A stretch of DNA of 64,000 nucleotides from Gemmatimonadota bacterium (GTDB lineage: Bacteria; Gemmatimonadota; Gemmatimonadetes; Gemmatimonadales; GWC2-71-9). Both the position numbers and the translations under genes were made by a program. Numbering within the stretch: position 1 is the stretch's first letter; each line of letters begins with the position of its first letter. This document shows, in pieces, positions 1 to 64,000 of the stretch. The stretch spans positions 88,965-152,964 of the forward strand of contig JAZDCY010000012.1 of NCBI GenBank assembly GCA_036679645.1. The letters are read 5' to 3'. The notes under the pieces were generated by a model. The model saw nothing but the letters and a program-made list of their open reading frames with translations. It did no database searches and was not told the DNA's origin.

Positions 1-393
1 AAAGGCGCCCGAAGCTCGTGCTGTGTGGAGGTTGTTGAATCCGTCGAACAAGGTGAGCCGCGCCGCAACGCTCTGGCTGGCGGAGCTGCGTCGAATGTCG
101 ATTGGTCTTGCAAACTCCAGAACCTGACCGAGCGAGTCTTCGCCGGTCACCGTGCGCGAATCGTTCCCGGTGAATGACAGGTTGGCAGTAAGCGTAGGGA
201 AAAACGCTCCCCAACCCGCCCGGACTTGTGCACCCTGGGAGCGTGCCGTGTTCACGGCCTGTAGGTACGTGGGGTTGCGATCACGAGCGATGTCCAACGC
301 ATCGGCGAGTGTCAATTGGGCCGGCACCTGCTGTGCTGCCATCGGCGTGGCGAGGGAGAGCCCCGCGACCACTGCGGTTACGAGAGACTTCAC
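1..393 (-). CDS. TolC-family outer-membrane efflux protein, N-terminal part (gene runs off the left edge)
   Basis: Absent from the ORF track because it is truncated. Reverse-strand translation from GTG at 393 gives VKSLVTAVVAGLSLATPMAAQQVPAQLTLADALDIARDRNPTYLQAVNTARSQGAQVRAGWGAFFPTLTANLSF. That is a signal peptide followed by the typical TolC/OprM N-terminal motif. The start makes a GTGA overlap (390-393) with the stop of the upstream MFP gene. Confidence 0.6.
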   Translation of the reverse strand, partial: MKSLVTAVVAGLSLATPMAAQQVPAQLTLADALDIARDRNPTYLQAVNTARSQGAQVRAGWGAFFPTLTANLSFTGNDSRTVTGEDSLGQVLEFARPIDIRRSSASQSVAARLTLFDGFNNLHTARASGAF

Positions 394-1616
394 TGTGGCC
401 TCCCACCAGCCGCGCGGACATTCTCGACCATCCGCACACGCGCGTCGTGGATCAGCGTATAGTGCCCGTCCGTAAGCACCCACTCCCCCGGCTGCACCAT
501 GTCAGTCTCTGGGTTCGCGACGATCTCGACGAGCGAATCGTTCGCGAGCCCCGTTGTCACATACCGCCATTTCGCAAGCCCGGTCCGCCCTTCCCCCTCG
601 AATACGAAGAGCATCGTGCGGCGATCCCGCTCGAGTACGGCGGCGCGCGGCACAAGGACCCGGTCGGCGAGCTTGCGGGCCTCCAACGACACTCGCGCGT
701 ACATGCCTGGCAAGATTCGCCCGCCGGGATTTTGCAGAGTGACGGTGACCTTGGCCGTGCGCGTCTCCGCACTGACCATGGGGTTGATGGTGGCAATCCG
801 TCCTCGAAACGTTTCGCCGGGAAACGCGGCAAAGGAAATCGCGGCGCGCCTTCCTTGGGCCAGGAGACCGATCTCGCTCTCGAGCACTTGCACCTCGACA
901 CGGATCGGATCGAGATCTACGACACTCATCAGCGGGTCGCCGACGCGGACTGTCTGTCCTTCGACGACTTCCAGCGACGCGATCCGCCCGGCAAACGGCG
1001 CGGTAATACGCGTCCGTTCGAGCTGCAGTTGCGCCTCGCGCACACCCACCTCCGCCTCGTCCAGACCGCTCTTTGCCCGTGCAACCCGGTCGCGTTCCGC
1101 GCGGATCTCCGGATCGGTGATCTGGTCGTCGAAGAGTGTCAGCTCGCGGTGGGAAGCCTGAGCGCGGGCAAGCGCCGCTTCTGCACGGGCGACACCCAAC
1201 GCGTATTCGGTCGAGTCGATGGTCATGAGCAAGCGACCGGTACGCACGACGCCATTCTCCTCGACCCGGACCGCCATGATCCGGCCCTGGACCTGGGCCA
1301 GGATTGGGGCCTCGCGCGCGGCGGCCGCTTGCGCCGCCGCCGACACGGACACCACGAGCGTGTCCCGCACCACCATCGCCCCTTCTACAGGGATTGCGAT
1401 GTTGGTCGCAAACGTGGCCGTCGCCGAAACCGACGGCGCCTCACCGTCGTCGTCCCCGGCAGCGCCAGGTGATTCGTCGCTACCCGAGAGGCGTAAGTAG
1501 ATCCCGCCTCCGAGCGCCATGACCACCACGGCGACGATAGAAAGCGAGATCCCTCGTCGAGACAATGCCATGAACACAGCTCCCGAAAGACTGAACGCCG
1601 ACCCTTCCCCCCTCAC
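390..1616 (-). CDS. Efflux transporter periplasmic adaptor subunit (HlyD/MFP family)
   Basis: 408-aa ORF with an N-terminal TM segment, a coiled-coil hairpin (ARAEAALARAQASHREL...EAQLQLERTRITAPFAGRI) and beta-barrel regions typical of RND/MFP adaptors. The more likely start is ATG at 1571, which is preceded by GGGAG. Confidence 0.85.
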   Translation of the reverse strand: MRGEGSAFSLSGAVFMALSRRGISLSIVAVVVMALGGGIYLRLSGSDESPGAAGDDDGEAPSVSATATFATNIAIPVEGAMVVRDTLVVSVSAAAQAAAAREAPILAQVQGRIMAVRVEENGVVRTGRLLMTIDSTEYALGVARAEAALARAQASHRELTLFDDQITDPEIRAERDRVARAKSGLDEAEVGVREAQLQLERTRITAPFAGRIASLEVVEGQTVRVGDPLMSVVDLDPIRVEVQVLESEIGLLAQGRRAAISFAAFPGETFRGRIATINPMVSAETRTAKVTVTLQNPGGRILPGMYARVSLEARKLADRVLVPRAAVLERDRRTMLFVFEGEGRTGLAKWRYVTTGLANDSLVEIVANPETDMVQPGEWVLTDGHYTLIHDARVRMVENVRAAGGRPQ

Positions 1617-1767
1617 TACCCACCGCCGGCTACATCCCTTCAGCAGAACCTAAGCACCCAACGCGGCGATCGCCGGTGCCATCCGGACACAACCGTCGCT
1701 CGGTGCCAATAGATGCGGCCCACCGGCGGATGGTTGCAAACCGTCCCGAGCCGGCGGGCAGGATTGC

Positions 1768-2832
1768 TCACCGATCGGGCGGCAGCACGTCGTGAACGGT
1801 GACCTCATCACCCTGGAGGAGATACATCCGGTCCCCGCGCAGGATCGCCACCGGGGGTCGGTAGGGCTGTCCGACCGACGGGTCACTCCGGATCTCACGG
1901 GCCTCGTTAGTCGCCGGGTTCACCAGCAGGGCAAAAACACGATCCCGCATAGGCAGCGTCAACAGTAGGAGATCGTCGTCGGTGACGGTGAGATCGCCCT
2001 TAGTATAGACCCAGCCCTCACCGGTGCCGCCGAAATCGCTCGCGACCAAAGCGGCGCGCTCCCGCAACAATTGCCGGATCTCCGACGGGAGGCGCGCGAT
2101 CCCGAGCCGCTCGCCCGACGGTGCGAACTGAACGAATGCACCGAGATGATAGTCGACTACGTGCACGCGGCCGTCGCTCGTGACCGCCACGCGCTCCTGT
2201 CCGAGTCCGCGATACCGGCCGACGAAGTCCTCCGGAGGATAGAGTTCGATGGGCCGCTCTCCGAACGGAGTGGCTCCACTCGTCTCGTCCACCGCGACCA
2301 GGTATTGGGAGAGATCGCCGGAGACCACATAGAAGATGCCGGAAGGCGCGACGGCAAAGTCGTTATTGCCCGATGGCACAGGGAATGACCGTTCGAAGGA
2401 GCCATCGGCCTTGAAAACGGAGATGCGTCGGTTGTTGATCTCGCTGACCGCAATGCGGTCGTCGGACGCGTCCATGTGCAGCACTCCGCGCAATTCCCCC
2501 GGGCCCGCTCCCTCGCGACCGATCGTCGACGTGGCGCGAAATGCCTCATTGAACAGGACGATTCGCGACGAGCGGTTTTCGAGCACCGCCAACCGGCCCC
2601 GTACGATCCGAATGTCCGTGCCCCGGGCGAACCCAAACCCGTCATTCTCCGGAGAAATTGTCGACTCGAGGATGTGGGGGCCCACGGTCACCGGTGGGCT
2701 GACCATTGTAAGGGCAGTACCGATGGACTCCGGCGTGTCGCCTTTACATGCCCCCATCACTACCATGGCTGCTGCCGCAGCCAGCCCGACCGTTCCCCGA
2801 CAGATAGTCATTGTCATGCCCTCGCCTCTCAT
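1768..2832 (-). CDS. Lipoprotein, six-bladed beta-propeller-like (NHL/TolB-like), function unknown
   Basis: 354-aa ORF with a lipobox-like N-terminus (AAAAMVVMGACKGD) and a repetitive beta-strand-rich body. ATG at 2817 or 2811 are alternative starts, with GAGG upstream. Confidence 0.7.
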   Translation of the reverse strand: MRGEGMTMTICRGTVGLAAAAAMVVMGACKGDTPESIGTALTMVSPPVTVGPHILESTISPENDGFGFARGTDIRIVRGRLAVLENRSSRIVLFNEAFRATSTIGREGAGPGELRGVLHMDASDDRIAVSEINNRRISVFKADGSFERSFPVPSGNNDFAVAPSGIFYVVSGDLSQYLVAVDETSGATPFGERPIELYPPEDFVGRYRGLGQERVAVTSDGRVHVVDYHLGAFVQFAPSGERLGIARLPSEIRQLLRERAALVASDFGGTGEGWVYTKGDLTVTDDDLLLLTLPMRDRVFALLVNPATNEAREIRSDPSVGQPYRPPVAILRGDRMYLLQGDEVTVHDVLPPDR

Positions 2833-2888
2833 TGGAAGGGATGGGCCCGCGCCCCACGCGCGGACCCGTCCCTCCCTCGCTCAATTCT

Positions 2889-3068
2889 CTATGCAGCCGA
2901 TCCCGTGGCACAATTGACCACCATCGTGTTCCCGTTGCTGCTCGTGTAGGTTCCCCTGTAGAACGTCACACTCGTCTCTGTGGTCGTCTCCGATCCGCCG
3001 GAGAGCGTAATGGCCCCCCAGAGTATTGAAACGCCCGAACTGACGGTGGTGATCGTTGTCACCGTCAC
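2889..3068 (-). CDS. Small Thr/Ser-rich ORF (59 aa), or the C-terminal part of a frameshifted secreted protein
   Basis: From GTG at 3068: VTVTTITTVSSGVSILWGAITLSGGSETTTETSVTFYRGTYTSSNGNTMVVNCATGSAA. Third-codon positions are GC-rich only in this frame here. The N-terminal 77 aa of the 136-aa track ORF (2889..3299) look like off-frame noise. GTGA overlap with the upstream mini-ORF. Confidence 0.45.
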   Translation of the reverse strand: MTVTTITTVSSGVSILWGAITLSGGSETTTETSVTFYRGTYTSSNGNTMVVNCATGSAA

Positions 3069-3220
3069 GAGTTCTTGCCCTCGAAGTTCGAGAGATCTCC
3101 GGTCGTGCCGCCCGTGCCAAACTGGGAGCACTGGGTGGGCTCCGCGCGAAGCTCGCCGGCGAGCCCAATACTGAGCACAGCAATGAAGAGTGCTGCGCAC
3201 GTGCTTCTGCCTATCATCAT
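3065..3220 (-). CDS. Small secreted peptide ORF (51 aa) with signal peptide
   Basis: Below the track's size cut-off. GGAGG (3226-3230, reverse strand) lies 5 nt upstream of ATGATG (3215-3220). Translation: MMIGRSTCAALFIAVLSIGLAGELRAEPTQCSQFGTGGTTGDLSNFEGKNS. Third positions are GC-rich. The stop TGA (3065-3067) overlaps GTG (3066-3068) of the next ORF. Confidence 0.45.
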   Translation of the reverse strand: MMIGRSTCAALFIAVLSIGLAGELRAEPTQCSQFGTGGTTGDLSNFEGKNS

Positions 3221-3407
3221 CTATACCTCCACACACGCCATATGACGCATGGTTGATGGGTAAGGCGGGCCCCCAGTTCGGGTCCCGCGCTGCCGCCATG
3301 ATGGCACGCGTCAGCCGCTGGAGTGCTACCGATTTGTCCCCACACCAAACCCTTTCCTCGCCCTCACCATTGCACCGACCCCCCGGGAGACCGCATATAC
3401 TGATCTC

Positions 3408-4265
3408 ATGTCATCCTCCCAGGCGATGCGAGCGACCGTGGCGGTGTGTATCAGCACTGCGGGCGCGCGGGACCGCGTTCGGCGTGCCCTTGCCGAGCGG
3501 GACCTCGATATCGTTTTCGTGACCCCGGAGGAACTCGCCTTCGAGCCGACCGTGGTCGCCGGCTATCTCGGCGTGGTCTACGACCTGGAGCCATTGACGT
3601 CCGCAAGCGTGGAGCTTGTCGCTGCCCTCCGCTCCCGACAACCGTGGATGCCCATTCTTCTTTATCCTGCGCTCAACGACGGGGTGCTGGAGCTGACCCT
3701 GGGGATCGGCGGCATCGCTGGCGTGTCAGCCAAGGGGCAGATGTGCGACAGGTTTGAGGTAGGTCGTCTGAAGGGGTTTGTCGAACGGTGCCTCGGGGCG
3801 GCACCGACTGCACGGGTCACGGCGCTCGTCTCGCTGCTCCTCGCCGACGCGCCGACGCGCGTCATCGAATTCGCGCGCATCGCCGTGCACCGGCTAGCTC
3901 AGCCGAACTGCGACCGCACTGTGATGGGACTCGCAGCCGCACTGGAACTCACTCCGCGATCACTCCAGCGGACATGGCCACGACAGGATCTGCCCCAACC
4001 CAAAGAGCTCCTCGACTGGCTCGTGCTACTGGTCGTGGCCCACGTTGCTGCGTGGAGTGGCGTCACGGTCCGCACAGTATCCCGGACCCTTGGCGTCGAA
4101 CCGAGTTCGTTCTACCGGCTGCGGCGGCGGCTGATGCCCAAGACGCCGCGGCCAGGTGGCGACCAAACGGGCGAAGAATTCGACCTGGTCCTCCTCGCGT
4201 TTGCCCAACGTTGTCGCGTGTCCCGTCGGCGCGCCAACGACATCATCCGGAGCGCCGCCAGCTAA
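3408..4265 (+). CDS. Hypothetical protein, possible DNA-binding regulator (C-terminal HTH-like segment)
   Basis: 285-aa ORF with coding-like composition. The C-terminal region (VTVRTVSRTLGVEPSSFYRLRRRL) resembles a helix-turn-helix. No family recognised. Confidence 0.5.
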   Translation: MSSSQAMRATVAVCISTAGARDRVRRALAERDLDIVFVTPEELAFEPTVVAGYLGVVYDLEPLTSASVELVAALRSRQPWMPILLYPALNDGVLELTLGIGGIAGVSAKGQMCDRFEVGRLKGFVERCLGAAPTARVTALVSLLLADAPTRVIEFARIAVHRLAQPNCDRTVMGLAAALELTPRSLQRTWPRQDLPQPKELLDWLVLLVVAHVAAWSGVTVRTVSRTLGVEPSSFYRLRRRLMPKTPRPGGDQTGEEFDLVLLAFAQRCRVSRRRANDIIRSAAS

Positions 4266-4408
4266 CCTCGGCGCGCACGATCAGCGGGATCGCGCTCGGG
4301 CCCCGTAGTTCCGTTGCGCACAATTTTTCCGTCCCATCTCATGTGCAACCCTCCCGGTGCGTCGTGCGTCTAATAAGGCAGAGACGGGACACCAAATGAG
4401 GGCTTCGG

Positions 4409-4612
4409 ATGATGATGATCGTAAATCTGTTGCAGGGCATCCAGCGGTGGAGAGGGCCGACAGCGCGCATGGTGCTTCAGCAGGCGCGGTACGCACCGGA
4501 GTTGGTCTTGCGCGATCGGGACGGGACCGTCCTGGGATCGGTTACCCGACCGGTTGGCACACCCTCGTTCGGGACGAACGCTCCTGCGCTGTTGTTGCAG
4601 CGCGACTTCTGA
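4409..4612 (+). CDS. Hypothetical small protein (67 aa)
   Basis: GAGGG lies 6 nt upstream of ATGATGATG. Third positions are GC-rich and a hairpin follows the stop. No recognisable family. Confidence 0.3.
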   Translation: MMMIVNLLQGIQRWRGPTARMVLQQARYAPELVLRDRDGTVLGSVTRPVGTPSFGTNAPALLLQRDF

Positions 4613-4647
4613 TCAGCGGGGCTCTCGGCCCCTGAGGGTATAAATGA

Positions 4648-4676
4648 AGCCCCGAGGCGCCACGCGCTTCGGGGCT
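4648..4676. terminator. Hairpin between convergent genes (putative bidirectional terminator)
   Basis: AGCCCCGA (4648-4655) pairs perfectly with TCGGGGCT (4669-4676) around a 13-nt loop. It is followed by GTTT on the + strand and by a T-rich run (TTCATTTA) on the - strand. It sits between the 4409..4612 ORF (+) and the dehydrogenase gene (-). Confidence 0.45.
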
Positions 4677-4696
4677 GTTTGCTGCTCCCACACGTC

Positions 4697-5752
4697 TTAC
4701 TCGCCCATATCGACGACCAGTTTGCCAAAGTGCGCTCCGCTCTCCAGGCACCGAAACGCATCGATCGCGTTCTCGAATCGATGCACGGAGTCGACTAGCG
4801 GCCGCAGCTTGCCCTGGCCGAGCAGCCGCACGATTTCCCGGTATTCCTGCGCACTCCCCATCGTGGACCCAATGATCGAGTGCTGGTACCAGAAGAGACG
4901 TCGGAGATCAATGGACACCATCGGACCGGTCGTCGCTCCGCATGTCACGAGGCGGCCGTTGGGTGCAAGAAGTTTGACCGATTGGTCCCAGGTCGCCTCC
5001 CCCACGTTCTCGATCACGATGTCGACACCGCGCTCTTGCGTGAGTGCTCGGACCGCCTTCGCGATGTTCGTGGTGCGGTGGTTGAGCACGACATCCGCTC
5101 CTAGGGTTTCCGCGCGTGCCAGTTTCTCGTCGCTCGACGACGTTGCGATCACGAACGCCCCCGCGAGCTTCGCGATCCGCAACGCCACCCCCGATACACC
5201 TCCCCCAATACCCCAGATCAACACCGACTCACCAGGGCTCAGTTTTGCCCGCGTCATGAGCATCCGCCACGCGGTGAGCGTGACGAGCGAGAACGCGGCG
5301 GCCTCTGCCCACGAAAGCCGCTCCGTGCCCTCAGGCTGGTCGGGAATGTTGAAGACATTCTGGTGCGGGACCACGATGTACTCGGCGAGTGTCCCCGGCA
5401 GATGCTCGCCCAGGAGCCTGTACGTCGTACACAGCGAATGCTGTCCGGCGTGGCAATACCGGCAATCGTAGCACGAGATGCCCGGGTTGAACATCACGCG
5501 ATCTCCCGGAGCGACACGCGTCACTGCGCTTCCCACGCCGTCCACCGTGCCGGCTCCGTCGCCGCCGATGATATGCGGAAACACGAGTTCGAGACCGGGA
5601 AGTCCTCGTACGGTCCAGAGATCGAGATGGTTGAGTCCGGCTGCCCGGAGGCGCACGCGAACATCTCCTGGCCGTCGGACCTCCGGCGCCGGGACGTCGG
5701 CAGTTTCCAACTGGGAAAGGTCGCCGTGACCGCGCAGGACCAACGCTTTCAT
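4697..5752 (-). CDS. Zinc-binding alcohol dehydrogenase / quinone oxidoreductase family (MDR superfamily)
   Basis: MKALVLRGHGDLSQLE... N-terminus, a GroES-like domain with a Cys-rich structural-Zn loop (CYDCRYCHAGQHSLC), and Rossmann motif IWGIGGGVSGVA. ATG at 5752 was chosen because the longer track ORF would overlap the upstream gene. Confidence 0.85.
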   Translation of the reverse strand: MKALVLRGHGDLSQLETADVPAPEVRRPGDVRVRLRAAGLNHLDLWTVRGLPGLELVFPHIIGGDGAGTVDGVGSAVTRVAPGDRVMFNPGISCYDCRYCHAGQHSLCTTYRLLGEHLPGTLAEYIVVPHQNVFNIPDQPEGTERLSWAEAAAFSLVTLTAWRMLMTRAKLSPGESVLIWGIGGGVSGVALRIAKLAGAFVIATSSSDEKLARAETLGADVVLNHRTTNIAKAVRALTQERGVDIVIENVGEATWDQSVKLLAPNGRLVTCGATTGPMVSIDLRRLFWYQHSIIGSTMGSAQEYREIVRLLGQGKLRPLVDSVHRFENAIDAFRCLESGAHFGKLVVDMGE

Positions 5753-5771
5753 TGACGGATGCGACGCGGAA

Positions 5772-8030
5772 TCAACGACGGTGGGGACGGAACGCGGGTC
5801 CGGATTGCTGTTCCGCGGCATCCTGTCGCGGTATCTCCACGGGGGCAGCGCCGAGGACGACCGCCACGAGGTAGATCTTGCGCGAGATGCCGCCACCCGA
5901 CTCGAAGGCGCTCACCTCGAGGGCAAGCTCTCCACCGTCGGGGGCAATGGCAAAATCGGTCACAGCCAATCCCTCAGGGCTGATTGGACTTGCGGTGCCT
6001 GCGGTGAGATCGTGCCTGATTACCTGTGCGGCTACGGTGCTGCCGCTCGTCTGCTCGCGAATGTACGCCAACTGCCTGCTGGGGAACCACGCGGCATGGG
6101 TCTCCTTCGGCGCCGACTGGGTCACGTTGCGCTGGTCGGTGCCGTCCATGTCCATGAGGTAGATCTCGTAGTTCGCATCGCGGGTGGACGTAAAAGCAAT
6201 CGTCCCACCGTCAGGAGAGACAGCCGGCTCGAAGTTCGTGGCGTCGCCGCTCGTGAGTTGCCGCGGATTCGAGCCGTCGGCGTTCATGATCCAGATCTGT
6301 GCGCGTTGGCCGCGCGCGCGCGGCTGGGAGACATAGACGATCTGGGCACCATCGGGTGTCCACGTGGGACCGTCCTCGTTGGCGTCCTCGGTGGTCGTCA
6401 GGCGCTGGGTATCGGTGCCATCGGCATTTGCCACGTAGACATCCAGACCCCCATCCCGTGACGACACGAACGCAATGCGCGACCCGTCCGGCGAGAAAGC
6501 ACCAGCCACGTCCACCCCCCCCGAGTCGATCACGACCGGGTTCAGGACGCCGGGGGAGGATCGATCCAGCGTGTACAGGTCGGGCTTGCCCTCCCGCGTG
6601 GACGCGATCAGGATCTCCCCCTGCACAAAGACACGGGCTGTATCGACGCTTCCCCAGGGCGTCGTCGCGATCACCGTGGCCGTACCGACTCCCGTTCCCG
6701 TCACGACGCCGCTCGCGGTGACCGAGGCGACGTTCTCGTCGCTCGAGACCCACGTCACGCTGGTCGCCGGTCCGATCGGGGTGCCGGCCAGGTCGGTGAA
6801 GGCCACCTCGACGGCCAGCGTCTCGCCCACACCAATGCCAAATCGACGCGGATCGGCCAGGAGGCCACCTGCGATGACCTCGATCTGCCAGGTAACTTCG
6901 GGGAGACCTGGCGGCCCTACCAGTTGCAATTCCGTATCTCCAATGACCTTTCCGGAGAGGACCTGCGAAGTGCCGTCAAAACTGGCGATGGATGTGTCGA
7001 GCACCGTCCAGATGAGTGGCGCTTCCGGCACCGGACTTCCGTCTTCCGCCAGCGCACGGACATCGAACTGCACCGTTCCGCCCATCGGGGCCACTACAGG
7101 ACCGCCGCTGGGACGGGGCAATGCGGTCAACTCGGCCACGGGCCGGTGTACGAGCACCGGCAGCGTCTGCTCCTGCAGGAAACCGCTGGTCGTAATGGTC
7201 GCCCGTCCCGCGGCCACCGCTACAGCAACACCCAACTGCGTGACGCGGACGACCGACTCGTCACTAGAGCGCCAAGAAAGTGCGTTATTGGGCAACGATC
7301 TATTGTTCTGACTTGCGACGACGACTTCCACGGTAGTCTCGACCCCGGGAGACAGCGACAGGACCGGCACGGAGAACCCGAATGGTGCCGACGAGACCTG
7401 CACTGGCGCTCTCGCGACGAGCCCGCCAGGAGTGCTCGCCGTAACGATCCCCTGGCCCTGCGAAATGGCGACTACCAGTCCGTCGTCGCTGACGGTCGCG
7501 ACGGTGGGGCTCAGCGACAGCCAGTTCACCGTAGTAGGAGCGGCAAGCGATCCGTCGTCCTTGAAGAATACTGGAATCAGTTGCCGCGATTCCGCGGGCA
7601 GCATGAGGATGTTGCCCGGCTCGATCTGGATGACCGTGGCTTGTCCCGTACCGGCCTGAGCGCGTGCACCATCCGGCACACCGCCCGCCGCTACCACCTG
7701 CACCGCCGCGGTCCCCGATCGACTCCCTATCCGCGCCTCGACCCGTGCTACGCCTGGGCCCACGGCAACGAGTGTGGCGACATCCGACGATGCCTCATCG
7801 ACCGTGACGCGCACGACATTCGGATTGCTGCTGGTCCAGCGAAACTGCTGTCCGACCAGGACGTTGCCGTTCGCATCGTAGGCGGTCGCGAAGACGCCCC
7901 CGTCCTGACCAACCGCAAGCGTCACCGTTGGCGGAGACACCTGGACCTCGGACACACCCTGCGCCGCCGACGGTTGCACGGTGACCGCAAGGCAGATCAG
8001 AGCACCGGAGATCCTGCGAAAGACACCCAT
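5772..8030 (-). CDS. Secreted protein with several Big_2 Ig-like domains and a C-terminal TolB-like PD40 beta-propeller
   Basis: Signal peptide MGVFRRISGALICLAVTVQPSAAQG from ATG 8030. Repeated Ig-like modules (e.g. VRVTVDEASSDVATLVAVGPGVARV). PD40 repeats (FSPDGSRIAFVSSRDG, WTPDGAQIVYVS, VSPDGGTIAFTSTRDANYEIYLMDMDG). Confidence 0.8.
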   Translation of the reverse strand: MGVFRRISGALICLAVTVQPSAAQGVSEVQVSPPTVTLAVGQDGGVFATAYDANGNVLVGQQFRWTSSNPNVVRVTVDEASSDVATLVAVGPGVARVEARIGSRSGTAAVQVVAAGGVPDGARAQAGTGQATVIQIEPGNILMLPAESRQLIPVFFKDDGSLAAPTTVNWLSLSPTVATVSDDGLVVAISQGQGIVTASTPGGLVARAPVQVSSAPFGFSVPVLSLSPGVETTVEVVVASQNNRSLPNNALSWRSSDESVVRVTQLGVAVAVAAGRATITTSGFLQEQTLPVLVHRPVAELTALPRPSGGPVVAPMGGTVQFDVRALAEDGSPVPEAPLIWTVLDTSIASFDGTSQVLSGKVIGDTELQLVGPPGLPEVTWQIEVIAGGLLADPRRFGIGVGETLAVEVAFTDLAGTPIGPATSVTWVSSDENVASVTASGVVTGTGVGTATVIATTPWGSVDTARVFVQGEILIASTREGKPDLYTLDRSSPGVLNPVVIDSGGVDVAGAFSPDGSRIAFVSSRDGGLDVYVANADGTDTQRLTTTEDANEDGPTWTPDGAQIVYVSQPRARGQRAQIWIMNADGSNPRQLTSGDATNFEPAVSPDGGTIAFTSTRDANYEIYLMDMDGTDQRNVTQSAPKETHAAWFPSRQLAYIREQTSGSTVAAQVIRHDLTAGTASPISPEGLAVTDFAIAPDGGELALEVSAFESGGGISRKIYLVAVVLGAAPVEIPRQDAAEQQSGPAFRPHRR

Positions 8031-8414
8031 CGTTGCCGCCCGTGGCCCGGAGGGCCTAACCGCCGAAGAACGTTGAAGATACGTGGCGCAACGTAGTGGT
8101 CGGCCAGCACCCATGTCAAGGCGAAACACGCGGCTGCGCGCGGGACGGACATCCCAGCACTCACTTGCGGTGCACCCGTCCCGAGGGAGAGACTTCGCGT
8201 CCTACATAGTCGTTCCCAATTTCGGAGTGATGCCCATGTCGATAGTCGAGGACCTCACCCAGGCGGGCGTCGGGGGTCCGGGCATGTGGGACCCGATGCC
8301 GGTCCCACAGCCGATCAAACACGAGCCGGCGGAGCGTTCCTCACCCGCAAGACCAGCCGCCCGCAAGCGCGCGACGAAGTCCTCTAGCAGCCGGATCACG
8401 AAACGCTAGGTCAC

Positions 8415-9764
8415 ATGGACAAGGCTTTCAGTACTCAGGTCGCGGTTGCACTCGTGCTCACGGCGTGTGCCGGACCTGGCACGGGGAAGACCGCCTACGT
8501 GGGCGCGCAAGTCTTCGATGGAACGGGCGCAGCACTCATTCAAGACGCCGTGCTCATCGTGGCGGATGGTCACATCGAAGCCGTGGGTCCCGCGGAGCAG
8601 GTATCCGTGCCACGGGGCGCCGACGTGATTGACGTCTCCGGGCGGTGGATCATCCCCGGTCTGATCGACGCGTACGCCCGCGCCGAACGCTGGGCGCTCG
8701 GGCCCATGCTCTCCTATGGCGTGACGAGTATTCGGGCGGTCGGCGGCATCCAAGACAGCGCAATTTTCCTCCGAACCGACGTACAGGCTGGAGCCACGGC
8801 CGGACCGCGTCTATACGTCACCGGCGCGCTGATAGACGGGACACCATCGCCGCTCCCCGGGGCAACAGCGGTTCGTACGACGAGCGACGCGCGGCGTGCG
8901 GTCGACAATCGCGTCCTGATCGACGCGTCGTTCGTTGCCATCGGCCCGAAGCTGAGTCGGGCGCTGCTGATCGCACTGATCGATGAGGCGCGCACGCTCG
9001 AGACGCCCGTCTCGGCGGAGTTAGGGCGCGTGGACGCCGTTACGGCGGCGCGCGTCGGGATCACCGCCGTCGACCGTCTGACGGGAATCGTCGAGGCCAC
9101 ACTCGGGAATAGCAATTCGCTGGCGCGGGCGCATCGTGACTACAACCGCGGTCGGATTGCCGCCGCCGTGGCGTGGGGACGCCTCGACTCGGCAGCCCTG
9201 CACCGGACAGCGCGAGCGCTCGCCGCCGAAGGCGCATGGCTCATCCCGGCCTTGGTTTCCTACGAGACCCTGAGCCGCCTCACCGACCGCGCGTTCATCG
9301 ATTCGCTGGACACGAAGGGCGTTCCCGACTCTGTCCGTGCTTCGTGGGACCCGGCGGGTTTCATGCGGCGGATTGGCTTGCTGCGGTCAGACGTGACTGC
9401 CATTCGCCGATCGCGCCGCGCCCAGGATCTGTTCGTCCGCCTCTTCCGGCGCGAGGGTGGGCGCGTGGTAACCGGTACGACGGCACCTTATGAGTTGATC
9501 CCGCCCGGCGCGGCGCTCCATAGCGAACTCGCACTCCTGGTCGCGGCCGGCCTCACGCCGCGCGAGACCTTACTCGCCGCGACTCGCCAGGGAGCGGCTC
9601 TGCTCAGGGCAGATACCATCGGCGTGCTCGCCCCCGGTGCGGTCGCCGACTTCGTCGTGCTGACGGGTGACCCACTCACCGACATTCGGAACACACGACG
9701 CATCACCATGGTGGTAACGTACGGTGTTGCATATTCTCCCAGAGACCTGCGCCCAGCTCAATGA
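8415..9764 (+). CDS. Amidohydrolase-fold lipoprotein (metal-binding HxH motif not conserved)
   Basis: Lipobox VALVLTACAG. Amidohydrolase N-terminal pattern AVLIVADGHIEAVGP...VIDVSGRWIIPGLIDAYARA and C-terminal GAVADFVVLTGDPL. The usual PGxIDxHxH reads PGLIDAYAR here. Confidence 0.75.
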   Translation: MDKAFSTQVAVALVLTACAGPGTGKTAYVGAQVFDGTGAALIQDAVLIVADGHIEAVGPAEQVSVPRGADVIDVSGRWIIPGLIDAYARAERWALGPMLSYGVTSIRAVGGIQDSAIFLRTDVQAGATAGPRLYVTGALIDGTPSPLPGATAVRTTSDARRAVDNRVLIDASFVAIGPKLSRALLIALIDEARTLETPVSAELGRVDAVTAARVGITAVDRLTGIVEATLGNSNSLARAHRDYNRGRIAAAVAWGRLDSAALHRTARALAAEGAWLIPALVSYETLSRLTDRAFIDSLDTKGVPDSVRASWDPAGFMRRIGLLRSDVTAIRRSRRAQDLFVRLFRREGGRVVTGTTAPYELIPPGAALHSELALLVAAGLTPRETLLAATRQGAALLRADTIGVLAPGAVADFVVLTGDPLTDIRNTRRITMVVTYGVAYSPRDLRPAQ

Positions 9765-9897
9765 CCCAACGCTCTAGCCGCCTCATTCGCTCGTGACCCG
9801 ACAGGCTCCTCCCCGTAGCGGGCCGGCCGGCTCCGGTTCCACAGACCGCCGGACGCGCACGTCTAGCGGATCCGGATCGAGCAACCGCTCGGAGTTG

Positions 9898-10728
9898 ATG
9901 TTCCCCGTCGTGCTCGAGGGCGCGAAGGCCTTCTTCCGTGACCGGGAAACCGTCGAAGGCGTGGTGGCGCGGCGGGTGCTGAGTGCGCGGGGCAAAGATG
10001 ACGAAGAGCTAGCCGACCATCTCATTCGGGAACGACGGCGGCGCACCCGCATGGATGGCAGCCTCGGCGGGTCACTCATACTCACCGCCCAGGCGGCCTG
10101 GGATCTGATGGAACTTGGCGCACCGGCGGATCACGCGGGCGTGGTCCGCATGGCCGGTTACCTCCTCACACAGCAGAATCTCCCCGGCCGGTGGAGCGAG
10201 GACGGTGTCGCTGGTGATGGGTTTTTCTCGCCGGGACCGCGCCCCGAACCCATCGCGCCGCTCGAGTTGCCCTCCGGCACTGTCTTTCAGGACGAAAACG
10301 ATGCCCGGTTCGTCGCGAGCGGCCTCGCCCTGCGAACCGTGCTGCGCGCGGGCCACGAGCAACGGGCCCCGGTAAGGACCCACCTGGACGGCCTGCTCTC
10401 GATTCGCGCCTTCGACCCCCACCTGGCGTTCGTGGTGCTGGGGGCGCTGGGAATGGCACCACCCCGGTATCAGGAACGGATCGGTACGTTGATCGAGGAG
10501 ACCGCGAGCCGACAGGCCGCTGACGGGACCTGGCCGGATGTCACTATTTTCCACGCCGTCGACATGTTGTTTGGCGTTCCCAGCGCCGCTGCTCGCGCCG
10601 CCATCCGTACCGCGGCGCCACTCATCGCGAGTCTTCAGCGCGAAAGCGGTGCATTTGACACTCGAGAGAGTGAAGCGATCGCGCTGATCGCTGTCCGTGC
10701 GCTGGATGTCGCGCGGACACGCGTCTAG
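9898..10728 (+). CDS. Prenyltransferase / squalene-cyclase-repeat (alpha/alpha toroid-like) protein, function unknown
   Basis: Start ATG 9898 preceded by GGAG. Four spaced DGxW-like repeats (MDGSLGG, LPGRWSEDG, ADGTWPD, ESGAFD), as in terpene-cyclase/prenyltransferase repeats. Confidence 0.55.
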   Translation: MFPVVLEGAKAFFRDRETVEGVVARRVLSARGKDDEELADHLIRERRRRTRMDGSLGGSLILTAQAAWDLMELGAPADHAGVVRMAGYLLTQQNLPGRWSEDGVAGDGFFSPGPRPEPIAPLELPSGTVFQDENDARFVASGLALRTVLRAGHEQRAPVRTHLDGLLSIRAFDPHLAFVVLGALGMAPPRYQERIGTLIEETASRQAADGTWPDVTIFHAVDMLFGVPSAAARAAIRTAAPLIASLQRESGAFDTRESEAIALIAVRALDVARTRV

Positions 10729-10737
10729 ACGGGTTGG

Positions 10738-11445
10738 TCACGGTGCGGCAACGCCGCGCACGATCCACCACACCCCAACGCCGAAACTGGCAACGGCCGT
10801 CGCCCGGCCGATGAGGCGCAGCGTGGCGACGGTGTTAGCTCGTCCCAAGGCGAATGCAGCCAGCCCCGAGTACGTCGTCATGGCCAGCACGGTACCAATC
10901 CCGAACATCGACAGGTATCCTACGGCGGCCCCGACATCGTCGATCAGGGTTACGGGGACCAGTACGATGACCGCCGTGGAGCCGGCCAGTCCATGAACTG
11001 CACCAATCAGCGTGGGCAGATGCCGGTGCCGGCTGCCCGCCTGGGCGTGTGAATGATCGTGGGGGTGTACCGACGGATGATGGGAATGGAGATGCGCATG
11101 AGGATGCGGTCCATTGGCGGCGTGCGTCTGGGGATCGTGGAGGTGGAGACGCGAGGCACCGCGAAGCGCCCAGATTCCAATCGCGATCATCATCGCGCCT
11201 ACGGCGAGCTCGAGCTTTCCGGCAAGATAGGACGGCACGGAGAGTCCGGTCGCCGCGAGACCAGTTCCCACGGCCAGTACGGCGACCGCGTGTCCCAGTC
11301 CCCATCTAAGCCCAAACTGCAGCGCCGCACGCAGGTGTGGCCTGCTGCCGACCACAGCCGTCATCGCAACCATGTGATCGACCTCGAGCGCGTGTGTGGC
11401 GCCGAGCACGAAGGCGGCCGCGTATGCGGCCCACAGATCCGTCAT
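10738..11445 (-). CDS. NicO/RcnA-like nickel/cobalt transporter with His-rich loop
   Basis: 235-aa polytopic membrane protein. N-terminal GATHALEVDHM motif and a central loop HLHDPQTHAANGPHPHAHLHSHHPSVHPHDHSHAQAGSRHRH, as in NicO-family metal transporters. Confidence 0.7.
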   Translation of the reverse strand: MTDLWAAYAAAFVLGATHALEVDHMVAMTAVVGSRPHLRAALQFGLRWGLGHAVAVLAVGTGLAATGLSVPSYLAGKLELAVGAMMIAIGIWALRGASRLHLHDPQTHAANGPHPHAHLHSHHPSVHPHDHSHAQAGSRHRHLPTLIGAVHGLAGSTAVIVLVPVTLIDDVGAAVGYLSMFGIGTVLAMTTYSGLAAFALGRANTVATLRLIGRATAVASFGVGVWWIVRGVAAP

Positions 11446-11468
11446 GACACCTCACCACAGGGAGGAAG

Positions 11469-12533
11469 ATGGCCGACAGTCCGCGCGACGAGCGACCACG
11501 CATCCGGCTGACCGCGCTTTCGCACGGCGCCGGTTGAGCCTGCAAGCTCGCCGCTGACGAGTTAGCGCAGGTCCTGCGCTACGTACCCGAAATAGACGAT
11601 GCTCGCGTGTTGGCGGACGCCGCCACGCGCGACGACGCCGCCGTGTTTCAATTGGCGGACGATCGCGCGCTCGTGGCTACCGTAGATTTTTTCACGCCAA
11701 TCGTCGATGACCCGTATGCATTTGGCGCAATCGCGGCCGCCAATGCGTTCAGCGACGTGTATGCGATGGGTGCAACCCCGTTCCTGGCGCTGAACTTAGT
11801 AGCGTGGCCCCGCGACCCCGAGATCCTCGAGTTACTGACGGAGACCGTGCGTGGTGCGGCCGACGTGGCGCGTGAGGCCGGAGCGTTGATCCTGGGTGGA
11901 CACTCGATCGACGATCAAGAACCGAAGTTCGGCATGGTCGCGCTGGGTGAAATCCACCCAGCGAAGATAATCACGGTGGGCGGAGCACAACCCGGCGACC
12001 GTATCGTGCTGACCAAACCCATCGGAACCGGTATCCTGAGTACTGCCCTCAAGCGGGACGCCTTGGATGAGCGCGACCTGCAACCGGCGGTGGACAGCAT
12101 GACGCGTCTGAACCGCGACGCACGCGACGCGATGGTGGAGTTGGGGCCAGCAGTGCACGCCTGTACGGACGTGACCGGCTTTGGACTCCTCGGTCACCTC
12201 CACAATGTGCTCGTGGCGAGCGCATGCGGTGCGCGCATCGAGAACGCGGCCGTCCCCCTGCTGCCGCGCGCGCGGGAACTGGCCGCAGCCGGCAACGTCC
12301 CCGGGGGGACCACGCGCAACCTCTCGGCAGCCGAGGAGTTCACTCGCTGGACACGTGAGATCGACGCGACCATGAAGGCGCTGCTTGTCGACGCGCAAAC
12401 GTCGGGTGGACTCCTGATCGTCGTGTCACCAGAAAGCGTCGATCAGCTGACCGCGGGTCTCCAAGCACGCGGCGTCACCGCGGCCGTCATAGGCACGATG
12501 ACCGACGAACCCGGTCAAATCGAGGTCGCGTGA
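11469..12533 (+). CDS. selD: Selenide, water dikinase (selenophosphate synthetase), selenocysteine-containing form
   Basis: The track ORF (11607..12533) holds the AIR-synthase-like SelD core (FFTPIVDDPYAFGAIAAANAFSDVYAMGA). The same frame is open back to ATG 11469 (GGAGG at 11461) apart from one TGA at 11535-11537. Translation reads MADSPRDERPRIRLTALSHGAG-U-ACKLAADELAQVL, the conserved SelD N-terminal Sec/Cys-Lys loop. Confidence 0.85.
11535..11573 (+). promoter_or_regulatory. In-frame UGA (Sec codon) plus downstream SECIS-like hairpin
   Basis: Directly after the UGA, GCCUGC (11538-11543) pairs with GCAGGU (11567-11572). An upper stem GCUCG/CGAGU encloses the 7-nt loop CCGCUGA. Folded by eye only. 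Confidence 0.55.
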
Positions 12534-13126
12534 CGCAGATCGCCGTGGTGCACGCCGACGAGAGTTGCCTCGGCAACGGGCGTGAGGGTAGCAATCCCGG
12601 CGGAGCGGGTGGGCTCATCGAAGTCGCGGCGCAGGCGGGCGTTACCCGCCGCGACGTGTATATCTCATCTCCAGGAACGACCAACAACCGCATGGCACTC
12701 AGCGGGGCGATCGCCGCGTTCGCGCTGCTCTCACAGAAGGGAAAGCACTTGCGAGTGGCCTACGTGTCCGACTCCAACTATCTCATCCGAGGCATGAACG
12801 AGTGGGTCCCCACGTGGCGCGCCCGGGGCTGGCGGCGCAAGGGCGGCGCGGTCGAGAACCTATCGCTGTGGAAGAAGCTTGTTGATGTCGCCCGTGCGCA
12901 CGACGTCACGTGGCAGTGGGTGCGGGGCCACGCGGGTCACCCAAAGAACGAATACGCCGACGCACTCGCCGTGCGCGCGGCGCGCGAGCTGATCCACTCC
13001 GAGGGGGCGGAGTCCTCGGGGTTTGACGCTTGGCTGGACCGCGAACGCCAGCGGGGACACTTTGCGGATTACGACCCCGACGAAGCGTTCGCCTGCGTCA
13101 CCGCGCAACTCGAGTCCGCGCGGTGA
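12530..13126 (+). CDS. rnhA: Ribonuclease HI
   Basis: N-terminal VHADESCLGNG and C-terminal WQWVRGHAGHPKNEYADALA motifs of RNase H1. The start overlaps the selD stop (12530-12533). Confidence 0.85.
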   Translation: MTQIAVVHADESCLGNGREGSNPGGAGGLIEVAAQAGVTRRDVYISSPGTTNNRMALSGAIAAFALLSQKGKHLRVAYVSDSNYLIRGMNEWVPTWRARGWRRKGGAVENLSLWKKLVDVARAHDVTWQWVRGHAGHPKNEYADALAVRAARELIHSEGAESSGFDAWLDRERQRGHFADYDPDEAFACVTAQLESAR

Positions 13127-13632
13127 TCGGTTTCAAGGACGGCGTCGCAGCCAACACGCACCCACTCAACGTGCGGACGGATCCCCCCGAGGTACCCAAC
13201 GGCGTCCCCGACCGCATTCCCCTCTTCGAGGTCTACATGCGGATGGCCGAGGAGTTGGCAAAACGATCCACGTGCACGCGCCTCCAAGTGGGTACCGTCG
13301 TGACGGATGCACGCCTAGAGAACGTGCTGGCGATCGGCTACAACGGGAATGCGAAAGGTCTGCCGAACCGGTGCGACTCCACGGTGCCCGGTCAGTGCGG
13401 CTGCATTCACTCCGAAGTGAACGCTCTCGTGAAAGCACCTGGTGCGATCATCGACAAGGTGCTGTTCGTCACGAACAGTCCCTGCGTCATGTGTGCCAAG
13501 ATGATCATCAATTCGGGCGTTACGCACGTCTATTTCCGTCGCGCTTATCGCGATCCGACAGGCGTTGAACTCCTCACAACCGCCAGTGTGACGCCGGTGT
13601 TGTACGATCGATGGGCGCGTGAGTGGCGGTGA
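13123..13632 (+). CDS. dCMP deaminase (ComEB/cytidine-deoxycytidylate deaminase family)
   Basis: Zinc motifs CIHSEVNA (HxE) and SPCVMCAKMI (PCxxC), plus EVYMRMAEELAKRSTC. GTG 13123 forms a GTGA overlap with the rnhA stop. The longer track ORF start lies inside rnhA. Confidence 0.8.
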   Translation: MIGFKDGVAANTHPLNVRTDPPEVPNGVPDRIPLFEVYMRMAEELAKRSTCTRLQVGTVVTDARLENVLAIGYNGNAKGLPNRCDSTVPGQCGCIHSEVNALVKAPGAIIDKVLFVTNSPCVMCAKMIINSGVTHVYFRRAYRDPTGVELLTTASVTPVLYDRWAREWR

Positions 13633-14405
13633 TGCACGACGACCAACAGGACGTACACCGCCTGTTTCGCTGCCTGATCGAGACGCTGTCCGACCAAGAC
13701 CAGCAGCGCCTCCGCTCTGCATTCCAGGTGGCGGAGCTGTACCAGACCATCATTCCCTATCGGACGCATCGTTCGCGCCTCGGATTCGACAGTAGTGAAG
13801 ACTACGAGATGGCGGTGCTCCGTCTCCTGGCGGGAGAGGGGAGCTACGCATCGGTCAGTCCGCCAGAGGCACAAGACGCCATCGCAGCGGAGGCGGCGGC
13901 GGTAAATCCCAATCCCGGGGTCGTGCGCGAGTACGCCGGTGCAATGGTGCAACTCGCCCGGGCCGCGGTGGACGACGCCCTGGACGCGGAGCGCTCGTAC
14001 GCGCCACCCGAGGCGGCGGAGCCAGAGGCACCCACGGCCGAGCCGGATATTGAGACAGCGTCTCCGGACGCAGAGCCTACCGCCACTACCCAAGCGCCGG
14101 TTTTCTCGCTGGACGACGGCTCGCGCCCGCGTGCGGACGCCGTCGATCCCCCGGACCCACCGGATCCTGAACCAGACATCTCGGCTCCCGCAGCCGCCCC
14201 GCCTCGTACGATGAGACCGTCAGACGGCGGAGCCACGACCTGCCGGAATTGTGGCCGCGGTTTGCCGCTGCAACGCCAGGTGACTTATTGCCCCTTTTGT
14301 GGGCAACCCGCGCACGCACTGATCTGCCCGGCCTGCGGCGCCGAATTGGAAACCGGATGGCGGTTCTGCGTCGACTGTGGCGCGGGACCCGGTCACAAAT
14401 CCTGA
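13632..14405 (+). CDS. Hypothetical protein with Pro/Ala-rich linker and C-terminal double zinc ribbon
   Basis: C-terminus CRNCGRGLPLQRQVTYCPFCGQPAHALICPACGAELETGWRFCVDCG has four CxxC pairs. ATG 13632 overlaps the upstream TGA (TGATG). Confidence 0.65.
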   Translation: MHDDQQDVHRLFRCLIETLSDQDQQRLRSAFQVAELYQTIIPYRTHRSRLGFDSSEDYEMAVLRLLAGEGSYASVSPPEAQDAIAAEAAAVNPNPGVVREYAGAMVQLARAAVDDALDAERSYAPPEAAEPEAPTAEPDIETASPDAEPTATTQAPVFSLDDGSRPRADAVDPPDPPDPEPDISAPAAAPPRTMRPSDGGATTCRNCGRGLPLQRQVTYCPFCGQPAHALICPACGAELETGWRFCVDCGAGPGHKS

Positions 14406-15493
14406 CGCGCGCGCATCGTATTGCGGTGATCGCCGGGGACGGAATCGGTCCCGAAGTCGTCGCAGCTGCCATCCCATCCATTGAGCGCGCCGCCGCCCAC
14501 GACGGGGCAACACTGACCTGGGAGCATCTTCCCTTGGGTGCGGAGCACTATCTCGAGACGGGGGAGACGCTTCCTGACGCCACGTTCGACCACTTGCAGC
14601 ACCACGTCGACGCCATTATGCTCGGCGCCCTCGGCGATCCCCGGGTGCCCGATAACGCACATGCGCGCGACATCCTCCTGGGCCTGCGCCGCCGACTCGA
14701 CCTCTACATCAATTTCCGACCCATCCGACTGTTGCATCCGAGGTTGTGCGCGTTGACGTCCGCTCCATGCGCAGCGCCGCAACCCGGCGCGGATGGAGAC
14801 GGACGCCACATCGACTTCGTCATCTTCCGGGAAAACACCGAAGGTGCGTATTTGGGCCGCGGGACTGCACGGGACGTGGGGACGCCGCACGAGGAGCAGA
14901 TCGCAGAGGAAGTCCACACGGCACCCAACGTCACGCGCATCCTGACGGCAGCGTTCGGGTGGGCGCGCGCCCACGGGTGCACGCGAGTCACGATGGCCGA
15001 CAAGGCGAACGCGATACCCATGCATCGCCTCTGGCAGCGGATGTTCGATCAGGTGGGGAAAGACTTCACGGACATCGAGCACGAGCATCGTTATGTCGAT
15101 GCCTTGGCGATGGAACTGGTGCGCTCACCCGAGCGGTTTCAGGTGATCGTGACGAACAACCTCTTTGGAGATATCCTCTCCGATCTGGGCGCCGGGTTGG
15201 TCGGCGGGCTCGGAGTCGCACCGAGCGCCAACCTGCACCCCGGACGCCCCGGTCTCTTCGAACCGGTGCATGGATCCGCCCCAACCTTGGTCGGCACCGG
15301 CACCGCCAATCCGATGGCCGCGATACTGACCGGTGCGTTGATGCTGGAGCAACTCGGTCTCCCCACCGCTCCAAAACTCCTGGACGATGCCGTCGAGCAG
15401 GCCGTCGCCGCCGGCGTGACGACACCCGATATCGGTGGGACAGCATCCACCGCGGCTGTGGCCGAGTGGATCAAGGGGCACCTGCCCGGCTAG
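14357..15493 (+). CDS. Isopropylmalate/tartrate/isocitrate dehydrogenase family enzyme
   Basis: RIAVIAGDGIGPEV N-terminal motif, NLFGDILSDLGAGLVGGLG, and EPVHGSAP. The start is uncertain. ATG 14357 overlaps the upstream gene by 49 nt, and the next canonical start (GTG 14426) would truncate the first strand. Confidence 0.8.
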   Translation: MAVLRRLWRGTRSQILTRAHRIAVIAGDGIGPEVVAAAIPSIERAAAHDGATLTWEHLPLGAEHYLETGETLPDATFDHLQHHVDAIMLGALGDPRVPDNAHARDILLGLRRRLDLYINFRPIRLLHPRLCALTSAPCAAPQPGADGDGRHIDFVIFRENTEGAYLGRGTARDVGTPHEEQIAEEVHTAPNVTRILTAAFGWARAHGCTRVTMADKANAIPMHRLWQRMFDQVGKDFTDIEHEHRYVDALAMELVRSPERFQVIVTNNLFGDILSDLGAGLVGGLGVAPSANLHPGRPGLFEPVHGSAPTLVGTGTANPMAAILTGALMLEQLGLPTAPKLLDDAVEQAVAAGVTTPDIGGTASTAAVAEWIKGHLPG

Positions 15494-15580
15494 CCAACCC
15501 CGCCGTGTCCCCTGCCGCGGGAAAGGCCCGCTGGCCATATTTCAATTCTATCTCTCAACTCGATCCTCTCGGAGTGCAGC

Positions 15581-16783
15581 ATGACCCAGGGTCATGATAC
15601 AGATGTCGTTTTCCTGTCGGGCGTGCGTACCGGGTTCGGGAAGTTCGGCGGTACGCTCAAGAGTTTTTCGGCGACACAGCTTGGTGCCATTGCCGCCCGA
15701 CACGCTGTCGAGCGCTCGGGACTAGAGCATGGCGCTATCGACCACGTCGTCTTCGGCAACGCGCAACAGACGTCGGCGGATGCGATCTACCTTGCACGCC
15801 ATGTCGGCCTGCAGGCGGGACTCCCCATCGAAGTTCCCGCCGTGACCGTAAATCGGCTGTGCGGGTCCGGATTCGAGGCGATCATTCAAGGGGCACAGCA
15901 GATCATGCTGGGCGACTCCGCGGTGGTCCTTGCCGGTGGCGCCGAATCGATGAGCCAGGCCCCGCATGTGGTGCGCGGCGCGCGGTGGGGGCTGCGGCTC
16001 GGGCCCACGCCGGGCCTCGAGGATTCACTCTGGGAAGCACTCACCGATTCCCAGTGCGGTCTCTCGATGGCAGAGACGGCCGAGAACCTCGCTGACAAGT
16101 ACGGGCTTACCCGCGAAGACGTCGATGCGTACGCTCTCTTGAGCCAGCAGCGCGCCCAAAAAGCCTGGGATGACCGTGTCTTCGAGGATGAGGTCATTCC
16201 GGTGCCCGTCAAGAATCGAAAGACGAAGAAGATTGACGAGTGGCGTGCCGACGAACACATGCGCCCCGACACGACGGCAGAGGCGCTGGCCGCGCTGAAG
16301 CCCTACTTCAAGAAGGACGGCTTCGTCACTGCGGGTAACGCGTCCGGTATCTGTGACGGCGCGGCGGCGACGGTCATCGCCGGTGCCGCGTTCGCCGAAG
16401 AAAAAGGCTTGAAGCCCATGGGCCGCCTCGTTGCCTGGGGCATCGCCGGTGTCGAGCCAAAGTACATGGGCATCGGACCGGCGCCCGCCGCGCGAAAGGC
16501 GCTGGACCGGGCAGGACTCACGCTCGACGACATGGACCTCGTCGAGGTGAACGAGGCGTTCTCTCCCCAGTATGTCGCTGTCGAAAAGGAACTGGGGCTG
16601 GACCGCGAGAAGACCAACATTCACGGCGGCGCCATTGCGATCGGCCACCCGCTGGCGGCGAGTGGCACGCGCATTACGATTCATCTCCTCCACGCGTTGC
16701 ATCAGGCGAAGAGACGCTACGGCCTCGGCTCGGCGTGCATCGGGGGCGGGCAGGGCGCCGCGGTCATCGTAGAGGCCTTCTAG
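15581..16783 (+). CDS. Acetyl-CoA C-acetyltransferase (thiolase II)
   Basis: Active-site region VNRLCGSG and C-terminal [17 protein letters not shown] and CIGGGQG motifs. 400 aa, with GGAG upstream. Confidence 0.9.
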
Positions 16784-17682
16784 TGGAAATCCTCCTCGCC
16801 GTCGCCGGTGGGATGGTGGCGTACACCTTCGCCAGCCTGCGCGTTCTGAAGCAGTACGAGCGGGGTGTCACATTCCTGCTCGGGAAGTATTGGGGAACCA
16901 AGGGACCCGGACTCGTCTTCGTGCCGGCCGGATTCGCAAAGATGAACCGTGTGTCGCTGCGCATCATCGCGATGGACATCCAGCCACAGGACGTGATCAC
17001 CCGCGATAACGTCTCGATCAAGGTGAACGCCGTTCTCTACATGCGGGTCAGGACACCCGACCTGGCTATCATCGAAATCGAGGACTACCTGTTCGCGACG
17101 AGCCAACTCGCGCAGACGACGCTTCGCAGTGTGCTAGGTGAAGTGGAACTGGACGAGTTGCTCGCGGACCGGGAGAAGATCAACGCGATCTTGAAGAACA
17201 TCGTCGATGAACGGACCGAGCCGTGGGGTATCGAGGTATCGGCGGTCGAGGTCAAGGACGTCGACTTGCCAGTCGAGATGAAACGCGCGATGGCGCGGCA
17301 GGCGGAGGCGGAACGAGAACGTCGCGCCAAGGTCATCGCGGCCGAAGGCGAATTCCAGGCAGCCGGGCGCCTGCGCGAGGCGGCCGCGGAGATGTCACAA
17401 CAACCACAGGCGTTGCAGTTGCGGTACTTGCAGACGCTCGTCGAGATCGCAACCGAGAACAACTCGACGACGGTATTCCCTATCCCACTCGACCTGTTCA
17501 CGCCGTTCATGGATGCTGCGAAGCAGGTCATGCAGAGCCGAGCGACGGAACCACGCGCGGCGCAGCTAACCCGGGTCTATGACCGATACCGTTCCGCCTG
17601 GCAGTCGGATCGACCGTCCGGCGCTCGAGCGCATCATTCAACGCGCCGCCGAGCTGCAGGCCCGGGAGCGCGAGATTGGTGA
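16783..17682 (+). CDS. SPFH/band-7 (stomatin-like) membrane protein
   Basis: N-terminal TM ([16 protein letters not shown]) followed by [19 protein letters not shown]...[18 protein letters not shown] and an Ala/Glu-rich coiled coil ([19 protein letters not shown]). GTG 16783 abuts the thiolase stop. The 3' end overlaps the next gene by 104 nt. Confidence 0.8.
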
Positions 17683-19285
17683 GGGGCTCACTGAAGAGGA
17701 AGTGCTCGCGCTGGGGACCGAGGTGGGCATCTTGTCCGTCCATCTCCAACAGGCGTTGCTCGAAGAACAGACACGGGCGGTGGCCGTGCCCCAGAAAGGA
17801 TTCGGGACCTGGCTGGCCGGCCCACAACGCGTCGCCGCCGAGCGCGTTATTTCTGGCGCCGCCGGTGTCCACGATGAGGCACTCACCTACTGGATGGAAG
17901 ACGGCGAACTGCTGACCATCAAGCGGCGCTACCCGGACAGCACCGCGTGGGAGGCTCGGCGCGGCGCCATGGCGTCGCTGCGACGGTCGATCGGGGCCGG
18001 TGGAAAGCGGTACACGCTGGCGCGCGCGCGGGAGATAGTCACCCGGGTAGTCCCAGTCGATACCGATCGTGCCCACGTACGAATCGTGGCAGATCTCAGC
18101 AATACGCGCCGCGAGCATTTGGCTGGGGCCGCCGGCATGGCGGTGACCGGGAGTGGGTTTACGGCCGTGGCGATCACCCTCGGCATCGCCATCCCTTTTG
18201 CCCTCGTTCCCATCCCGCTCGGACTCGCGCTAGGCTTCTCGTTGGCGCGCGCCCGACGCAGGGGCGTTGAGCGGATGCAAACCGCGCTGGAACAGATCCT
18301 GGACCGGCTCGAGCACGGTGAGATCGAGATCCCACCCACGTTGGAACCGCCACAGAACCCGCTGGCGCTCCAATCACCACGTACAACGGGAACACCGATG
18401 AGCGATATCAACCGCGTAGGAGTCCTCGGCTGCGGTCTTATGGGCAGTGGCATCGCCCAGGTCGCCGCGGCGGCGGGATATCAGACTGTCGTTCGAGATG
18501 TGAGCGACGCACTGAACGAGAAGGGCAGAGGCCGCATCATCAAATCGCTCGACAAGGCGGTGGAAAAAGGCAAGCTCGAGCCCGCGGCGCGCGACTTGAC
18601 GCTGGATCGGCTCACGTTCACCACCGCCGTCGCCGATCTCGAGCAGAGCGACGTCATCATCGAGGCCGTGACCGAAGACCTCGATGCGAAGAACACGTTG
18701 TGGCAGGAACTCGACTCGCTCTCTGGTGCCGACACGATCTTTGCGTCCAACACGTCGAGCCTCACGATCGCCGCGATGGCTGCCGTCACGCAGCGGGCGG
18801 ACCGCTTCGTCGGGCTGCATTTCTTCAATCCGGTTCCCATCATGAAGCTGGTAGAGGTCGTGAGGACGGTCACGACCTCGCCCGCGACGTTCGACCGAGC
18901 TATGGCCTTCGCGGCGTCGCTGGGCAAAAAACCGATCGCGGCCAAGGACACCTCGGGCTTTATCGTAAACCTGCTGCTCGTTCCCTATCTCCTCGACGCC
19001 ATCCGCGCGGTGGAGGGAGGGGTCGGGTCCATACCGGACATCGACCAAGGGATGGTGCTCGGAACCGGGTATCCCATGGGCCCGTTCACGCTGCTCGATT
19101 TCGTCGGCCTCGACACGACGTTCAAAATTGCGGAGATCATGTTCGACGAATACCGGGAAAAGCGCTACGCGCCGCCGCCGCTCCTCAAACGGATGGTGCT
19201 TGCCGGGATGTACGGCAAGAAGTCGGGAAAGGGGTTCTACGACTACTCGTCGACTCCGCCAGCGGTATCGGATCTTGGGCTCTAG
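17579..19285 (+). CDS. Fusion ORF: unknown 2-TM membrane domain (aa 1-273) + 3-hydroxybutyryl-CoA dehydrogenase (aa 274-568)
   Basis: The C-terminal part from ATG 18398 is a complete Hbd/HADH ([16 protein letters not shown] Rossmann motif, [25 protein letters not shown]). There is no stop in frame between 17579 and 18398. The N-terminal part has coding-like codon usage and a hydrophobic pair ([28 protein letters not shown]). Confidence 0.7.
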
Positions 19286-19426
19286 CCGCCGAGTGCCGAG
19301 GGACGACATGATCCACTCGGAACCGGAGGTTGACGCCGCTGCGTTCGTGACGCAGCCTTTCGGGGGATAGGGGTACAATTGCTTCTGCTCACACCTTCTT
19401 ACCAGCGCTGAGGGAGGACCTCCATC

Positions 19427-19897
19427 ATGCGACGTGTGACCGTTTTTGCGTTCGCCGCGGTTCTCGTAGGGTCTGCAGCATGCGGCGGCGGCATCCGACC
19501 CGCGTACAGTCCCTTTGTAAACGCTCGTATCGACACCGTAAACGCCGAGCCCGCCGACGTCGTCCAGGAGATCGCGTCCCGTGTCGTGGCGGAGGGCATG
19601 CGCATCAACTGGAACAGCCCGGAAGAGGGGTTTGTCGAGACCCAGTGGTACGATCTGGTCACACGGCAATCGGGTCAGACCTCTCGCTCGAATCCGGACC
19701 GCGTGATCCTGCTTCGGTTCTGGGCAGACCCCATCGGGCCGGGCCGGTCCAAGCTGACCGCCGAGGCCGTTCTCAAGCGAACGACCGATCCGTCCGTTCT
19801 GCCGCGAGAACAAGAGATGATGGTCCCGCCCGGACACGGTGGGATGCGGCTGCTCGATCGCGTGATCGTAGGTCTGCACGAACGCTTCGGTCGGTGA
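19427..19897 (+). CDS. Lipoprotein, function unknown
   Basis: Lipobox AAVLVGSAACGG, GGAGG upstream, 156 aa. Confidence 0.65.
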   Translation: MRRVTVFAFAAVLVGSAACGGGIRPAYSPFVNARIDTVNAEPADVVQEIASRVVAEGMRINWNSPEEGFVETQWYDLVTRQSGQTSRSNPDRVILLRFWADPIGPGRSKLTAEAVLKRTTDPSVLPREQEMMVPPGHGGMRLLDRVIVGLHERFGR

Positions 19898-20355
19898 CGC
19901 GGCGCGGGCTCGTCATTCTCCTCGCGGCCGGGACGGTCGCGTGCGTCTCCTCGCGACAGCGGCCATTGAGGCCTGCGGCCGAAGAGGTGGTCGACGCCTC
20001 GGTGCGGCTGGCCTGGACGGCCGCGTTGCAGGCGGTCACCGATCAGGGACTCCCGCTTCGGCTGAGTGATCCCGAGACGCGGACCATCGAGACGGACCTG
20101 GTCGACATCGCCGAGTACCGACCGGAAGCCACGCAGTATCCCTACGCCGAGCGGCTGGTACGATTTCGCGTCCTCGTCATCGTCGATCCCGAGAGTGATG
20201 GCGCGCGCGTCCTGTTCTTCGCGATGTACAGCCCCTTTCAGACGGGGCTCTCAAACACCCGGCGGAACGAGCGGGAGATTCCTCGCGATCACCCCGCCAT
20301 GCGCCTGATTCGGGAGATGGCGTCCAAGGTGCGAAAGACCATAGAAGGAGAATGA
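19894..20355 (+). CDS. Lipoprotein, function unknown (similar size and architecture to the preceding gene)
   Basis: GTG 19894 makes a GTGA overlap with the upstream stop. N-terminus VTRRGLVILLAAGTVACVSS contains a lipobox. The N-terminal part of the longer track ORF is an off-frame shadow. Confidence 0.6.
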   Translation: MTRRGLVILLAAGTVACVSSRQRPLRPAAEEVVDASVRLAWTAALQAVTDQGLPLRLSDPETRTIETDLVDIAEYRPEATQYPYAERLVRFRVLVIVDPESDGARVLFFAMYSPFQTGLSNTRRNEREIPRDHPAMRLIREMASKVRKTIEGE

Positions 20356-21371
20356 CCGCCGGCCCCGGCCCGGATCGCGCATTCTGCGCCGAGATGTTGC
20401 CAAAGGTGTCCAGGACCTTCGCGCTCGCCATCCGCCTCCTCCCGCCCGACCTGCGCCATGCCGTGCGGACCGCATACCTCATGTGCCGGGTGGCTGACAC
20501 CATTGAAGATGCGCTACAGATCGCGCCCGGCACAAAAGAGGGGCTGCTCCGAGAATTCAGCGCCTGCCTCGAGCCGGGAGGACCCGACGCGTCGGCGCTG
20601 CGGGAGGCCTTTGCCCACCCTCGTACCGACGAGGAGGAACTTGCCTTCGAGGCTGATCGTGTCCTGAGCGAGTTCCGTGCACTCTCGAACCCGGAACAAG
20701 CGGCGATACGCCCGTGGGTCCAGGAGATGGCAGCGGGCATGGGAGAATTCGCAACCCGGCACGCGGATGACGGGACGCTGCATACGCTCGAGAGCGTCGC
20801 GGAACTGGATCGCTACTGCTACTACGTCGCGGGGACCGTGGGCCACCTGCTCACCGAGCTGTTCAGGCACCACGAGACCGGTATCACCAAAGACCGGCAT
20901 CGGCAACTGGACAGCCTAGCCACGAGTTTTGGCCTGGGGCTGCAACTCACGAACATCATCAAGGACGTGGCCGACGATCGGCACCGGGGATGGAGCTTTG
21001 TGCCCGGCGACCTCTGCGCGGTCGCCGGTGTGCGGCCGGAGGACCTGCAGCTGCCCGCCCACACCGATCAAGCCCGCGACGTGATGCGTGCGCTCATCGA
21101 CAAGGCAAGGCGACATCTCGACGATGCGCTCGAGTACTGTGTGACGCTGCCGGGAGGAGCGTACCGCGTGCGCATCTTCTGCCTCACATCGCTCTACTTT
21201 GCCGTGCGGACCCTGCGTCGCGCCGAGCGCGACCCACGACTGCTAGACCCCGACCACAAGGTCAAGATCTCGCGTTCGGATGTCTACCGCACGGTGGTCA
21301 CGACCTATCTGGTCGCGCCGTTCGACGCCCTGGTGCGCCGGTACTACCGTATACTCGCCGCGACGGGGTAG
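20352..21371 (+). CDS. Squalene/phytoene synthase family enzyme (squalene synthase-like)
   Basis: LPKVSRTFALAIRLLP, Asp-rich motifs RVADTIED and NIIKDVADD, and YCYYVAGTVGHLL. AAGGAG upstream, and the start makes an ATGA overlap with the previous gene. Confidence 0.8.
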   Translation: MTAGPGPDRAFCAEMLPKVSRTFALAIRLLPPDLRHAVRTAYLMCRVADTIEDALQIAPGTKEGLLREFSACLEPGGPDASALREAFAHPRTDEEELAFEADRVLSEFRALSNPEQAAIRPWVQEMAAGMGEFATRHADDGTLHTLESVAELDRYCYYVAGTVGHLLTELFRHHETGITKDRHRQLDSLATSFGLGLQLTNIIKDVADDRHRGWSFVPGDLCAVAGVRPEDLQLPAHTDQARDVMRALIDKARRHLDDALEYCVTLPGGAYRVRIFCLTSLYFAVRTLRRAERDPRLLDPDHKVKISRSDVYRTVVTTYLVAPFDALVRRYYRILAATG

Positions 21372-21414
21372 CCGCCCGCGCATCCGCAATCGACCAAGCA
21401 GTACATTAGTCCGC

Positions 21415-23082
21415 ATGCCAGCCCTCGGTCCGCCACCCCGCTTCGACGGTCGCTTCTTCACCGACCAGGCGGTACGCAGCGCGTACAGTGAGGGAGCCGG
21501 GCCCTACCGGATAGTGCCGGCAGCCGTTGCCATGCCGGAACACCGGGCAGACCTTCGGCGACTGTTGCTGCACGCGGCGGACACCGACACACCGATACAC
21601 CCCCGGGGTGCCGGTAGTGGGATTCCGGGCGGTAATCTCGGCACCGGCATCGTCGTCGATCTTGCGCGGTTTGACCGCCCCGCGCGGGTGGCGCTCACGG
21701 AGACAGCTAACATGGGCTCTGCGGTGACCTGGGCGACCGTTACTCAGGTGGCGTCACACTTCGGATTGCGGCTCCCGCCGGATCCCTCATCGGGCGCATT
21801 CTGTACGATTGGTGGAATGGTCGCGACAAACGCCGCGGGTGCCCGAAGCCTCAGCGTCGGCAGCATCCGCCGCTGGGTCCGCGGCGTCGAATTCGTCACG
21901 ACAGATGGCGAGGCGGGTTGGCTGACACGCGGGCACGCGGCCCGCACGCAAAAATACCGCACGCCGACCGACAGACGCACCCTCGTCGAACGCCTAGCCG
22001 CGGAGGAACGGTTCGCTCCGGTGGAAGCCGCCGTGCAAGCGGCGGCGCCGCTCATAGCAGATCGGTTCCCCCGAACCAACAAGAACGCCTCGGGCTACGC
22101 ACTCGATGAGTTCCTCGCTTCGGGTGATCTCGTCGATCTCATTGTGGGGTCCGAGGGCACGCTCGGCATCGTGACCCGTGTAGAGCTCCAGTTGCAACGC
22201 TCGCCGGAGTTCGCTGGGACGCTGCTCCTCGGACTGGCATCCATCGACACGCTCGGCGATGTCGTCACGACGTTACGAGCGAGCGACCCCGCAATGATCG
22301 AGCTACTCGACCGGTCATTCCTCGAGTTCGTTCCTCCCAACGCACTCCTCGGAACGTGTGACCTCGATGCGGTGCTCCTCGTCGAGTTCGAAAAACGAGA
22401 TGAGGTGACTCTCACCACCACCCTATCCGCCGCACGCGAGAGCGTGCGCGACGCATGCCCCCTCAGTCGCAGCGCGACATCGCACGATGAGCGCGAAGCG
22501 CTCTGGGCGCTGCGGCACGCAGCGAGCTCTACGCTCGCCGCACTTCCTCCAAACCGACGTTCGTTGCAGGTCATCGAGGATGGCTGCGTGCCGCCCGAGG
22601 CACTCGATTCGTACCTACGGGGCGTACGTCAACTCGCTGCCGAGAGCGGAGTTCAGGTCGTAGCATTCGGGCATGCCGGCGACGGACATCTCCACGTCAA
22701 CGCCCTCGTGGACACCACCGAATCGAACTTTGCCGCGCGACTCGAGCAACTGCTCGACGGGGTCACAGCTCTCGTGATCGACTTGGGGGGAACACCGAGC
22801 GGAGAGCACGGAGACGGGCTGCTTCGTGCCCATGTGCTTGACCGGCTCTACGGGCGCGAAATCACCGACCTGTTTGCCCGTGTCAAACAGTCGTTCGATC
22901 CAGCTGGCGTGTTGAATCCGGGTGTCATCGTACCGACGACCGGAGCCAGTCCACTCGACCGGCTGAAAGTTGGAGACGGTGCCGATGCCATCCCGCACGA
23001 CGTCGCCGAGAGGCTCCGCCACATGGAACGGACGGGCGGCTGGGGTACGTCGCCGCTCAGTCTGGTAGACGCGCCGTCATGA
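21415..23082 (+). CDS. FAD-linked oxidase (GlcD/FAD_binding_4 family)
   Basis: [26 protein letters not shown]-binding motif, [15 protein letters not shown], and a C-terminal FAD-oxidase domain ([10 protein letters not shown]). ATG 21415 chosen because the upstream extension overlaps the SQS gene. Confidence 0.8.
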
Positions 23083-23873
23083 AACCCTATCTCGATGTGC
23101 TACAGCACGTGCTCGAGCACGGTGTAGCAAAAGCAGATCGAACGGGCACCGGTACGCTGAGCGTCTTCGGCTATCAGACGCGCTATGACCTCAGCGCGGG
23201 ATTCCCGCTCGTCACTACGAAGAAGGTCCATCTCAAATCCATCATTCACGAGTTGCTGTGGTTTCTGCGCGGTGAGACGAACGTGTCGTCGCTGCGAGAA
23301 CACGGCGTGCGGATCTGGGACGAATGGGCCGACGACGCTGGCGAACTCGGCCCGATCTACGGGTACCAGTGGCGTTCGTGGCCATCACCCGACGGCCGCC
23401 ACATCGACCAGATCGCTGACGTCGTCGATCGAATCCGGACCGAGCCAGACTCACGTCGTCTCATCGTGTCTGCCTGGAACGTCACGGATATCCCCGCGAT
23501 GGCGCTTGCCCCGTGCCATACGTTGTTCCAGTTCTACGTTGCCCAGGGCCGGCTGTCATGTCAGCTCTATCAACGCAGTGCCGACCTGTTTCTGGGTGTC
23601 CCGTTCAATATCGCGTCTTACTCGCTCCTGACCATGATGATGGCGCACGTCACACATCTCAGGCTCGGCGAGTTCGTCCACACGTTGGGAGACGCGCACA
23701 TCTACACGAACCACGTTGACCAGGTCCGTCTGCAACTCTCCCGCGCCCCACGCGATCTGCCCACCATGACGCTGAACCCGGATATCGATTCGGTTCTCGG
23801 CTTCGCCTACGGCGACTTCACGATTACGGGGTACGACCCTCATCCCCGCATCCCCGCGCCGATCGCCGTGTGA
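23079..23873 (+). CDS. thyA: Thymidylate synthase (ThyA type)
   Basis: [15 protein letters not shown]...[24 protein letters not shown] (catalytic Cys), and DAHIYTNH. The start makes an ATGA overlap with the upstream gene. Confidence 0.95.
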
Positions 23874-24376
23874 CCGTATCCTTGATCGTGGCCGTCGCGG
23901 AGAACGGCGTCATAGGTAGGGACGGGCAGCTTCCCTGGGTGCTGCCGGACGACCTGAGGCACTTCAGACGCGTGACCATGGGACACACGCTCATCATGGG
24001 ACGCAAGACGTTCGAGTCGATCGGGAGGGCCCTCCCGGGCCGTCGCTCCATCGTGTTGTCGCGCGATCCGTCGTTTACGGCCGTGGACGTTACTCCCGCA
24101 GGCGATCTTCCGACTGCAATCGCCGCCGCCGCAGACGACGACGCCTTTGTAATCGGCGGCGCGTCCCTATATCGGGAGGCGCTCTTCGTTGCCGACCAGC
24201 TGTACGTCACGCGCGTCCACGCTACCGTAGATGGTGATGTCCGCTTTCCGCCGGTCGACTGTGCGGTGTGGCACCTCATCGAACACACGGAACACCCCCA
24301 GGACGATCAACACGCCCACGCGTTCACGATTGAGCTATACGTACGCCACAACACCGCGCCTCCCTCGCCGACCTAG
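23870..24376 (+). CDS. folA: Dihydrofolate reductase
   Basis: [36 protein letters not shown], and [12 protein letters not shown] overlap with the thyA stop. Confidence 0.9.
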
Positions 24377-24437
24377 GAAAACGTAAGCATTCGGCATTTC
24401 GTATCGTGTGCGCAACTCGACTCCGCTCGGGAGTGCA

Positions 24438-25523
24438 ATGCGGCTCGGGCTTGCATTCAACCAAAAACCAACCACCGGTGATCACGACCGGGCCGTTGTT
24501 CTTCCAGTAGACCTCACATCCACGCATCCGTCCGACGCCTTCGTCGAGTGGGATGACCCCATGACGATCGACGCCGTCGTACATGCACTCAGCGCATTCG
24601 GCCAGGTCGTTCGGCTGGAAGCGATCGGAGGTTTCCCGGAACGGCTGGCGCGGGCCAATGTCGATCTGCTCTTCAACATGGCCGAGGGCGGTCGTGGGCC
24701 GAGCCGCGAGTCCCACGTTCCGGCGATCGCGGAGTTCCTAGGCATACGTTACACGGCATCGGACCCACTCACGTTGGCGTTGGCGCTTCACAAGGGACGT
24801 GCCAAGGAAATCTTCCAGTCACGTGGGATCCCAACGGCGCCCTTTGTGATGGTCACTTCGCCAACAGACGCCGAGCGCCTTCGTGCAGCGTTACACTTTC
24901 CGCTCTTCCTCAAGCCCGTGTGGGAGGGTTCCTCGATGGGCATCACGGGTGCGAACCGCGTCGATACCCCAGATGAGGCCATCGAACGCGCGCGAGAGAT
25001 CCTCGCGACCTACCGGCAACCGGTGTTGGCGGAAACCTATCTGCCGGGCGACGAGTTCACGGTCGCCGTTCTGGGCAATGGGGCGGACGCTCACGCCTTG
25101 CCCCTCATCCGCTACCGCTTCGACGCCCTCTCAGCCGACGCGTTGCCGATCATGGGACACGAGGCAAAATGGGTGTGGGACGATCCAACGGTACCATTGG
25201 ACTTGCTCGAGTGCCCCGCCCTCGTGTCGAACGACTTACGGGATCGCATTTTCGGTGTTGCTGTTGCCGCGTACGGCGCGCTCGGGTGTCGCGACTGGGG
25301 CCGCGTGGACGTGCGGCTCGACGGAGACGGGACGCCGCACGTGATCGAGGTCAATCCACTTCCGGGCATCATCCCAGATGCCGCGGAGAACAGTTGCTTC
25401 CCGCGTGCCGCGGCGACCGCTGGAATCACGTATGACGAACTGATCCAGCGCGTCGTGCGCATCGCATGGCGACGCACGGCGGGCGCAGACCTTCCCGCGC
25501 ACCTGCTGGCGGAAGCGTCGTGA
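24438..25523 (+). CDS. ATP-grasp ligase, D-alanine--D-alanine ligase-like (substrate unknown)
   Basis: ATG 24438 preceded by GGGAG. ATP-grasp core (LHKGRAKEIFQSRGIPTAPF, FPLFLKPVWEGSSMGI, RVDVRLDGDGTPHVIEVNPLPG). Confidence 0.75.
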   Translation: MRLGLAFNQKPTTGDHDRAVVLPVDLTSTHPSDAFVEWDDPMTIDAVVHALSAFGQVVRLEAIGGFPERLARANVDLLFNMAEGGRGPSRESHVPAIAEFLGIRYTASDPLTLALALHKGRAKEIFQSRGIPTAPFVMVTSPTDAERLRAALHFPLFLKPVWEGSSMGITGANRVDTPDEAIERAREILATYRQPVLAETYLPGDEFTVAVLGNGADAHALPLIRYRFDALSADALPIMGHEAKWVWDDPTVPLDLLECPALVSNDLRDRIFGVAVAAYGALGCRDWGRVDVRLDGDGTPHVIEVNPLPGIIPDAAENSCFPRAAATAGITYDELIQRVVRIAWRRTAGADLPAHLLAEAS

Positions 25524-26521
25524 AAGCCGCCATCCCATACGACGGCCATGCGGACGGCTGGTCGCCCCAAGATGTGCAACAGGTGCTGGACGTCGTCCGC
25601 GACGTCGAGAAGAGTCTCTCCGGCATCGGATACGAGACGGTGCGCGTACCGGTCCGCCCCGGCGTTTGCTGGCTCGAGGACTGTGCGGCGGCGGACATCA
25701 TCTTCAACCTGTGTGAGGGCCTGGGCGGGGTAAGCCGATTCGAGAGCCAGATTGCCGGCGCGCTGGAACTCACCGGGGTCCCGGTCACCGGCGCGTCCGC
25801 GCGCACGATTGCCCTATGCCATGACAAGCCGCTGGTGAACGCACTGCTCGCGTCCCATCACCTTCCCGTGCCTCGCTGGACAACGCCAAAGCACGGTTCA
25901 CTCGACACGTTTCCCCTTCCCGCTCTCGTCAAACCCGCTGCGGAAGATGCTAGTGTGGGTATCGACCAGCAGTCGGTAGTCACGACGCGCACCGCGCTCG
26001 ACGCGCGCGTGTTGGCGGTGGCACGCGAGTATGGAGAGGTGATTATCCAGCAGTACGTCCACGGTCGGGAGATCGCAGTTGGGTTCCTCGGTGCGGATAT
26101 CCTGCCGGTTTCGGAGATCGACTTCAGCCAGATGCCCGAAGGCGCGTGGCCCATCCTTTCATTCGATGCCAAGTGGTTGGCCGACAGTGCGGAGGACCGG
26201 GGCAGCCAGCCAGTCTGTCCGGCGGCCCTGTCACCAACTATCGCGGATGAACTGACCACCGCCGCACGGCGCGTCTGGAACGCGGTCGGCGGGTCGGGAT
26301 ACGGGCGCGTAGACCTTCGCGTCGATGATGCTGGTAAGCCGTGGGTGATCGAGGTCAATCCCAATTCGGATATTTCGACCGACGCAGGTCTTGCCCGCAT
26401 GGCTCGCGCGGCGGGCTACGGCTACGCGGATCTCGTGGGTCGGATCGTAGAAATCACACGAGATGCCCACGCGGCGGGATGGAGCGGGGCGTTGAGCACG
26501 CCGGTCGAGGTATCGCCGTGA
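25520..26521 (+). CDS. ATP-grasp ligase, D-alanine--D-alanine ligase-like (second copy)
   Basis: GTG 25520 makes a GTGA overlap with the upstream stop. Motifs CHDKPLVNALLASHHLPVPRW, LPALVKPAAEDASVGI, and RVDLRVDDAGKPWVIEVNPNS. Confidence 0.75.
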   Translation: MKAAIPYDGHADGWSPQDVQQVLDVVRDVEKSLSGIGYETVRVPVRPGVCWLEDCAAADIIFNLCEGLGGVSRFESQIAGALELTGVPVTGASARTIALCHDKPLVNALLASHHLPVPRWTTPKHGSLDTFPLPALVKPAAEDASVGIDQQSVVTTRTALDARVLAVAREYGEVIIQQYVHGREIAVGFLGADILPVSEIDFSQMPEGAWPILSFDAKWLADSAEDRGSQPVCPAALSPTIADELTTAARRVWNAVGGSGYGRVDLRVDDAGKPWVIEVNPNSDISTDAGLARMARAAGYGYADLVGRIVEITRDAHAAGWSGALSTPVEVSP

Positions 26522-27027
26522 CCGCGACCATCACGCTGCGCCCGCTCGAGACAGACGATCTGCTCCAAATACCCGCGATGGTGGAGGCAACGGGCGTCTT
26601 TCGGCCGGACGAGGTGCTGGTGGCGTTGGAGGTCGCCAGTGGAGCTGTCGAGGCGCCCCGAGACGATTACTGGTCGATCGCTGCACTCGAGGACGATTCA
26701 CTTCTCGGGTACGTGACGTTCGGTCATGTGCCCTGCACGCTCGCAACCTGGGACCTGTACTGGATCGTCGTTGACCCTGCGGCGCACCATCGCGGGATCG
26801 GTCGGATGCTGCTGGCACAGTGCGAGCAGACCGTCCGCGCCGAGGGCGGCCGCCTGCTCGTGGTCGAGACTTCATCGCGCCCCGAGTACGGCACCGCCCG
26901 GTCGTTCTACGAGCACTTGGGCTACGAGCGGCGTGCCACGATCCCCGAGTACTATGGACCGGGAGATGATCTCGTCGTCTATGCCAACTATCTCCGGCCC
27001 TCCAACCAGGGGGCATTCAATGGCTGA
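26518..27027 (+). CDS. GNAT-family N-acetyltransferase (about 169 aa)
   Basis: GTG 26518 makes a GTGA overlap with the upstream stop. Acetyl-CoA-binding motif WIVVDPAAHHRGIGRMLL and C-terminal ARSFYEHLGY. Confidence 0.8.
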   Translation: MTATITLRPLETDDLLQIPAMVEATGVFRPDEVLVALEVASGAVEAPRDDYWSIAALEDDSLLGYVTFGHVPCTLATWDLYWIVVDPAAHHRGIGRMLLAQCEQTVRAEGGRLLVVETSSRPEYGTARSFYEHLGYERRATIPEYYGPGDDLVVYANYLRPSNQGAFNG

Positions 27028-28177
27028 TTGGCGACGGCTCCTGCGCGAACGCAGCCTCGCATCGCTCGAACAGCTCCTGGACCGGTTTGGGGAAGAGCAT
27101 TTCGCCGATCTCCACCGTCTCCGGGAGGCGGTGGAGAACTTCGAATTCAGGATATCCCCCGCGATGGTCGACCTCATCGAGGAACCGGGCGATCCGATCT
27201 GGCGCCAATACGTTCCCGATCTCGCGGAACTCGACATCATCGATGGCGTGCCGGACCCGCTCAACGAAGAGGCCGACAGTCCGGTACCCAACATTACGCA
27301 CCGTTACCCGGACCGCGCGCTCTTCCTCGTGAGCCCGGTCTGCGCATCCTACTGCCGCTTCTGCACGCGCCGGCGAAAGGTTGGCGACCCCGAAAAAATC
27401 CCGATGTCGCAGTTTGAAAGCGCGTTCGCTTATCTAGCCGAGCACACCCAGATCCGTGACGTGATCCTCTCGGGCGGCGACCCGCTCATGTTGTCCGACC
27501 GGCGACTGGACATGATTCTTGCGCGGTTGCGCACCATCCCTCACATCCAGATTGTCCGGATCGGCACACGTATTCCTTGTCATCTGCCCGAGCGGATCAC
27601 GCCGGAGCTCTGCGCAGTCCTTGCCAGACATCACCCCATATACATCAACACACACTTCAACCACCCGGACGAACTCACACCGGCAGCCGTCGCGGGGCTT
27701 GCCCGCCTCGCGAACGCGGGTGTGCCACTTGGGTGTCAGACAGTACTCCTTCGCGGGGTCAACGACGATGTAGCCGTGATGCGCGAGCTCATGCAGCGCC
27801 TGCTCGTAGCGCGCGTCCGGCCCTACTACATATTCATGTGCGACAACATTGCCGGCGTCGAGCACTTCAAGACAAACGTCGAGAAGGGCCTCGAAATCGT
27901 CGAGGGGCTGCGTGGGTGGACCAGCGGTCTTGCGGTGCCGCACTTCGTGATCGACGCCCCCGGCGGCGGTGGCAAGATCCCCCTCCTGCCTGAGTACATC
28001 GAAGAAATCACCGATGAGCAGGTGGTCATGCGCAACTACCGCGGGGAACGATTTGTCTGGAAACAGCCTCGTGAGGGAGCGTTCGTGGGAGCGGCTACCG
28101 GTACAGACGATTTCTCGCCCATTCCCATTCAGCGGCGAGCCACCAAGAGACCTGCGCTCGAGAGACGGGGCGGCTAG
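27020..28177 (+). CDS. Lysine 2,3-aminomutase family radical-SAM/PLP enzyme (KamA-like)
   Basis: ATG 27020 overlaps the GNAT stop by 8 nt (ATGGCTGA). Motifs THRYPDRALFLVSPVCASYCRFCTRRR (CxxxCxxC), HPIYINTHFNHP, RPYYIFMCD, and VIDAPGGGGK (PLP lysine). Confidence 0.9.
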   Translation: MADWRRLLRERSLASLEQLLDRFGEEHFADLHRLREAVENFEFRISPAMVDLIEEPGDPIWRQYVPDLAELDIIDGVPDPLNEEADSPVPNITHRYPDRALFLVSPVCASYCRFCTRRRKVGDPEKIPMSQFESAFAYLAEHTQIRDVILSGGDPLMLSDRRLDMILARLRTIPHIQIVRIGTRIPCHLPERITPELCAVLARHHPIYINTHFNHPDELTPAAVAGLARLANAGVPLGCQTVLLRGVNDDVAVMRELMQRLLVARVRPYYIFMCDNIAGVEHFKTNVEKGLEIVEGLRGWTSGLAVPHFVIDAPGGGGKIPLLPEYIEEITDEQVVMRNYRGERFVWKQPREGAFVGAATGTDDFSPIPIQRRATKRPALERRGG

Positions 28178-28187
28178 GCTGCCCCGT
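28165..28187. terminator. Hairpin spanning the KamA stop codon, between convergent genes
   Basis: ACGGGGC (28165-28171) pairs with GCCCCGT (28181-28187) around a 9-nt loop containing the TAG stop. There is no U-tract, so its function is uncertain. Confidence 0.35.
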
Positions 28188-28206
28188 CCTGGCGTGCCGC
28201 ATTGGG

Positions 28207-30309
28207 CTACTTGCCCGACTTCGCCTCTTCCTCCTCGCGACGCTTCTCTTCTGCGACCTTCTGCGCGACATCACCCGGGACTTCCTGATAGCTCGCGAAG
28301 GTCCACGAAAAGGTACCGCGCCCGTGCGTGATCGAATGGAGTTGCGTGGAGTACTTGTACATCTCCGCTTCCGGTACATACGCCTTGACTTTCGTGAGAC
28401 GTCCGTCCGGCTCGCTGCCCAGGATCTGCGCTCGACGTGACGAGAGATCACCCATCACATCCCCGAGGTTGTCTCCCGGCGCTTTGACCTCGACCTCCAG
28501 CACCGGCTCGAGCAGTACCGGTCTACACGTCTTTGCCACGCTCCGAAAGGCCAGAATCCCCGCCATCTTGAACGCCTGCTCCGAGCTGTCGACGTTGTGG
28601 TAGCTCCCGTCGTAGCACTCGACCTTGAAATCCACGACTGGATAGCCGGCGATGGCACCCCGTGTGGCCGCCTCCTGCACGCCCTTACCAACCGCAGGGA
28701 CGTATTTGCTCGGGATGACCCCACCGACGATCTGGCTTTCGAATTCGTAGCCGCTGCCACGCGGCCCCGGCACGATGCGGATCCAGCAGTCGCCGTATTG
28801 CCCTCTCCCACCACTCTGCTTCTTGTGCTTCCCTTGTCCCTCACCCTTCCCACGAAACGTCTCGCGGTACGCGACTCTTGGGCGGAGCAATTCGGCGTGC
28901 ACGCCGAACTTGCGCTCCAGCCGACCCACGACCACCTGAAGATGCCGCTCGCCACGCCCGCGGATCAGCGTCTGGCCGAGTTCTGGATTGAACTCGTGAT
29001 GGAATGTCGGGTCTTCGTCGTGGAGCCGCTGGAGTCCCGTGGAGAGCTTGTCCTCCTCACCCCGTTGCTTCACACCCACGGCCAAGACGATGAGGGGATC
29101 GGGGAACGGGATCTTGGGCAAGACGACGGGACCATCCTGAGTCGAGAGCGTGTCGTTGGTGTGGGTATCTTTGAGTTTCGCGACGGTGCCGATATCACCC
29201 GCGTGCAGAATTGGGATCTCTTCACGGTCTCGCCCCTGGGTGATCGAGAGGTGGGCTAGTTTCTCGGTCAAACTGCGGGGCGCGTTGTATACCTCGTCCG
29301 CATTCTTGACAGATCCAGCGTGGATCCGGAAGAACGTGACGTCACCGACGTGCGGCTCCGAAACCGTCTTGAAGACCTGCGCCACGAACGGCGCGTCGTC
29401 TCTTACCTCCACTGCCAGGGTCTCGGTTGATTCCCATTTCGTAACCTCAGCCGGTGTCACGTCCGCGGGCGACGGCACGAGCTCGACGATCTTTGTCAAC
29501 AGCGCACGGGTTCCGTAGGTCAGCGTGGCTGAACCGCAGAGCAATGGGAACAGGTCGCCACGTGCCATGCCGGTGCGCATGGCGGCGATCGTGTCTTCCC
29601 GCGAGATCTCCTCGCCGTTGAGGTAGCGCTCGATCAGTGCATCATCCGTTTCCGCAACCCGCTCGATCAGGTCCTGCGAATACTGCTCAAACCGCTCGCG
29701 ATACTCATCTGGGATGTCCGTCTCTTCGTACTCGCCCGTCTTCGTCCCATCCTTGAACAGATGACACTTCCGACTGAAGAGGTTGATGATGCCGTGGAAG
29801 TCCGCGCCTTCGCCAACGGGAATTTCGATCGGGATCACCTTGTTGGTGAGATGTTCTTTGATGTCGGTGTACACCCGCTCGAAGTTCGCATGCTCCTTAT
29901 CCATGGTCGAGACGAAAAACATGCGCGGCATGCCACGTTTGTCCGCGTATTCCCACACGAGCTCGGTCCCGACCTCCACCCCGGCGGTGCCGCTTACGAC
30001 AATGACCGCTGCATCGGCAGCGTGGATACCCGCCACCGCGTCGCCAATGAAGTCGAGGTATCCGGGCGTGTCGAGGAAGTTGATCTTCGCATCCTGCCAC
30101 TCGGCGTGCGCGAGTGCCAGGTTGATGGAGTACTTGCGTTCGATCTCGTCAGGGGTGTAATCGGTGAGGGCGGTTCCGTCATCTACGGATCCGTGCCGTC
30201 GGCTGGAGCCGGCCACGAACGCGAGGGCATCGACGAGCGACGTCTTACCGCTCGCGCCGTGGCCAACGACCGCGACGTTGCGAATCTTCTCAGTTGTGTA
30301 GTCCCGCAT
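28207..30309 (-). CDS. Elongation factor G paralogue (EF-G-like GTPase)
   Basis: ATG 30309 preceded by GAGGAGG. Full EF-G architecture (G domain NVAVVGHGASGKTSL, DTPGYLDF, domains II-V). It is not in an rpsL-rpsG-fusA-tuf context. Confidence 0.85.
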   Translation of the reverse strand: MRDYTTEKIRNVAVVGHGASGKTSLVDALAFVAGSSRRHGSVDDGTALTDYTPDEIERKYSINLALAHAEWQDAKINFLDTPGYLDFIGDAVAGIHAADAAVIVVSGTAGVEVGTELVWEYADKRGMPRMFFVSTMDKEHANFERVYTDIKEHLTNKVIPIEIPVGEGADFHGIINLFSRKCHLFKDGTKTGEYEETDIPDEYRERFEQYSQDLIERVAETDDALIERYLNGEEISREDTIAAMRTGMARGDLFPLLCGSATLTYGTRALLTKIVELVPSPADVTPAEVTKWESTETLAVEVRDDAPFVAQVFKTVSEPHVGDVTFFRIHAGSVKNADEVYNAPRSLTEKLAHLSITQGRDREEIPILHAGDIGTVAKLKDTHTNDTLSTQDGPVVLPKIPFPDPLIVLAVGVKQRGEEDKLSTGLQRLHDEDPTFHHEFNPELGQTLIRGRGERHLQVVVGRLERKFGVHAELLRPRVAYRETFRGKGEGQGKHKKQSGGRGQYGDCWIRIVPGPRGSGYEFESQIVGGVIPSKYVPAVGKGVQEAATRGAIAGYPVVDFKVECYDGSYHNVDSSEQAFKMAGILAFRSVAKTCRPVLLEPVLEVEVKAPGDNLGDVMGDLSSRRAQILGSEPDGRLTKVKAYVPEAEMYKYSTQLHSITHGRGTFSWTFASYQEVPGDVAQKVAEEKRREEEEAKSGK

Positions 30310-30469
30310 CGGGAGAAACCTCCTCTTGGGGGGACCCGGAAATTGGACGCCGACCCCCAGAGTGTCAATTGGAGACCCGGAAGAGGCGGGAAGCACCCCA
30401 GGAGGCCGCGCGGGGCCTTAACAAGCGGCCGCCGAAAGCGTCCACAGGAGTGCTTATGGACCGAGAATC

Positions 30470-32131
30470 ATGAGACGTCATTACGCCGCGGCCGTGCTGC
30501 TCACCCTCGCCGGGGCGACGCCGGCGGCGGGGCAGGGACAGCCCGCCCACCGCCACGTCGTGTGGAGCCGTGCGGACGTCGTCCACCTGCTGAATCGGAC
30601 AGCGTACGGCCCGCGGCCTGGTGATGTCGAGCGCGTACTGATTCTAGGGCTCGACGGCTATCTGGATGCGCAGCTTCATCCCAACCGGCTCGCGGATAGC
30701 GACGCCAACCTGTACCTCCGCCGACTCCACGTGCTCGAGATGTCCACAGCGGATCTCCGCGAGACCTACCAAGCCGGCGTCCGGGCGCGGCGGGAACGTC
30801 AACGCCGTGGGGCAGGCGACTCCGCGGCAACGCGCCCCGAAGTACCGGAGATGCGGCCGACGGGAATGAGACGCTACCTCGCAGAGTTTCAGCAGGCCGC
30901 GTTGGCGCGGGCCATTCTCTCGAAGCGGCAACTTTATGAAGTCCTCGTCGATTTCTGGACAAACCACTTCAATGTGTTCGTGCTCAAGGGTCCCGTGCGT
31001 TTCCTGATGCCCTCGTATATCGAGGACGTCATTCGCCGGCACGCACTCGGGAGCTTCGAGGATCTCCTCATCGCCACCGCACAGAGCCCGGCCATGTTGG
31101 TGTACCTCGATAACGCGCAGTCCGTCGCCCCCAACGCCGAACCGCCGCAGTTGGAACGGATGCGCCGGCGTGCCGAACGCATGACACCGCGACGTGCTGC
31201 ACAGCGGGCGCGACTCGATTCCGCCATGCGGCGGCTCGAGCTGCGGATGCCGCGGGGAATCAACGAGAACTACGCCCGTGAGTTGCTGGAGCTACATACG
31301 TTGGGCGTCGACGGGGGATACACGCAGGACGATGTGATGCACGTCGCCCGCATCCTCACCGGGTGGGGCGTGCAGCAGCGTCCCGGCACCGTGCGCTTCG
31401 TCTTCAACGACTGGGCACACGACCGCGGAGAAAAGCTCGTGCTGGGTCATGTGTTCCCCCCGGGGCGGGGAGAGCGTGAAGGCCTCGAGTTGCTTCGCAT
31501 GCTGGCGCGGCACCCGTCCACAATGCGCTTTGTGAGCACCAAGCTCTGTCGCCGTTTCGTAGCCGACGATCCGCCAGCGGCGTGCATCGATACCGCGGTG
31601 CAAGCTTGGGTGGGTAGCGGTGGCGATATCGGTGAGGTCATACGCGCAATCCTCACGTCGCCCAGCTTCTGGGCGCCGGAATACCGAACGAATAAGGTGA
31701 AAACTCCACTCGAGTTCGTCGCCTCGGCTGCTCGGGTCACAGGCTCGGTACCCGATACCACACTCGCGCTTGTGCGGGTCGTCGCGCGACTGGGACAGCC
31801 ACTCTTCCAGGAGTCTGCTCCGACGGGATACCCAGACCGTCGCGAGTCGTGGGTGAATGCCGGAGCGTTACTCCAGCGCTTCCATGTGGCGCTCGCAATA
31901 GCGGGCGGTCGCGCGCCGGGTCTCCAGGCGCCGCGCGAGCCGCCTCTCGGCAGTGCGGGGACGGCAGACGAGATTCTCGCCGGCGTGCGGCACGTGTTCT
32001 TCCACGACGTGGCCGGCGCGGCCACTCTGCAGAGCATACGGAACCAGATCTCCGATCTACCCGACCCGCGGGCCCGCCGGACGCTGGCGATGGGCATGGC
32101 CATCGGCAGTCCCGAGTTCCAGCGACGGTAG
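30470..32131 (+). CDS. DUF1800 family protein (secreted)
   Basis: Signal peptide MRRHYAAAVLLTLAGATPAAGQG. Conserved DUF1800 core NENYARELLELHTLGVDGGYTQDDV. Confidence 0.75.
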   Translation: MRRHYAAAVLLTLAGATPAAGQGQPAHRHVVWSRADVVHLLNRTAYGPRPGDVERVLILGLDGYLDAQLHPNRLADSDANLYLRRLHVLEMSTADLRETYQAGVRARRERQRRGAGDSAATRPEVPEMRPTGMRRYLAEFQQAALARAILSKRQLYEVLVDFWTNHFNVFVLKGPVRFLMPSYIEDVIRRHALGSFEDLLIATAQSPAMLVYLDNAQSVAPNAEPPQLERMRRRAERMTPRRAAQRARLDSAMRRLELRMPRGINENYARELLELHTLGVDGGYTQDDVMHVARILTGWGVQQRPGTVRFVFNDWAHDRGEKLVLGHVFPPGRGEREGLELLRMLARHPSTMRFVSTKLCRRFVADDPPAACIDTAVQAWVGSGGDIGEVIRAILTSPSFWAPEYRTNKVKTPLEFVASAARVTGSVPDTTLALVRVVARLGQPLFQESAPTGYPDRRESWVNAGALLQRFHVALAIAGGRAPGLQAPREPPLGSAGTADEILAGVRHVFFHDVAGAATLQSIRNQISDLPDPRARRTLAMGMAIGSPEFQRR

Positions 32132-32141
32132 GAGTGTTTGG

Positions 32142-33416
32142 ATGACGACCGAGAAGTTACGTCGACGCGTCTTCGTCAAGACCGGTGGGCTGGCACTTCT
32201 GAGCCTTGGGCTCGACCCGATCTTTCTGACCCGAGCCGCGTACGCCGTGCGTCGCAGCGGGGCCACCGGCACACGCACCAAGACGCTCGTCTGCGTGTTC
32301 CAACGCGGCGCCGTAGATGGGCTCAACATGATCGTGCCGCACGGTGAGCGGCGTTACTACGACGAACGCCCGCGCATCGCCGTGCCGCCGCCCGGTCACG
32401 CCGGTGGCGCGCTGGACCTCGACGGGATGTTCGGATTGCACCCCGCGCTGGCTCCACTGCTCCCGCTGTACCACGCGGGCACGTTGGCCCTGGTTCATGC
32501 GGTGGGCTCTCCAGATGCCACGCGCAGCCACTTCGATGCGCAAGATTACATGGAATCGGGAACACCCGGTCGCAAGACCACTCAGGACGGATGGCTGAAC
32601 CGGCAGCTGGCGCACGCTGCCGATCACGGCACAACACCGTTTCGCGGCGTCGCGATCGGACCACATCTGCCCCGCGCTTTGCGCGGCGCCGCGCCCGCCT
32701 TGGCAATCGACAACCTCCAGAACTTCGGTATGCCCGGACGCGGGGCACTGCGCGAGCGCATCACGTCGGCCTTCGAGGAGATGTACGGTGGTACCTCATC
32801 CGGTCTCGTTGCCAGCTCGGCCGGAGAAGCGTTCGACGCCGCCCGTCGGCTCGAGGCAGCTCATCCGGAGCGCGTGCGTCCGGCAAACGGCGCCGCATAC
32901 CCCTCCAGCCCGTTCGGGCGCGCCATGCGGCAGATCGCCCAACTCATTAGGTCCGATCTCGGGCTCGAGATTGCGTTCACAGACGTGGGTGGTTGGGACA
33001 CCCACGTCAATCAAGGTGCGGGCGAGGGACAGCTTGCCGGCCGCCTTGCCGATTTCGGACGCGCCCTCGCAGCCTTTGCCACCGACCTCGGCGAGCGACT
33101 AGCTGATGTCACCATCCTGACAATGAGCGAGTTCGGCCGCACGGTGGCAGAGAACGGCGCGAGCGGGACCGACCATGGCCACGCCACAGCCATGATGGTC
33201 ATGGGTGGATCGACGAGGGGCGGTCGTGTCTACGGACGATGGCCGACGCTCGACCCCGCCAGGCGCTTCAAGGGGCGCGATCTGGCGGTGACGACCGATT
33301 TCCGAGACCTCTTTGCTGAAGTGCTGGTCCGGCACCTTGGTTCCACGGACCTCGGTGCCGTCTTCCCCGGCTACCAGACGAATGCTGCCCGCTGGCTGGA
33401 TCTCATGCCTGCCTGA
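32142..33416 (+). CDS. DUF1501 family protein (Tat-signal, sulfatase/alkaline-phosphatase-like fold)
   Basis: ATG 32142 preceded by GGAG. Twin-arginine N-terminus KLRRRVFVKTGGLALLSLG and the C-terminal SEFGRTVAENGASGTDHGHA motif typical of DUF1501. Confidence 0.75.
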   Translation: MTTEKLRRRVFVKTGGLALLSLGLDPIFLTRAAYAVRRSGATGTRTKTLVCVFQRGAVDGLNMIVPHGERRYYDERPRIAVPPPGHAGGALDLDGMFGLHPALAPLLPLYHAGTLALVHAVGSPDATRSHFDAQDYMESGTPGRKTTQDGWLNRQLAHAADHGTTPFRGVAIGPHLPRALRGAAPALAIDNLQNFGMPGRGALRERITSAFEEMYGGTSSGLVASSAGEAFDAARRLEAAHPERVRPANGAAYPSSPFGRAMRQIAQLIRSDLGLEIAFTDVGGWDTHVNQGAGEGQLAGRLADFGRALAAFATDLGERLADVTILTMSEFGRTVAENGASGTDHGHATAMMVMGGSTRGGRVYGRWPTLDPARRFKGRDLAVTTDFRDLFAEVLVRHLGSTDLGAVFPGYQTNAARWLDLMPA

Positions 33417-33507
33417 AACCACGGTCGCTCCCATGGTGGGCCTCCTCGGCCGGCGGGCTGCTCAACTCCTTGCGGCGATCACCCGAACATTGCATCAGAT
33501 AGCGGCT

Positions 33508-33526
33508 GACGAGACAGGGTCTCGTC
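33508..33526 (+). terminator. Perfect 8-bp hairpin downstream of the DUF1501 gene
   Basis: GACGAGAC-AGG-GTCTCGTC. There is no U-tract, so it is only weakly supported as a terminator. Confidence 0.3.
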
Positions 33527-33541
33527 GGGACACACGCGCCG

Positions 33542-35479
33542 GTGAAGGGGGCGAGGATTCTTAACCTCATGTCGGACATACAACTAACCGCATACGCAGA
33601 TCCCGCACTCCGCATGGTCGTTTCGGCCGGATCGGCACCCGACCCGCGGCAATTCTGGGCCATCGCTGCCGATATCATCATACGCGAGCACGGTGCAGAC
33701 CGCGTTGTGATCGAGTATTCCGACGGCTACGCCGCCGGCACCTCGATTGCCGGCGACGCGCAGGAGGGCACCAAGTCGCATCAGATGGAGTGGACCGGCA
33801 GCAACGATCGGTTCGCACGCATCACGATTTGGCCTCCACCGGATCAGAGCGCGGTGCTGACACGTCACCTCGCGATGGCGGCCGAGCTGGCGGGTCTGGT
33901 CGGTCGCCGCGCGACCCTCGAGCACGAGCGCCGTCTCGGGACATTTCTCGTCGAGTTGTCCCGATGGATGAGCACGGCCGCAACCGATCCGCGCACGCTA
34001 CTGGAGTACGCGGTGCACAGCGTGATGTCGCTGGTGGATGCGAGTGGCGCGTTGGTGGTCGAGCGCAACGGCGACGGTGCGCTGGCCCTCGGAATCTCGG
34101 TCGGCCAGACCGACATCTTCGAACAGACCACCGGCAACCTCGGAGACAGCATCTTCGGACGCGTCATGCTGTCCGAGGAACCGCTCCTCGTCCAGCGTCT
34201 GGGAGACGAGCCGGACATCCCACTCGCCGCGGATGGGCGCGACCGACTGCGCGGGGCGATCATCGTCCCGCTCGTGACGAGCGGTGGTGCTATCGGGTCG
34301 CTGTGCGCGTTCCGCACGGCCGACACGTCGGCGGGCGACGTCCCTTTTACCCTGCACGACCTAAACTACCTGCAGGCGGTGGCATCACACATCGGTGGGG
34401 CGCTGGACCTTGCCGCGGCCCTCGAGGCCGCTCACGAAGCCGCCCGCCGTCTGAGCGCGATGGTCAACGGCAGCCCCTTGCCACTGGCACTTGTCAACCG
34501 CTCCGGCCTGATTCTCGAAGCCAATCCGGCGTGGGCCGCGCTCTTCGGGCTACCGCACGCCGATGCCCTGCGCGGACGAACCCTCGAGACCTTCCCCATG
34601 GAACTCGACCGGTCCACCCCGGCCGAGTCGATCGACCTGTCCGCATCCGGCGTTCCATGGCGGGGACGAGCCCGAGTGACACGCGGTGACGAGCATCGCA
34701 AGTGCGACGCGATCTTCACCGCGCTCGACGGGACTGAGGGTGATTTTCTGGTCGCGCTCCATGATCGCACTGATGAGATCCGTGCGCAGCGAGAGTTGAT
34801 CGCCAGCGAGAAGCTCGCGACGGTTGGCAGTATTGCGGGCGGGGTGGCGCATGAAGTCAACAACCCGCTTGCCGCCATCCGGATGGAAGCGGAGTTGCTG
34901 CTCGTAGGCGATGCACCAACGGAGACCGCGGAAGCCGTCAAGGTGATCATCAACGAGGTCGACCGGGCCGCTCGCATCGCCAAAGGGCTCTTGCGTCTGT
35001 CCCGGCAATCCGACGGTCGGATGGAAGAGATCGCGCCCACGGAGTTGCTGGACGACATCGCTGAGGTCCGTACACAGGTGCTGGCCGGAGAGGGAACGAC
35101 GCTGAGCGCCGACGTGGCGCGAGATCTCCCCACGGTGTTCGCGCGGGCGGGTGACCTGGAGCAGGTACTTCTTCACATCGTCTCGAACGCGGAGCACGCG
35201 GTGCGGTCCCGGTCGAACGCGACCATTCACGTGCTGGCGCGTCCCTCCGACAAAGGCGTGCGCATCACGGTGGACGACTCCGGCCCGGGAGTGGAAGCCA
35301 GCCTGCGCACACGCATCTTCGATCCCTTCTTCACGACGCGCGCGCCGGACAAGGGTCGTGGACTAGGTCTCGCCATGTGCCAGCGGATCGCAACGGAGCT
35401 GGGCGGCCGGATCTGGATCGAGGACAGTCCCCTGGGCGGCGCGCGATTCGTATTCGAGCTCCCACGCGCGAGCACCTGA
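33542..35479 (+). CDS. Sensor histidine kinase (GAF-like + PAS + HisKA + HATPase_c), cytoplasmic
   Basis: H-box GGVAHEVNNPLAAI, N/G boxes (IVSNAEHAV, DDSGPGV, GRGLGLAMCQRI), and a PAS-like segment (NPAWAALFGLPHADALRGRTL). Alternative start ATG 33569. Confidence 0.85.
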   Translation: MKGARILNLMSDIQLTAYADPALRMVVSAGSAPDPRQFWAIAADIIIREHGADRVVIEYSDGYAAGTSIAGDAQEGTKSHQMEWTGSNDRFARITIWPPPDQSAVLTRHLAMAAELAGLVGRRATLEHERRLGTFLVELSRWMSTAATDPRTLLEYAVHSVMSLVDASGALVVERNGDGALALGISVGQTDIFEQTTGNLGDSIFGRVMLSEEPLLVQRLGDEPDIPLAADGRDRLRGAIIVPLVTSGGAIGSLCAFRTADTSAGDVPFTLHDLNYLQAVASHIGGALDLAAALEAAHEAARRLSAMVNGSPLPLALVNRSGLILEANPAWAALFGLPHADALRGRTLETFPMELDRSTPAESIDLSASGVPWRGRARVTRGDEHRKCDAIFTALDGTEGDFLVALHDRTDEIRAQRELIASEKLATVGSIAGGVAHEVNNPLAAIRMEAELLLVGDAPTETAEAVKVIINEVDRAARIAKGLLRLSRQSDGRMEEIAPTELLDDIAEVRTQVLAGEGTTLSADVARDLPTVFARAGDLEQVLLHIVSNAEHAVRSRSNATIHVLARPSDKGVRITVDDSGPGVEASLRTRIFDPFFTTRAPDKGRGLGLAMCQRIATELGGRIWIEDSPLGGARFVFELPRAST

Positions 35480-35742
35480 CCACACGACGTAGAAAATTTC
35501 ACGCTCACCAACTCGCGCAGACCAAACCGACCCAGTTGGCGACGTCACGGAACGGATCTTGAGTGCCATGCCCACTTCGGTACTCATCGTGCCCGTGCTG
35601 GGACCCGCGGACCGGCGGTCTCGCCGATCGGGGCACGGCGCGGGTGGCCGGTCGGGGTTCACGCTCGAGGCCTAGCCATGTGACATCGCGCGCGTTGCCA
35701 GCTACGTGGCACAACGACGGTGTTGCAGGTAGGTTCGGCGAT

Positions 35743-36981
35743 ATGGTGCCGCCAAGACCGCAAGCCCCGTCCTCCGAAGAGCGTTTGCGACGCCTCATCG
35801 CAGCCGGCGTCGCGATCACCGCGGAACACGCCCTCGACAGCGTTCTCCAAGCGGTCGTGAACGCTGCCCAGGAGGTGATCGGCGCGAAGTACGTCGCCCT
35901 GGGCATCCTGGATTCCACCGGAACCGAGATCGACCGCTTCGTGACGGGCGGCATGCCGCGAGAGGCCATCGACCGGATTGGCCGCTACCCGACAGGGAAA
36001 GGGATTCTCGGGATCCTCATCTCCGATCCGCGCCCCCTGCGAGTGGCCGATGTCGGGAATCACCCAAGGGCGCACGGGTTTCCGGAGCATCACCCGCCCA
36101 TGCACTCGTTCTTGGGGGTGCCAATCGTTGGCCGACTGGGGCCGGTCGGGAACCTCTACCTGACCGAGAAGATCGGGGCGGGGGAGTTCTCCGAGGAGGA
36201 CGAGTCCATCGCGATGATGCTTGCGGCACAAGCCGCGGTCGCGGTCGAGAACGCCACGCTCTATGAGGACAGCCAGCGCCTGATCCACGAGATCAAGTCG
36301 ATGCAGGCATCGCGTGACCGCTTCTACGCGATGATCAACCACGAACTGCGTAACGCCCTGACCGCGGTCTACGGGTGGGCTGATCTGCTGATGCGCAAGA
36401 TGGGCCCCGACGGCCCGCGCGCCGCCCGGGAGGTGCACGAGTCGGCCGAGCGCACGCTCGAGCTCCTCAACGACCTGCTGGACCTGAGCCGGATCGAGGC
36501 CGAACGCCTGCGTCCGAGTGTTCGGGAAGCGGACATCGGCGATCTCGTGGACGACGCCATCGCATCGGTCGAGCCGGCCGCGGCTGAGCGGAGCGTAGAG
36601 CTGGCACTGGAGGGTGTCAACGGCACCGCGCCCTGCGAGACCGACCCTCAACGCGTGCGGCAGATCCTAATAAATCTGCTCTCGAACGCCGTTCGCCACA
36701 GCCCGGAGGGTGGTCGGGTGATGACCCGGACGGTGGCAGACGAGCAGCGGATTCGTTTCGACGTTATCGACCGCGGGCCGGGCATCCCGGCGTCAGAGCA
36801 AGGCCATATCTTCGAGGCGTTTACGCGCGCCGGTGAGAGCGAGGAGCGCGGGACGGGACTGGGGCTCACGCTCTCGAAACAGCTGGCCCTCCTGTTGGGA
36901 GGCGACTTGACATTGCGCAGCACGCCGGGAAAGGGAGCGACTTTCACGCTCGAAATCCCCCGGTGGTTCGGAAAATCGTGA
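35743..36981 (+). CDS. GAF-domain sensor histidine kinase
   Basis: ATG 35743. GAF domain (AKYVALGILD...LGVPIVGRLGPVGNLYLTEK), H-box MINHELRNALTAV, and ATPase motifs LLSNAVRHSP and GTGLGLTLSKQL. Confidence 0.85.
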   Translation: MVPPRPQAPSSEERLRRLIAAGVAITAEHALDSVLQAVVNAAQEVIGAKYVALGILDSTGTEIDRFVTGGMPREAIDRIGRYPTGKGILGILISDPRPLRVADVGNHPRAHGFPEHHPPMHSFLGVPIVGRLGPVGNLYLTEKIGAGEFSEEDESIAMMLAAQAAVAVENATLYEDSQRLIHEIKSMQASRDRFYAMINHELRNALTAVYGWADLLMRKMGPDGPRAAREVHESAERTLELLNDLLDLSRIEAERLRPSVREADIGDLVDDAIASVEPAAAERSVELALEGVNGTAPCETDPQRVRQILINLLSNAVRHSPEGGRVMTRTVADEQRIRFDVIDRGPGIPASEQGHIFEAFTRAGESEERGTGLGLTLSKQLALLLGGDLTLRSTPGKGATFTLEIPRWFGKS

Positions 36982-37038
36982 AGACCCATTCACAGAGCGT
37001 TCAACGTCAGATTACGAGGACAACTTCAGGTTCGAATC

Positions 37039-37737
37039 ATGCGGATACTGGCAGTCGAGGACGACCGTAAGGTCGCCGGTTTCATTGAGATGGGACTCCG
37101 CGAGGAGGGGTACGCCGTCGATATCGCGCGCGACGGAGACGAGGCCATTGTGCTCGCGCACGTGAACGATTACGACGCCATTCTCCTCGACCTGATGCTC
37201 CCAAAAAAGAACGGGCTCCAGGTGGCGGCCGAGTTGCGGCGCGAAGGTCGCACGACACCGATCCTCATGCTCACGGCTCGCGACGCGACCGAGGACGTGG
37301 TCCGTGGGCTCGATGCGGGCGCCGACGACTACCTGGCCAAACCGTTCAAGTTCGACGAACTCCTTGCCCGGCTCAGGGCGCTCGTACGTCGTGGCGGCGC
37401 CACGCGACTCGAGCGCCTGAACGCGGGGCCACTCGAGCTCGATCGGTTGAAACATCAGGCGTTTGCTGGCGGTACGCAGCTCGATCTCACCCCGCGCGAG
37501 TTCCAGTTGCTCGAACACTTCATGATGCACAAGGACGATGTCGTCCGGCGGACGGAGCTGCTCGAGAAGGTCTGGGACATGCACTTTGATCCCGAGAGCA
37601 ATGTCGTGGATGTGCATGTGGGGAACCTTCGACGGAAGTTGCGCGAGGCGGGGTTTGACGGACTCATCAATACGGTGCGCGGCGTCGGTTTCCGGTTGAA
37701 CGGATCGACCGAGGACGCCGACCAGAAGACGAACTAG
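37039..37737 (+). CDS. OmpR/PhoB-family response regulator
   Basis: Receiver domain (MRILAVEDD, ILLDLMLPKKNG, LTARD) and winged-helix output (LTPREFQLLEHFM...NVVDVHVGNLRRKL). Confidence 0.95.
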   Translation: MRILAVEDDRKVAGFIEMGLREEGYAVDIARDGDEAIVLAHVNDYDAILLDLMLPKKNGLQVAAELRREGRTTPILMLTARDATEDVVRGLDAGADDYLAKPFKFDELLARLRALVRRGGATRLERLNAGPLELDRLKHQAFAGGTQLDLTPREFQLLEHFMMHKDDVVRRTELLEKVWDMHFDPESNVVDVHVGNLRRKLREAGFDGLINTVRGVGFRLNGSTEDADQKTN

Positions 37738-37741
37738 GCGC

Positions 37742-39139
37742 ATGGTTTCGCTTCGCCGCACGCTGTCCGTGCGGTTCTCGATCACCATGTTCGTTGCCCT
37801 GCTGGTGATCGCGTTGTGGGCGTTTCTCGGGGCCCAGCGGGTTCTTCGAGACGAGCTGGACCGCGGCCTCGCGGCGGCCGCACATCTAGAAGCCGCGGTC
37901 GTTCTCTCGGGATTGTCCATTCCCGCACAATCGGGATTTGCGGAACGCGACGCCTTCGTCGCGGCGGTGAACCGGTTCGTCGTCGTGCGCGACGCCGACG
38001 CGGCGGTCCTGGCGAGCAACACACCCCTCGGTGCCGACCTGCCCAACGAACCTGGCGCCTTTGCACGCGCGATGGACGGCGAAGCGAGCTGGGCCACGAT
38101 CAAATGGAACGGTGAAGCAATTCGCACGTACCTCCTGCCACTCGACAGTCGTGGAGAGCGCGACGCCCGCGTGATACAGGTCGCCGCCCTCCTGGGCCCA
38201 ATGCACGCCGTGAGCCGAACGGTACTCTTCCTCATGCTCGGCACCGTCCTGCTCGGGATGGTCGCGACGATGTTCGGGGCGGGATGGCTGGCGCGCGCCG
38301 CGGTCGAGCCCGTATCCGAGATCGCCGCGCAGGCGGAGTCCGTTAGACCGGGTGAGGTGAACCAGCGTATCACGGCCCACGCGGGAGTTTCTGAGTTCAA
38401 CGGGCTCGTGCGCGTGCTCAACCAGATGCTCGAACGCCTCGATCGCGGCGTTCTGGCCCAACGTCGCATCATTGCCGACGTGAGTCACGACCTGCGCACG
38501 CCCATCACCGCAATGCTGGGAGAATTGGAAGTCGCGCTGAGGCGGCGGCGCTCGCCAGACCAGTACCAAGCCATCCTGCAGAGTCTGCTCGAGGAGGTCA
38601 ACCACCTCTCGAGCATCAACGAGACGCTCGTGACCTTGGCCCGCATTGAAGCGGGTGAGCTCGCACCCGAACGCGTGCCGACTGACGTCGACGGCCTGCT
38701 GCGCCGCGCCGCGGAGCGCATACGGCCGCGAGCCGGAAAGCGGACCATCTCCATACACGCGCGCATGAACGGCGACGATGAGATCACGATCGATCAGCAC
38801 CTCATCGGTCTGGTGCTCGATCAGTTGCTCGACAACGCCGTGCGGCATACGCCCGATGCCGCAAACATCCAGGTTCGCGCCGCCCCATCCGATGACGCAC
38901 TCGCGGTCACCGTGGAAGACGACGGCGACGGCGTTCCCAACGACGCGTTGCCACATCTCTTCGAGCGATTCTATCGCGGCGACGCCGCCCGGGGGCGCTC
39001 GGCGGGCGCTGGTCTTGGATTGACGGTGGTAGCCGCGATCATCGCCGCCCACGGCGGGGTGATCCGGGCCGCCGCCAGCGACACCGGGGGTCTTCTAATC
39101 ACCTTTTCGCTGCCGCGACAGGCAGGAACCGCCTCCTAG
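37742..39139 (+). CDS. Membrane sensor histidine kinase (periplasmic loop, HAMP, HisKA, HATPase_c); likely cognate of the preceding regulator
   Basis: Two TM segments, H-box DVSHDLRTPITAM, LLDNAVRHTP, and GAGLGLTVVAAI. It starts 4 nt after the regulator's stop. Confidence 0.9.
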   Translation: MVSLRRTLSVRFSITMFVALLVIALWAFLGAQRVLRDELDRGLAAAAHLEAAVVLSGLSIPAQSGFAERDAFVAAVNRFVVVRDADAAVLASNTPLGADLPNEPGAFARAMDGEASWATIKWNGEAIRTYLLPLDSRGERDARVIQVAALLGPMHAVSRTVLFLMLGTVLLGMVATMFGAGWLARAAVEPVSEIAAQAESVRPGEVNQRITAHAGVSEFNGLVRVLNQMLERLDRGVLAQRRIIADVSHDLRTPITAMLGELEVALRRRRSPDQYQAILQSLLEEVNHLSSINETLVTLARIEAGELAPERVPTDVDGLLRRAAERIRPRAGKRTISIHARMNGDDEITIDQHLIGLVLDQLLDNAVRHTPDAANIQVRAAPSDDALAVTVEDDGDGVPNDALPHLFERFYRGDAARGRSAGAGLGLTVVAAIIAAHGGVIRAAASDTGGLLITFSLPRQAGTAS

Positions 39140-39487
39140 CAGGGATTCACGTCGACTTCAGGCGCGGTTCATTCACCTGGCTGATGATGAAGCTGATATT
39201 CGTGAAGGCTCGGCTAGGTTTCTTGCTACATCGACCCCGGCAGCGTCGTTCGTCATGATCCTCGGATCGATAATCCTGCTCGGGACGGGCGTGACCGGAT
39301 CTTGTCCCGTTTACGAGGTTCACCGGAGCCTGCGCCGCCGCCATCACTGACTATTCAGGGCCGTTACACAGTCCACATCCTGTTGTTACAATTCGGACGT
39401 TACCTCACGCGGCTGTGAGGGTTCGGCGGGTTCTCCGTCGTGCCGTAATCGGCCGATCATTCGCGTACTCTGCCGTCTGGAGGCCCA

Positions 39488-39871
39488 ATGCGCTCACATG
39501 TCGCTGCCATCATCGCGCTCGTACTGCCGGTCGCTGCCGTGGCACAGGTTCCGGATTCCCTGCCCGACGGGGTGACCCCGGAGATGATTCAGGAAGGTGC
39601 CCAGCTCTTCAACGGTCTCGGCATCTGCATGGCCTGCCATGGACCGGATGCCAAGGGCACGGCCATCGGTCCGGACCTCACGGACGACGAATGGCTGCAC
39701 ATCGATGGGTCGTTCGAGGCCATCGTGAGCCAGATCCTCGCCGGCGTACTGGCAGATCAATCGAAGTCTGGACAGGTCATGCCGCCCAAGGGCGGGAGCA
39801 GTCTGACGGACGAGCAGGTCCGAGCGGTAGCAGCCTACGTATGGAGCCGTCGATTCGCCTCCGATAGCTGA
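39488..39871 (+). CDS. Class I c-type cytochrome (monohaem)
   Basis: Signal peptide MRSHVAAIIALVLPVAAVAQ, haem-binding CMACHG, and a distal Met candidate (GQVMPPKG). GGAGG upstream. Confidence 0.85.
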   Translation: MRSHVAAIIALVLPVAAVAQVPDSLPDGVTPEMIQEGAQLFNGLGICMACHGPDAKGTAIGPDLTDDEWLHIDGSFEAIVSQILAGVLADQSKSGQVMPPKGGSSLTDEQVRAVAAYVWSRRFASDS

Positions 39872-39894
39872 TTCCTTCAAGAAGGACAGTCACG

Positions 39895-40965
39895 ATGCCA
39901 CGTTGCCGGAACACCGTCGTCGTCGGATTCGCATTCCTTACGCTGGCTGCGGCACCGGCCGCGGCGCAGGCTCAGTTGGCTGACGGTGTCTCCGTGCGTT
40001 TCTCGGGCAGAGTGCAGACGCAGTTCAACACTACGTCGGTTACCGGCGCCTCGAGTACCGAGTTCCTCATTCGCCGCGCCCGGTTGAGTGCAACGGTGAC
40101 CGTGAATGATCTCGTGAGCGGGAAGGTGGATCCCGACTTCAGCGGCGGGAAGATCACGCTCAAGGACGCATACATGAGGCTCAGTTTCGACCCGCGGTTT
40201 CGCCTGACGCTGGGACAGTTCAAGCGTCCGTTCGACCTCTTCGAGTTGACGTCATCGACGCGGATGCTCGTCGTTGAGCGTTCCGGCGGCATCCGCGGCA
40301 TCGACACCTGCGCCGGCCCGGGCGGCATCTGTACACTGAGTCACATGACCGAAAAGCTCCAGTACGCGGACCGCGACATCGGCGTCCTGGCCGACGGACG
40401 TCTCGCCGACGGTATGGTCTCATACGCCGTGTCTGTCACGAACGGCACCGGAGCGAACAGGGAAGACGAGAACGGGAACAAGTCGTTCACCGGACGACTC
40501 ACCGTCGAGGTTGCGCCGAACATCACGATCGGTGGCAACGCCGGTGTGCACGATTATGTGCACCCGACGAGCGGCACCAATCGATACGCCACCGCGTTCG
40601 GGGCGGACGTGGAGATCGGGAGTTTCTCAGAGGGCGTGCACGTGCAGGTCGGGGCAATCGCCGGCGAAAACTGGCAGGTCCCCGTGGGTTCCCAGGACGC
40701 TGCCAATTTCCTGACCGCTCAGGGGATTCTGAGTTACCGCGTCCCCGTCGTCCACCCTTACGTTACCGGCGTCGAGCCTGTCTTTCGTGTGAGTTGGGGA
40801 GATCCGGACACCGACACCGACGGCGACCACGGCCTTCTCTTTACGCCCGGACTGATGCTCCATTTCGAGGGGCGCAACAGGATCGCCGTCAACATGGACA
40901 TCTGGTCTCCCGACAGCGGGGACACCGAGTTCTCGATCAAGGCACAGTCGTTCTTCTTTTTTTGA
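39895..40965 (+). CDS. Outer-membrane porin (phosphate-selective porin O/P-like)
   Basis: Signal peptide ending AAPAAAQAQ, alternating amphipathic beta-strand pattern, RFSGRVQTQFN and LGQFKRPFDL motifs, and a C-terminal aromatic run (SFFFF). Confidence 0.7.
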   Translation: MPRCRNTVVVGFAFLTLAAAPAAAQAQLADGVSVRFSGRVQTQFNTTSVTGASSTEFLIRRARLSATVTVNDLVSGKVDPDFSGGKITLKDAYMRLSFDPRFRLTLGQFKRPFDLFELTSSTRMLVVERSGGIRGIDTCAGPGGICTLSHMTEKLQYADRDIGVLADGRLADGMVSYAVSVTNGTGANREDENGNKSFTGRLTVEVAPNITIGGNAGVHDYVHPTSGTNRYATAFGADVEIGSFSEGVHVQVGAIAGENWQVPVGSQDAANFLTAQGILSYRVPVVHPYVTGVEPVFRVSWGDPDTDTDGDHGLLFTPGLMLHFEGRNRIAVNMDIWSPDSGDTEFSIKAQSFFFF

Positions 40966-40975
40966 AATCGCCGGC

Positions 40976-41803
40976 CTACCGCGGAACCCTCACGGAGACA
41001 CCCGCTCCGACAAACCAATCCTCCGCAGCGGCGTTGAGTCCGACCCCTCCCAAGACATCGAATTGCACAGCCGCAGCTTGCAGGAACGTGATACCGGCAT
41101 CGAGCGAGTGCGCCGTGGCTCTCCCGCCGTTTGCCGGAAGGGTGCCGAACGCTTCGAGGAACGCGCCGACACGATCGGAAAGCCCCGCACCGATAACCGC
41201 CGTGTAGAGAACATCGGCATCCGTCGAGATACCGCCGGCCCCGTCCACCATACCGGTCAGCACGACACCGACGTTTGCGCCCAGTGACACCCGCTCGGAG
41301 AGCGAGTGCGCGGCTGCGAATCTTATCTCGGGAATGACGCGCTCGGCGCGGAACTCCGGCGACCCCGTCGGAATCGTCGCGGTGCCTATGACCGCGACCT
41401 CCGATTGCGAACTCCCGCCCCCCAGCAGTCGGAGCTTCGCCCCCAAGTTGGTGTCTCCGAACCCGGTCTGGTCGCGGTCCACCCCATCGCTCGTCACCGA
41501 CCTCCGCATCCAGCCGCTGACCCCGACGCGGGCCTCGAGCCCGGGCGCCAAACCAACCCTGAACAGTATCTGCGGGACGGCGATCGAGTTCTCCCGCGTT
41601 CCCCCTTGCCGCTCCCCGGCTACGGTGAAACCAGCCTCGAACTGAAAGAACCCTGGCCGTACGACGGTGGGAGACTCCGTCTGGTCCGGACGATCCGTCA
41701 CCAAGGGATCCGGTCGGCCCTGACCCCAGAGAACGGTCATCGGGAGAAAAAGGCTCAGAATTGACCCGATCGTACCGCAAAAAGGTCGCACGTCGCGCTC
41801 CAT
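40976..41803 (-). CDS. Outer-membrane beta-barrel channel (MetA-pathway/transporter family)
   Basis: N-terminal signal sequence followed by the family motif LVTDRPDQTESPTVVRPGFFQFEAGFT. Preferred over the overlapping Arg-rich 340-aa ORF (40758..41780). Confidence 0.7.
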   Translation of the reverse strand: MERDVRPFCGTIGSILSLFLPMTVLWGQGRPDPLVTDRPDQTESPTVVRPGFFQFEAGFTVAGERQGGTRENSIAVPQILFRVGLAPGLEARVGVSGWMRRSVTSDGVDRDQTGFGDTNLGAKLRLLGGGSSQSEVAVIGTATIPTGSPEFRAERVIPEIRFAAAHSLSERVSLGANVGVVLTGMVDGAGGISTDADVLYTAVIGAGLSDRVGAFLEAFGTLPANGGRATAHSLDAGITFLQAAAVQFDVLGGVGLNAAAEDWFVGAGVSVRVPR

Positions 41804-41818
41804 AGTTAGATATCGCGA

Positions 41819-41848
41819 ATTATAAAATTAGGTGAGACGTAATATCAA
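41819..41848 (-). promoter_or_regulatory. Sigma70-like promoter in an AT-rich spacer (TTGATA-N18-TATAAT)
   Basis: Reverse strand: TTGATA (41843-41848), an 18-nt spacer, then TATAAT (41819-41824). The -10 element lies only 15 nt upstream of ATG 41803 and no SD is visible. Confidence 0.45.
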
Positions 41849-41853
41849 CATGG

Positions 41854-43386
41854 TCAATCGGTTGTCAAGCCGGAGCGCCTCAGTTTGCCCCGGTCCACCT
41901 TCCCCAGGTGCGTGCGCGGAAGTGTGGCAAGAAGAACGAACCGACGCGGCACCTTGAAGCGCGCGAGACGCTCACGGACGAAGTTCGCGAGTTCGGCGTC
42001 GAGGTCTGGATGCGCCTCGCCAACGATGAAGGCGTGCGGCCTGATGAGTCCGTGCTCATCCTCGATTCCCACGACCGCTACCTCGTGTACCGCGGGATGT
42101 CGACGCAGGCAGCTCTCGACCTCCTGCGGTGACAACCACTTCCCTGACACCTTCAACATGTCGTCCGCGCGCCCGCAATAGGTCACGTAGCCCTCCGCGT
42201 CGCGGCTGATCATGTCGCCGGACACATACCACTCTCCGCGGAAGGCGGCTCGCGTCTTCTCCATCTGCTGCCAATAGCCAATCGCACGAGAGTCCCCCCG
42301 CACCCAGAGTGCACCGATCTCGCCCGCAAGCACCTCGGTGCCATCGTCGTCACAGACCTTGACGTCGAACCCGGGCACGACCGTACCGAGCGTTCCCGGT
42401 CGCACCTGCCCGGGACGATTGGAGATAAAGATGTGCCACATCTCCGCCGTGCCGAGTCCGTCGAGCAATTCCACTCCGAAAGCCTGCATCCAGCGTTCGT
42501 GCAAGTCAGCAGGCAGCGCCTCACCAGCCGACGTAACGAGGCGCAGCGAGGAAAGGTCGCGCTGGTTTGCGTCCGGCTCGCTCAGCATCTGGTTGATCAT
42601 TGTCGGTACGTTGACCAAGATCGTGGGTCTGAACTCTTCGATTTTCTCGAACAGGCCCGCCGGCGTGCATCGGTCCGGAAAGAGGACCGCTGCCGCGCCT
42701 ACGGAAAAGGGGAAGAACAGGTTCGAGCCGGTGGCATATCCGAAGAAGAGCTTCGGCACGGAGATGGTGATATCCCGCTCCGTGAGGCCGAGCACGCCCT
42801 TTCCATATAGTTCGGTCGTGTTCGCAAATGCGGCGTGGGTCTGTACCACGGCCTTCGGCTGCCCAGTTGTCCCGCCGGAGAAGAGCCAGATTACCGCATC
42901 ATCCCGGTGAGAGGGGAAGGTCTCGAGGTGATCCGACTGTGCCGCCACCCGGTCGTCCCATGCCGGGTCGCCCACTACGACGAGATCGTGGAGATGCCGG
43001 GCGTCACCTGTGGCGGCCGCAAACGTCTTCCGTTGCTCGGTATGTACGATTGCAATCTTGGCGCGCGTGTACTCGAGGAAATAGCCGATCTCTTCCGGCC
43101 GCAGGTACGGGTTGACCATCACCACCACCGCACCAATCTTCACCGTACCGAAGAGCGCGGCGACGAACTCGGGTCCGTCCGGCAGCGCCACGATCACGCG
43201 TTGCTCCGGCTCGACTCCGGTATCACGCAACATGTTGCCCCAACGATTCGCGAGCGAGCGCATGTCGCGGAACGTGAATGTGCCGCGATCGGTGAGCAGT
43301 GCCGGGCGATCGCCTCGACCCTCGCCTATGCGTGCGTCAAGGAAATACTCGGCGATGTTGAACGCTTCCGGTGGCTGGAATGTCAT
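41854..43386 (-). CDS. Aryl-CoA ligase of the benzoate/2-aminobenzoate-CoA ligase family
   Basis: ATG 43386. MTFQPPEAFNIAEYFLD N-terminus typical of benzoate-CoA ligases, AMP motif WLFSGGTTGQPKAV, YVSGDMISRDAEGYVTYCGRADDMLKVSG, and GKVDRGKL. Confidence 0.8.
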   Translation of the reverse strand: MTFQPPEAFNIAEYFLDARIGEGRGDRPALLTDRGTFTFRDMRSLANRWGNMLRDTGVEPEQRVIVALPDGPEFVAALFGTVKIGAVVVMVNPYLRPEEIGYFLEYTRAKIAIVHTEQRKTFAAATGDARHLHDLVVVGDPAWDDRVAAQSDHLETFPSHRDDAVIWLFSGGTTGQPKAVVQTHAAFANTTELYGKGVLGLTERDITISVPKLFFGYATGSNLFFPFSVGAAAVLFPDRCTPAGLFEKIEEFRPTILVNVPTMINQMLSEPDANQRDLSSLRLVTSAGEALPADLHERWMQAFGVELLDGLGTAEMWHIFISNRPGQVRPGTLGTVVPGFDVKVCDDDGTEVLAGEIGALWVRGDSRAIGYWQQMEKTRAAFRGEWYVSGDMISRDAEGYVTYCGRADDMLKVSGKWLSPQEVESCLRRHPAVHEVAVVGIEDEHGLIRPHAFIVGEAHPDLDAELANFVRERLARFKVPRRFVLLATLPRTHLGKVDRGKLRRSGLTTD

Positions 43387-43421
43387 GCGAAGATGATGCG
43401 GTCTGGGGAGACCGGGGGTCA

Positions 43422-44186
43422 ATGCCTGTCCATCACTTGAGTGAGATCACATGGGAAGAGATGCGTGACCTGCCAACGGGCGGGGGCCGCGCGGTCGCGG
43501 TATTGCCCATCGGCGCCCTTGAAGCACACGGACCGCATCTGCCGCTCGGCACCGACGTGATCATTGCCGAGGCAATGGCCCGAGCCGGCGCGGCGCGTTT
43601 GGCCGAGCGGGGCTACACCGTGCTGGTGCTCCCTGCGCTCGCCTATGTGCCCGCCCCCTTTGCTCGCGATTTCCCGGGCACACTGTCGGTTCGGGCTGCG
43701 ACGATGGGCGCTCTGCTCGGTGACATCGCAGAAAGTGTATCGATACACGGGATCACCGTGCTCGCCATCGCGAACGCTCACTTCGATCCCGCCAACGTCG
43801 CTGCAATCAAGCGGGCCATTCACGATGTCGGTTCCCGATGCGATCTCGTCATCGTGTTCCCCGATCTGACATGCCGGAAGCTCGCGGAGCGGCTCACCCC
43901 GGAATTCCAGAGTGGTGCCTGTCACGCCGGCCAATACGAGACCTCCATCGTCCTGGCCGAGCGTCCCGAGACGGTGCGCACGGCAATGTCGAGCCTGCCC
44001 GCTGTGGACATCTCGCTCTCCCGAGCAATCCGTTCGGGGCACACGACATTCGAGGAAGCTGGAGGCGATCGCGCATATTTCGGCGCGCCCGCTGCTGCCA
44101 CGCGTGCAGAGGGAGAGAAGACGGTCCTCGTGCTGGGCGCGATCCTCGAGGAAGCGGTGCAAGCGGAGTTCCCCGATGCGTCTTGA
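43422..44186 (+). CDS. Creatininase-family amidohydrolase
   Basis: ATG 43422. VAVLPIGALEAHGPHLPLGTDVIIAE signature, and HAGQYETS further on. Confidence 0.75.
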   Translation: MPVHHLSEITWEEMRDLPTGGGRAVAVLPIGALEAHGPHLPLGTDVIIAEAMARAGAARLAERGYTVLVLPALAYVPAPFARDFPGTLSVRAATMGALLGDIAESVSIHGITVLAIANAHFDPANVAAIKRAIHDVGSRCDLVIVFPDLTCRKLAERLTPEFQSGACHAGQYETSIVLAERPETVRTAMSSLPAVDISLSRAIRSGHTTFEEAGGDRAYFGAPAAATRAEGEKTVLVLGAILEEAVQAEFPDAS

Positions 44187-44943
44187 GGGTCACACCGCCC
44201 TGATCACGGGCGGCGGCCGGGGAATTGGCGCCGCGACCGCTCGCACGCTGGCGGAGGCGGGTGCCACGATCGTCGTGTCGGCGCGTTCCACGGACGAGAT
44301 CGAGCACGTGGCCGACACGATTCGGAACGGCGGGGGACAGGCGCACGCCATCACCTGCGACGTGACCGATGCGAGCGCCGTGCACGCACTCGCGCGGGAG
44401 GCTGCATCTCGAGTGGGGAGCGTGGACATTCTGGTCAATAACGCCGGGATCGCCAGTTCGTCGCCGTTCGAGCAGCAGACGCTCGACGAGTTCAATCGCA
44501 TCATGGCCGTCAACGCGACCGGCAGCTTTCTCTGCATGCAGGCATTTCTACCGGCCATGCGCGAGGGTGGCTGGGGACGTGTGGTTAACATCGCCTCTGT
44601 CGCGGGGCTCCACGGTGCTCGCTATATCGCGGCGTATGCGGCATCGAAGCACGCGCTGGTGGGTCTCACTCGCGCCGTCGCGGCAGAGTATGCGCAGAGC
44701 GGCGTTACGGTCAACGCCGTCTGTCCCAGCTATGTGGATACGCCGATGACAGATGATAGCATCCTGCGGATCACCGAAAAAACCGGACGCTCTCGCGAGG
44801 AGGTGCTGGCGGCCATCCTGGCGCAAACCGCGCAGGGCCGTCTGATTCAGCCAGACGAAGTCGCGCACGCCGTACTCACGTTGTGTGACGACCGCGCGCG
44901 CGGCATCAACGGCCAGACCATCGTCATCGACGGAGGCGGGTGA
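44176..44943 (+). CDS. Short-chain dehydrogenase/reductase (3-hydroxyacyl-CoA/3-oxoacyl reductase-like)
   Basis: ATG 44176. TGGGRGIGAA, NNAG, and catalytic YAASKHAL. Overlaps the upstream gene by 11 nt. Confidence 0.85.
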   Translation: MRLEGHTALITGGGRGIGAATARTLAEAGATIVVSARSTDEIEHVADTIRNGGGQAHAITCDVTDASAVHALAREAASRVGSVDILVNNAGIASSSPFEQQTLDEFNRIMAVNATGSFLCMQAFLPAMREGGWGRVVNIASVAGLHGARYIAAYAASKHALVGLTRAVAAEYAQSGVTVNAVCPSYVDTPMTDDSILRITEKTGRSREEVLAAILAQTAQGRLIQPDEVAHAVLTLCDDRARGINGQTIVIDGGG

Positions 44944-44947
44944 CCGA

Positions 44948-45361
44948 GTGAGTTTCGAGATCGTCAACCCAAAACTGCTTGGGGTGCCGCGTGGCTGGAA
45001 CAACGGAATGCTCGCGCCCGCGGGCGGGCGTGTCCTCTTCGTCGCGGGACAGACCGCGGGGCACGGGTTGCACGACACACCCGACATCGGGTTCGAGGAG
45101 CAATTCGCGCGCGCCCTCGAGCATGTCATGCACGTGGTCCGCGAGGCAGGCGGCGGCCCGGAGGACATCGGCCGGTTCACCATTTACGTGACCGACATGG
45201 AGGAGTACCGTGCCAGCCTGAAGGCCCTCGGCAGCGTGTACCGGAACATCATGGGGACGCACTACCCGGCCATGGCGTTGGTCGCCGTCACGGCACTCGT
45301 CGATCCGCAGGCACGGGTCGAGATCGAGGCAACCGCGGTCATCTCGGAAAGCCAGTCATGA
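44948..45361 (+). CDS. RidA/YjgF/TdcF (endoribonuclease L-PSP) family enamine/imine deaminase
   Basis: GTG 44948. About 137 aa, with VFVAGQTAGH...PAMALVAVTALVDPQARVEIEATAV, the typical C-terminal signature. Confidence 0.75.
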   Translation: MSFEIVNPKLLGVPRGWNNGMLAPAGGRVLFVAGQTAGHGLHDTPDIGFEEQFARALEHVMHVVREAGGGPEDIGRFTIYVTDMEEYRASLKALGSVYRNIMGTHYPAMALVAVTALVDPQARVEIEATAVISESQS

Positions 45362-46158
45362 CGATTCAAGCCAAATCGTTCCGCTACGAGCACGACACCA
45401 GCACCGGTATTGCCACTATCACGCTCGATCGGCCCGATCGGCTGAATGCCCTGACCTTCCAGGTCTATGAGGAACTCCGCGATACGTTTCGCGCGCTGGA
45501 TACGGAACGCGACGTCCGTGCGATAATCATCACCGGATCCGGGAAGGGGTTCTGTTCCGGCGGCGACGTCGAGGATATCATCGGCGCCCTGTTTGAGCGG
45601 GATTTCGAGGGCCTGTTGGACTTCGCACGGCTGACGTGCGATCTCGTTGCGGCCATTCGTCAGTGCCGGCGTTCGGTCGTGGCCGCGTTGAACGGCACGG
45701 TTGCCGGTGCCGGTGCCGTGATCGCCACGGCGTGCGATATCCGGATTGCGAGCGAGTCGGCCAAGATCGCTTATCTGTTCACCAAGGTGGGGCTATCGGG
45801 CGCCGACATGGGGTCCGCGTGGATGCTTCCCCGAATCGTCGGTCTCGGCGTCGCCACGGAGTTGCTCATGACCGGAGATTTCATCGACGCGAACGAGGCC
45901 CATCGTATTGGCCTCTACAACCGCGTCGTCACGCGTGCCGATCTCATGGCGACCGCAACCGATGTTGCGAACAAACTCGCACGGGGCCCGTCGTTCGCAC
46001 TTGCCATCACCAAGGACTCGCTGAATCGTGAAGCCTCCATGGACCTGGTCGGGGCGCTCGAGGCCGAGGCGCAGGCGCAGGCGGGATGCATGAATCACCC
46101 GAATTTCCGCGAAGCGTACGATGCCTTTGTCGCGAAACGGCCCCCACGGTTCACCTGA
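45358..46158 (+). CDS. Enoyl-CoA hydratase/isomerase (crotonase) family
   Basis: ITLDRPDRLNAL, TGSGKGFCSGGDV oxyanion-hole motif, and ALNGTVAGAGAV. ATGA overlap with the upstream gene. Confidence 0.9.
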   Translation: MTIQAKSFRYEHDTSTGIATITLDRPDRLNALTFQVYEELRDTFRALDTERDVRAIIITGSGKGFCSGGDVEDIIGALFERDFEGLLDFARLTCDLVAAIRQCRRSVVAALNGTVAGAGAVIATACDIRIASESAKIAYLFTKVGLSGADMGSAWMLPRIVGLGVATELLMTGDFIDANEAHRIGLYNRVVTRADLMATATDVANKLARGPSFALAITKDSLNREASMDLVGALEAEAQAQAGCMNHPNFREAYDAFVAKRPPRFT

Positions 46159-46161
46159 CGC

Positions 46162-47310
46162 GTGGTAGCCGACGTCCGTACCGTTCGCGCGTTCCTCGAC
46201 GAATCACATCTTGCGCTCGCCGACGAGCTGGCCAGCTTTTGCGCGAGCGCGTTCGGCAATCGCACGCCACCCCACGACGACGCGTCCGCCCGCGATGAGG
46301 CACGCGAGGCGCTCGAGGTCATTGGACGTGCCGGGTTCTTCCAACCGATCGCAACACAGGATCTCCGGGGTTGTGTATTGAGCCGCGAGGCCCTTGCGGC
46401 GGTCTCTCCTCTGGCCGATGCCGTATTCGCCCTGCAGGCGCTAGGTACCACGCCCATCGTCGTCGCCGGTTCCGACGCGCAGCGCGAACGGTGGCTCGCG
46501 GACATGTTCGCCGGCCGGACAATGGCCGCGTTTGCCATGACGGAATCCGAGGCCGGATCCGACGTGGGCGCCATGACCACGACGGCGACACGCGACGGAG
46601 ACACATACGTCCTCGAAGGAGCGAAGACGTTGATCTCCAACGCCGGGATCGCAGATGTATATACTGTCTTCGCTAGTACGGATCCCTCGCGCGGCCGGAA
46701 GGGAATCAGCTGTTTTCTGGTGCCCGCCGACACACCGGGGTTCAGGTTCGTCGGCCCACAGGTGATGAGCGCGCCGCACCCTCTGGGGGAAATCGCCTTT
46801 GAGGCATGCCGCATCCCCGAGGAAGCGCGTTTGGGCGCCGAGGGCGACGGATTCGGGCTGGGCATGGAGACGCTCGACCGACTCCGTGCGACCGTAGCGG
46901 CGGCAGCCTGCGGGATGGCCGCGCATGCCCTCGACCAGGCATCGCGTCACGCCGCTCGCCGCGAGCAATTTGGAAAGCCACTCGCGGAGTTTCAACTCAT
47001 CCAGGACAAGCTGGCACGCATGGCGATCGATCTCGACGCCGCCCGGCTTCTCACCTACCGGGCCGCGTGGGAAAAAGACGGCGGAGCAGAGCGTGTGACG
47101 CTCGAGTCGGCAATGGCCAAGGCATTCGCAACCGAGGCCGCACAACGCATCATCGACGCCGCCGTTCAGATCTTCGGCGGCCGCGGCGTACTCGCCGATC
47201 ACCCCATCGATCACCTGTATCGTGCCGTTCGAGCACTGCGCATCTATGAGGGGACGACCGAGATCCAACATCTCGTCATCGCCAAACAGATGCTCCGTCG
47301 TGCGACGTGA
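46162..47310 (+). CDS. Acyl-CoA dehydrogenase family
   Basis: [33 protein letters not shown], and C-terminal [15 protein letters not shown]. Confidence 0.9.
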
Positions 47311-49562
47311 AGGTCGCGATTGTAGGCGGGGGACCGGCGGGGCTCTACTTCGCGATCCTGCGCAAGAAGACGCATCCACGCGACGAGATCGTCGTCTACG
47401 AGCGGAACCGTCTCGACGACACGTTCGGGTTTGGCGTCGTGTTCTCCGGCGCCACCGAGGAGGCACTCGCGGGTGCCGATCCCGAGACAGTGGCAGAGAT
47501 GGCCCGGTACGCGGCCCGCTGGGATGACATCGACATTCACTTTCAAGGCGAGTTGTTGAGATCCACCGGGCACGGCTTCAGCGGTCTCTCGCGCCAACGG
47601 CTTCTCGCGATCCTCGCCGCACGATGCGAGCGCTTAGGCGTCGATCTGCGGTTTCAGTGCGACGTATCCGACATCGACACGCTGCGCGACGCCGATCTGC
47701 TGATCGCGGCGGACGGGGTCAACAGCGCCATCCGGGATCGTTTCGCCACGTCTTTCCAGCCCACGATCGATTGGCGTCCCAATCGGTTCGTCTGGTTGGG
47801 GACGACCCGTCACTTCCCCGCATTCACCTTCTATTTCAAGCACAACGACGCCGGACTGTGGCGTGTCCACGCGTATCAGTACGAAGCAGGACACTCCACG
47901 TTCATCGTGGAGACAACGCACGAGACACTCACCGCCACGGAACTCGCCGAGGATGACGAGGCTGCTACTCTGGCTTTCTGCGAACAGCTCTTTGCAGAGG
48001 AACTGGAGGGCCATCCACTGTTGGCCAATCGATCGGTGTGGCGACAGTTCCCTACCGTGCGTAACGCCTGCTGGCATCACGAGAACATCGTGCTCATGGG
48101 CGACGCCGCTCACACCGCACATTTCTCTGTCGGGTCTGGTACGAAGCTCGCCATGGAAGACGGGATCGCGCTCGCACAGGCCCTCGACGCACATGACGAT
48201 GTCGCCACGGCCCTGGGCGCGTACGAAACCCAGCGGCGGCCCGCAGTCGAGAGCCTACAGCGTGCCGCGCAGGTCAGCCTCGAATGGTTCGAGGACACTG
48301 AACGCTACATGAACATGGAGCCAATACAATTCGGATTCAATCTCCTGACCCGTAGCTTCCGCATCACGCACGACAATCTGAAGGTGCGCGACCCCGAGTA
48401 CATCGACTGCGTCAACACGTGGTTTGCCGCGAAAGCGTCCGACCAATCCGGAGTTGATAGCGCGATGGCGCAGCCGGCACCTCCTCCATTATTCACGCCC
48501 TTTCGTCTGCGCGACATGCTGCTCGACAATCGGGTGGTTGTATCCCCAATGTGTCAGTACTGCGCCGAGGATGGAACGCCAAACGATTGGCATCTCGTCC
48601 ACCTGGGCAGCCGGGCCATCGGGGGCGCAGGCCTCGTCATCACGGAGATGACCGATGTCAGCCGGGAGGGCCGGATTTCTCCCGGCTGCGCCGGGATGTA
48701 CAAGCCGGAGCACGTTCCGGCATGGGCGCGTATAGTGGACTTCGTGCATGCGAACAGCAACGCCAAGATCGGCATACAGCTCGGGCATGCGGGCCGCAAG
48801 GGGGCCACGCGGCTCGCCTGGGACGGAATGGATGAGCCACTCGACGACGCCGCATGGCAGATCATCTCCGCATCTCCGCTCCCATATCTCCCTCGGAGCC
48901 AGGTTCCCAGGGAGATGACGCGAGCGGACATGGACATCGTACGCGACGACTTCGTTCGCGCGGCGGAGATGGCCAATGAGGCGGGGTTCGACATGCTCGA
49001 AATCCACTTCGCCCACGGGTACCTGCTGGCAACTTTCGTGTCACCGCTCACCAACCGGCGCACGGACGAGTACGGCGGGACGCTCGAGAATCGTCTCCGA
49101 TTCCCGCTCGAGGTATTCGACGCCGCGCGCGCCGCCTGGCCGCAACACAAACCCATGTCCGTCCGCATCTCGGCGGTGGACTGGGCGCCCGGGGGTATGG
49201 AGGAAGGGGACGCGGTCGAGGTAGCGAGTTTTCTCAAGGCACACGACTGCGATATTGTCGACGTGTCCGCCGGACAAACCGTCGCCGATCAGCAACCCGT
49301 CTTTGGCCGTCAATTCCAGACACCGTTCAGCAATCGTATCCGTCACGAAGCTCAGATCGCCACACTAGCTGTCGGGAACATTTCATCGTACATGGACGTG
49401 AACACGATTCTCGCAGCTGGGCGTGCGGACCTGTGCGTGCTCGCCCGCGCACACCTGTGGGATCCCTACTGGACCCGCCACTCCGCGTACACGCTCGGGT
49501 ACGGTTTGCCGTGGCCAAATCAGTACGAGTCACTAAACACGTACACCCCACGCTTCGAGTGA
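47307..49562 (+). CDS. Bifunctional aryl-CoA monooxygenase/reductase: FAD monooxygenase + Old-Yellow-Enzyme domain (2-aminobenzoyl-CoA monooxygenase/reductase or salicylyl-CoA 5-hydroxylase type)
   Basis: N-terminus [16 protein letters not shown] with [22 protein letters not shown] (flavoprotein hydroxylase). C-terminal OYE motifs ([44 protein letters not shown]). GTGA overlap with the upstream gene. Confidence 0.8.
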
Positions 49563-49571
49563 GGGGATGAT

Positions 49572-50354
49572 ATGACGCAGACGTACTGGAGTTATCTCAA
49601 GGTCGACGAACTGCTCTCGCTGCAGGAACCCGTGTCGGATGGACCCGAACACGATGAGATGCTCTTCATCATCATCCATCAGGTCTACGAGCTTTGGTTC
49701 AAGGAGGTGCTGCACGAGATCGACTACCTCAAGCAGCGCTTGATTCACAACGAGACACCTCGCGCGCTTCACACGCTCAAGCGAGTGCTCACGATCTTCA
49801 AGACGCTCGTTGCGCAGATAGATATCCTCGAGACGATGACTCCCCTCGAGTTCATATCGTTCCGCGACCGCCTGGACACGGGTAGCGGCTTTCAGTCGTT
49901 CCAGTTCCGCGAACTCGAATTCGTGCTGGGCAACAAGAACGCGCAGGCCATCGAGCGCTATCCGGCGGGTCACGCCGGCCGTGTTCGCCTGGAACGGCGC
50001 CTGCGGGAGCCGACGCTGTGGGACGCGTTTCTCCGCTACCTCGACGCGAACGGCTACCGAGCGGAAGAGGACGTGACGGAGCGTGATGTTACGCTCCCAA
50101 TTCAACCGTCTCCTTCCACGCAGCGAATCCTCATCGACATCTACCGGAACGATCCCAGCGTGGCTGCCCTGTGCGAGCGATTGCTCGATCTCGATGAGGG
50201 GCTGCAGGAATGGCGCTATCGCCACGTGAAGATGGTGCAGCGCACGATTGGCACCAGAAAAGGCACGGGTGGCTCGGCGGGCGCAGATTATCTGAAGAGC
50301 ACTCTGTTCACCCCCACCTTCCCGGATCTGTGGGAGATCCGTACCGAGCTGTGA
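49572..50354 (+). CDS. kynA: Tryptophan 2,3-dioxygenase
   Basis: YWSYLKVDELLSLQ, HDEMLFIIIHQVYELWFK, FRDRLDTGSGFQSFQFRELE, and RHVKMVQRTIGTRKGTGGSAG motifs of bacterial TDO. Confidence 0.9.
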   Translation: MTQTYWSYLKVDELLSLQEPVSDGPEHDEMLFIIIHQVYELWFKEVLHEIDYLKQRLIHNETPRALHTLKRVLTIFKTLVAQIDILETMTPLEFISFRDRLDTGSGFQSFQFRELEFVLGNKNAQAIERYPAGHAGRVRLERRLREPTLWDAFLRYLDANGYRAEEDVTERDVTLPIQPSPSTQRILIDIYRNDPSVAALCERLLDLDEGLQEWRYRHVKMVQRTIGTRKGTGGSAGADYLKSTLFTPTFPDLWEIRTEL

Positions 50355-50397
50355 TGCCTGCGTACCAACGCGGCTCGGTTCTCGCCCGCACGCTAGG

Positions 50398-51603
50398 ATG
50401 AGTATTAGACCGAACAAACTGTACGGTAGCCCGAACACGCTCGCACCCCACTACTCCCGCTTCCGCGTGAGCGAGCGGCTTCTACTGACCGGTCACTCAC
50501 ATCAGGCGTGGCCCGACGCCGGCTTTGCCGGCCAGGTAGAGGCATGGGAGGACGCCGCGCACCTGGTGGACGACAAGTGGGAGCGCGCTTTCGCAAAAGC
50601 CGAGCGGGTCCGCACCGGTTGGAGACAGTTGCTCGGCGACGACGACGGCGACATCACGCTCGGTACCAGCACGCACGAACTGGTCGCGCGTTTCCTCTCG
50701 GCGCTGCCGCTGCGCACGCGCCCGCGCATCGTGACGACGGACGGTGAGTTCCACACCATTCGCCGTCTGGTAGACCGACTGGCGGAAGAGGGCATCGAGA
50801 TCGTCAAGGTAGCCAGCGACTCGGCCGCACAGTTATCTGAACGGCTCACCGCCGCCATCGATGATCGCACGGCGGTCGCAATCGTATCTGCCGTGTTGTT
50901 CCGCAATGCGCACATCGTGCCCGGCCTCGCGGCCGTTCAGCAAACGTGCACACGGCACGGCGTAGAGCTTCTCGTCGATGCGTACCATGCGCTCGACGCG
51001 ATTCCCTTCGATCTGCACGACGAGCGGCTCACCGGGGCCTTTGTGGTCGGCGGGGGATACAAGTACTGCCAGTTGGGCGAGGGCAATTGCTTCCTGCGGG
51101 TTCCCGCCGCGTGCTCATTGCGCCCCGTCATCACCGGATGGTTCAGCGAGTTCAGCGCTCTCGATGAGGCAGAGGCCAATGGCCACGTGGCGTACGGTAC
51201 CGGAGCAGACCGCTTCGCAGGCGCGACCTACGATCCCACGAGCCACTACCGCGCAGCAGCCGTCTTCGAGTTCTTCGCCACCCACGGTCTCAGCCCTGCG
51301 TTGCTACGGGAGGTGAGTCGGCATCAGATTGGTGTGTTGGCTGAAGCTTTCGACGCGTTGGACCTCCCACCGACGGTGATGTCCCGCGATTCCGAGACGC
51401 CGCTCGACCGGGTTGCCGGATTCATGGCGCTGCGCGGCGCGCAGGCCGGGGAGATCTCGCGCGCCCTGCGTGCCCGGGACGTGTACACCGACTCTCGTGG
51501 CGATGTCCTCCGCCTAGGGCCGGCCCCCTATCTGACCGATCGGCAACTCCGCGATGCCGTCGGCGCGCTGGGCGAGGTGGCTGCACCACCTCGCGTGCCT
51601 TGA
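50398..51603 (+). CDS. Kynureninase-like PLP-dependent hydrolase (class V aminotransferase fold)
   Basis: LLVDAYHA, and VVGGGYKYCQLGEGNCFLRV resembling the kynureninase PLP-lysine region (xxSYKYLNGGPGxxAFLxV). It directly follows kynA. The assignment is less certain than for kynA. Confidence 0.6.
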   Translation: MSIRPNKLYGSPNTLAPHYSRFRVSERLLLTGHSHQAWPDAGFAGQVEAWEDAAHLVDDKWERAFAKAERVRTGWRQLLGDDDGDITLGTSTHELVARFLSALPLRTRPRIVTTDGEFHTIRRLVDRLAEEGIEIVKVASDSAAQLSERLTAAIDDRTAVAIVSAVLFRNAHIVPGLAAVQQTCTRHGVELLVDAYHALDAIPFDLHDERLTGAFVVGGGYKYCQLGEGNCFLRVPAACSLRPVITGWFSEFSALDEAEANGHVAYGTGADRFAGATYDPTSHYRAAAVFEFFATHGLSPALLREVSRHQIGVLAEAFDALDLPPTVMSRDSETPLDRVAGFMALRGAQAGEISRALRARDVYTDSRGDVLRLGPAPYLTDRQLRDAVGALGEVAAPPRVP

Positions 51604-51704
51604 ACACCACACCCATTCCGCCGCTCGCCAGTTCGTGCTCCACGACATATTCGCCGGCGAGCGCGTCACGAATCCGATCGATCAGGAAAGGCACGGCGGC
51701 TATC

Positions 51705-52523
51705 TCACCGGGATTCCAGGGACGCCCGTACGGTAACTTGCATCGTCATTGGCCCGGGAAGCATGGCACCCACGGAGATCATCGACATGGCGAACTCGTT
51801 GCGAACCCAGCGACCCGCATCGAGATCGATATCCATCTCGCCCTGCACGGTCCCCGACGACTCCATCGCCACGCCGCCTACTTGCGTCGATCGCATCGTC
51901 TGTGAAACCGTGCCCGCCACCGAGATGATCGCGTGCCGCGCGCCATCTTGGATCTCCACGCGGACGAGGCCATAGCGGAGGTTCCGTACCATCTCCATCT
52001 CCATCGAGGCGCCCTCGAGGGACATGGTCACGGTGCTCGTGTCCACCCAGCTGGCGCCGGGCTCGACAGGATCTTCCGGTAGGTGCACCGCCGCCGGCAT
52101 CGACTGTTCCATGCTACTCTTCATCTGCTCGAGCAACGGGTTGTCCCCCCCATCGGGGAAGGTCGTCTCGAGCACACGCCCGCGCGTGTCCATGCGCATC
52201 CGCGAGCGGAGGCCACGCAGCAGGTCGGCGGCCGCTCCCATTGCCTGCGCTGCCGGTCCATCTCCATCGAGGCCGATCGAATCGACCACCACGTCCACGA
52301 CGCGCGTATCGCCCTCGACTGACACCACCGTCTGCGACACCAGCATGAGCTGCACGCTCGAGAACTGGCCCGCCCCGGCCGCATCTACCGATGTCTCTGT
52401 TTCGATTCTGTAGTGCGAGACCTGGCCCGCCGGAGGCAGCAGCCGCAAGAGAATGATCTGCTCCTGCGCCACCGCGGACGAGCATACGAGCAACGTCAGG
52501 ACTGTGACAAGACGACTTGGCAT
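51705..52523 (-). CDS. Hypothetical secreted protein
   Basis: Signal peptide MPSRLVTVLTLLVCSSAVAQE, 272 aa, coding-like composition, no family recognised. Confidence 0.6.
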   Translation of the reverse strand: MPSRLVTVLTLLVCSSAVAQEQIILLRLLPPAGQVSHYRIETETSVDAAGAGQFSSVQLMLVSQTVVSVEGDTRVVDVVVDSIGLDGDGPAAQAMGAAADLLRGLRSRMRMDTRGRVLETTFPDGGDNPLLEQMKSSMEQSMPAAVHLPEDPVEPGASWVDTSTVTMSLEGASMEMEMVRNLRYGLVRVEIQDGARHAIISVAGTVSQTMRSTQVGGVAMESSGTVQGEMDIDLDAGRWVRNEFAMSMISVGAMLPGPMTMQVTVRASLESR

Positions 52524-52629
52524 TCACCCTCCGCGATCGGGCGATAGAATCTGCCCCATTTCAACCTCCGACGCCAACGCGCTAGCTTTCCCGGCTTCTG
52601 CCAGATCCACCTCGTCACGTGAGGACTCC

Positions 52630-53466
52630 ATGAGCGACTTCGACATTGCGAGATTGCTGCAGACCGTCACCGACCTGACAGCCGCCTGGGGCCTCAAGGC
52701 CCTCGGGGCGCTGGTCGTGCTGTTCGTCGGCCGCAGCGCCGCCCGTTGGGCACGCCGTATCACACGGACGGCGTTGCAGCGCGGGAACACCGACCCCACG
52801 CTCGTGCCGTTCATCTCATCGCTCGTGTACTACCTGCTACTGGTGTTCGTCGCCGTGGCCGTCCTCGGCATGGTGGGGATACAGACCGCGTCGATCATCG
52901 CCGTACTCGGGGCAGCCGGTCTCGCCGTCGGATTCGCTCTGCAGGGTACCCTCTCCAACCTCGCCGCCGGCGTCATGCTGCTCATCTTCCGGCCCTTCAA
53001 AAACGGTGACTTCATCAAGGCCGCGGGTACCTCCGGCACCGTCGAAGCCATCGGGATTTTCACGACCCTGCTCAAGACACCGGACAACGTCGCGATCATC
53101 GTGCCCAACGCGAACGTCTGGGGCGACACGATCAAGAACTACGCTGTGAACGACACACGCCGCATCGACCTCGTCATGGGAATCGGCTACGGGGACGACA
53201 TCCAACGCGCGATCAACACGATCCAGGGCGTCCTGAACGCGGACGACCGCGTGTTGCAGGATCCGGAAGCGGTCGTCGCCGTCAACGAGCTGGCCGATTC
53301 TTCGGTGAATTTGGTAGTGCGCCCGTGGTGCAGACGTGAGGACTATGGAGCACTCCGCTGGGATCTCATCCGCGCGCTCAAAGAGCAGCTCGAGGCAGCC
53401 GGCTGCAATATCCCTTTCCCTCAGCGAGACGTGCACCTCCATCAAGCCTCCACGTCGGCGGCCTAG
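52630..53466 (+). CDS. Small-conductance mechanosensitive channel (MscS family)
   Basis: ATG 52630. Three TM helices followed by LSNLAAGVMLLIFRPFKNGDFIKAAGTSGTVEAIGIFTTLLKTPDNVAIIVPN. Confidence 0.9.
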   Translation: MSDFDIARLLQTVTDLTAAWGLKALGALVVLFVGRSAARWARRITRTALQRGNTDPTLVPFISSLVYYLLLVFVAVAVLGMVGIQTASIIAVLGAAGLAVGFALQGTLSNLAAGVMLLIFRPFKNGDFIKAAGTSGTVEAIGIFTTLLKTPDNVAIIVPNANVWGDTIKNYAVNDTRRIDLVMGIGYGDDIQRAINTIQGVLNADDRVLQDPEAVVAVNELADSSVNLVVRPWCRREDYGALRWDLIRALKEQLEAAGCNIPFPQRDVHLHQASTSAA

Positions 53467-53477
53467 GAGATTGTCAG

Positions 53478-54143
53478 ATGCGTATCACATTCTTCGGCCA
53501 CGCCGCCTTTGCGCTCGACGATGGAACGCATACGCTCGTGATCGACCCGTTTCTCTCCGGGAACCCGGTTGCGACCACCAAGCCGGGCGACGTGCGTTGT
53601 ACCCACATAGCGCTCACGCATGGACACGAAGACCATATCGGAGATACCGTGACGATCGCCAAGGCCAACGATGCCACCGTCATCGCCGCCTTTGAGATCT
53701 GCAACTTCGTGAGTCAAGAGGGCGTTGCACACACGGAGCCCGGGAATCCTGGTGGGAAGATCGACACACCCTTCGGCTGGGTCGCCTTCACGCAGGCCTT
53801 TCACTCATCCTCGTATCAGGGCCGGTACATGGGCATGCCGTGCGGGTTGGTCGCCCGGATTGGTGGGAAGACCATCTACCACTGCGGAGATACCGCCCTC
53901 TTTGGTGACATGCGGCTGTTGGGCGAGATCTACCAACCGGACGTCGCCTGCATTCCGATCGGTGATCGGTTCACGATGGGACCCGCTCTTGCGACGCGGG
54001 CAGCGGAGCTGATCGGCGCACCGGTGGCGATACCGATTCACTACAACACGTGGCCCCCGATCGAGCAGGATCCCGCACAGTTCAGGCCCAAGGGTGTCGA
54101 GGTCAAGGTAATGGAGCCGGGAGACGTGTGGCAGTTGAACTAG
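53478..54143 (+). CDS. Metal-dependent hydrolase, metallo-beta-lactamase fold (UPF0173-like)
   Basis: MRITFFGHAAF and THIALTHGHEDHIGD (HxHxDH), 221 aa. Confidence 0.8.
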   Translation: MRITFFGHAAFALDDGTHTLVIDPFLSGNPVATTKPGDVRCTHIALTHGHEDHIGDTVTIAKANDATVIAAFEICNFVSQEGVAHTEPGNPGGKIDTPFGWVAFTQAFHSSSYQGRYMGMPCGLVARIGGKTIYHCGDTALFGDMRLLGEIYQPDVACIPIGDRFTMGPALATRAAELIGAPVAIPIHYNTWPPIEQDPAQFRPKGVEVKVMEPGDVWQLN

Positions 54144-54174
54144 CGCACCGTACCGCACCACACATAGCGGTCGT

Positions 54175-55155
54175 GTGCGCTCGCTGACGGTCAGCGCCGA
54201 GTCGTGGCCGCTGCACTCGCCCTTCACCATCTCGCGCGGATCCCGCACCGCGGCCGACGTGGTCACCGTCACCCTCGAAGAAGCCAACGACATCGGTCGA
54301 GGGGAGTGCGTTCCCTACCGCCGGTACGGTGAGACCATCGAGGGAGTCGTCACGTCGATCCAGCGACTCGAGGCGGAGGTAGCCGCCGGTCTCGACCATG
54401 AGGCGCTCGCAAACGTCCTACCTCCCGGCGCCGCGCGCAACGCGCTCGACTGTGCCCTGTGGGATCTCGAGGCAAAGCGAACCGGCCGGCGCGTGTGGGA
54501 CCTCGCCGGCCTCGAGACGCCGCGACACATCACGACGGCATTCACGATCAGTCTCGAAACGCCAGATGCCATGGAGACCGCCGCGCGTGCCGAGGCCGCG
54601 CGTCCGCTCCTCAAGCTGAAGCTGGGTGGCACGGACGACGTCGAGCGCGTCCGGCATGTTCGGACCGCAGCACCGGGTGCCCGGCTCATCGTCGATGCGA
54701 ACGAGGCGTGGCGGCCGGACGACGTGGCCGCACGGCTGCAGGCATTGGCAGGTCTGGGAGTGGAGTTGGTCGAGCAACCACTCCCCGCCAGCGAAGATGA
54801 AGTGCTCGACCGCGTTCCGCATGCCGTCCCGATCTGTGCGGACGAGTCTTGCCACACGAGCGCAGACGTTGCGTCGCTCGCGGGCCGGTACGACTACGTG
54901 AACATCAAGCTCGACAAGACCGGCGGGTTGACCGAGGCGCTGCGCCTGGTCGGTGCCGCGCACACACACAACATGGGGATCATGGTTGGTTGCATGATGG
55001 GAACGTCACTGGGAATCGCACCCGCGCTACTCGTGGCCGCGGCCGCAGAATACGTCGACCTCGATGCACCATTGTGGCTTGCCGAGGACCGCACGCAATC
55101 ACTCCAGTACGCGGGCAGCGTGGTCGCGCCGGCCGGTCCGGCAGTCTGGGGGTGA
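54175..55155 (+). CDS. Dipeptide epimerase (enolase superfamily, L-Ala-D/L-Glu epimerase-like)
   Basis: LKLKLGG, IVDANEAW, VEQPL, CADES, and NIKLDKTGG motifs with the usual metal-ligand and catalytic-lysine spacing. Confidence 0.8.
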   Translation: MRSLTVSAESWPLHSPFTISRGSRTAADVVTVTLEEANDIGRGECVPYRRYGETIEGVVTSIQRLEAEVAAGLDHEALANVLPPGAARNALDCALWDLEAKRTGRRVWDLAGLETPRHITTAFTISLETPDAMETAARAEAARPLLKLKLGGTDDVERVRHVRTAAPGARLIVDANEAWRPDDVAARLQALAGLGVELVEQPLPASEDEVLDRVPHAVPICADESCHTSADVASLAGRYDYVNIKLDKTGGLTEALRLVGAAHTHNMGIMVGCMMGTSLGIAPALLVAAAAEYVDLDAPLWLAEDRTQSLQYAGSVVAPAGPAVWG

Positions 55156-55941
55156 GGGCGAGCTGAGAACCTTTCGCTCGAGCTCCAACAACAGCCGCTT
55201 GCGCCAGACACCACCGCCGTATCCCGCGAGCTGACCGTTGCTCCGCACGACACGGTGACACGGAATCACGATCGCAAGGCGATTATCGCCGTTCGCGCGG
55301 CCTACCGCGCGCATCGCTCCCGGGCGCCCAACCGCGGTGGCCTCGTCGGCGTAGCATCGCGTTTCTCCGTATGGCACGGTCCGCAAGTAATCCCAGCACT
55401 GCTCCTGGAACGGCGTCCCCGGTGCGACCATGGGAACCGTGAACTGCCTGCGCGCCCCGGTGAAGTACTCCGCCAGCTCGCGGTCGAGATGTGACAGGTG
55501 TTCGTGCTCGCCCGGGACCGGTGTGAGCGCAAACCGTCGGCGGATTTGGACGATCTGCCGTTCCAACATTCGCCGATCCGCAAACTCGAGGAGGCACACT
55601 CCATCATCCGTGGCGCCTGCGACCATGGGTCCCAGCGGTGTCAAGAAACGCGTTACCGCGATCGTCTCGGACCCGCGTGCCCGACCCGGCGTGTCGCCAA
55701 ACAACTTGGCAAAGGCATCGCGAAACCCGCTCAGCGATTCATACCCATGGTCGTACGCCGCGCGCGTAAGGTCGTCGCCGACGCGCAGGCGTCCCATCGC
55801 CTGCCCCAATCGCCGCGCTCGCAGGTACCCGTGGAAGGTCATGCCGTGATGCCGTCGAAACCAGCGTCTGACACGTCCCGGATCGACACCGACCGCTCGC
55901 ACGGACGCGTCGGTCCAGCGGCGCGCGGGCTCGTCATCCAC
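55099..55941 (-). CDS. AraC-type HTH + methylated-DNA--protein-cysteine methyltransferase (Ada-like, lacking the N-terminal Zn domain)
   Basis: HTH_AraC (WFRRHHGMTFHGYLRARRL...GYESLSGFRDAFAKLFGDTPG) followed by an MGMT domain with active site IPCHRVV. Start is GTG 55941. The 3' end overlaps the convergent epimerase gene by 57 nt. Confidence 0.8.
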   Translation of the reverse strand: MDDEPARRWTDASVRAVGVDPGRVRRWFRRHHGMTFHGYLRARRLGQAMGRLRVGDDLTRAAYDHGYESLSGFRDAFAKLFGDTPGRARGSETIAVTRFLTPLGPMVAGATDDGVCLLEFADRRMLERQIVQIRRRFALTPVPGEHEHLSHLDRELAEYFTGARRQFTVPMVAPGTPFQEQCWDYLRTVPYGETRCYADEATAVGRPGAMRAVGRANGDNRLAIVIPCHRVVRSNGQLAGYGGGVWRKRLLLELERKVLSSPSPPDCRTGRRDHAARVLE

Positions 55942-55988
55942 GGCACGCAGAAGATCGGTCAGCCATATCGGGGCCTGGCCTCCTGGAT

Positions 55989-56180
55989 CTAGCGGCGCGC
56001 GCTAACGGTCGGGAAATACTCGACGTTCTCTTCACGCGGTTTCTTGGCCGGACAACCCGGCCGGCAGAATATCCCGGTGGTACGAATAGCAGCGACGAAG
56101 ACACCTTCGTACGCCTCATCCCGTTCGACGAGCGCCCGGTACATTTCAGTAGGGGCCGGTAGCAATTGGATCTGTTGCAT
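55989..56180 (-). CDS. Ada N-terminal Zn-binding domain fragment (separate 63-aa ORF, possibly a gene remnant)
   Basis: [44 protein letters not shown] matches the Ada_Zn_binding first half (E. coli [29 protein letters not shown]). The ORF stops before the second Cys pair (PCKRC), which I find in no frame. Confidence 0.5.
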   Translation of the reverse strand: [63 protein letters not shown]

Positions 56181-56280
56181 CGGCCGGAATCTAGCCGCTC
56201 AGCCAGGCGGGCTCTACCGATTAATGGGCATCGAATTCGAGCTTCCTTGCCCCTCACCAATGGGACACGGATACTCCAGC

Positions 56281-56694
56281 ATGTCCGACCGATTGCCGCT
56301 GCTGCTCTACGACGGTACCTGCGGGTTCTGCAACGCCACGGTGCAGCTCATCCTGCGGTACGATCGAAAGGGAATCCTGCGGTTCGCTGCGCTGGAGAGC
56401 ACGCGGGGTCGCGGTATTCTCGCCGAGCATCCGGAACTCGAAGGGGTCGATTCCGTCGTCTGGGTCGAGAAAGAAGGCGCCCGGACCGGTGTGGTCACTC
56501 GTTCCGCAGCGACACTACGGGTTGCCGCTTACCTCGGAGGGGTCTGGCGCCTGGCACTGGTCGGGGAGGTGATTCCCGCTCCCGTCCGCGATTGGCTATA
56601 CGACCTCATCGCGCGACACAGGCATCGCTTGATCTCCGGCGCAGCTCGATGCGTCATCCCTCCTGCGGAGGCGCGCCATCGGTTTGAGGAGTAG
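56281..56694 (+). CDS. DCC-family thiol-disulfide oxidoreductase (DUF393)
   Basis: LLLYDGTCGFCNATVQLILRYD with the DxxCxxC motif, about 137 aa from ATG 56281. Upstream in-frame ATGs exist. Confidence 0.75.
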   Translation: MSDRLPLLLYDGTCGFCNATVQLILRYDRKGILRFAALESTRGRGILAEHPELEGVDSVVWVEKEGARTGVVTRSAATLRVAAYLGGVWRLALVGEVIPAPVRDWLYDLIARHRHRLISGAARCVIPPAEARHRFEE

Positions 56695-56932
56695 GCGCGG
56701 GTTACTCGGGCGGATTCGGCGATCGTCGCTATCGCACAAGCTCTTGCAAATCAATGAATTACCGTGGGTCACAAGAGCCCGCGACTGCACGGAAGCGTCA
56801 CCGCAGCAGCAAACGAATTGGAGATTCCGGATAACAGGTGGCAGGTTGGCGGTGTCGCCGAGGAGGTTATGACCGCTCCGACCGCCCACTTGGAGAGCCA
56901 CCGCGTCGTGCGAGGCGGCATGTAGAAAGACG

Positions 56933-57190
56933 TCAGCGGTCGGAGATGTCCTTCGCGCGCGTCAGCAACCGTTCGGCAAAGTCGAGGCGTTCCTCGAGCA
57001 TCTGATAATCGGCGTCGTGCTTGTTGGCGATCGTGTCGAGATCCTCCTGCACGCGAGCGACGGCATCAGCCAAATCCTCGATTTGGCGCTCGAGACGCGG
57101 ATCACGCCCGCGGCGCCGACTGCCCGTGAGCGCCTGCGTGACCGAGACGACCGCCCAGCACATGAATGCAATGGCGAAGATGGACATCAT
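56933..57190 (-). CDS. Small membrane-anchored coiled-coil protein, function unknown
   Basis: MMSIFAIAFMCWAVVSVTQAL TM segment followed by an acidic heptad-like region (IEDLADAVARVQEDLDTIANKHDADYQMLEERLDFAERLL). Confidence 0.5.
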   Translation of the reverse strand: MMSIFAIAFMCWAVVSVTQALTGSRRRGRDPRLERQIEDLADAVARVQEDLDTIANKHDADYQMLEERLDFAERLLTRAKDISDR

Positions 57191-57236
57191 TCATGAACGA
57201 TGAGCACCAGTCCGGGTTTCCGAAAGGCTGCCGGTA

Positions 57237-57878
57237 ATGTTGGACCACCTTGTCTACGCGGTGCCCAATCTCGAAGGCGGAGTGCGTGATATCGCCGAAC
57301 GCCTGGGTGTGCAGCCCACGATGGGCGGCCGGCATCCGGACTGGGGGACCGCCAACGCGCTCGTGGGACTCGGTGGTCAGCGCTACCTGGAGATCATCGG
57401 CCCGGATTCCAGGACGACGCATAGCGGGTCCCGCCCCCGCCCCCACCCCCGCCCCTTTGGCATTGACGATCTCGACGCAGCGCGACTCGTCACGTGGGCC
57501 GCGCACGTGACCGATCTGGACTCGTGCGTACAGACGGCACGCGTTGCCGGTTACAATCCCGGTGACATCGTGGAAATGAGCAGAACCCGCCCGACGGGCG
57601 AGCGCCTCGCGTGGCGACTGACCGTGAGCGCGTCCGACCCCGGGCTTCCCGGTGACGGCGTGATTCCGTTCCTGATCGAGTGGGGGATGTCTGCGCACCC
57701 GACCGAGTCACTCACCCCGGCGTGCACGCTCGTAAACCTTAGTGCGACACACCCTCATCCCCACCACGTGCGCGCCGCCCTGCAGGCGCTCGGCATCGCA
57801 CTTGTCGTGGAAGAGGGCGCCACCCCAGGACTGCAAGCGGAGTTGGAAACGCCGGTCGGACGAGTCGTTCTGACGTGA
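57237..57878 (+). CDS. VOC/glyoxalase-like domain protein
   Basis: MLDHLVYAVPNLEGGVRDIAERLGV...YLEIIGPD is typical of the Glyoxalase_3-like family. Confidence 0.7.
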   Translation: MLDHLVYAVPNLEGGVRDIAERLGVQPTMGGRHPDWGTANALVGLGGQRYLEIIGPDSRTTHSGSRPRPHPRPFGIDDLDAARLVTWAAHVTDLDSCVQTARVAGYNPGDIVEMSRTRPTGERLAWRLTVSASDPGLPGDGVIPFLIEWGMSAHPTESLTPACTLVNLSATHPHPHHVRAALQALGIALVVEEGATPGLQAELETPVGRVVLT

Positions 57879-57895
57879 TAGAGCGCCTACCCCTA

Positions 57896-58843
57896 CTACA
57901 GCGAATCGATGAACTCCTCCATGCGCCGACGCAAGCCTGCGTCGGGTAGGCGTCCCCTGATAGCACCGATGTTGTCCACCACGTGCCTCAGTTGCCGCGT
58001 GCCCGGAATGGGGCAGGTGACCGCCGGATGCGCAATCAGGTACTTCAGGAAGAACTGACCCCAACTCGCGCAATCGAACTCGGCCGCCCACTCGGGCAGT
58101 GGCCGGTCTCCCACCGCTCGAAACAGCCGGCCGCGCCCGAACGGCAGGTTGATGAGCACCGCCACGCCGCGGTCGCGTGCGGCAGGCAGGATACGCTCTG
58201 CGGCACCGCGGTTCAACAGTGAGTAATCCACCTGCACGAAGTCCATTTGCTCATTGGCGAGCGCGTTCTCCACCCGCTCGTACTGCCGGTCGCTCGAGGT
58301 CGTGACGCCGACATACCGAACGCGACCGGCCTGCTTCCATTCGCGTAACGTCGCAAGCTGTGTTGCGGTGTCGCGCATGTTGTGCACCTGCATGAGATCT
58401 ACGGTATCGGTCTCGAGCGCCTCGTATGACGCCTCCATCCGCTCGATCCCGGCTTCACGCCCCTCGCGGTCCACCTTGCCGGCAAGAAAAATGTCGTTGC
58501 GCGCGCCGAGCGTGCTCATGATATCGCCCAGCACGTGCTCGGAATTCTGGAACGACCCGGTCTCGCGGTCGATCCTGTTCCCGTATGAAGGGGCCGTGTC
58601 GATCACCTTGCCGCCCAACTCGAGAAAACGCCGCACGGTCTCCTGCAATGGCGCCAGCGCCTCCGCGTTGGGAATCCCGTAGTTCCTCGTCCCTATCCCA
58701 ACGGCCGGGATCATCTCTCCGGTCGAGGGAATCGGCCTCGTGATCAGATCGTCCTGCCGGCCGAGTGCCGGCCGCCATCCCGCGGCAAGCGCCGCACCGG
58801 CGCTCGCCCCGACTTTGAGGAGTTCTCGGCGCGTGAGGGTCAT
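57896..58843 (-). CDS. Aldo/keto reductase with Tat-type signal peptide
   Basis: MTLTRRELLKVGASAGAALAAG, AKR motifs (IDTAPSYG, LMQVHN), 315 aa. Confidence 0.85.
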   Translation of the reverse strand: MTLTRRELLKVGASAGAALAAGWRPALGRQDDLITRPIPSTGEMIPAVGIGTRNYGIPNAEALAPLQETVRRFLELGGKVIDTAPSYGNRIDRETGSFQNSEHVLGDIMSTLGARNDIFLAGKVDREGREAGIERMEASYEALETDTVDLMQVHNMRDTATQLATLREWKQAGRVRYVGVTTSSDRQYERVENALANEQMDFVQVDYSLLNRGAAERILPAARDRGVAVLINLPFGRGRLFRAVGDRPLPEWAAEFDCASWGQFFLKYLIAHPAVTCPIPGTRQLRHVVDNIGAIRGRLPDAGLRRRMEEFIDSL

Positions 58844-58939
58844 TGCGATGTCCTCCGAGTTTTCTTGTCGTATGTGGGGTCTCGCCTACCGATCCATCGA
58901 CCGCTTGCGGAGCGCCCGTCAGGGCTCTTCTTATACTAC

Positions 58940-60061
58940 ATGACTCCCATTCCTCTGCGGCTCCGGTCTCTGCGCCCTCTCGGGTTCGCCATCATGTTCG
59001 CCGCTGTCGATGCAACCTCCGGTTGCGATGCTCCCGACGACGTTCTCTTCGTCCCCCCGGTGGTCGAGCCGCTCGAAATCCGACCGGGCGTATTTCGCAT
59101 CACCTACAACCGGGACGTCGATGTCGTCCGTGGTTTCACGCCCGACGGGACGCGCATCGTCTACCGCAGCCGCGGGCTAGCGGGGTTCGGCGAGGGCTGG
59201 CGGATACTCAGCGTGCCCGTGGACGGCGGGCAGGTTCACGAGGAGGCCGCCATCTACCGACAGGCACTCAGGTCACCTGTGGGGCATCTTCTCATCCAGG
59301 GAGACCGCCGTGTGCTGGTGGTCTGGCGCCGGGAGGCCGCCGGCGCGGAGACCTGCAAAGGCTGCCCCGGCCTCCCGGTCATCGGGTTGTCGATACTGCG
59401 ACTCAATGCGGCGGACGGCGCGCCGCTCTCCGCGTTTCCCACGCGTTCTCTGTTCCTGCCCAATCACGCGAGCACGTCGCCCTGCGATCACCGCGTGCGA
59501 CTGACCCCGACGGAGCGGGAGGTGGTGGACCGCGGAGTCGATCCATACGGACCCGTAATCGCTCCGAACACCAGCGTCGGCGTGTACTCGGATGGCGATG
59601 TGTTGTGGCGCTTCGACCTCGACGACCCGACGGTGCCACGTGATTCCATTGGAACGGGCGCCTTTCCGGCGCTCTCGCCAGACGGCACGTTGCTCGCAGC
59701 CGCGATTCCTCTGGGTGCTGACAGCGTATCCGATTTCTGTTCGTTTGGTCTCTGTCCGTGCATACAGGAAACCGTCACCATCACGGCGTCCGCCTGGAGC
59801 GTTGTCGTTCACGATCTGACGGGCGGCACCGTAGATACCGTCGCGTCCGGTATGGAGCCGCAGTTCGCGCCGGATGGATCCCGCCTGCTCGTGCGCCGCA
59901 TCGACGCGCTGTACTGGATTGACCTGTCCAGCGGTAGTGAGGAACTCATCGCCGGAACGTCGGGAGCGTACGCGCCGCGCATTGCACCCGACGGATCGGT
60001 GCTGGCTTTCTCGACAAGCCTCGACGGCAACCCCGACGTGTTTTTCGTGCGGGTGCAGTAG
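58940..60061 (+). CDS. PD40/TolB-like beta-propeller lipoprotein, function unknown
   Basis: ATG 58940. N-terminus with a lipobox-like DATSGC. PD40-like repeats (LSPDGTLLAA, FAPDGSRLLV, IAPDGSVLAFSTSLDGNPDVFFV). Confidence 0.65.
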   Translation: MTPIPLRLRSLRPLGFAIMFAAVDATSGCDAPDDVLFVPPVVEPLEIRPGVFRITYNRDVDVVRGFTPDGTRIVYRSRGLAGFGEGWRILSVPVDGGQVHEEAAIYRQALRSPVGHLLIQGDRRVLVVWRREAAGAETCKGCPGLPVIGLSILRLNAADGAPLSAFPTRSLFLPNHASTSPCDHRVRLTPTEREVVDRGVDPYGPVIAPNTSVGVYSDGDVLWRFDLDDPTVPRDSIGTGAFPALSPDGTLLAAAIPLGADSVSDFCSFGLCPCIQETVTITASAWSVVVHDLTGGTVDTVASGMEPQFAPDGSRLLVRRIDALYWIDLSSGSEELIAGTSGAYAPRIAPDGSVLAFSTSLDGNPDVFFVRVQ

Positions 60062-60243
60062 TCAGGCGCTCAGGAGAAGGCATAGGATCATACCGAACCC
60101 AACGCACGTCCCGAGGCGTGTGTGCCGCGATCAGCGCGCCGAGCCGGGACTTCACCCAGGACACGAGAACGGGGGCGGGCAACCTTTGACACGATTTCAC
60201 TTGGCACGCACATTATGCATAGAAGCTGGAGGGAGAATCCCCT

Positions 60244-60915
60244 ATGCGGTTCTCGGGATTACCACCGATTGCATTGTTGTGTCTTACCGAACTCGGTTGT
60301 GGCGCTCAGCCGTCCGCACCGACACCGGGCCCCCCGGCCGCGATCCGCGCCGAGGCCGGAAACAACCAGACCGTCGATCCCCGAACATCGCAGCGTCTCA
60401 CGACCCGTGTCACCGATGCACTGGGAACACCCGTTCCCGGTATCGCGATCTCGTGGGATCTCTTGACCGGTACCGGCACGCTGGAACCGCGCACCGGCAC
60501 CACCGACATTGGGGGCAAGACGTCCACGACGCTGTTCCTCACCACCAAGCCATCGAATCGGGAGGTACGCGCAGCCGTCGTGGCCGACTCGACGCTCCGG
60601 GTCACGTTCACCGTGCTGGTCACAGGCCCGTCAGGCGCAGAGGAGCCCGATGTTGTAATCGCGGTGGGGGACAACTTCTTCCGGCCAAACTCTGTGTCCG
60701 CCGGTGTGGGGCAACTGGTGGAGTGGCGCTGGATAGGTACGACGTTACACAACCTCGTCTTCGACGACACGACTCTGTGCGTGAGCCCTCGTGGTACCCG
60801 GCCGTGCCGGTTCTCCGTGGACGGGACGTGGAGGCATCGTTTTCAGCAGGCAGGCACTTTCGCGTACCGTTGCACATTGCATCTGGAGCAACGCGGGACC
60901 ATCATCGCGCACTAG
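60244..60915 (+). CDS. Lipoprotein with Ig-like (Big_1-type) domain and C-terminal cupredoxin-like domain
   Basis: GGAGGGA upstream. Lipobox LTELGC, an Ig-like segment (LTTRVTDALGTPVPGIAISW), and a cupredoxin pattern (VVIAVGDNFFRPNSVSAGVGQLVEWRWIGTTLHNLVF ... GTFAYRCTLHLEQRGTI). Confidence 0.65.
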   Translation: MRFSGLPPIALLCLTELGCGAQPSAPTPGPPAAIRAEAGNNQTVDPRTSQRLTTRVTDALGTPVPGIAISWDLLTGTGTLEPRTGTTDIGGKTSTTLFLTTKPSNREVRAAVVADSTLRVTFTVLVTGPSGAEEPDVVIAVGDNFFRPNSVSAGVGQLVEWRWIGTTLHNLVFDDTTLCVSPRGTRPCRFSVDGTWRHRFQQAGTFAYRCTLHLEQRGTIIAH

Positions 60916-60964
60916 GAAATAAGGATTAATCGCCGCATCCAGGCGCCGAGGCAACGCTGGGACC

Positions 60965-61341
60965 TCAGCGTGATGGCACAGCCACGCGCAGCCGTCGCGC
61001 CTGCGTTGCCAGTGCCTTGTCCAGCGTCCAGAGCGATGCGCCCGCGATGAGTGCCGATGCGAGAAGGTGCGCATCGATCCATCCGATCCCCGTGCCCGCC
61101 AACGCGCGGCGCTCGACGAGCGCGAGCACCTCATGGTGTTCAGCGACGGGCGCTCCCGGGAGATTCTGCAGGTAGCCAAGGATCGTAGCTCGTGCCCGGA
61201 GGTTGCCGCACGCCAACTCCCCGAACACGAACGGGTGCACGACCACCCGCCCGTGCTCCAGGAGATGAACCAGCTCGCCCTTTCCTTGCCGAAAGTGCTC
61301 AACCCAGACTGAGGTGTCGGCGAGGTGTCGGCGAGGATCAC
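60965..61341 (-). pseudogene. vapC: vapC (PIN-domain toxin) disrupted by an 11-bp tandem duplication
   Basis: GTG 61341 makes a GTGA overlap with the vapB stop and gives VILADTS, after which the frame is lost (track ORF 60745..61341). The remainder, SVWVEHFRQGKGELVH...FGELACG...GWIDAHLLASA...WTLDKA, lies in another frame (track ORF 60965..61525). Deleting one 11-nt copy restores a 121-aa PIN protein with all four acidic residues. Confidence 0.8.
61311..61336. repeat. Tandem direct repeat, 11-bp unit GAGGTGTCGGC x2 plus a partial copy (GAGG)
   Basis: 61311-61321 and 61322-61332 are identical and 61333-61336 repeats the first 4 nt. Located at codons 3-10 of vapC. Confidence 0.95.
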
Positions 61342-61547
61342 CTGGGCGTACCGCGCCTGCCCGAACGACGACGCGGCACACTCCGCAGCGACCGCTCCGT
61401 CCCTCCCAGGGCCGCGAGCCGCCGCGCGCTTTCGCGAGCGATGAGCGCCTCCAGTCCCGCGTGCACCAAGGCCGTCTTCTCGCTGATACGCGTGAGCTTG
61501 CGAGCGCGAGCAAGCAACTCGTCATCGATGTTGATGGTCGTTCGCAT
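61338..61547 (-). CDS. vapB: VapB-type antitoxin (type II TA)
   Basis: ATG 61547. MRTTINIDDELLARARKLTRISEKTALVHAGLEALIARE is the typical antitoxin N-terminus found paired with PIN toxins. 69 aa. Confidence 0.8.
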   Translation of the reverse strand: MRTTINIDDELLARARKLTRISEKTALVHAGLEALIARESARRLAALGGTERSLRSVPRRRSGRRGTPR

Positions 61548-61576
61548 ATGTATCAGCATGCACATTTGATACATAT
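61546..61576. promoter_or_regulatory. Perfect 10-bp inverted repeat overlapping the vapB start codon (putative VapB operator)
   Basis: ATATGTATCA (61546-61555), 11 nt, TGATACATAT (61567-61576), in a locally AT-rich stretch. The central spacer contains the palindrome GCATGC, and TTGATCAA follows at 61577-61584. Confidence 0.55.
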
Positions 61577-61695
61577 TGATCAAGGTTCCTGTCGCGGCTG
61601 CAAGAGACGATACCACAGCGCCCCGGCGCGAATGTCATCACTTCGATGCACAAGAGGCGCATGCGCGTGCGTCAGTTACTCTCTACGAGACAGGT

Positions 61696-62187
61696 CTACG
61701 GCACCACACGGAATGCGTTGGACGCCCGCTCGTTGAGCGGCAACGGCATGGGGGGATCCGCGCTTGAGTACAGGTCCATCGTGATGCGATATATTCCGCC
61801 CACATCCAGCGGCGGGCTCCCGGGCCAAGCCCCGAAGTCTATCCCGCCTGCGATGGTGTCTCGCCACACGGCGTCGAGCAACTGGTATCCGCACTCGGCG
61901 AACAGATTGTCCGGCTCCCACACCGCGTCCCGCCAGGCAGATCCGTCCCACGACTGTACGCCAAATCCGAACGATGGGGGACAGTTGTACCAATAGAGGG
62001 GCGCCGACTGGAGCGCCACCGCCCGGAAGTTGACCGGCCGGTCGCCCGAGGCAGAGTAGACCGAGTCGGCGGTCTCAATGCGCACGATGACTGGCGCCGC
62101 CCTTTGTGGCAGCGGCTCGAGCGGCTCGCCGCACGCCGAGAACAGCGCGACGACCAACACCCCGATTGCCATGTGCTGCAGCGTCAT
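61696..62187 (-). CDS. Lipoprotein, function unknown
   Basis: MTLQHMAIGVLVVALFSACGE lipobox, 163 aa, Trp/Pro-rich mature part. Confidence 0.6.
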   Translation of the reverse strand: MTLQHMAIGVLVVALFSACGEPLEPLPQRAAPVIVRIETADSVYSASGDRPVNFRAVALQSAPLYWYNCPPSFGFGVQSWDGSAWRDAVWEPDNLFAECGYQLLDAVWRDTIAGGIDFGAWPGSPPLDVGGIYRITMDLYSSADPPMPLPLNERASNAFRVVP

Positions 62188-62340
62188 AGGAATCCCCCAC
62201 CACTCTGCCGCGGGCAGTACGAGCCCGATCAGCTAAGTCCGACACTTGCAACCATACCCGCGGGCCCACGCGTCGTGCCCTGCGGTCTCTTCAGGACCGC
62301 CTGCGTGACGAGTCCCGTCCCGCGCGGTAAGCTACTACCC

Positions 62341-63081
62341 ATGAAGCTCGACTTTCGCGGTAAGACGGCGCTCGTCACCGGAGCATCCCGGGGAATCGGA
62401 CACCGCATCGCGACGGACCTCGCGGCGTGCGGGGCAAAGCTGATCGTCACGTCGACCACACCGGAACCGGGAGCAGAACTGGTTCAGGAGTTTGGGCCGG
62501 ACACGCAACACGTCGCGGTGGATTTCGCCGACCGCGCGAGCACTTCAGACTTCCTTGTATTCGTCCGCGCGCTCCCAGACCTCCACGTGTGCATCAACAA
62601 CGCCGGAGCCACTCGGCACGGCCCGCTAGAGGAAGCGTCGGAGGAGGATTGGGACCTGACCAACGACGTGAACCTCAAGGCGCCGTTCTTCGTGAGCCAG
62701 GCGGCGGCCGAGGTAATGAAACGGGGTGGCTACGGTCGCATCGTGAACGTGGCCTCCATCTGGGCTCACATCACTATGGCCGGCCGGTCCATCTACACGG
62801 CCACCAAGTTCGGCCTGCGCGGTCTGACGCTGAGCTACGCGCTCGAGTTGGCACGAGCGAACGTGTTGGTAAACGTGGTTTCACCAGGATTCACGCTGAC
62901 GGACATGGTGCAGCGTAACTACTCCAAGGAACAACTGGCCGAGTTGGAGTCAAGCATCCCAATGGGACGCCTGGGGACCGTCGACGACATCTCGCGCGCC
63001 GTGTTGTTCCTGACGAGCGATCTCAACTCGTACATCACCGGACAGAGCCTGGTGGTAGATGGGGGCTACAGCATCACATGA
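62341..63081 (+). CDS. Short-chain dehydrogenase/reductase (FabG-like)
   Basis: ATG 62341. TGASRGIGHRIA, NNAG, YTATKFGL, 246 aa. Confidence 0.85.
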   Translation: MKLDFRGKTALVTGASRGIGHRIATDLAACGAKLIVTSTTPEPGAELVQEFGPDTQHVAVDFADRASTSDFLVFVRALPDLHVCINNAGATRHGPLEEASEEDWDLTNDVNLKAPFFVSQAAAEVMKRGGYGRIVNVASIWAHITMAGRSIYTATKFGLRGLTLSYALELARANVLVNVVSPGFTLTDMVQRNYSKEQLAELESSIPMGRLGTVDDISRAVLFLTSDLNSYITGQSLVVDGGYSIT

Positions 63082-63203
63082 GCCCGAACGACACGCTCCG
63101 CGTTTCACGCGACTCACTGTCCACGTGGAACCTCTACACCACGCCGCAAGATGTGCACGTCGAGACGGGCCGCGGGTGCCTCGTTTCTCGTCGACTAGAA
63201 TTC

Positions 63204-63232
63204 TTGACCTACCACATTTTGCGTTGTACATT
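63204..63232 (+). promoter_or_regulatory. Sigma70-like promoter upstream of pyrE (TTGACC-N17-TACATT)
   Basis: TTGACC at 63204-63209, a 17-nt spacer, TACATT at 63227-63232, in a lower-GC spacer about 155 nt upstream of pyrE. Confidence 0.4.
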
Positions 63233-63325
63233 GGTAACCCAATGCTGCACATTGGTTTAGGGTCTTGCCCCAACACGCACCAGCTCCCACTGGAACAACC
63301 GATTCGCGTTATCGTAGTTTCTTGT

Positions 63326-63378
63326 AGAGGCGCATGACGCCTCTCTCATCAAGATGTCGGCGTTTTTTTTGTAGCTAG
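63326..63378 (+). promoter_or_regulatory. pyrE leader: two mutually exclusive hairpins, U8 tract and a 14-codon mini-ORF (attenuator-like)
   Basis: Hairpin 1 is AGAGGCG-CATGA-CGCCTCT (63326-63344). Hairpin 2 is GACGCC (63336-63341) paired with GGCGTT (63359-63364), running into T8 (63363-63370). The two hairpins share 63336-63344. The mini-ORF ATG 63334 ... TAG 63378 (MTPLSSRCRRFFCS) reads through the U-tract and ends 8 nt before the pyrE GTG. Confidence 0.4.
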
Positions 63379-63386
63379 GAGAGAAC

Positions 63387-63974
63387 GTGAGCCCCAGAAA
63401 TCAAGAGCTCTTGCAGCTGCTGAGGTCCCTCGCATACCAAGAGGGTAAGTTCGAGCTCTCTTCCGGCGGCGAGAGCGATTACTACATAGATGCAAAGACC
63501 GTAACACAGCACCCAAGAGGTGCGGAACTCGTTGCTGAATCGATTCTAGAGCTCCTGCAACGGTACAAAGTGGAAGCCGTCGGCGGACCAATCCTTGGAG
63601 CAGTTCCAATCGCCACAGCGGTTGCGATGTTGTCCGGGCAGAAGGGGTCACCGCTTCCGGCATTCTTCGTACGCAAGGACGTTAAGCCTCACGGACTTCA
63701 CAAGTGGATCGAGGGTCGTGTTCCGAACGGTGCCACGGTGGCGCTTGTCGACGACGTTATCACGTCCGGCCAATCGGTAATCGAGGCGGTGAACCGCGCA
63801 CAGCAAGCGGGCTACAACGTAGCAGTAGTGATCGGCCTGGTCGATCGTGAATCGGGTGGACGTGAGGCAATCGAGTCTCTGGGTATCAAATACGAGAGTG
63901 TGTTCTCCATCGCCGATTTGCGCTCGCGCAGCATTGGGACAGCCAGCAATCCGCAGATGCCTGCACATGCGTGA
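63387..63974 (+). CDS. pyrE: Orotate phosphoribosyltransferase
   Basis: AGGAG 6 nt upstream of GTG 63387. GKFELSSGGESDYYID and PRPP-binding motif VALVDDVITSGQS. Codon usage is visibly less GC-biased than in the rest of the window. Confidence 0.9.
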   Translation: MSPRNQELLQLLRSLAYQEGKFELSSGGESDYYIDAKTVTQHPRGAELVAESILELLQRYKVEAVGGPILGAVPIATAVAMLSGQKGSPLPAFFVRKDVKPHGLHKWIEGRVPNGATVALVDDVITSGQSVIEAVNRAQQAGYNVAVVIGLVDRESGGREAIESLGIKYESVFSIADLRSRSIGTASNPQMPAHA

Positions 63975-64000
63975 TGCCGTCAACCCGTCCAATCCTTGAC

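Follow-up and report, generated by a model that had tools for sequence, protein, structure and literature searches.

A candidate operon pair for tryptophan catabolism through 2-aminobenzoyl-CoA in a Gemmatimonadota bacterium, with a creatininase-family protein as putative formamidase

The window, i.e., the whole 64-kb stretch of Gemmatimonadota DNA that was analysed, carries a ligase gene on the minus strand (41854-43386), which diverges from a tightly packed array of eight genes on the plus strand (43422-51603). In order, this array encodes a creatininase-family hydrolase, a short-chain dehydrogenase (SDR), a RidA-family protein, an enoyl-CoA hydratase family member (ECH), an acyl-CoA dehydrogenase (ACAD), an FAD-monooxygenase::OYE fusion, a tryptophan 2,3-dioxygenase (TDO) and a kynureninase homologue. 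All nine ORFs of the original prediction lie where it had placed them, and its family assignments all hold, with matches to the family profiles. The features are the following:

40976..41803, minus strand: outer-membrane channel of the Phenol_MetA_deg family (PF13557, 74 bits)
41854..43386, minus strand: aryl-CoA ligase, candidate anthranilate-CoA ligase (AMP-binding; TIGR02262 benzoate-CoA ligase family)
43387..43422, minus strand: very short divergent intergenic region with a conserved sigma-70-like ligase promoter
43422..44186, plus strand: creatininase-family binuclear-metal amidohydrolase, candidate aryl formamidase (PF02633, 173 bits)
44176..44943, plus strand: SDR of the lower pathway (adh_short, 219 bits)
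44948..45361, plus strand: RidA-family protein without the canonical Arg105 (PF01042, 64 bits)
45358..46158, plus strand: crotonase-family enzyme (NF006107, 372 bits for a cutoff of 330; ECH_1, 196 bits)
46162..47310, plus strand: acyl-CoA dehydrogenase (Acyl-CoA_dh N, M and C domains)
47307..49562, plus strand: FAD-monooxygenase::OYE fusion (FAD_binding_3 and Oxidored_FMN; NF006101)
49572..50354, plus strand: tryptophan 2,3-dioxygenase of the KynA type (PF03301, 217 bits)
50398..51603, plus strand: PLP-dependent enzyme of fold type I, from a divergent kynureninase subfamily (KYNU_C, 25 bits, and Aminotran_5, both weak)

The seven junctions of the array range from -11 to +43 nt and three of them overlap, as had been predicted: the stop codon of the creatininase-like gene (44184-44186) overlaps the SDR ATG at 44176, and ATGA and GTGA junctions are found at 45358 and 47307. 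This spacing suggests that the plus-strand array forms a single transcription unit. The likeliest start codons are ATG 43422 for the creatininase-like gene and, for the RidA-family gene, GTG 44948, just past the SDR stop and behind a GGAGG, rather than 44885. Only 35 bp separate ATG 43422 from the ligase ATG at 43386. The ligase promoter (TTGACC-18-CATCAT, 43422-43393) has its -35 box overlapping the start of the creatininase-like gene, and the layout TTGAC...(C/T)ATCAT is repeated in many orthologous loci. With its -10 element ending some 6 nt ahead of the ligase ATG, this promoter would give a ligase mRNA with little or no leader. The outer-membrane channel gene, which directly follows the ligase, possesses its own promoter-like site (41848-41819, 11/12 matches). 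A channel homologue adjoins the ligase in L017 only and lies further away in L054; the channel, perhaps an accessory component for uptake, does not belong to the conserved part of the cluster.

The 751-aa fusion, for which a homology comparison had been proposed, passes NF006101, a model covering anthraniloyl- and salicylyl-CoA monooxygenase-reductases (1131 bits for a cutoff of 1078, residues 1-743 covered), and is 54-56% identical to its Ralstonia, Caballeronia and Streptantibioticus homologues. It is a candidate 2-aminobenzoyl-CoA monooxygenase/reductase. The SDR has homologues of about 45-55% identity in the abm-type clusters of Caballeronia and Ralstonia, and the Burkholderiaceae clusters also contain counterparts of the ACAD (47-49%) and of the crotonase-family protein (about 48% to their ECH), which is an enoyl-CoA hydratase or, possibly, the ring-opening hydrolase. 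The RidA-family protein is not a standard RidA, because the canonical Arg105 is missing ('YPAMALV' in place of 'YPARAVV'), a loss common to the orthologues of Burkholderiaceae and low-GC clusters. It is a candidate for the hydrolytic deamination of the enamine CoA ester that the monooxygenase/reductase makes.

The ligase scores 502 bits on TIGR02262 (cutoff 375), and its closest solved structure is an anthranilate-CoA ligase (4WV3, 3e-120), benzoate-CoA ligases ranking below. The TDO scores 281 bits on TIGR03036, under the equivalog cutoff of 391; it matches the bacterial TDO structures 2NOX and 2NW7 over its full length (about 1e-58) and conserves HQxxELW and WRxRH. The protein of the last gene does not match the NCBIfam kynureninase model, and tblastn of its subfamily against Bradyrhizobium KynU gave no match. 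Its family profile aligns full-length with the Pseudomonas fluorescens kynureninase 1QZ9 (6e-15; cysteine desulfurases, 1e-5), GGGYKY (K222), D194 and R372 align with catalytic residues, and its AlphaFold2 model (pLDDT 81) has 1QZ9 as top fold match (TM 0.79). The last gene thus encodes a remote but genuine kynureninase homologue. Ligase, fusion, TDO and kynureninase homologue all support the anthranilate reading of the original prediction. The name given by NCBI to NF006101, 'bifunctional salicylyl-CoA 5-hydroxylase/oxidoreductase', and the presence of benzoate and hydroxybenzoate ligases in the ligase family would also agree with degradation of salicylate, or of another ortho-substituted benzoate, via a salicylyl-CoA 5-hydroxylase, the TDO and kynureninase-like genes being mere neighbours. 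We consider this very improbable: these two genes share one orientation, lie close together and are conserved along with the cluster, every such cluster retains the RidA-family deaminase candidate, the top solved relative of the ligase acts on anthranilate, and neither gentisate dioxygenase nor gentisyl-CoA thioesterase was found among the family matches.

The creatininase-like protein stays under the equivalog cutoffs for creatininase (TIGR04448, 77 for 235) and MftE (91 for 172). Its active site is intact: the residues that bind the metals or act as the catalytic His (E34, H36, D45, H120, H168, E173) do not vary, whereas Trp154 and Trp174, which bind creatinine in creatininase, are not retained. 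The AlphaFold2 model (pLDDT 93) has the creatininase fold (TM about 0.75), and the subfamily bears a signature of its own, GA[VIL]EAHGPH and SGACHAG[QR][YF]E, in which the Cys beside the catalytic His is invariant. The original prediction had noted that no KynB is encoded at the cluster; indeed, the KynB motif HxGTHxD was found neither in the 64-kb window nor in about 175 fetched loci. Because this motif was not found, and because the creatininase family includes two characterised formamide hydrolases, ArfB and BrbF (PMC9478397), the reading of the creatininase-like protein as a formamidase is strengthened. The support gained is circumstantial and the role well motivated, and we would give it a slightly better than even chance. 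No alternative hydrolase adjoins the stand-alone pairs of TDO and kynureninase-like genes that were scanned; in L015, an alpha/beta-hydrolase gene directly follows the kynureninase-like gene. N-formylkynurenine also loses its formyl group slowly without any enzyme.

About 100 loci carry the cluster, most of them from Gemmatimonadota and some binned as Acidobacteriota, Planctomycetota and Eisenbacteria, and many uncultured soil bacteria share it. The arrangement is not due to chance, since most of 79 genome loci and many of 80 metagenome loci carry this gene set too, with proteins 52-75% identical; ligase, monooxygenase/reductase, creatininase-like and TDO or kynureninase-like genes stand together in 18 of the 26 well-flanked genome loci. 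Comparison splits the cluster into two modules. The lower one (SDR, RidA, ECH, ACAD, monooxygenase/reductase) is also present in Burkholderiaceae, with a distantly related ligase and without creatininase-like, TDO and kynureninase-like genes. The upper one (ligase, creatininase-like, TDO, kynureninase-like) is found alone as a compact four-gene set. In L020, the ligase diverges from creatininase-like-TDO-kynureninase-like, followed by a transposase, and in L012, L040 and L108, TDO-kynureninase-like-ligase diverges from the creatininase-like gene, in each case without lower genes. On a contig of 46.6% GC (L176), the order is monooxygenase/reductase-SDR-ECH-ACAD-RidA-ligase-creatininase-like-kynureninase-like; the creatininase-like protein of this contig shares just 35% identity with that of the window, yet its gene directly abuts the kynureninase-like gene. 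The four upper genes would fit the four reactions that lead from tryptophan to 2-aminobenzoyl-CoA; the creatininase-like, TDO and kynureninase-like genes are the add-on and would fit the three reactions that yield anthranilate from tryptophan.

On the other hand, the commonest arrangement has the creatininase-like gene heading the SDR-RidA-ECH-ACAD-monooxygenase/reductase block, and single-ORF fusions join it to RidA (L004, L086, P0364) or to the SDR (P0365, P0512). These fusions link it equally to lower-pathway genes and count against the formamidase reading. A single ORF joining creatininase-like and kynureninase-like parts, on a frameshift-rich contig, may be an artefact. Moreover, L019 and L086 have creatininase-like and lower genes with no TDO or kynureninase-like gene within reach, and one family member, IolN (a weak match, 28 bits), is a ring C-C hydrolase. 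It is nevertheless improbable that the enzyme acts in the lower pathway, with a formamidase encoded elsewhere or dispensable. Indeed, its gene is missing from the Burkholderiaceae lower-pathway clusters and from the vicinity of ECH-ACAD-monooxygenase/reductase-TDO-kynureninase-like in L102, and the four-gene upper sets and ligase/creatininase-like pairs have no lower genes within 6-10 kb. TDO-kynureninase-like pairs exist alone, with no creatininase-like gene nearby, which, like the L102 arrangement, counts against the formamidase reading.

No neighbour of the creatininase-like gene is as constant as the ligase: the two are adjacent and divergent in 54 of 61 loci, which also counts against the formamidase reading. 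In six loci this pair stands by itself amid unrelated genes. Such lone pairs, whose loci were assigned to Planctomycetota, Longimicrobiales and 'delta proteobacterium' bins, would suit a broader amidase that releases anthranilate, or some other aryl acid, from its N-acyl or amide conjugates, with no specific tie to tryptophan, and quinaldine degradation in Arthrobacter offers a precedent, with an N-acetylanthranilate amidase before the anthranilate-CoA ligase (PMC3534580). We regard this as quite improbable, as most loci also have TDO and kynureninase-like genes and the two halves, ligase/creatininase-like and TDO-kynureninase-like, may be split within one genome.

On balance, the locus is probably a catabolic operon pair leading from L-tryptophan to ring-reduced, deaminated CoA esters, each assignment being a candidate. 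The TDO (49572-50354) would produce N-formylkynurenine (step 1), the creatininase-family metal hydrolase (43422-44186) would remove the formyl group (step 2), the divergent kynureninase (50398-51603) would give anthranilate and alanine (step 3), and the divergently transcribed ligase (41854-43386) would make 2-aminobenzoyl-CoA (step 4). After the monooxygenase/reductase, the Arg-less RidA-family protein, SDR, crotonase and ACAD would deaminate, open and beta-oxidise the ring (step 6). We infer the substrates of all these proteins, that of the formamidase above all, including the choice of N-formylkynurenine over N-formylanthranilate. Steps 2 and 3 could also be swapped, the kynureninase-like enzyme cleaving N-formylkynurenine to N-formylanthranilate and alanine, and the creatininase-like enzyme then deformylating N-formylanthranilate to supply the ligase with anthranilate. 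Consecutive steps would predict the tight ligase/creatininase-like linkage, L041 and L016 have kynureninase-like and ligase genes facing the creatininase-like gene without TDO, the kynureninase-like subfamily is very remote from canonical KynU, and a Streptomyces cluster with the same subfamily has no formamidase at all. In KEGG, formylanthranilate is listed both as a kynureninase product and as an arylformamidase substrate. However, gene adjacency says little about the order of reactions and the kynureninase-like protein retains the Arg, PLP Lys and Asp of ordinary kynureninases, and we consider the swapped order unlikely.

Among known systems, the enediyne-type biosynthetic cluster of Streptomyces goshikiensis (NZ_CP115938.1) shares three protein subfamilies (ligase 46%, TDO 48% and kynureninase-like 60% identity) and the layout of a ligase adjoining and divergent from TDO-kynureninase; unlike the present locus, its setting is biosynthetic, with neither a creatininase-like gene nor the lower pathway. 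The Pseudomonas putida creatininase (1J2T/1Q3K) shares the fold, metal ligands and catalytic His of the creatininase-like protein, but is only about 25% identical to it, and the creatininase-like protein conserves neither Trp154 nor Trp174 and has Asp in place of Glu122. The archaeal ArfB and the Sinorhizobium BrbF (SMc02977) belong to the same Pfam family (PMC9478397); the likeness is one of family and predicted chemistry, in which a binuclear metal centre would hydrolyse the N-formyl group of an aromatic or heteroaromatic amine. Their substrate is a formylaminopyrimidine nucleotide, whereas N-formylkynurenine or N-formylanthranilate is proposed here, and the cluster subfamily has its own signature. 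With the KynA-KynB-KynU pathway, the cluster shares a full-length bacterial KynA-type TDO and a kynureninase homologue retaining the PLP Lys, Asp and Arg. It differs in lacking KynB (cyclase family, HxGTHxD), in its remote kynureninase subfamily, which misses the NCBIfam model, and in the passage of anthranilate to a CoA ligase instead of anthranilate dioxygenase. Another close system is the aerobic 2-aminobenzoyl-CoA (abm) pathway of Azoarcus evansii, along with the abm-type clusters of Ralstonia, Caballeronia and Cupriavidus, with the FAD::OYE monooxygenase/reductase (54-56% identity, passing NF006101), aryl-CoA ligase, crotonase, ACAD, SDR and Arg-less RidA-family protein in common; in anthranilate-grown Arthrobacter, CoA esters were observed that would fit hydroxyanthraniloyl-CoA and cyclohexanedione-carboxyl-CoA (PMC3534580). 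Unlike the abm clusters, the present one has no MarR regulator or thioesterase, its ligase shares only about 35% identity with the Burkholderiaceae AbmG type and is nearer to the actinomycete ligase travelling with TDO and kynureninase-like genes, and its operon has TDO, kynureninase-like and creatininase-family genes built in. The feeding of kynurenine-pathway anthranilate into the abm pathway has already been described for Cupriavidus (PMC8879955); the creatininase-family gene in the place of deformylation is a candidate new formamidase.

The ligase gene and the eight-gene array that faces it very likely encode a route from tryptophan through anthranilate and 2-aminobenzoyl-CoA to dearomatisation of the ring. 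This is how the original prediction read the cluster, and the analysis supports that reading. The nine genes listed there are confirmed by the ORF table, with which the family scans agree, and inspection of the ORFs bears out the overlapping gene junctions. The cluster is composed as follows:

41854-43386, minus strand, benzoate-CoA ligase family (TIGR02262, 502 bits, cutoff 375)
43422-44186, plus strand, creatininase family (PF02633, 173 bits)
44176-44943, plus strand, SDR (adh_short, 219 bits)
44948-45361, plus strand, RidA family (PF01042, 64 bits)
45358-46158, plus strand, crotonase (NF006107, 372 bits, cutoff 330)
46162-47310, plus strand, acyl-CoA dehydrogenase (three Acyl-CoA_dh domains)
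47307-49562, plus strand, FAD-monooxygenase::OYE fusion of 751 aa (NF006101, 1131 bits, cutoff 1078)
49572-50354, plus strand, tryptophan 2,3-dioxygenase, TDO (PF03301, 217 bits)
50398-51603, plus strand, kynureninase-like PLP enzyme (KYNU_C, 25 bits; Aminotran_5)

The G+C content of the window lies at 60-67% throughout. Within the plus-strand array, the spacing at the seven gene junctions ranges from -11 to +43 nt. Two starts were refined: that of the creatininase-like gene to the ATG at 43422, leaving a gap of 35 bp to the ligase ATG, and that of the RidA-family gene to the GTG at 44948, which is preceded by GGAGG.

The top solved relative of the ligase in a PDB search is the anthranilate-CoA ligase 4WV3 (3e-120), and anthranilate is the candidate substrate that we predict for this member of the benzoate-CoA ligase family (TIGR02262). 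The intergenic region 43387-43422 carries, on the ligase strand, a promoter-like element, TTGAC-N17/18-(C/T)ATCAT, which is kept in the homologous loci L012, L017, L022, L026, L034, L040, L046, L058 and L075, among others. Its predicted -10 box ends about 6 nt ahead of the ligase ATG, which suggests that the ligase mRNA is leaderless. In the window, the predicted -35 box and the creatininase-like start codon overlap, and in loci L001-L003 the two start codons are just 14 nt apart.

Over its full length, the TDO matches 2NOX (8e-58) and 2NW7 (about 1e-58), both structures of bacterial enzymes, with the heme and substrate motifs aligned (proximal His of WRxRH, distal His of HQxxELW, and the substrate Arg). 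Its score against TIGR03036 (281 bits) is under the equivalog cutoff of 391 and thus marks it as a divergent member of the family. Searched as a single sequence against the PDB, the kynureninase-like protein retrieved no kynureninase, the top match being a cysteine desulfurase (6e-4); it gave no match to the NCBIfam kynureninase model TIGR01814, and its KYNU_C (PF22580) match is weak (25.3 bits vs a cutoff of 27). A profile built from 28 homologues matched the Pseudomonas fluorescens kynureninase 1QZ9 end to end (6e-15) and placed it ten orders of magnitude above every desulfurase. Residues K222 (GGGYKYCQLGEG; GGGYKY), D194/H197 and R372 are invariant in the family. In 1QZ9, the aligned counterparts of K222, D194 and R372 are the PLP lysine, the aspartate and the substrate arginine, which we take to be K227, D201 and R375. 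The AlphaFold2 model (pLDDT 81) also has 1QZ9 as its top fold match (TM 0.79). Because of this profile match, these aligned residues and this fold match, we assign the gene, at the level of sequence and predicted structure, to a genuine but remote kynureninase subfamily. Annotation sources label its relatives either "kynureninase" or "selenocysteine lyase".

Downstream of the ligase reaction, the fusion enzyme, with an N-terminal FAD_binding_3 and a C-terminal Oxidored_FMN (OYE) domain, matches NF006101 over residues 1-743 (1131 bits vs 1078). It belongs to the 2-aminobenzoyl-CoA monooxygenase/reductase / salicylyl-CoA 5-hydroxylase family, and its context favours anthranilate as the substrate. 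The RidA-family protein does not qualify as a canonical RidA (2-iminoacid deaminase), scoring 44.5 bits against TIGR00004 (cutoff 106) and carrying a Met at the position of Arg105; by its PF01042 score (64 bits), it is placed in the wider Rid family only. In canonical RidA, Arg105 binds the substrate carboxylate. The orthologues from the window, L001, L005, L007, L009 and L176 have Met or Thr at this position, and these Arg105-less proteins form an orthologous group common to Gemmatimonadota, Burkholderiaceae and low-GC clusters. The loss of the carboxylate-binding arginine fits a substrate in which a CoA thioester occupies the carboxyl group, namely the enamine product of the monooxygenase/reductase, and the Rid-family protein is a likely candidate for the enamine deaminase. 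Arthrobacter grown on anthranilate was found to contain CoA esters that fit hydroxyanthraniloyl-CoA and cyclohexanedione-carboxyl-CoA (PMC3534580), in agreement with a deamination by hydrolysis once the monooxygenase/reductase has acted. The SDR, the crotonase and the acyl-CoA dehydrogenase would take the subsequent steps, in roles that we infer.

The creatininase-like protein matches PF02633 well over the gathering score (173 vs 31.3 bits; residues 25-253 of the long ORF). Its E34, H36, D45, H120 and E173 align with the metal ligands Glu34, His36, Asp45, His120 and Glu183 of the Pseudomonas putida creatininase, and its H168 with the catalytic His178; none of these residues of the binuclear metal site varies among 35 homologues. 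AlphaFold2 predicts a creatininase fold (pLDDT 93), for which the top Foldseek matches are 3LUB, 3NO4, 1Q3K and 1J2T (TM 0.70-0.76). Two known functions of the family were rejected. The protein is no creatinine amidohydrolase proper (EC 3.5.2.10): it scores 77 bits against TIGR04448 (cutoff 235), and the creatinine-binding Trp154 and Trp174 are not kept in the alignment to 1Q3K. Nor is it the mycofactocin peptidase MftE (TIGR03964, 91 bits vs a cutoff of 172), and family scans found no mft genes in its neighbourhood. It is characterised instead by two subfamily signatures, GA[VIL]EAHGPH and SGACHAG[QR][YF]E. Its relatives are encoded in at least 575 species genomes, mostly of uncultured Gemmatimonadota from soil and sediment, and in part of Acidobacteriota and Planctomycetota.

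Searches with the creatininase-like, fusion and kynureninase-like proteins gave, among the closest 120 matches each (57-93% identical), Gemmatimonadota wherever the source was named; more distant contexts were drawn from a plasmid collection and a representative library. Across 79 genome loci with creatininase-like homologues (52-62% identical), most are from Gemmatimonadota and some from genomes binned as Acidobacteriota, Planctomycetota, Eisenbacteria or "delta proteobacteria". The complete nine-gene set is present in most loci of judgeable length (tblastn matrix), and ligase, monooxygenase/reductase and TDO or kynureninase-like gene occur together in 18 of the 26 well-flanked loci. The tightest unit is the divergent ligase/creatininase-like pair, adjacent in 54 of 61 loci and solitary among unrelated genes in six. 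In the metagenome loci anchored on the kynureninase-like gene, TDO lies immediately upstream of it in 45 of 52, and several solitary TDO-kynureninase-like pairs were found.

The cluster also breaks up in a modular way. Compact four-gene upper sets without any lower-pathway gene are found in L020, where the ligase diverges from creatininase-like, TDO and kynureninase-like genes followed by an IS1595 transposase, and in L012, L040 and L108, where TDO, kynureninase-like and ligase genes diverge from the creatininase-like one. L015 (Acidobacteriota) has creatininase-like, SDR, RidA, TDO and kynureninase-like genes with neither ligase nor monooxygenase/reductase nearby, and in L041 and L016 a kynureninase-like gene (33-34% identical) sits beside the ligase of the divergent ligase/creatininase-like pair. 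In L102, a TetR gene diverges from crotonase, acyl-CoA dehydrogenase, monooxygenase/reductase, TDO and kynureninase-like genes, without a creatininase-like gene. L176, on a contig of 46.6% GC, reads monooxygenase/reductase, SDR, crotonase, acyl-CoA dehydrogenase, RidA, ligase, creatininase-like and kynureninase-like; its creatininase-like part is 35% identical to that of the window and keeps the subfamily signature. An Embleya TDO locus and a Nonomuraea ligase locus hold no other cluster gene. The simplest reading of these gene contents is two modules, a lower one shared with Proteobacteria (SDR, RidA, crotonase, acyl-CoA dehydrogenase and monooxygenase/reductase) and an upper one made of TDO, creatininase-like, kynureninase-like and ligase genes. 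Since four reactions lead from tryptophan to 2-aminobenzoyl-CoA, the four upper genes would, by subtraction, leave the formamidase step to the creatininase-like enzyme.

As originally predicted, the cluster lacks KynB, the cyclase-family kynurenine formamidase: none of its proteins matches PF04199, and six-frame translation of the window and of every fetched locus revealed no KynB motif (HxGTHxD, in full HxGTHxDxPxH). Hence, our claim is that the creatininase-like enzyme works like KynB, not that it is a member of that family. Among the other ORFs of the window, ten with a length typical of formamidases were scanned and yielded no candidate, and Pfam scans of the neighbours revealed no substitute hydrolase, L015 excepted. 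There, an alpha/beta-hydrolase gene (14550-15449) directly follows the kynureninase-like gene and could be an alternative formamidase. The solitary ligase/creatininase-like and TDO-kynureninase-like pairs have unrelated neighbours (sulfatases, serpin, glycosyltransferases, TetR and others), among which the Pfam scan found no alternative formamidase. The family precedent invoked in the prediction holds and extends beyond the archaeal ArfB, as two characterised creatininase-family formamide hydrolases, ArfB and the Sinorhizobium BrbF, act on formylated aromatic amines (PMC9478397). Literature searches turned up neither a kynurenine formamidase of the creatininase family nor anything relevant linking anthraniloyl-CoA monooxygenase with kynureninase. 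On genomic context and the precedent of ArfB and BrbF, we cautiously favour the creatininase-like enzyme as an aryl formamidase (EC 3.5.1.9).

The observations that follow leave room for other roles of this enzyme, such as a broader amidase supplying the ligase or an action in the lower pathway. Its gene is linked most strongly to the ligase, not to TDO. It also forms single ORFs with RidA (L004 4403-5581, L086 10001-11215, P0364) and with SDR (P0365, P0512); these fusions, being to either partner, indicate whichever gene is downstream. The single ORF P0474 (L176 10001-11977), which joins creatininase-like and kynureninase-like parts, was considered as Rosetta-stone proof but downgraded: its contig is rich in frameshifts, which break the monooxygenase/reductase and crotonase genes, and an A5 run lies at the junction. 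This fusion may be an assembly artefact, and adjacency alone was counted. The third possibility is a re-ordered route, in which tryptophan would give N-formylkynurenine, then N-formylanthranilate plus alanine, then anthranilate and 2-aminobenzoyl-CoA, with N-formylanthranilate as the substrate of the creatininase-like enzyme. Such a route would account for the tight pairing of the hydrolase gene with the ligase gene instead of TDO. A combined reading, in which the SGACHAG[QR][YF]E subfamily would add a third, non-orthologous aryl formamidase class to the KynB cyclase and alpha/beta-hydrolase types and would work with an equally divergent kynureninase in this re-ordered route, we consider rather improbable.

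The flanking genes are unrelated to the cluster, with one possible exception. Directly downstream of the ligase, a Phenol_MetA_deg-family outer-membrane channel (40976-41803, minus strand), which may take up aromatic compounds, has its own promoter-like site at 41848-41819, near consensus (11/12). It was rejected as a conserved cluster member, with a homologue in L017 and L054 only. A MscS-type mechanosensitive channel gene (52453-53466) is found downstream of the kynureninase-like gene, at a distance of 0.85 kb, and a copy 66% identical is inserted between TDO and kynureninase-like genes in L017 (16956-17795); the association is either recurrent or coincidental. The surroundings (37742-39139, 39895-40965, 53478-55941) include a HAMP/HisKA histidine kinase, a phosphate-selective-type porin, an MBL-fold hydrolase, a mandelate racemase/muconate-lactonising-enzyme family protein and an Ada-like AraC/methyltransferase, none conserved with the cluster. 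No dedicated regulator adjoins the cluster in the window.

To our knowledge, no other step of bacterial tryptophan catabolism is lacking from reconstructed genomes as often as the formamidase. If the subfamily is confirmed, at least 575 species genomes encoding a relative would gain an assignment, EC 3.5.1.9 would acquire a third enzyme fold and the creatininase family would, with ArfB and BrbF, look like a general scaffold for aryl-formamide hydrolases. Furthermore, the cluster offers a compact gene set, conserved widely, for the steps past the 2-aminobenzoyl-CoA monooxygenase/reductase, which are poorly characterised, and it defines a kynureninase subfamily overlooked by standard models.

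Among known systems, the clusters of the 2-aminobenzoyl-CoA (abm) type in Burkholderiaceae (Ralstonia L007, Caballeronia L009) likewise contain monooxygenase/reductase, SDR, crotonase, acyl-CoA dehydrogenase and RidA genes. Unlike the window, they are devoid of creatininase-like, TDO and kynureninase-like genes, and their ligase is just about 35% identical. In the Ralstonia solanacearum locus (L007, CP047137.1), the monooxygenase/reductase gene and MarR are separated by an unannotated SDR homologue that is split over two frames (14534-15113) and that this strain probably has as a pseudogene, unless the PLSDB table omits a gene here. Conversely, the Streptomyces goshikiensis plasmid NZ_CP115938.1 (L091, 111309-115009) carries the same triad of a ligase divergent from TDO and kynureninase-like genes (46%, 48% and 60% identical to the window, respectively) in an enediyne-type biosynthetic cluster (chromoprotein, tyrosine 2,3-aminomutase, FkbO-type chorismatase). 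It has no creatininase-like gene, and no formamidase gene adjoins the kynureninase-like one. This location indicates that the kynureninase subfamily also serves secondary metabolism. The abm pathway, including its fused monooxygenase/reductase, is established knowledge (reviewed in PMC4539516), and reconstructions of Cupriavidus genomes already connect tryptophan to it by way of the kyn genes and abmG (PMC8879955), so that the metabolic connection between the two is not new. What appears to be new is their fusion at the operon level in Gemmatimonadota and allied uncultured lineages, together with a ligase of different ancestry, a putative kynureninase subfamily that standard models pass over, and a creatininase-family candidate for the formamidase step.
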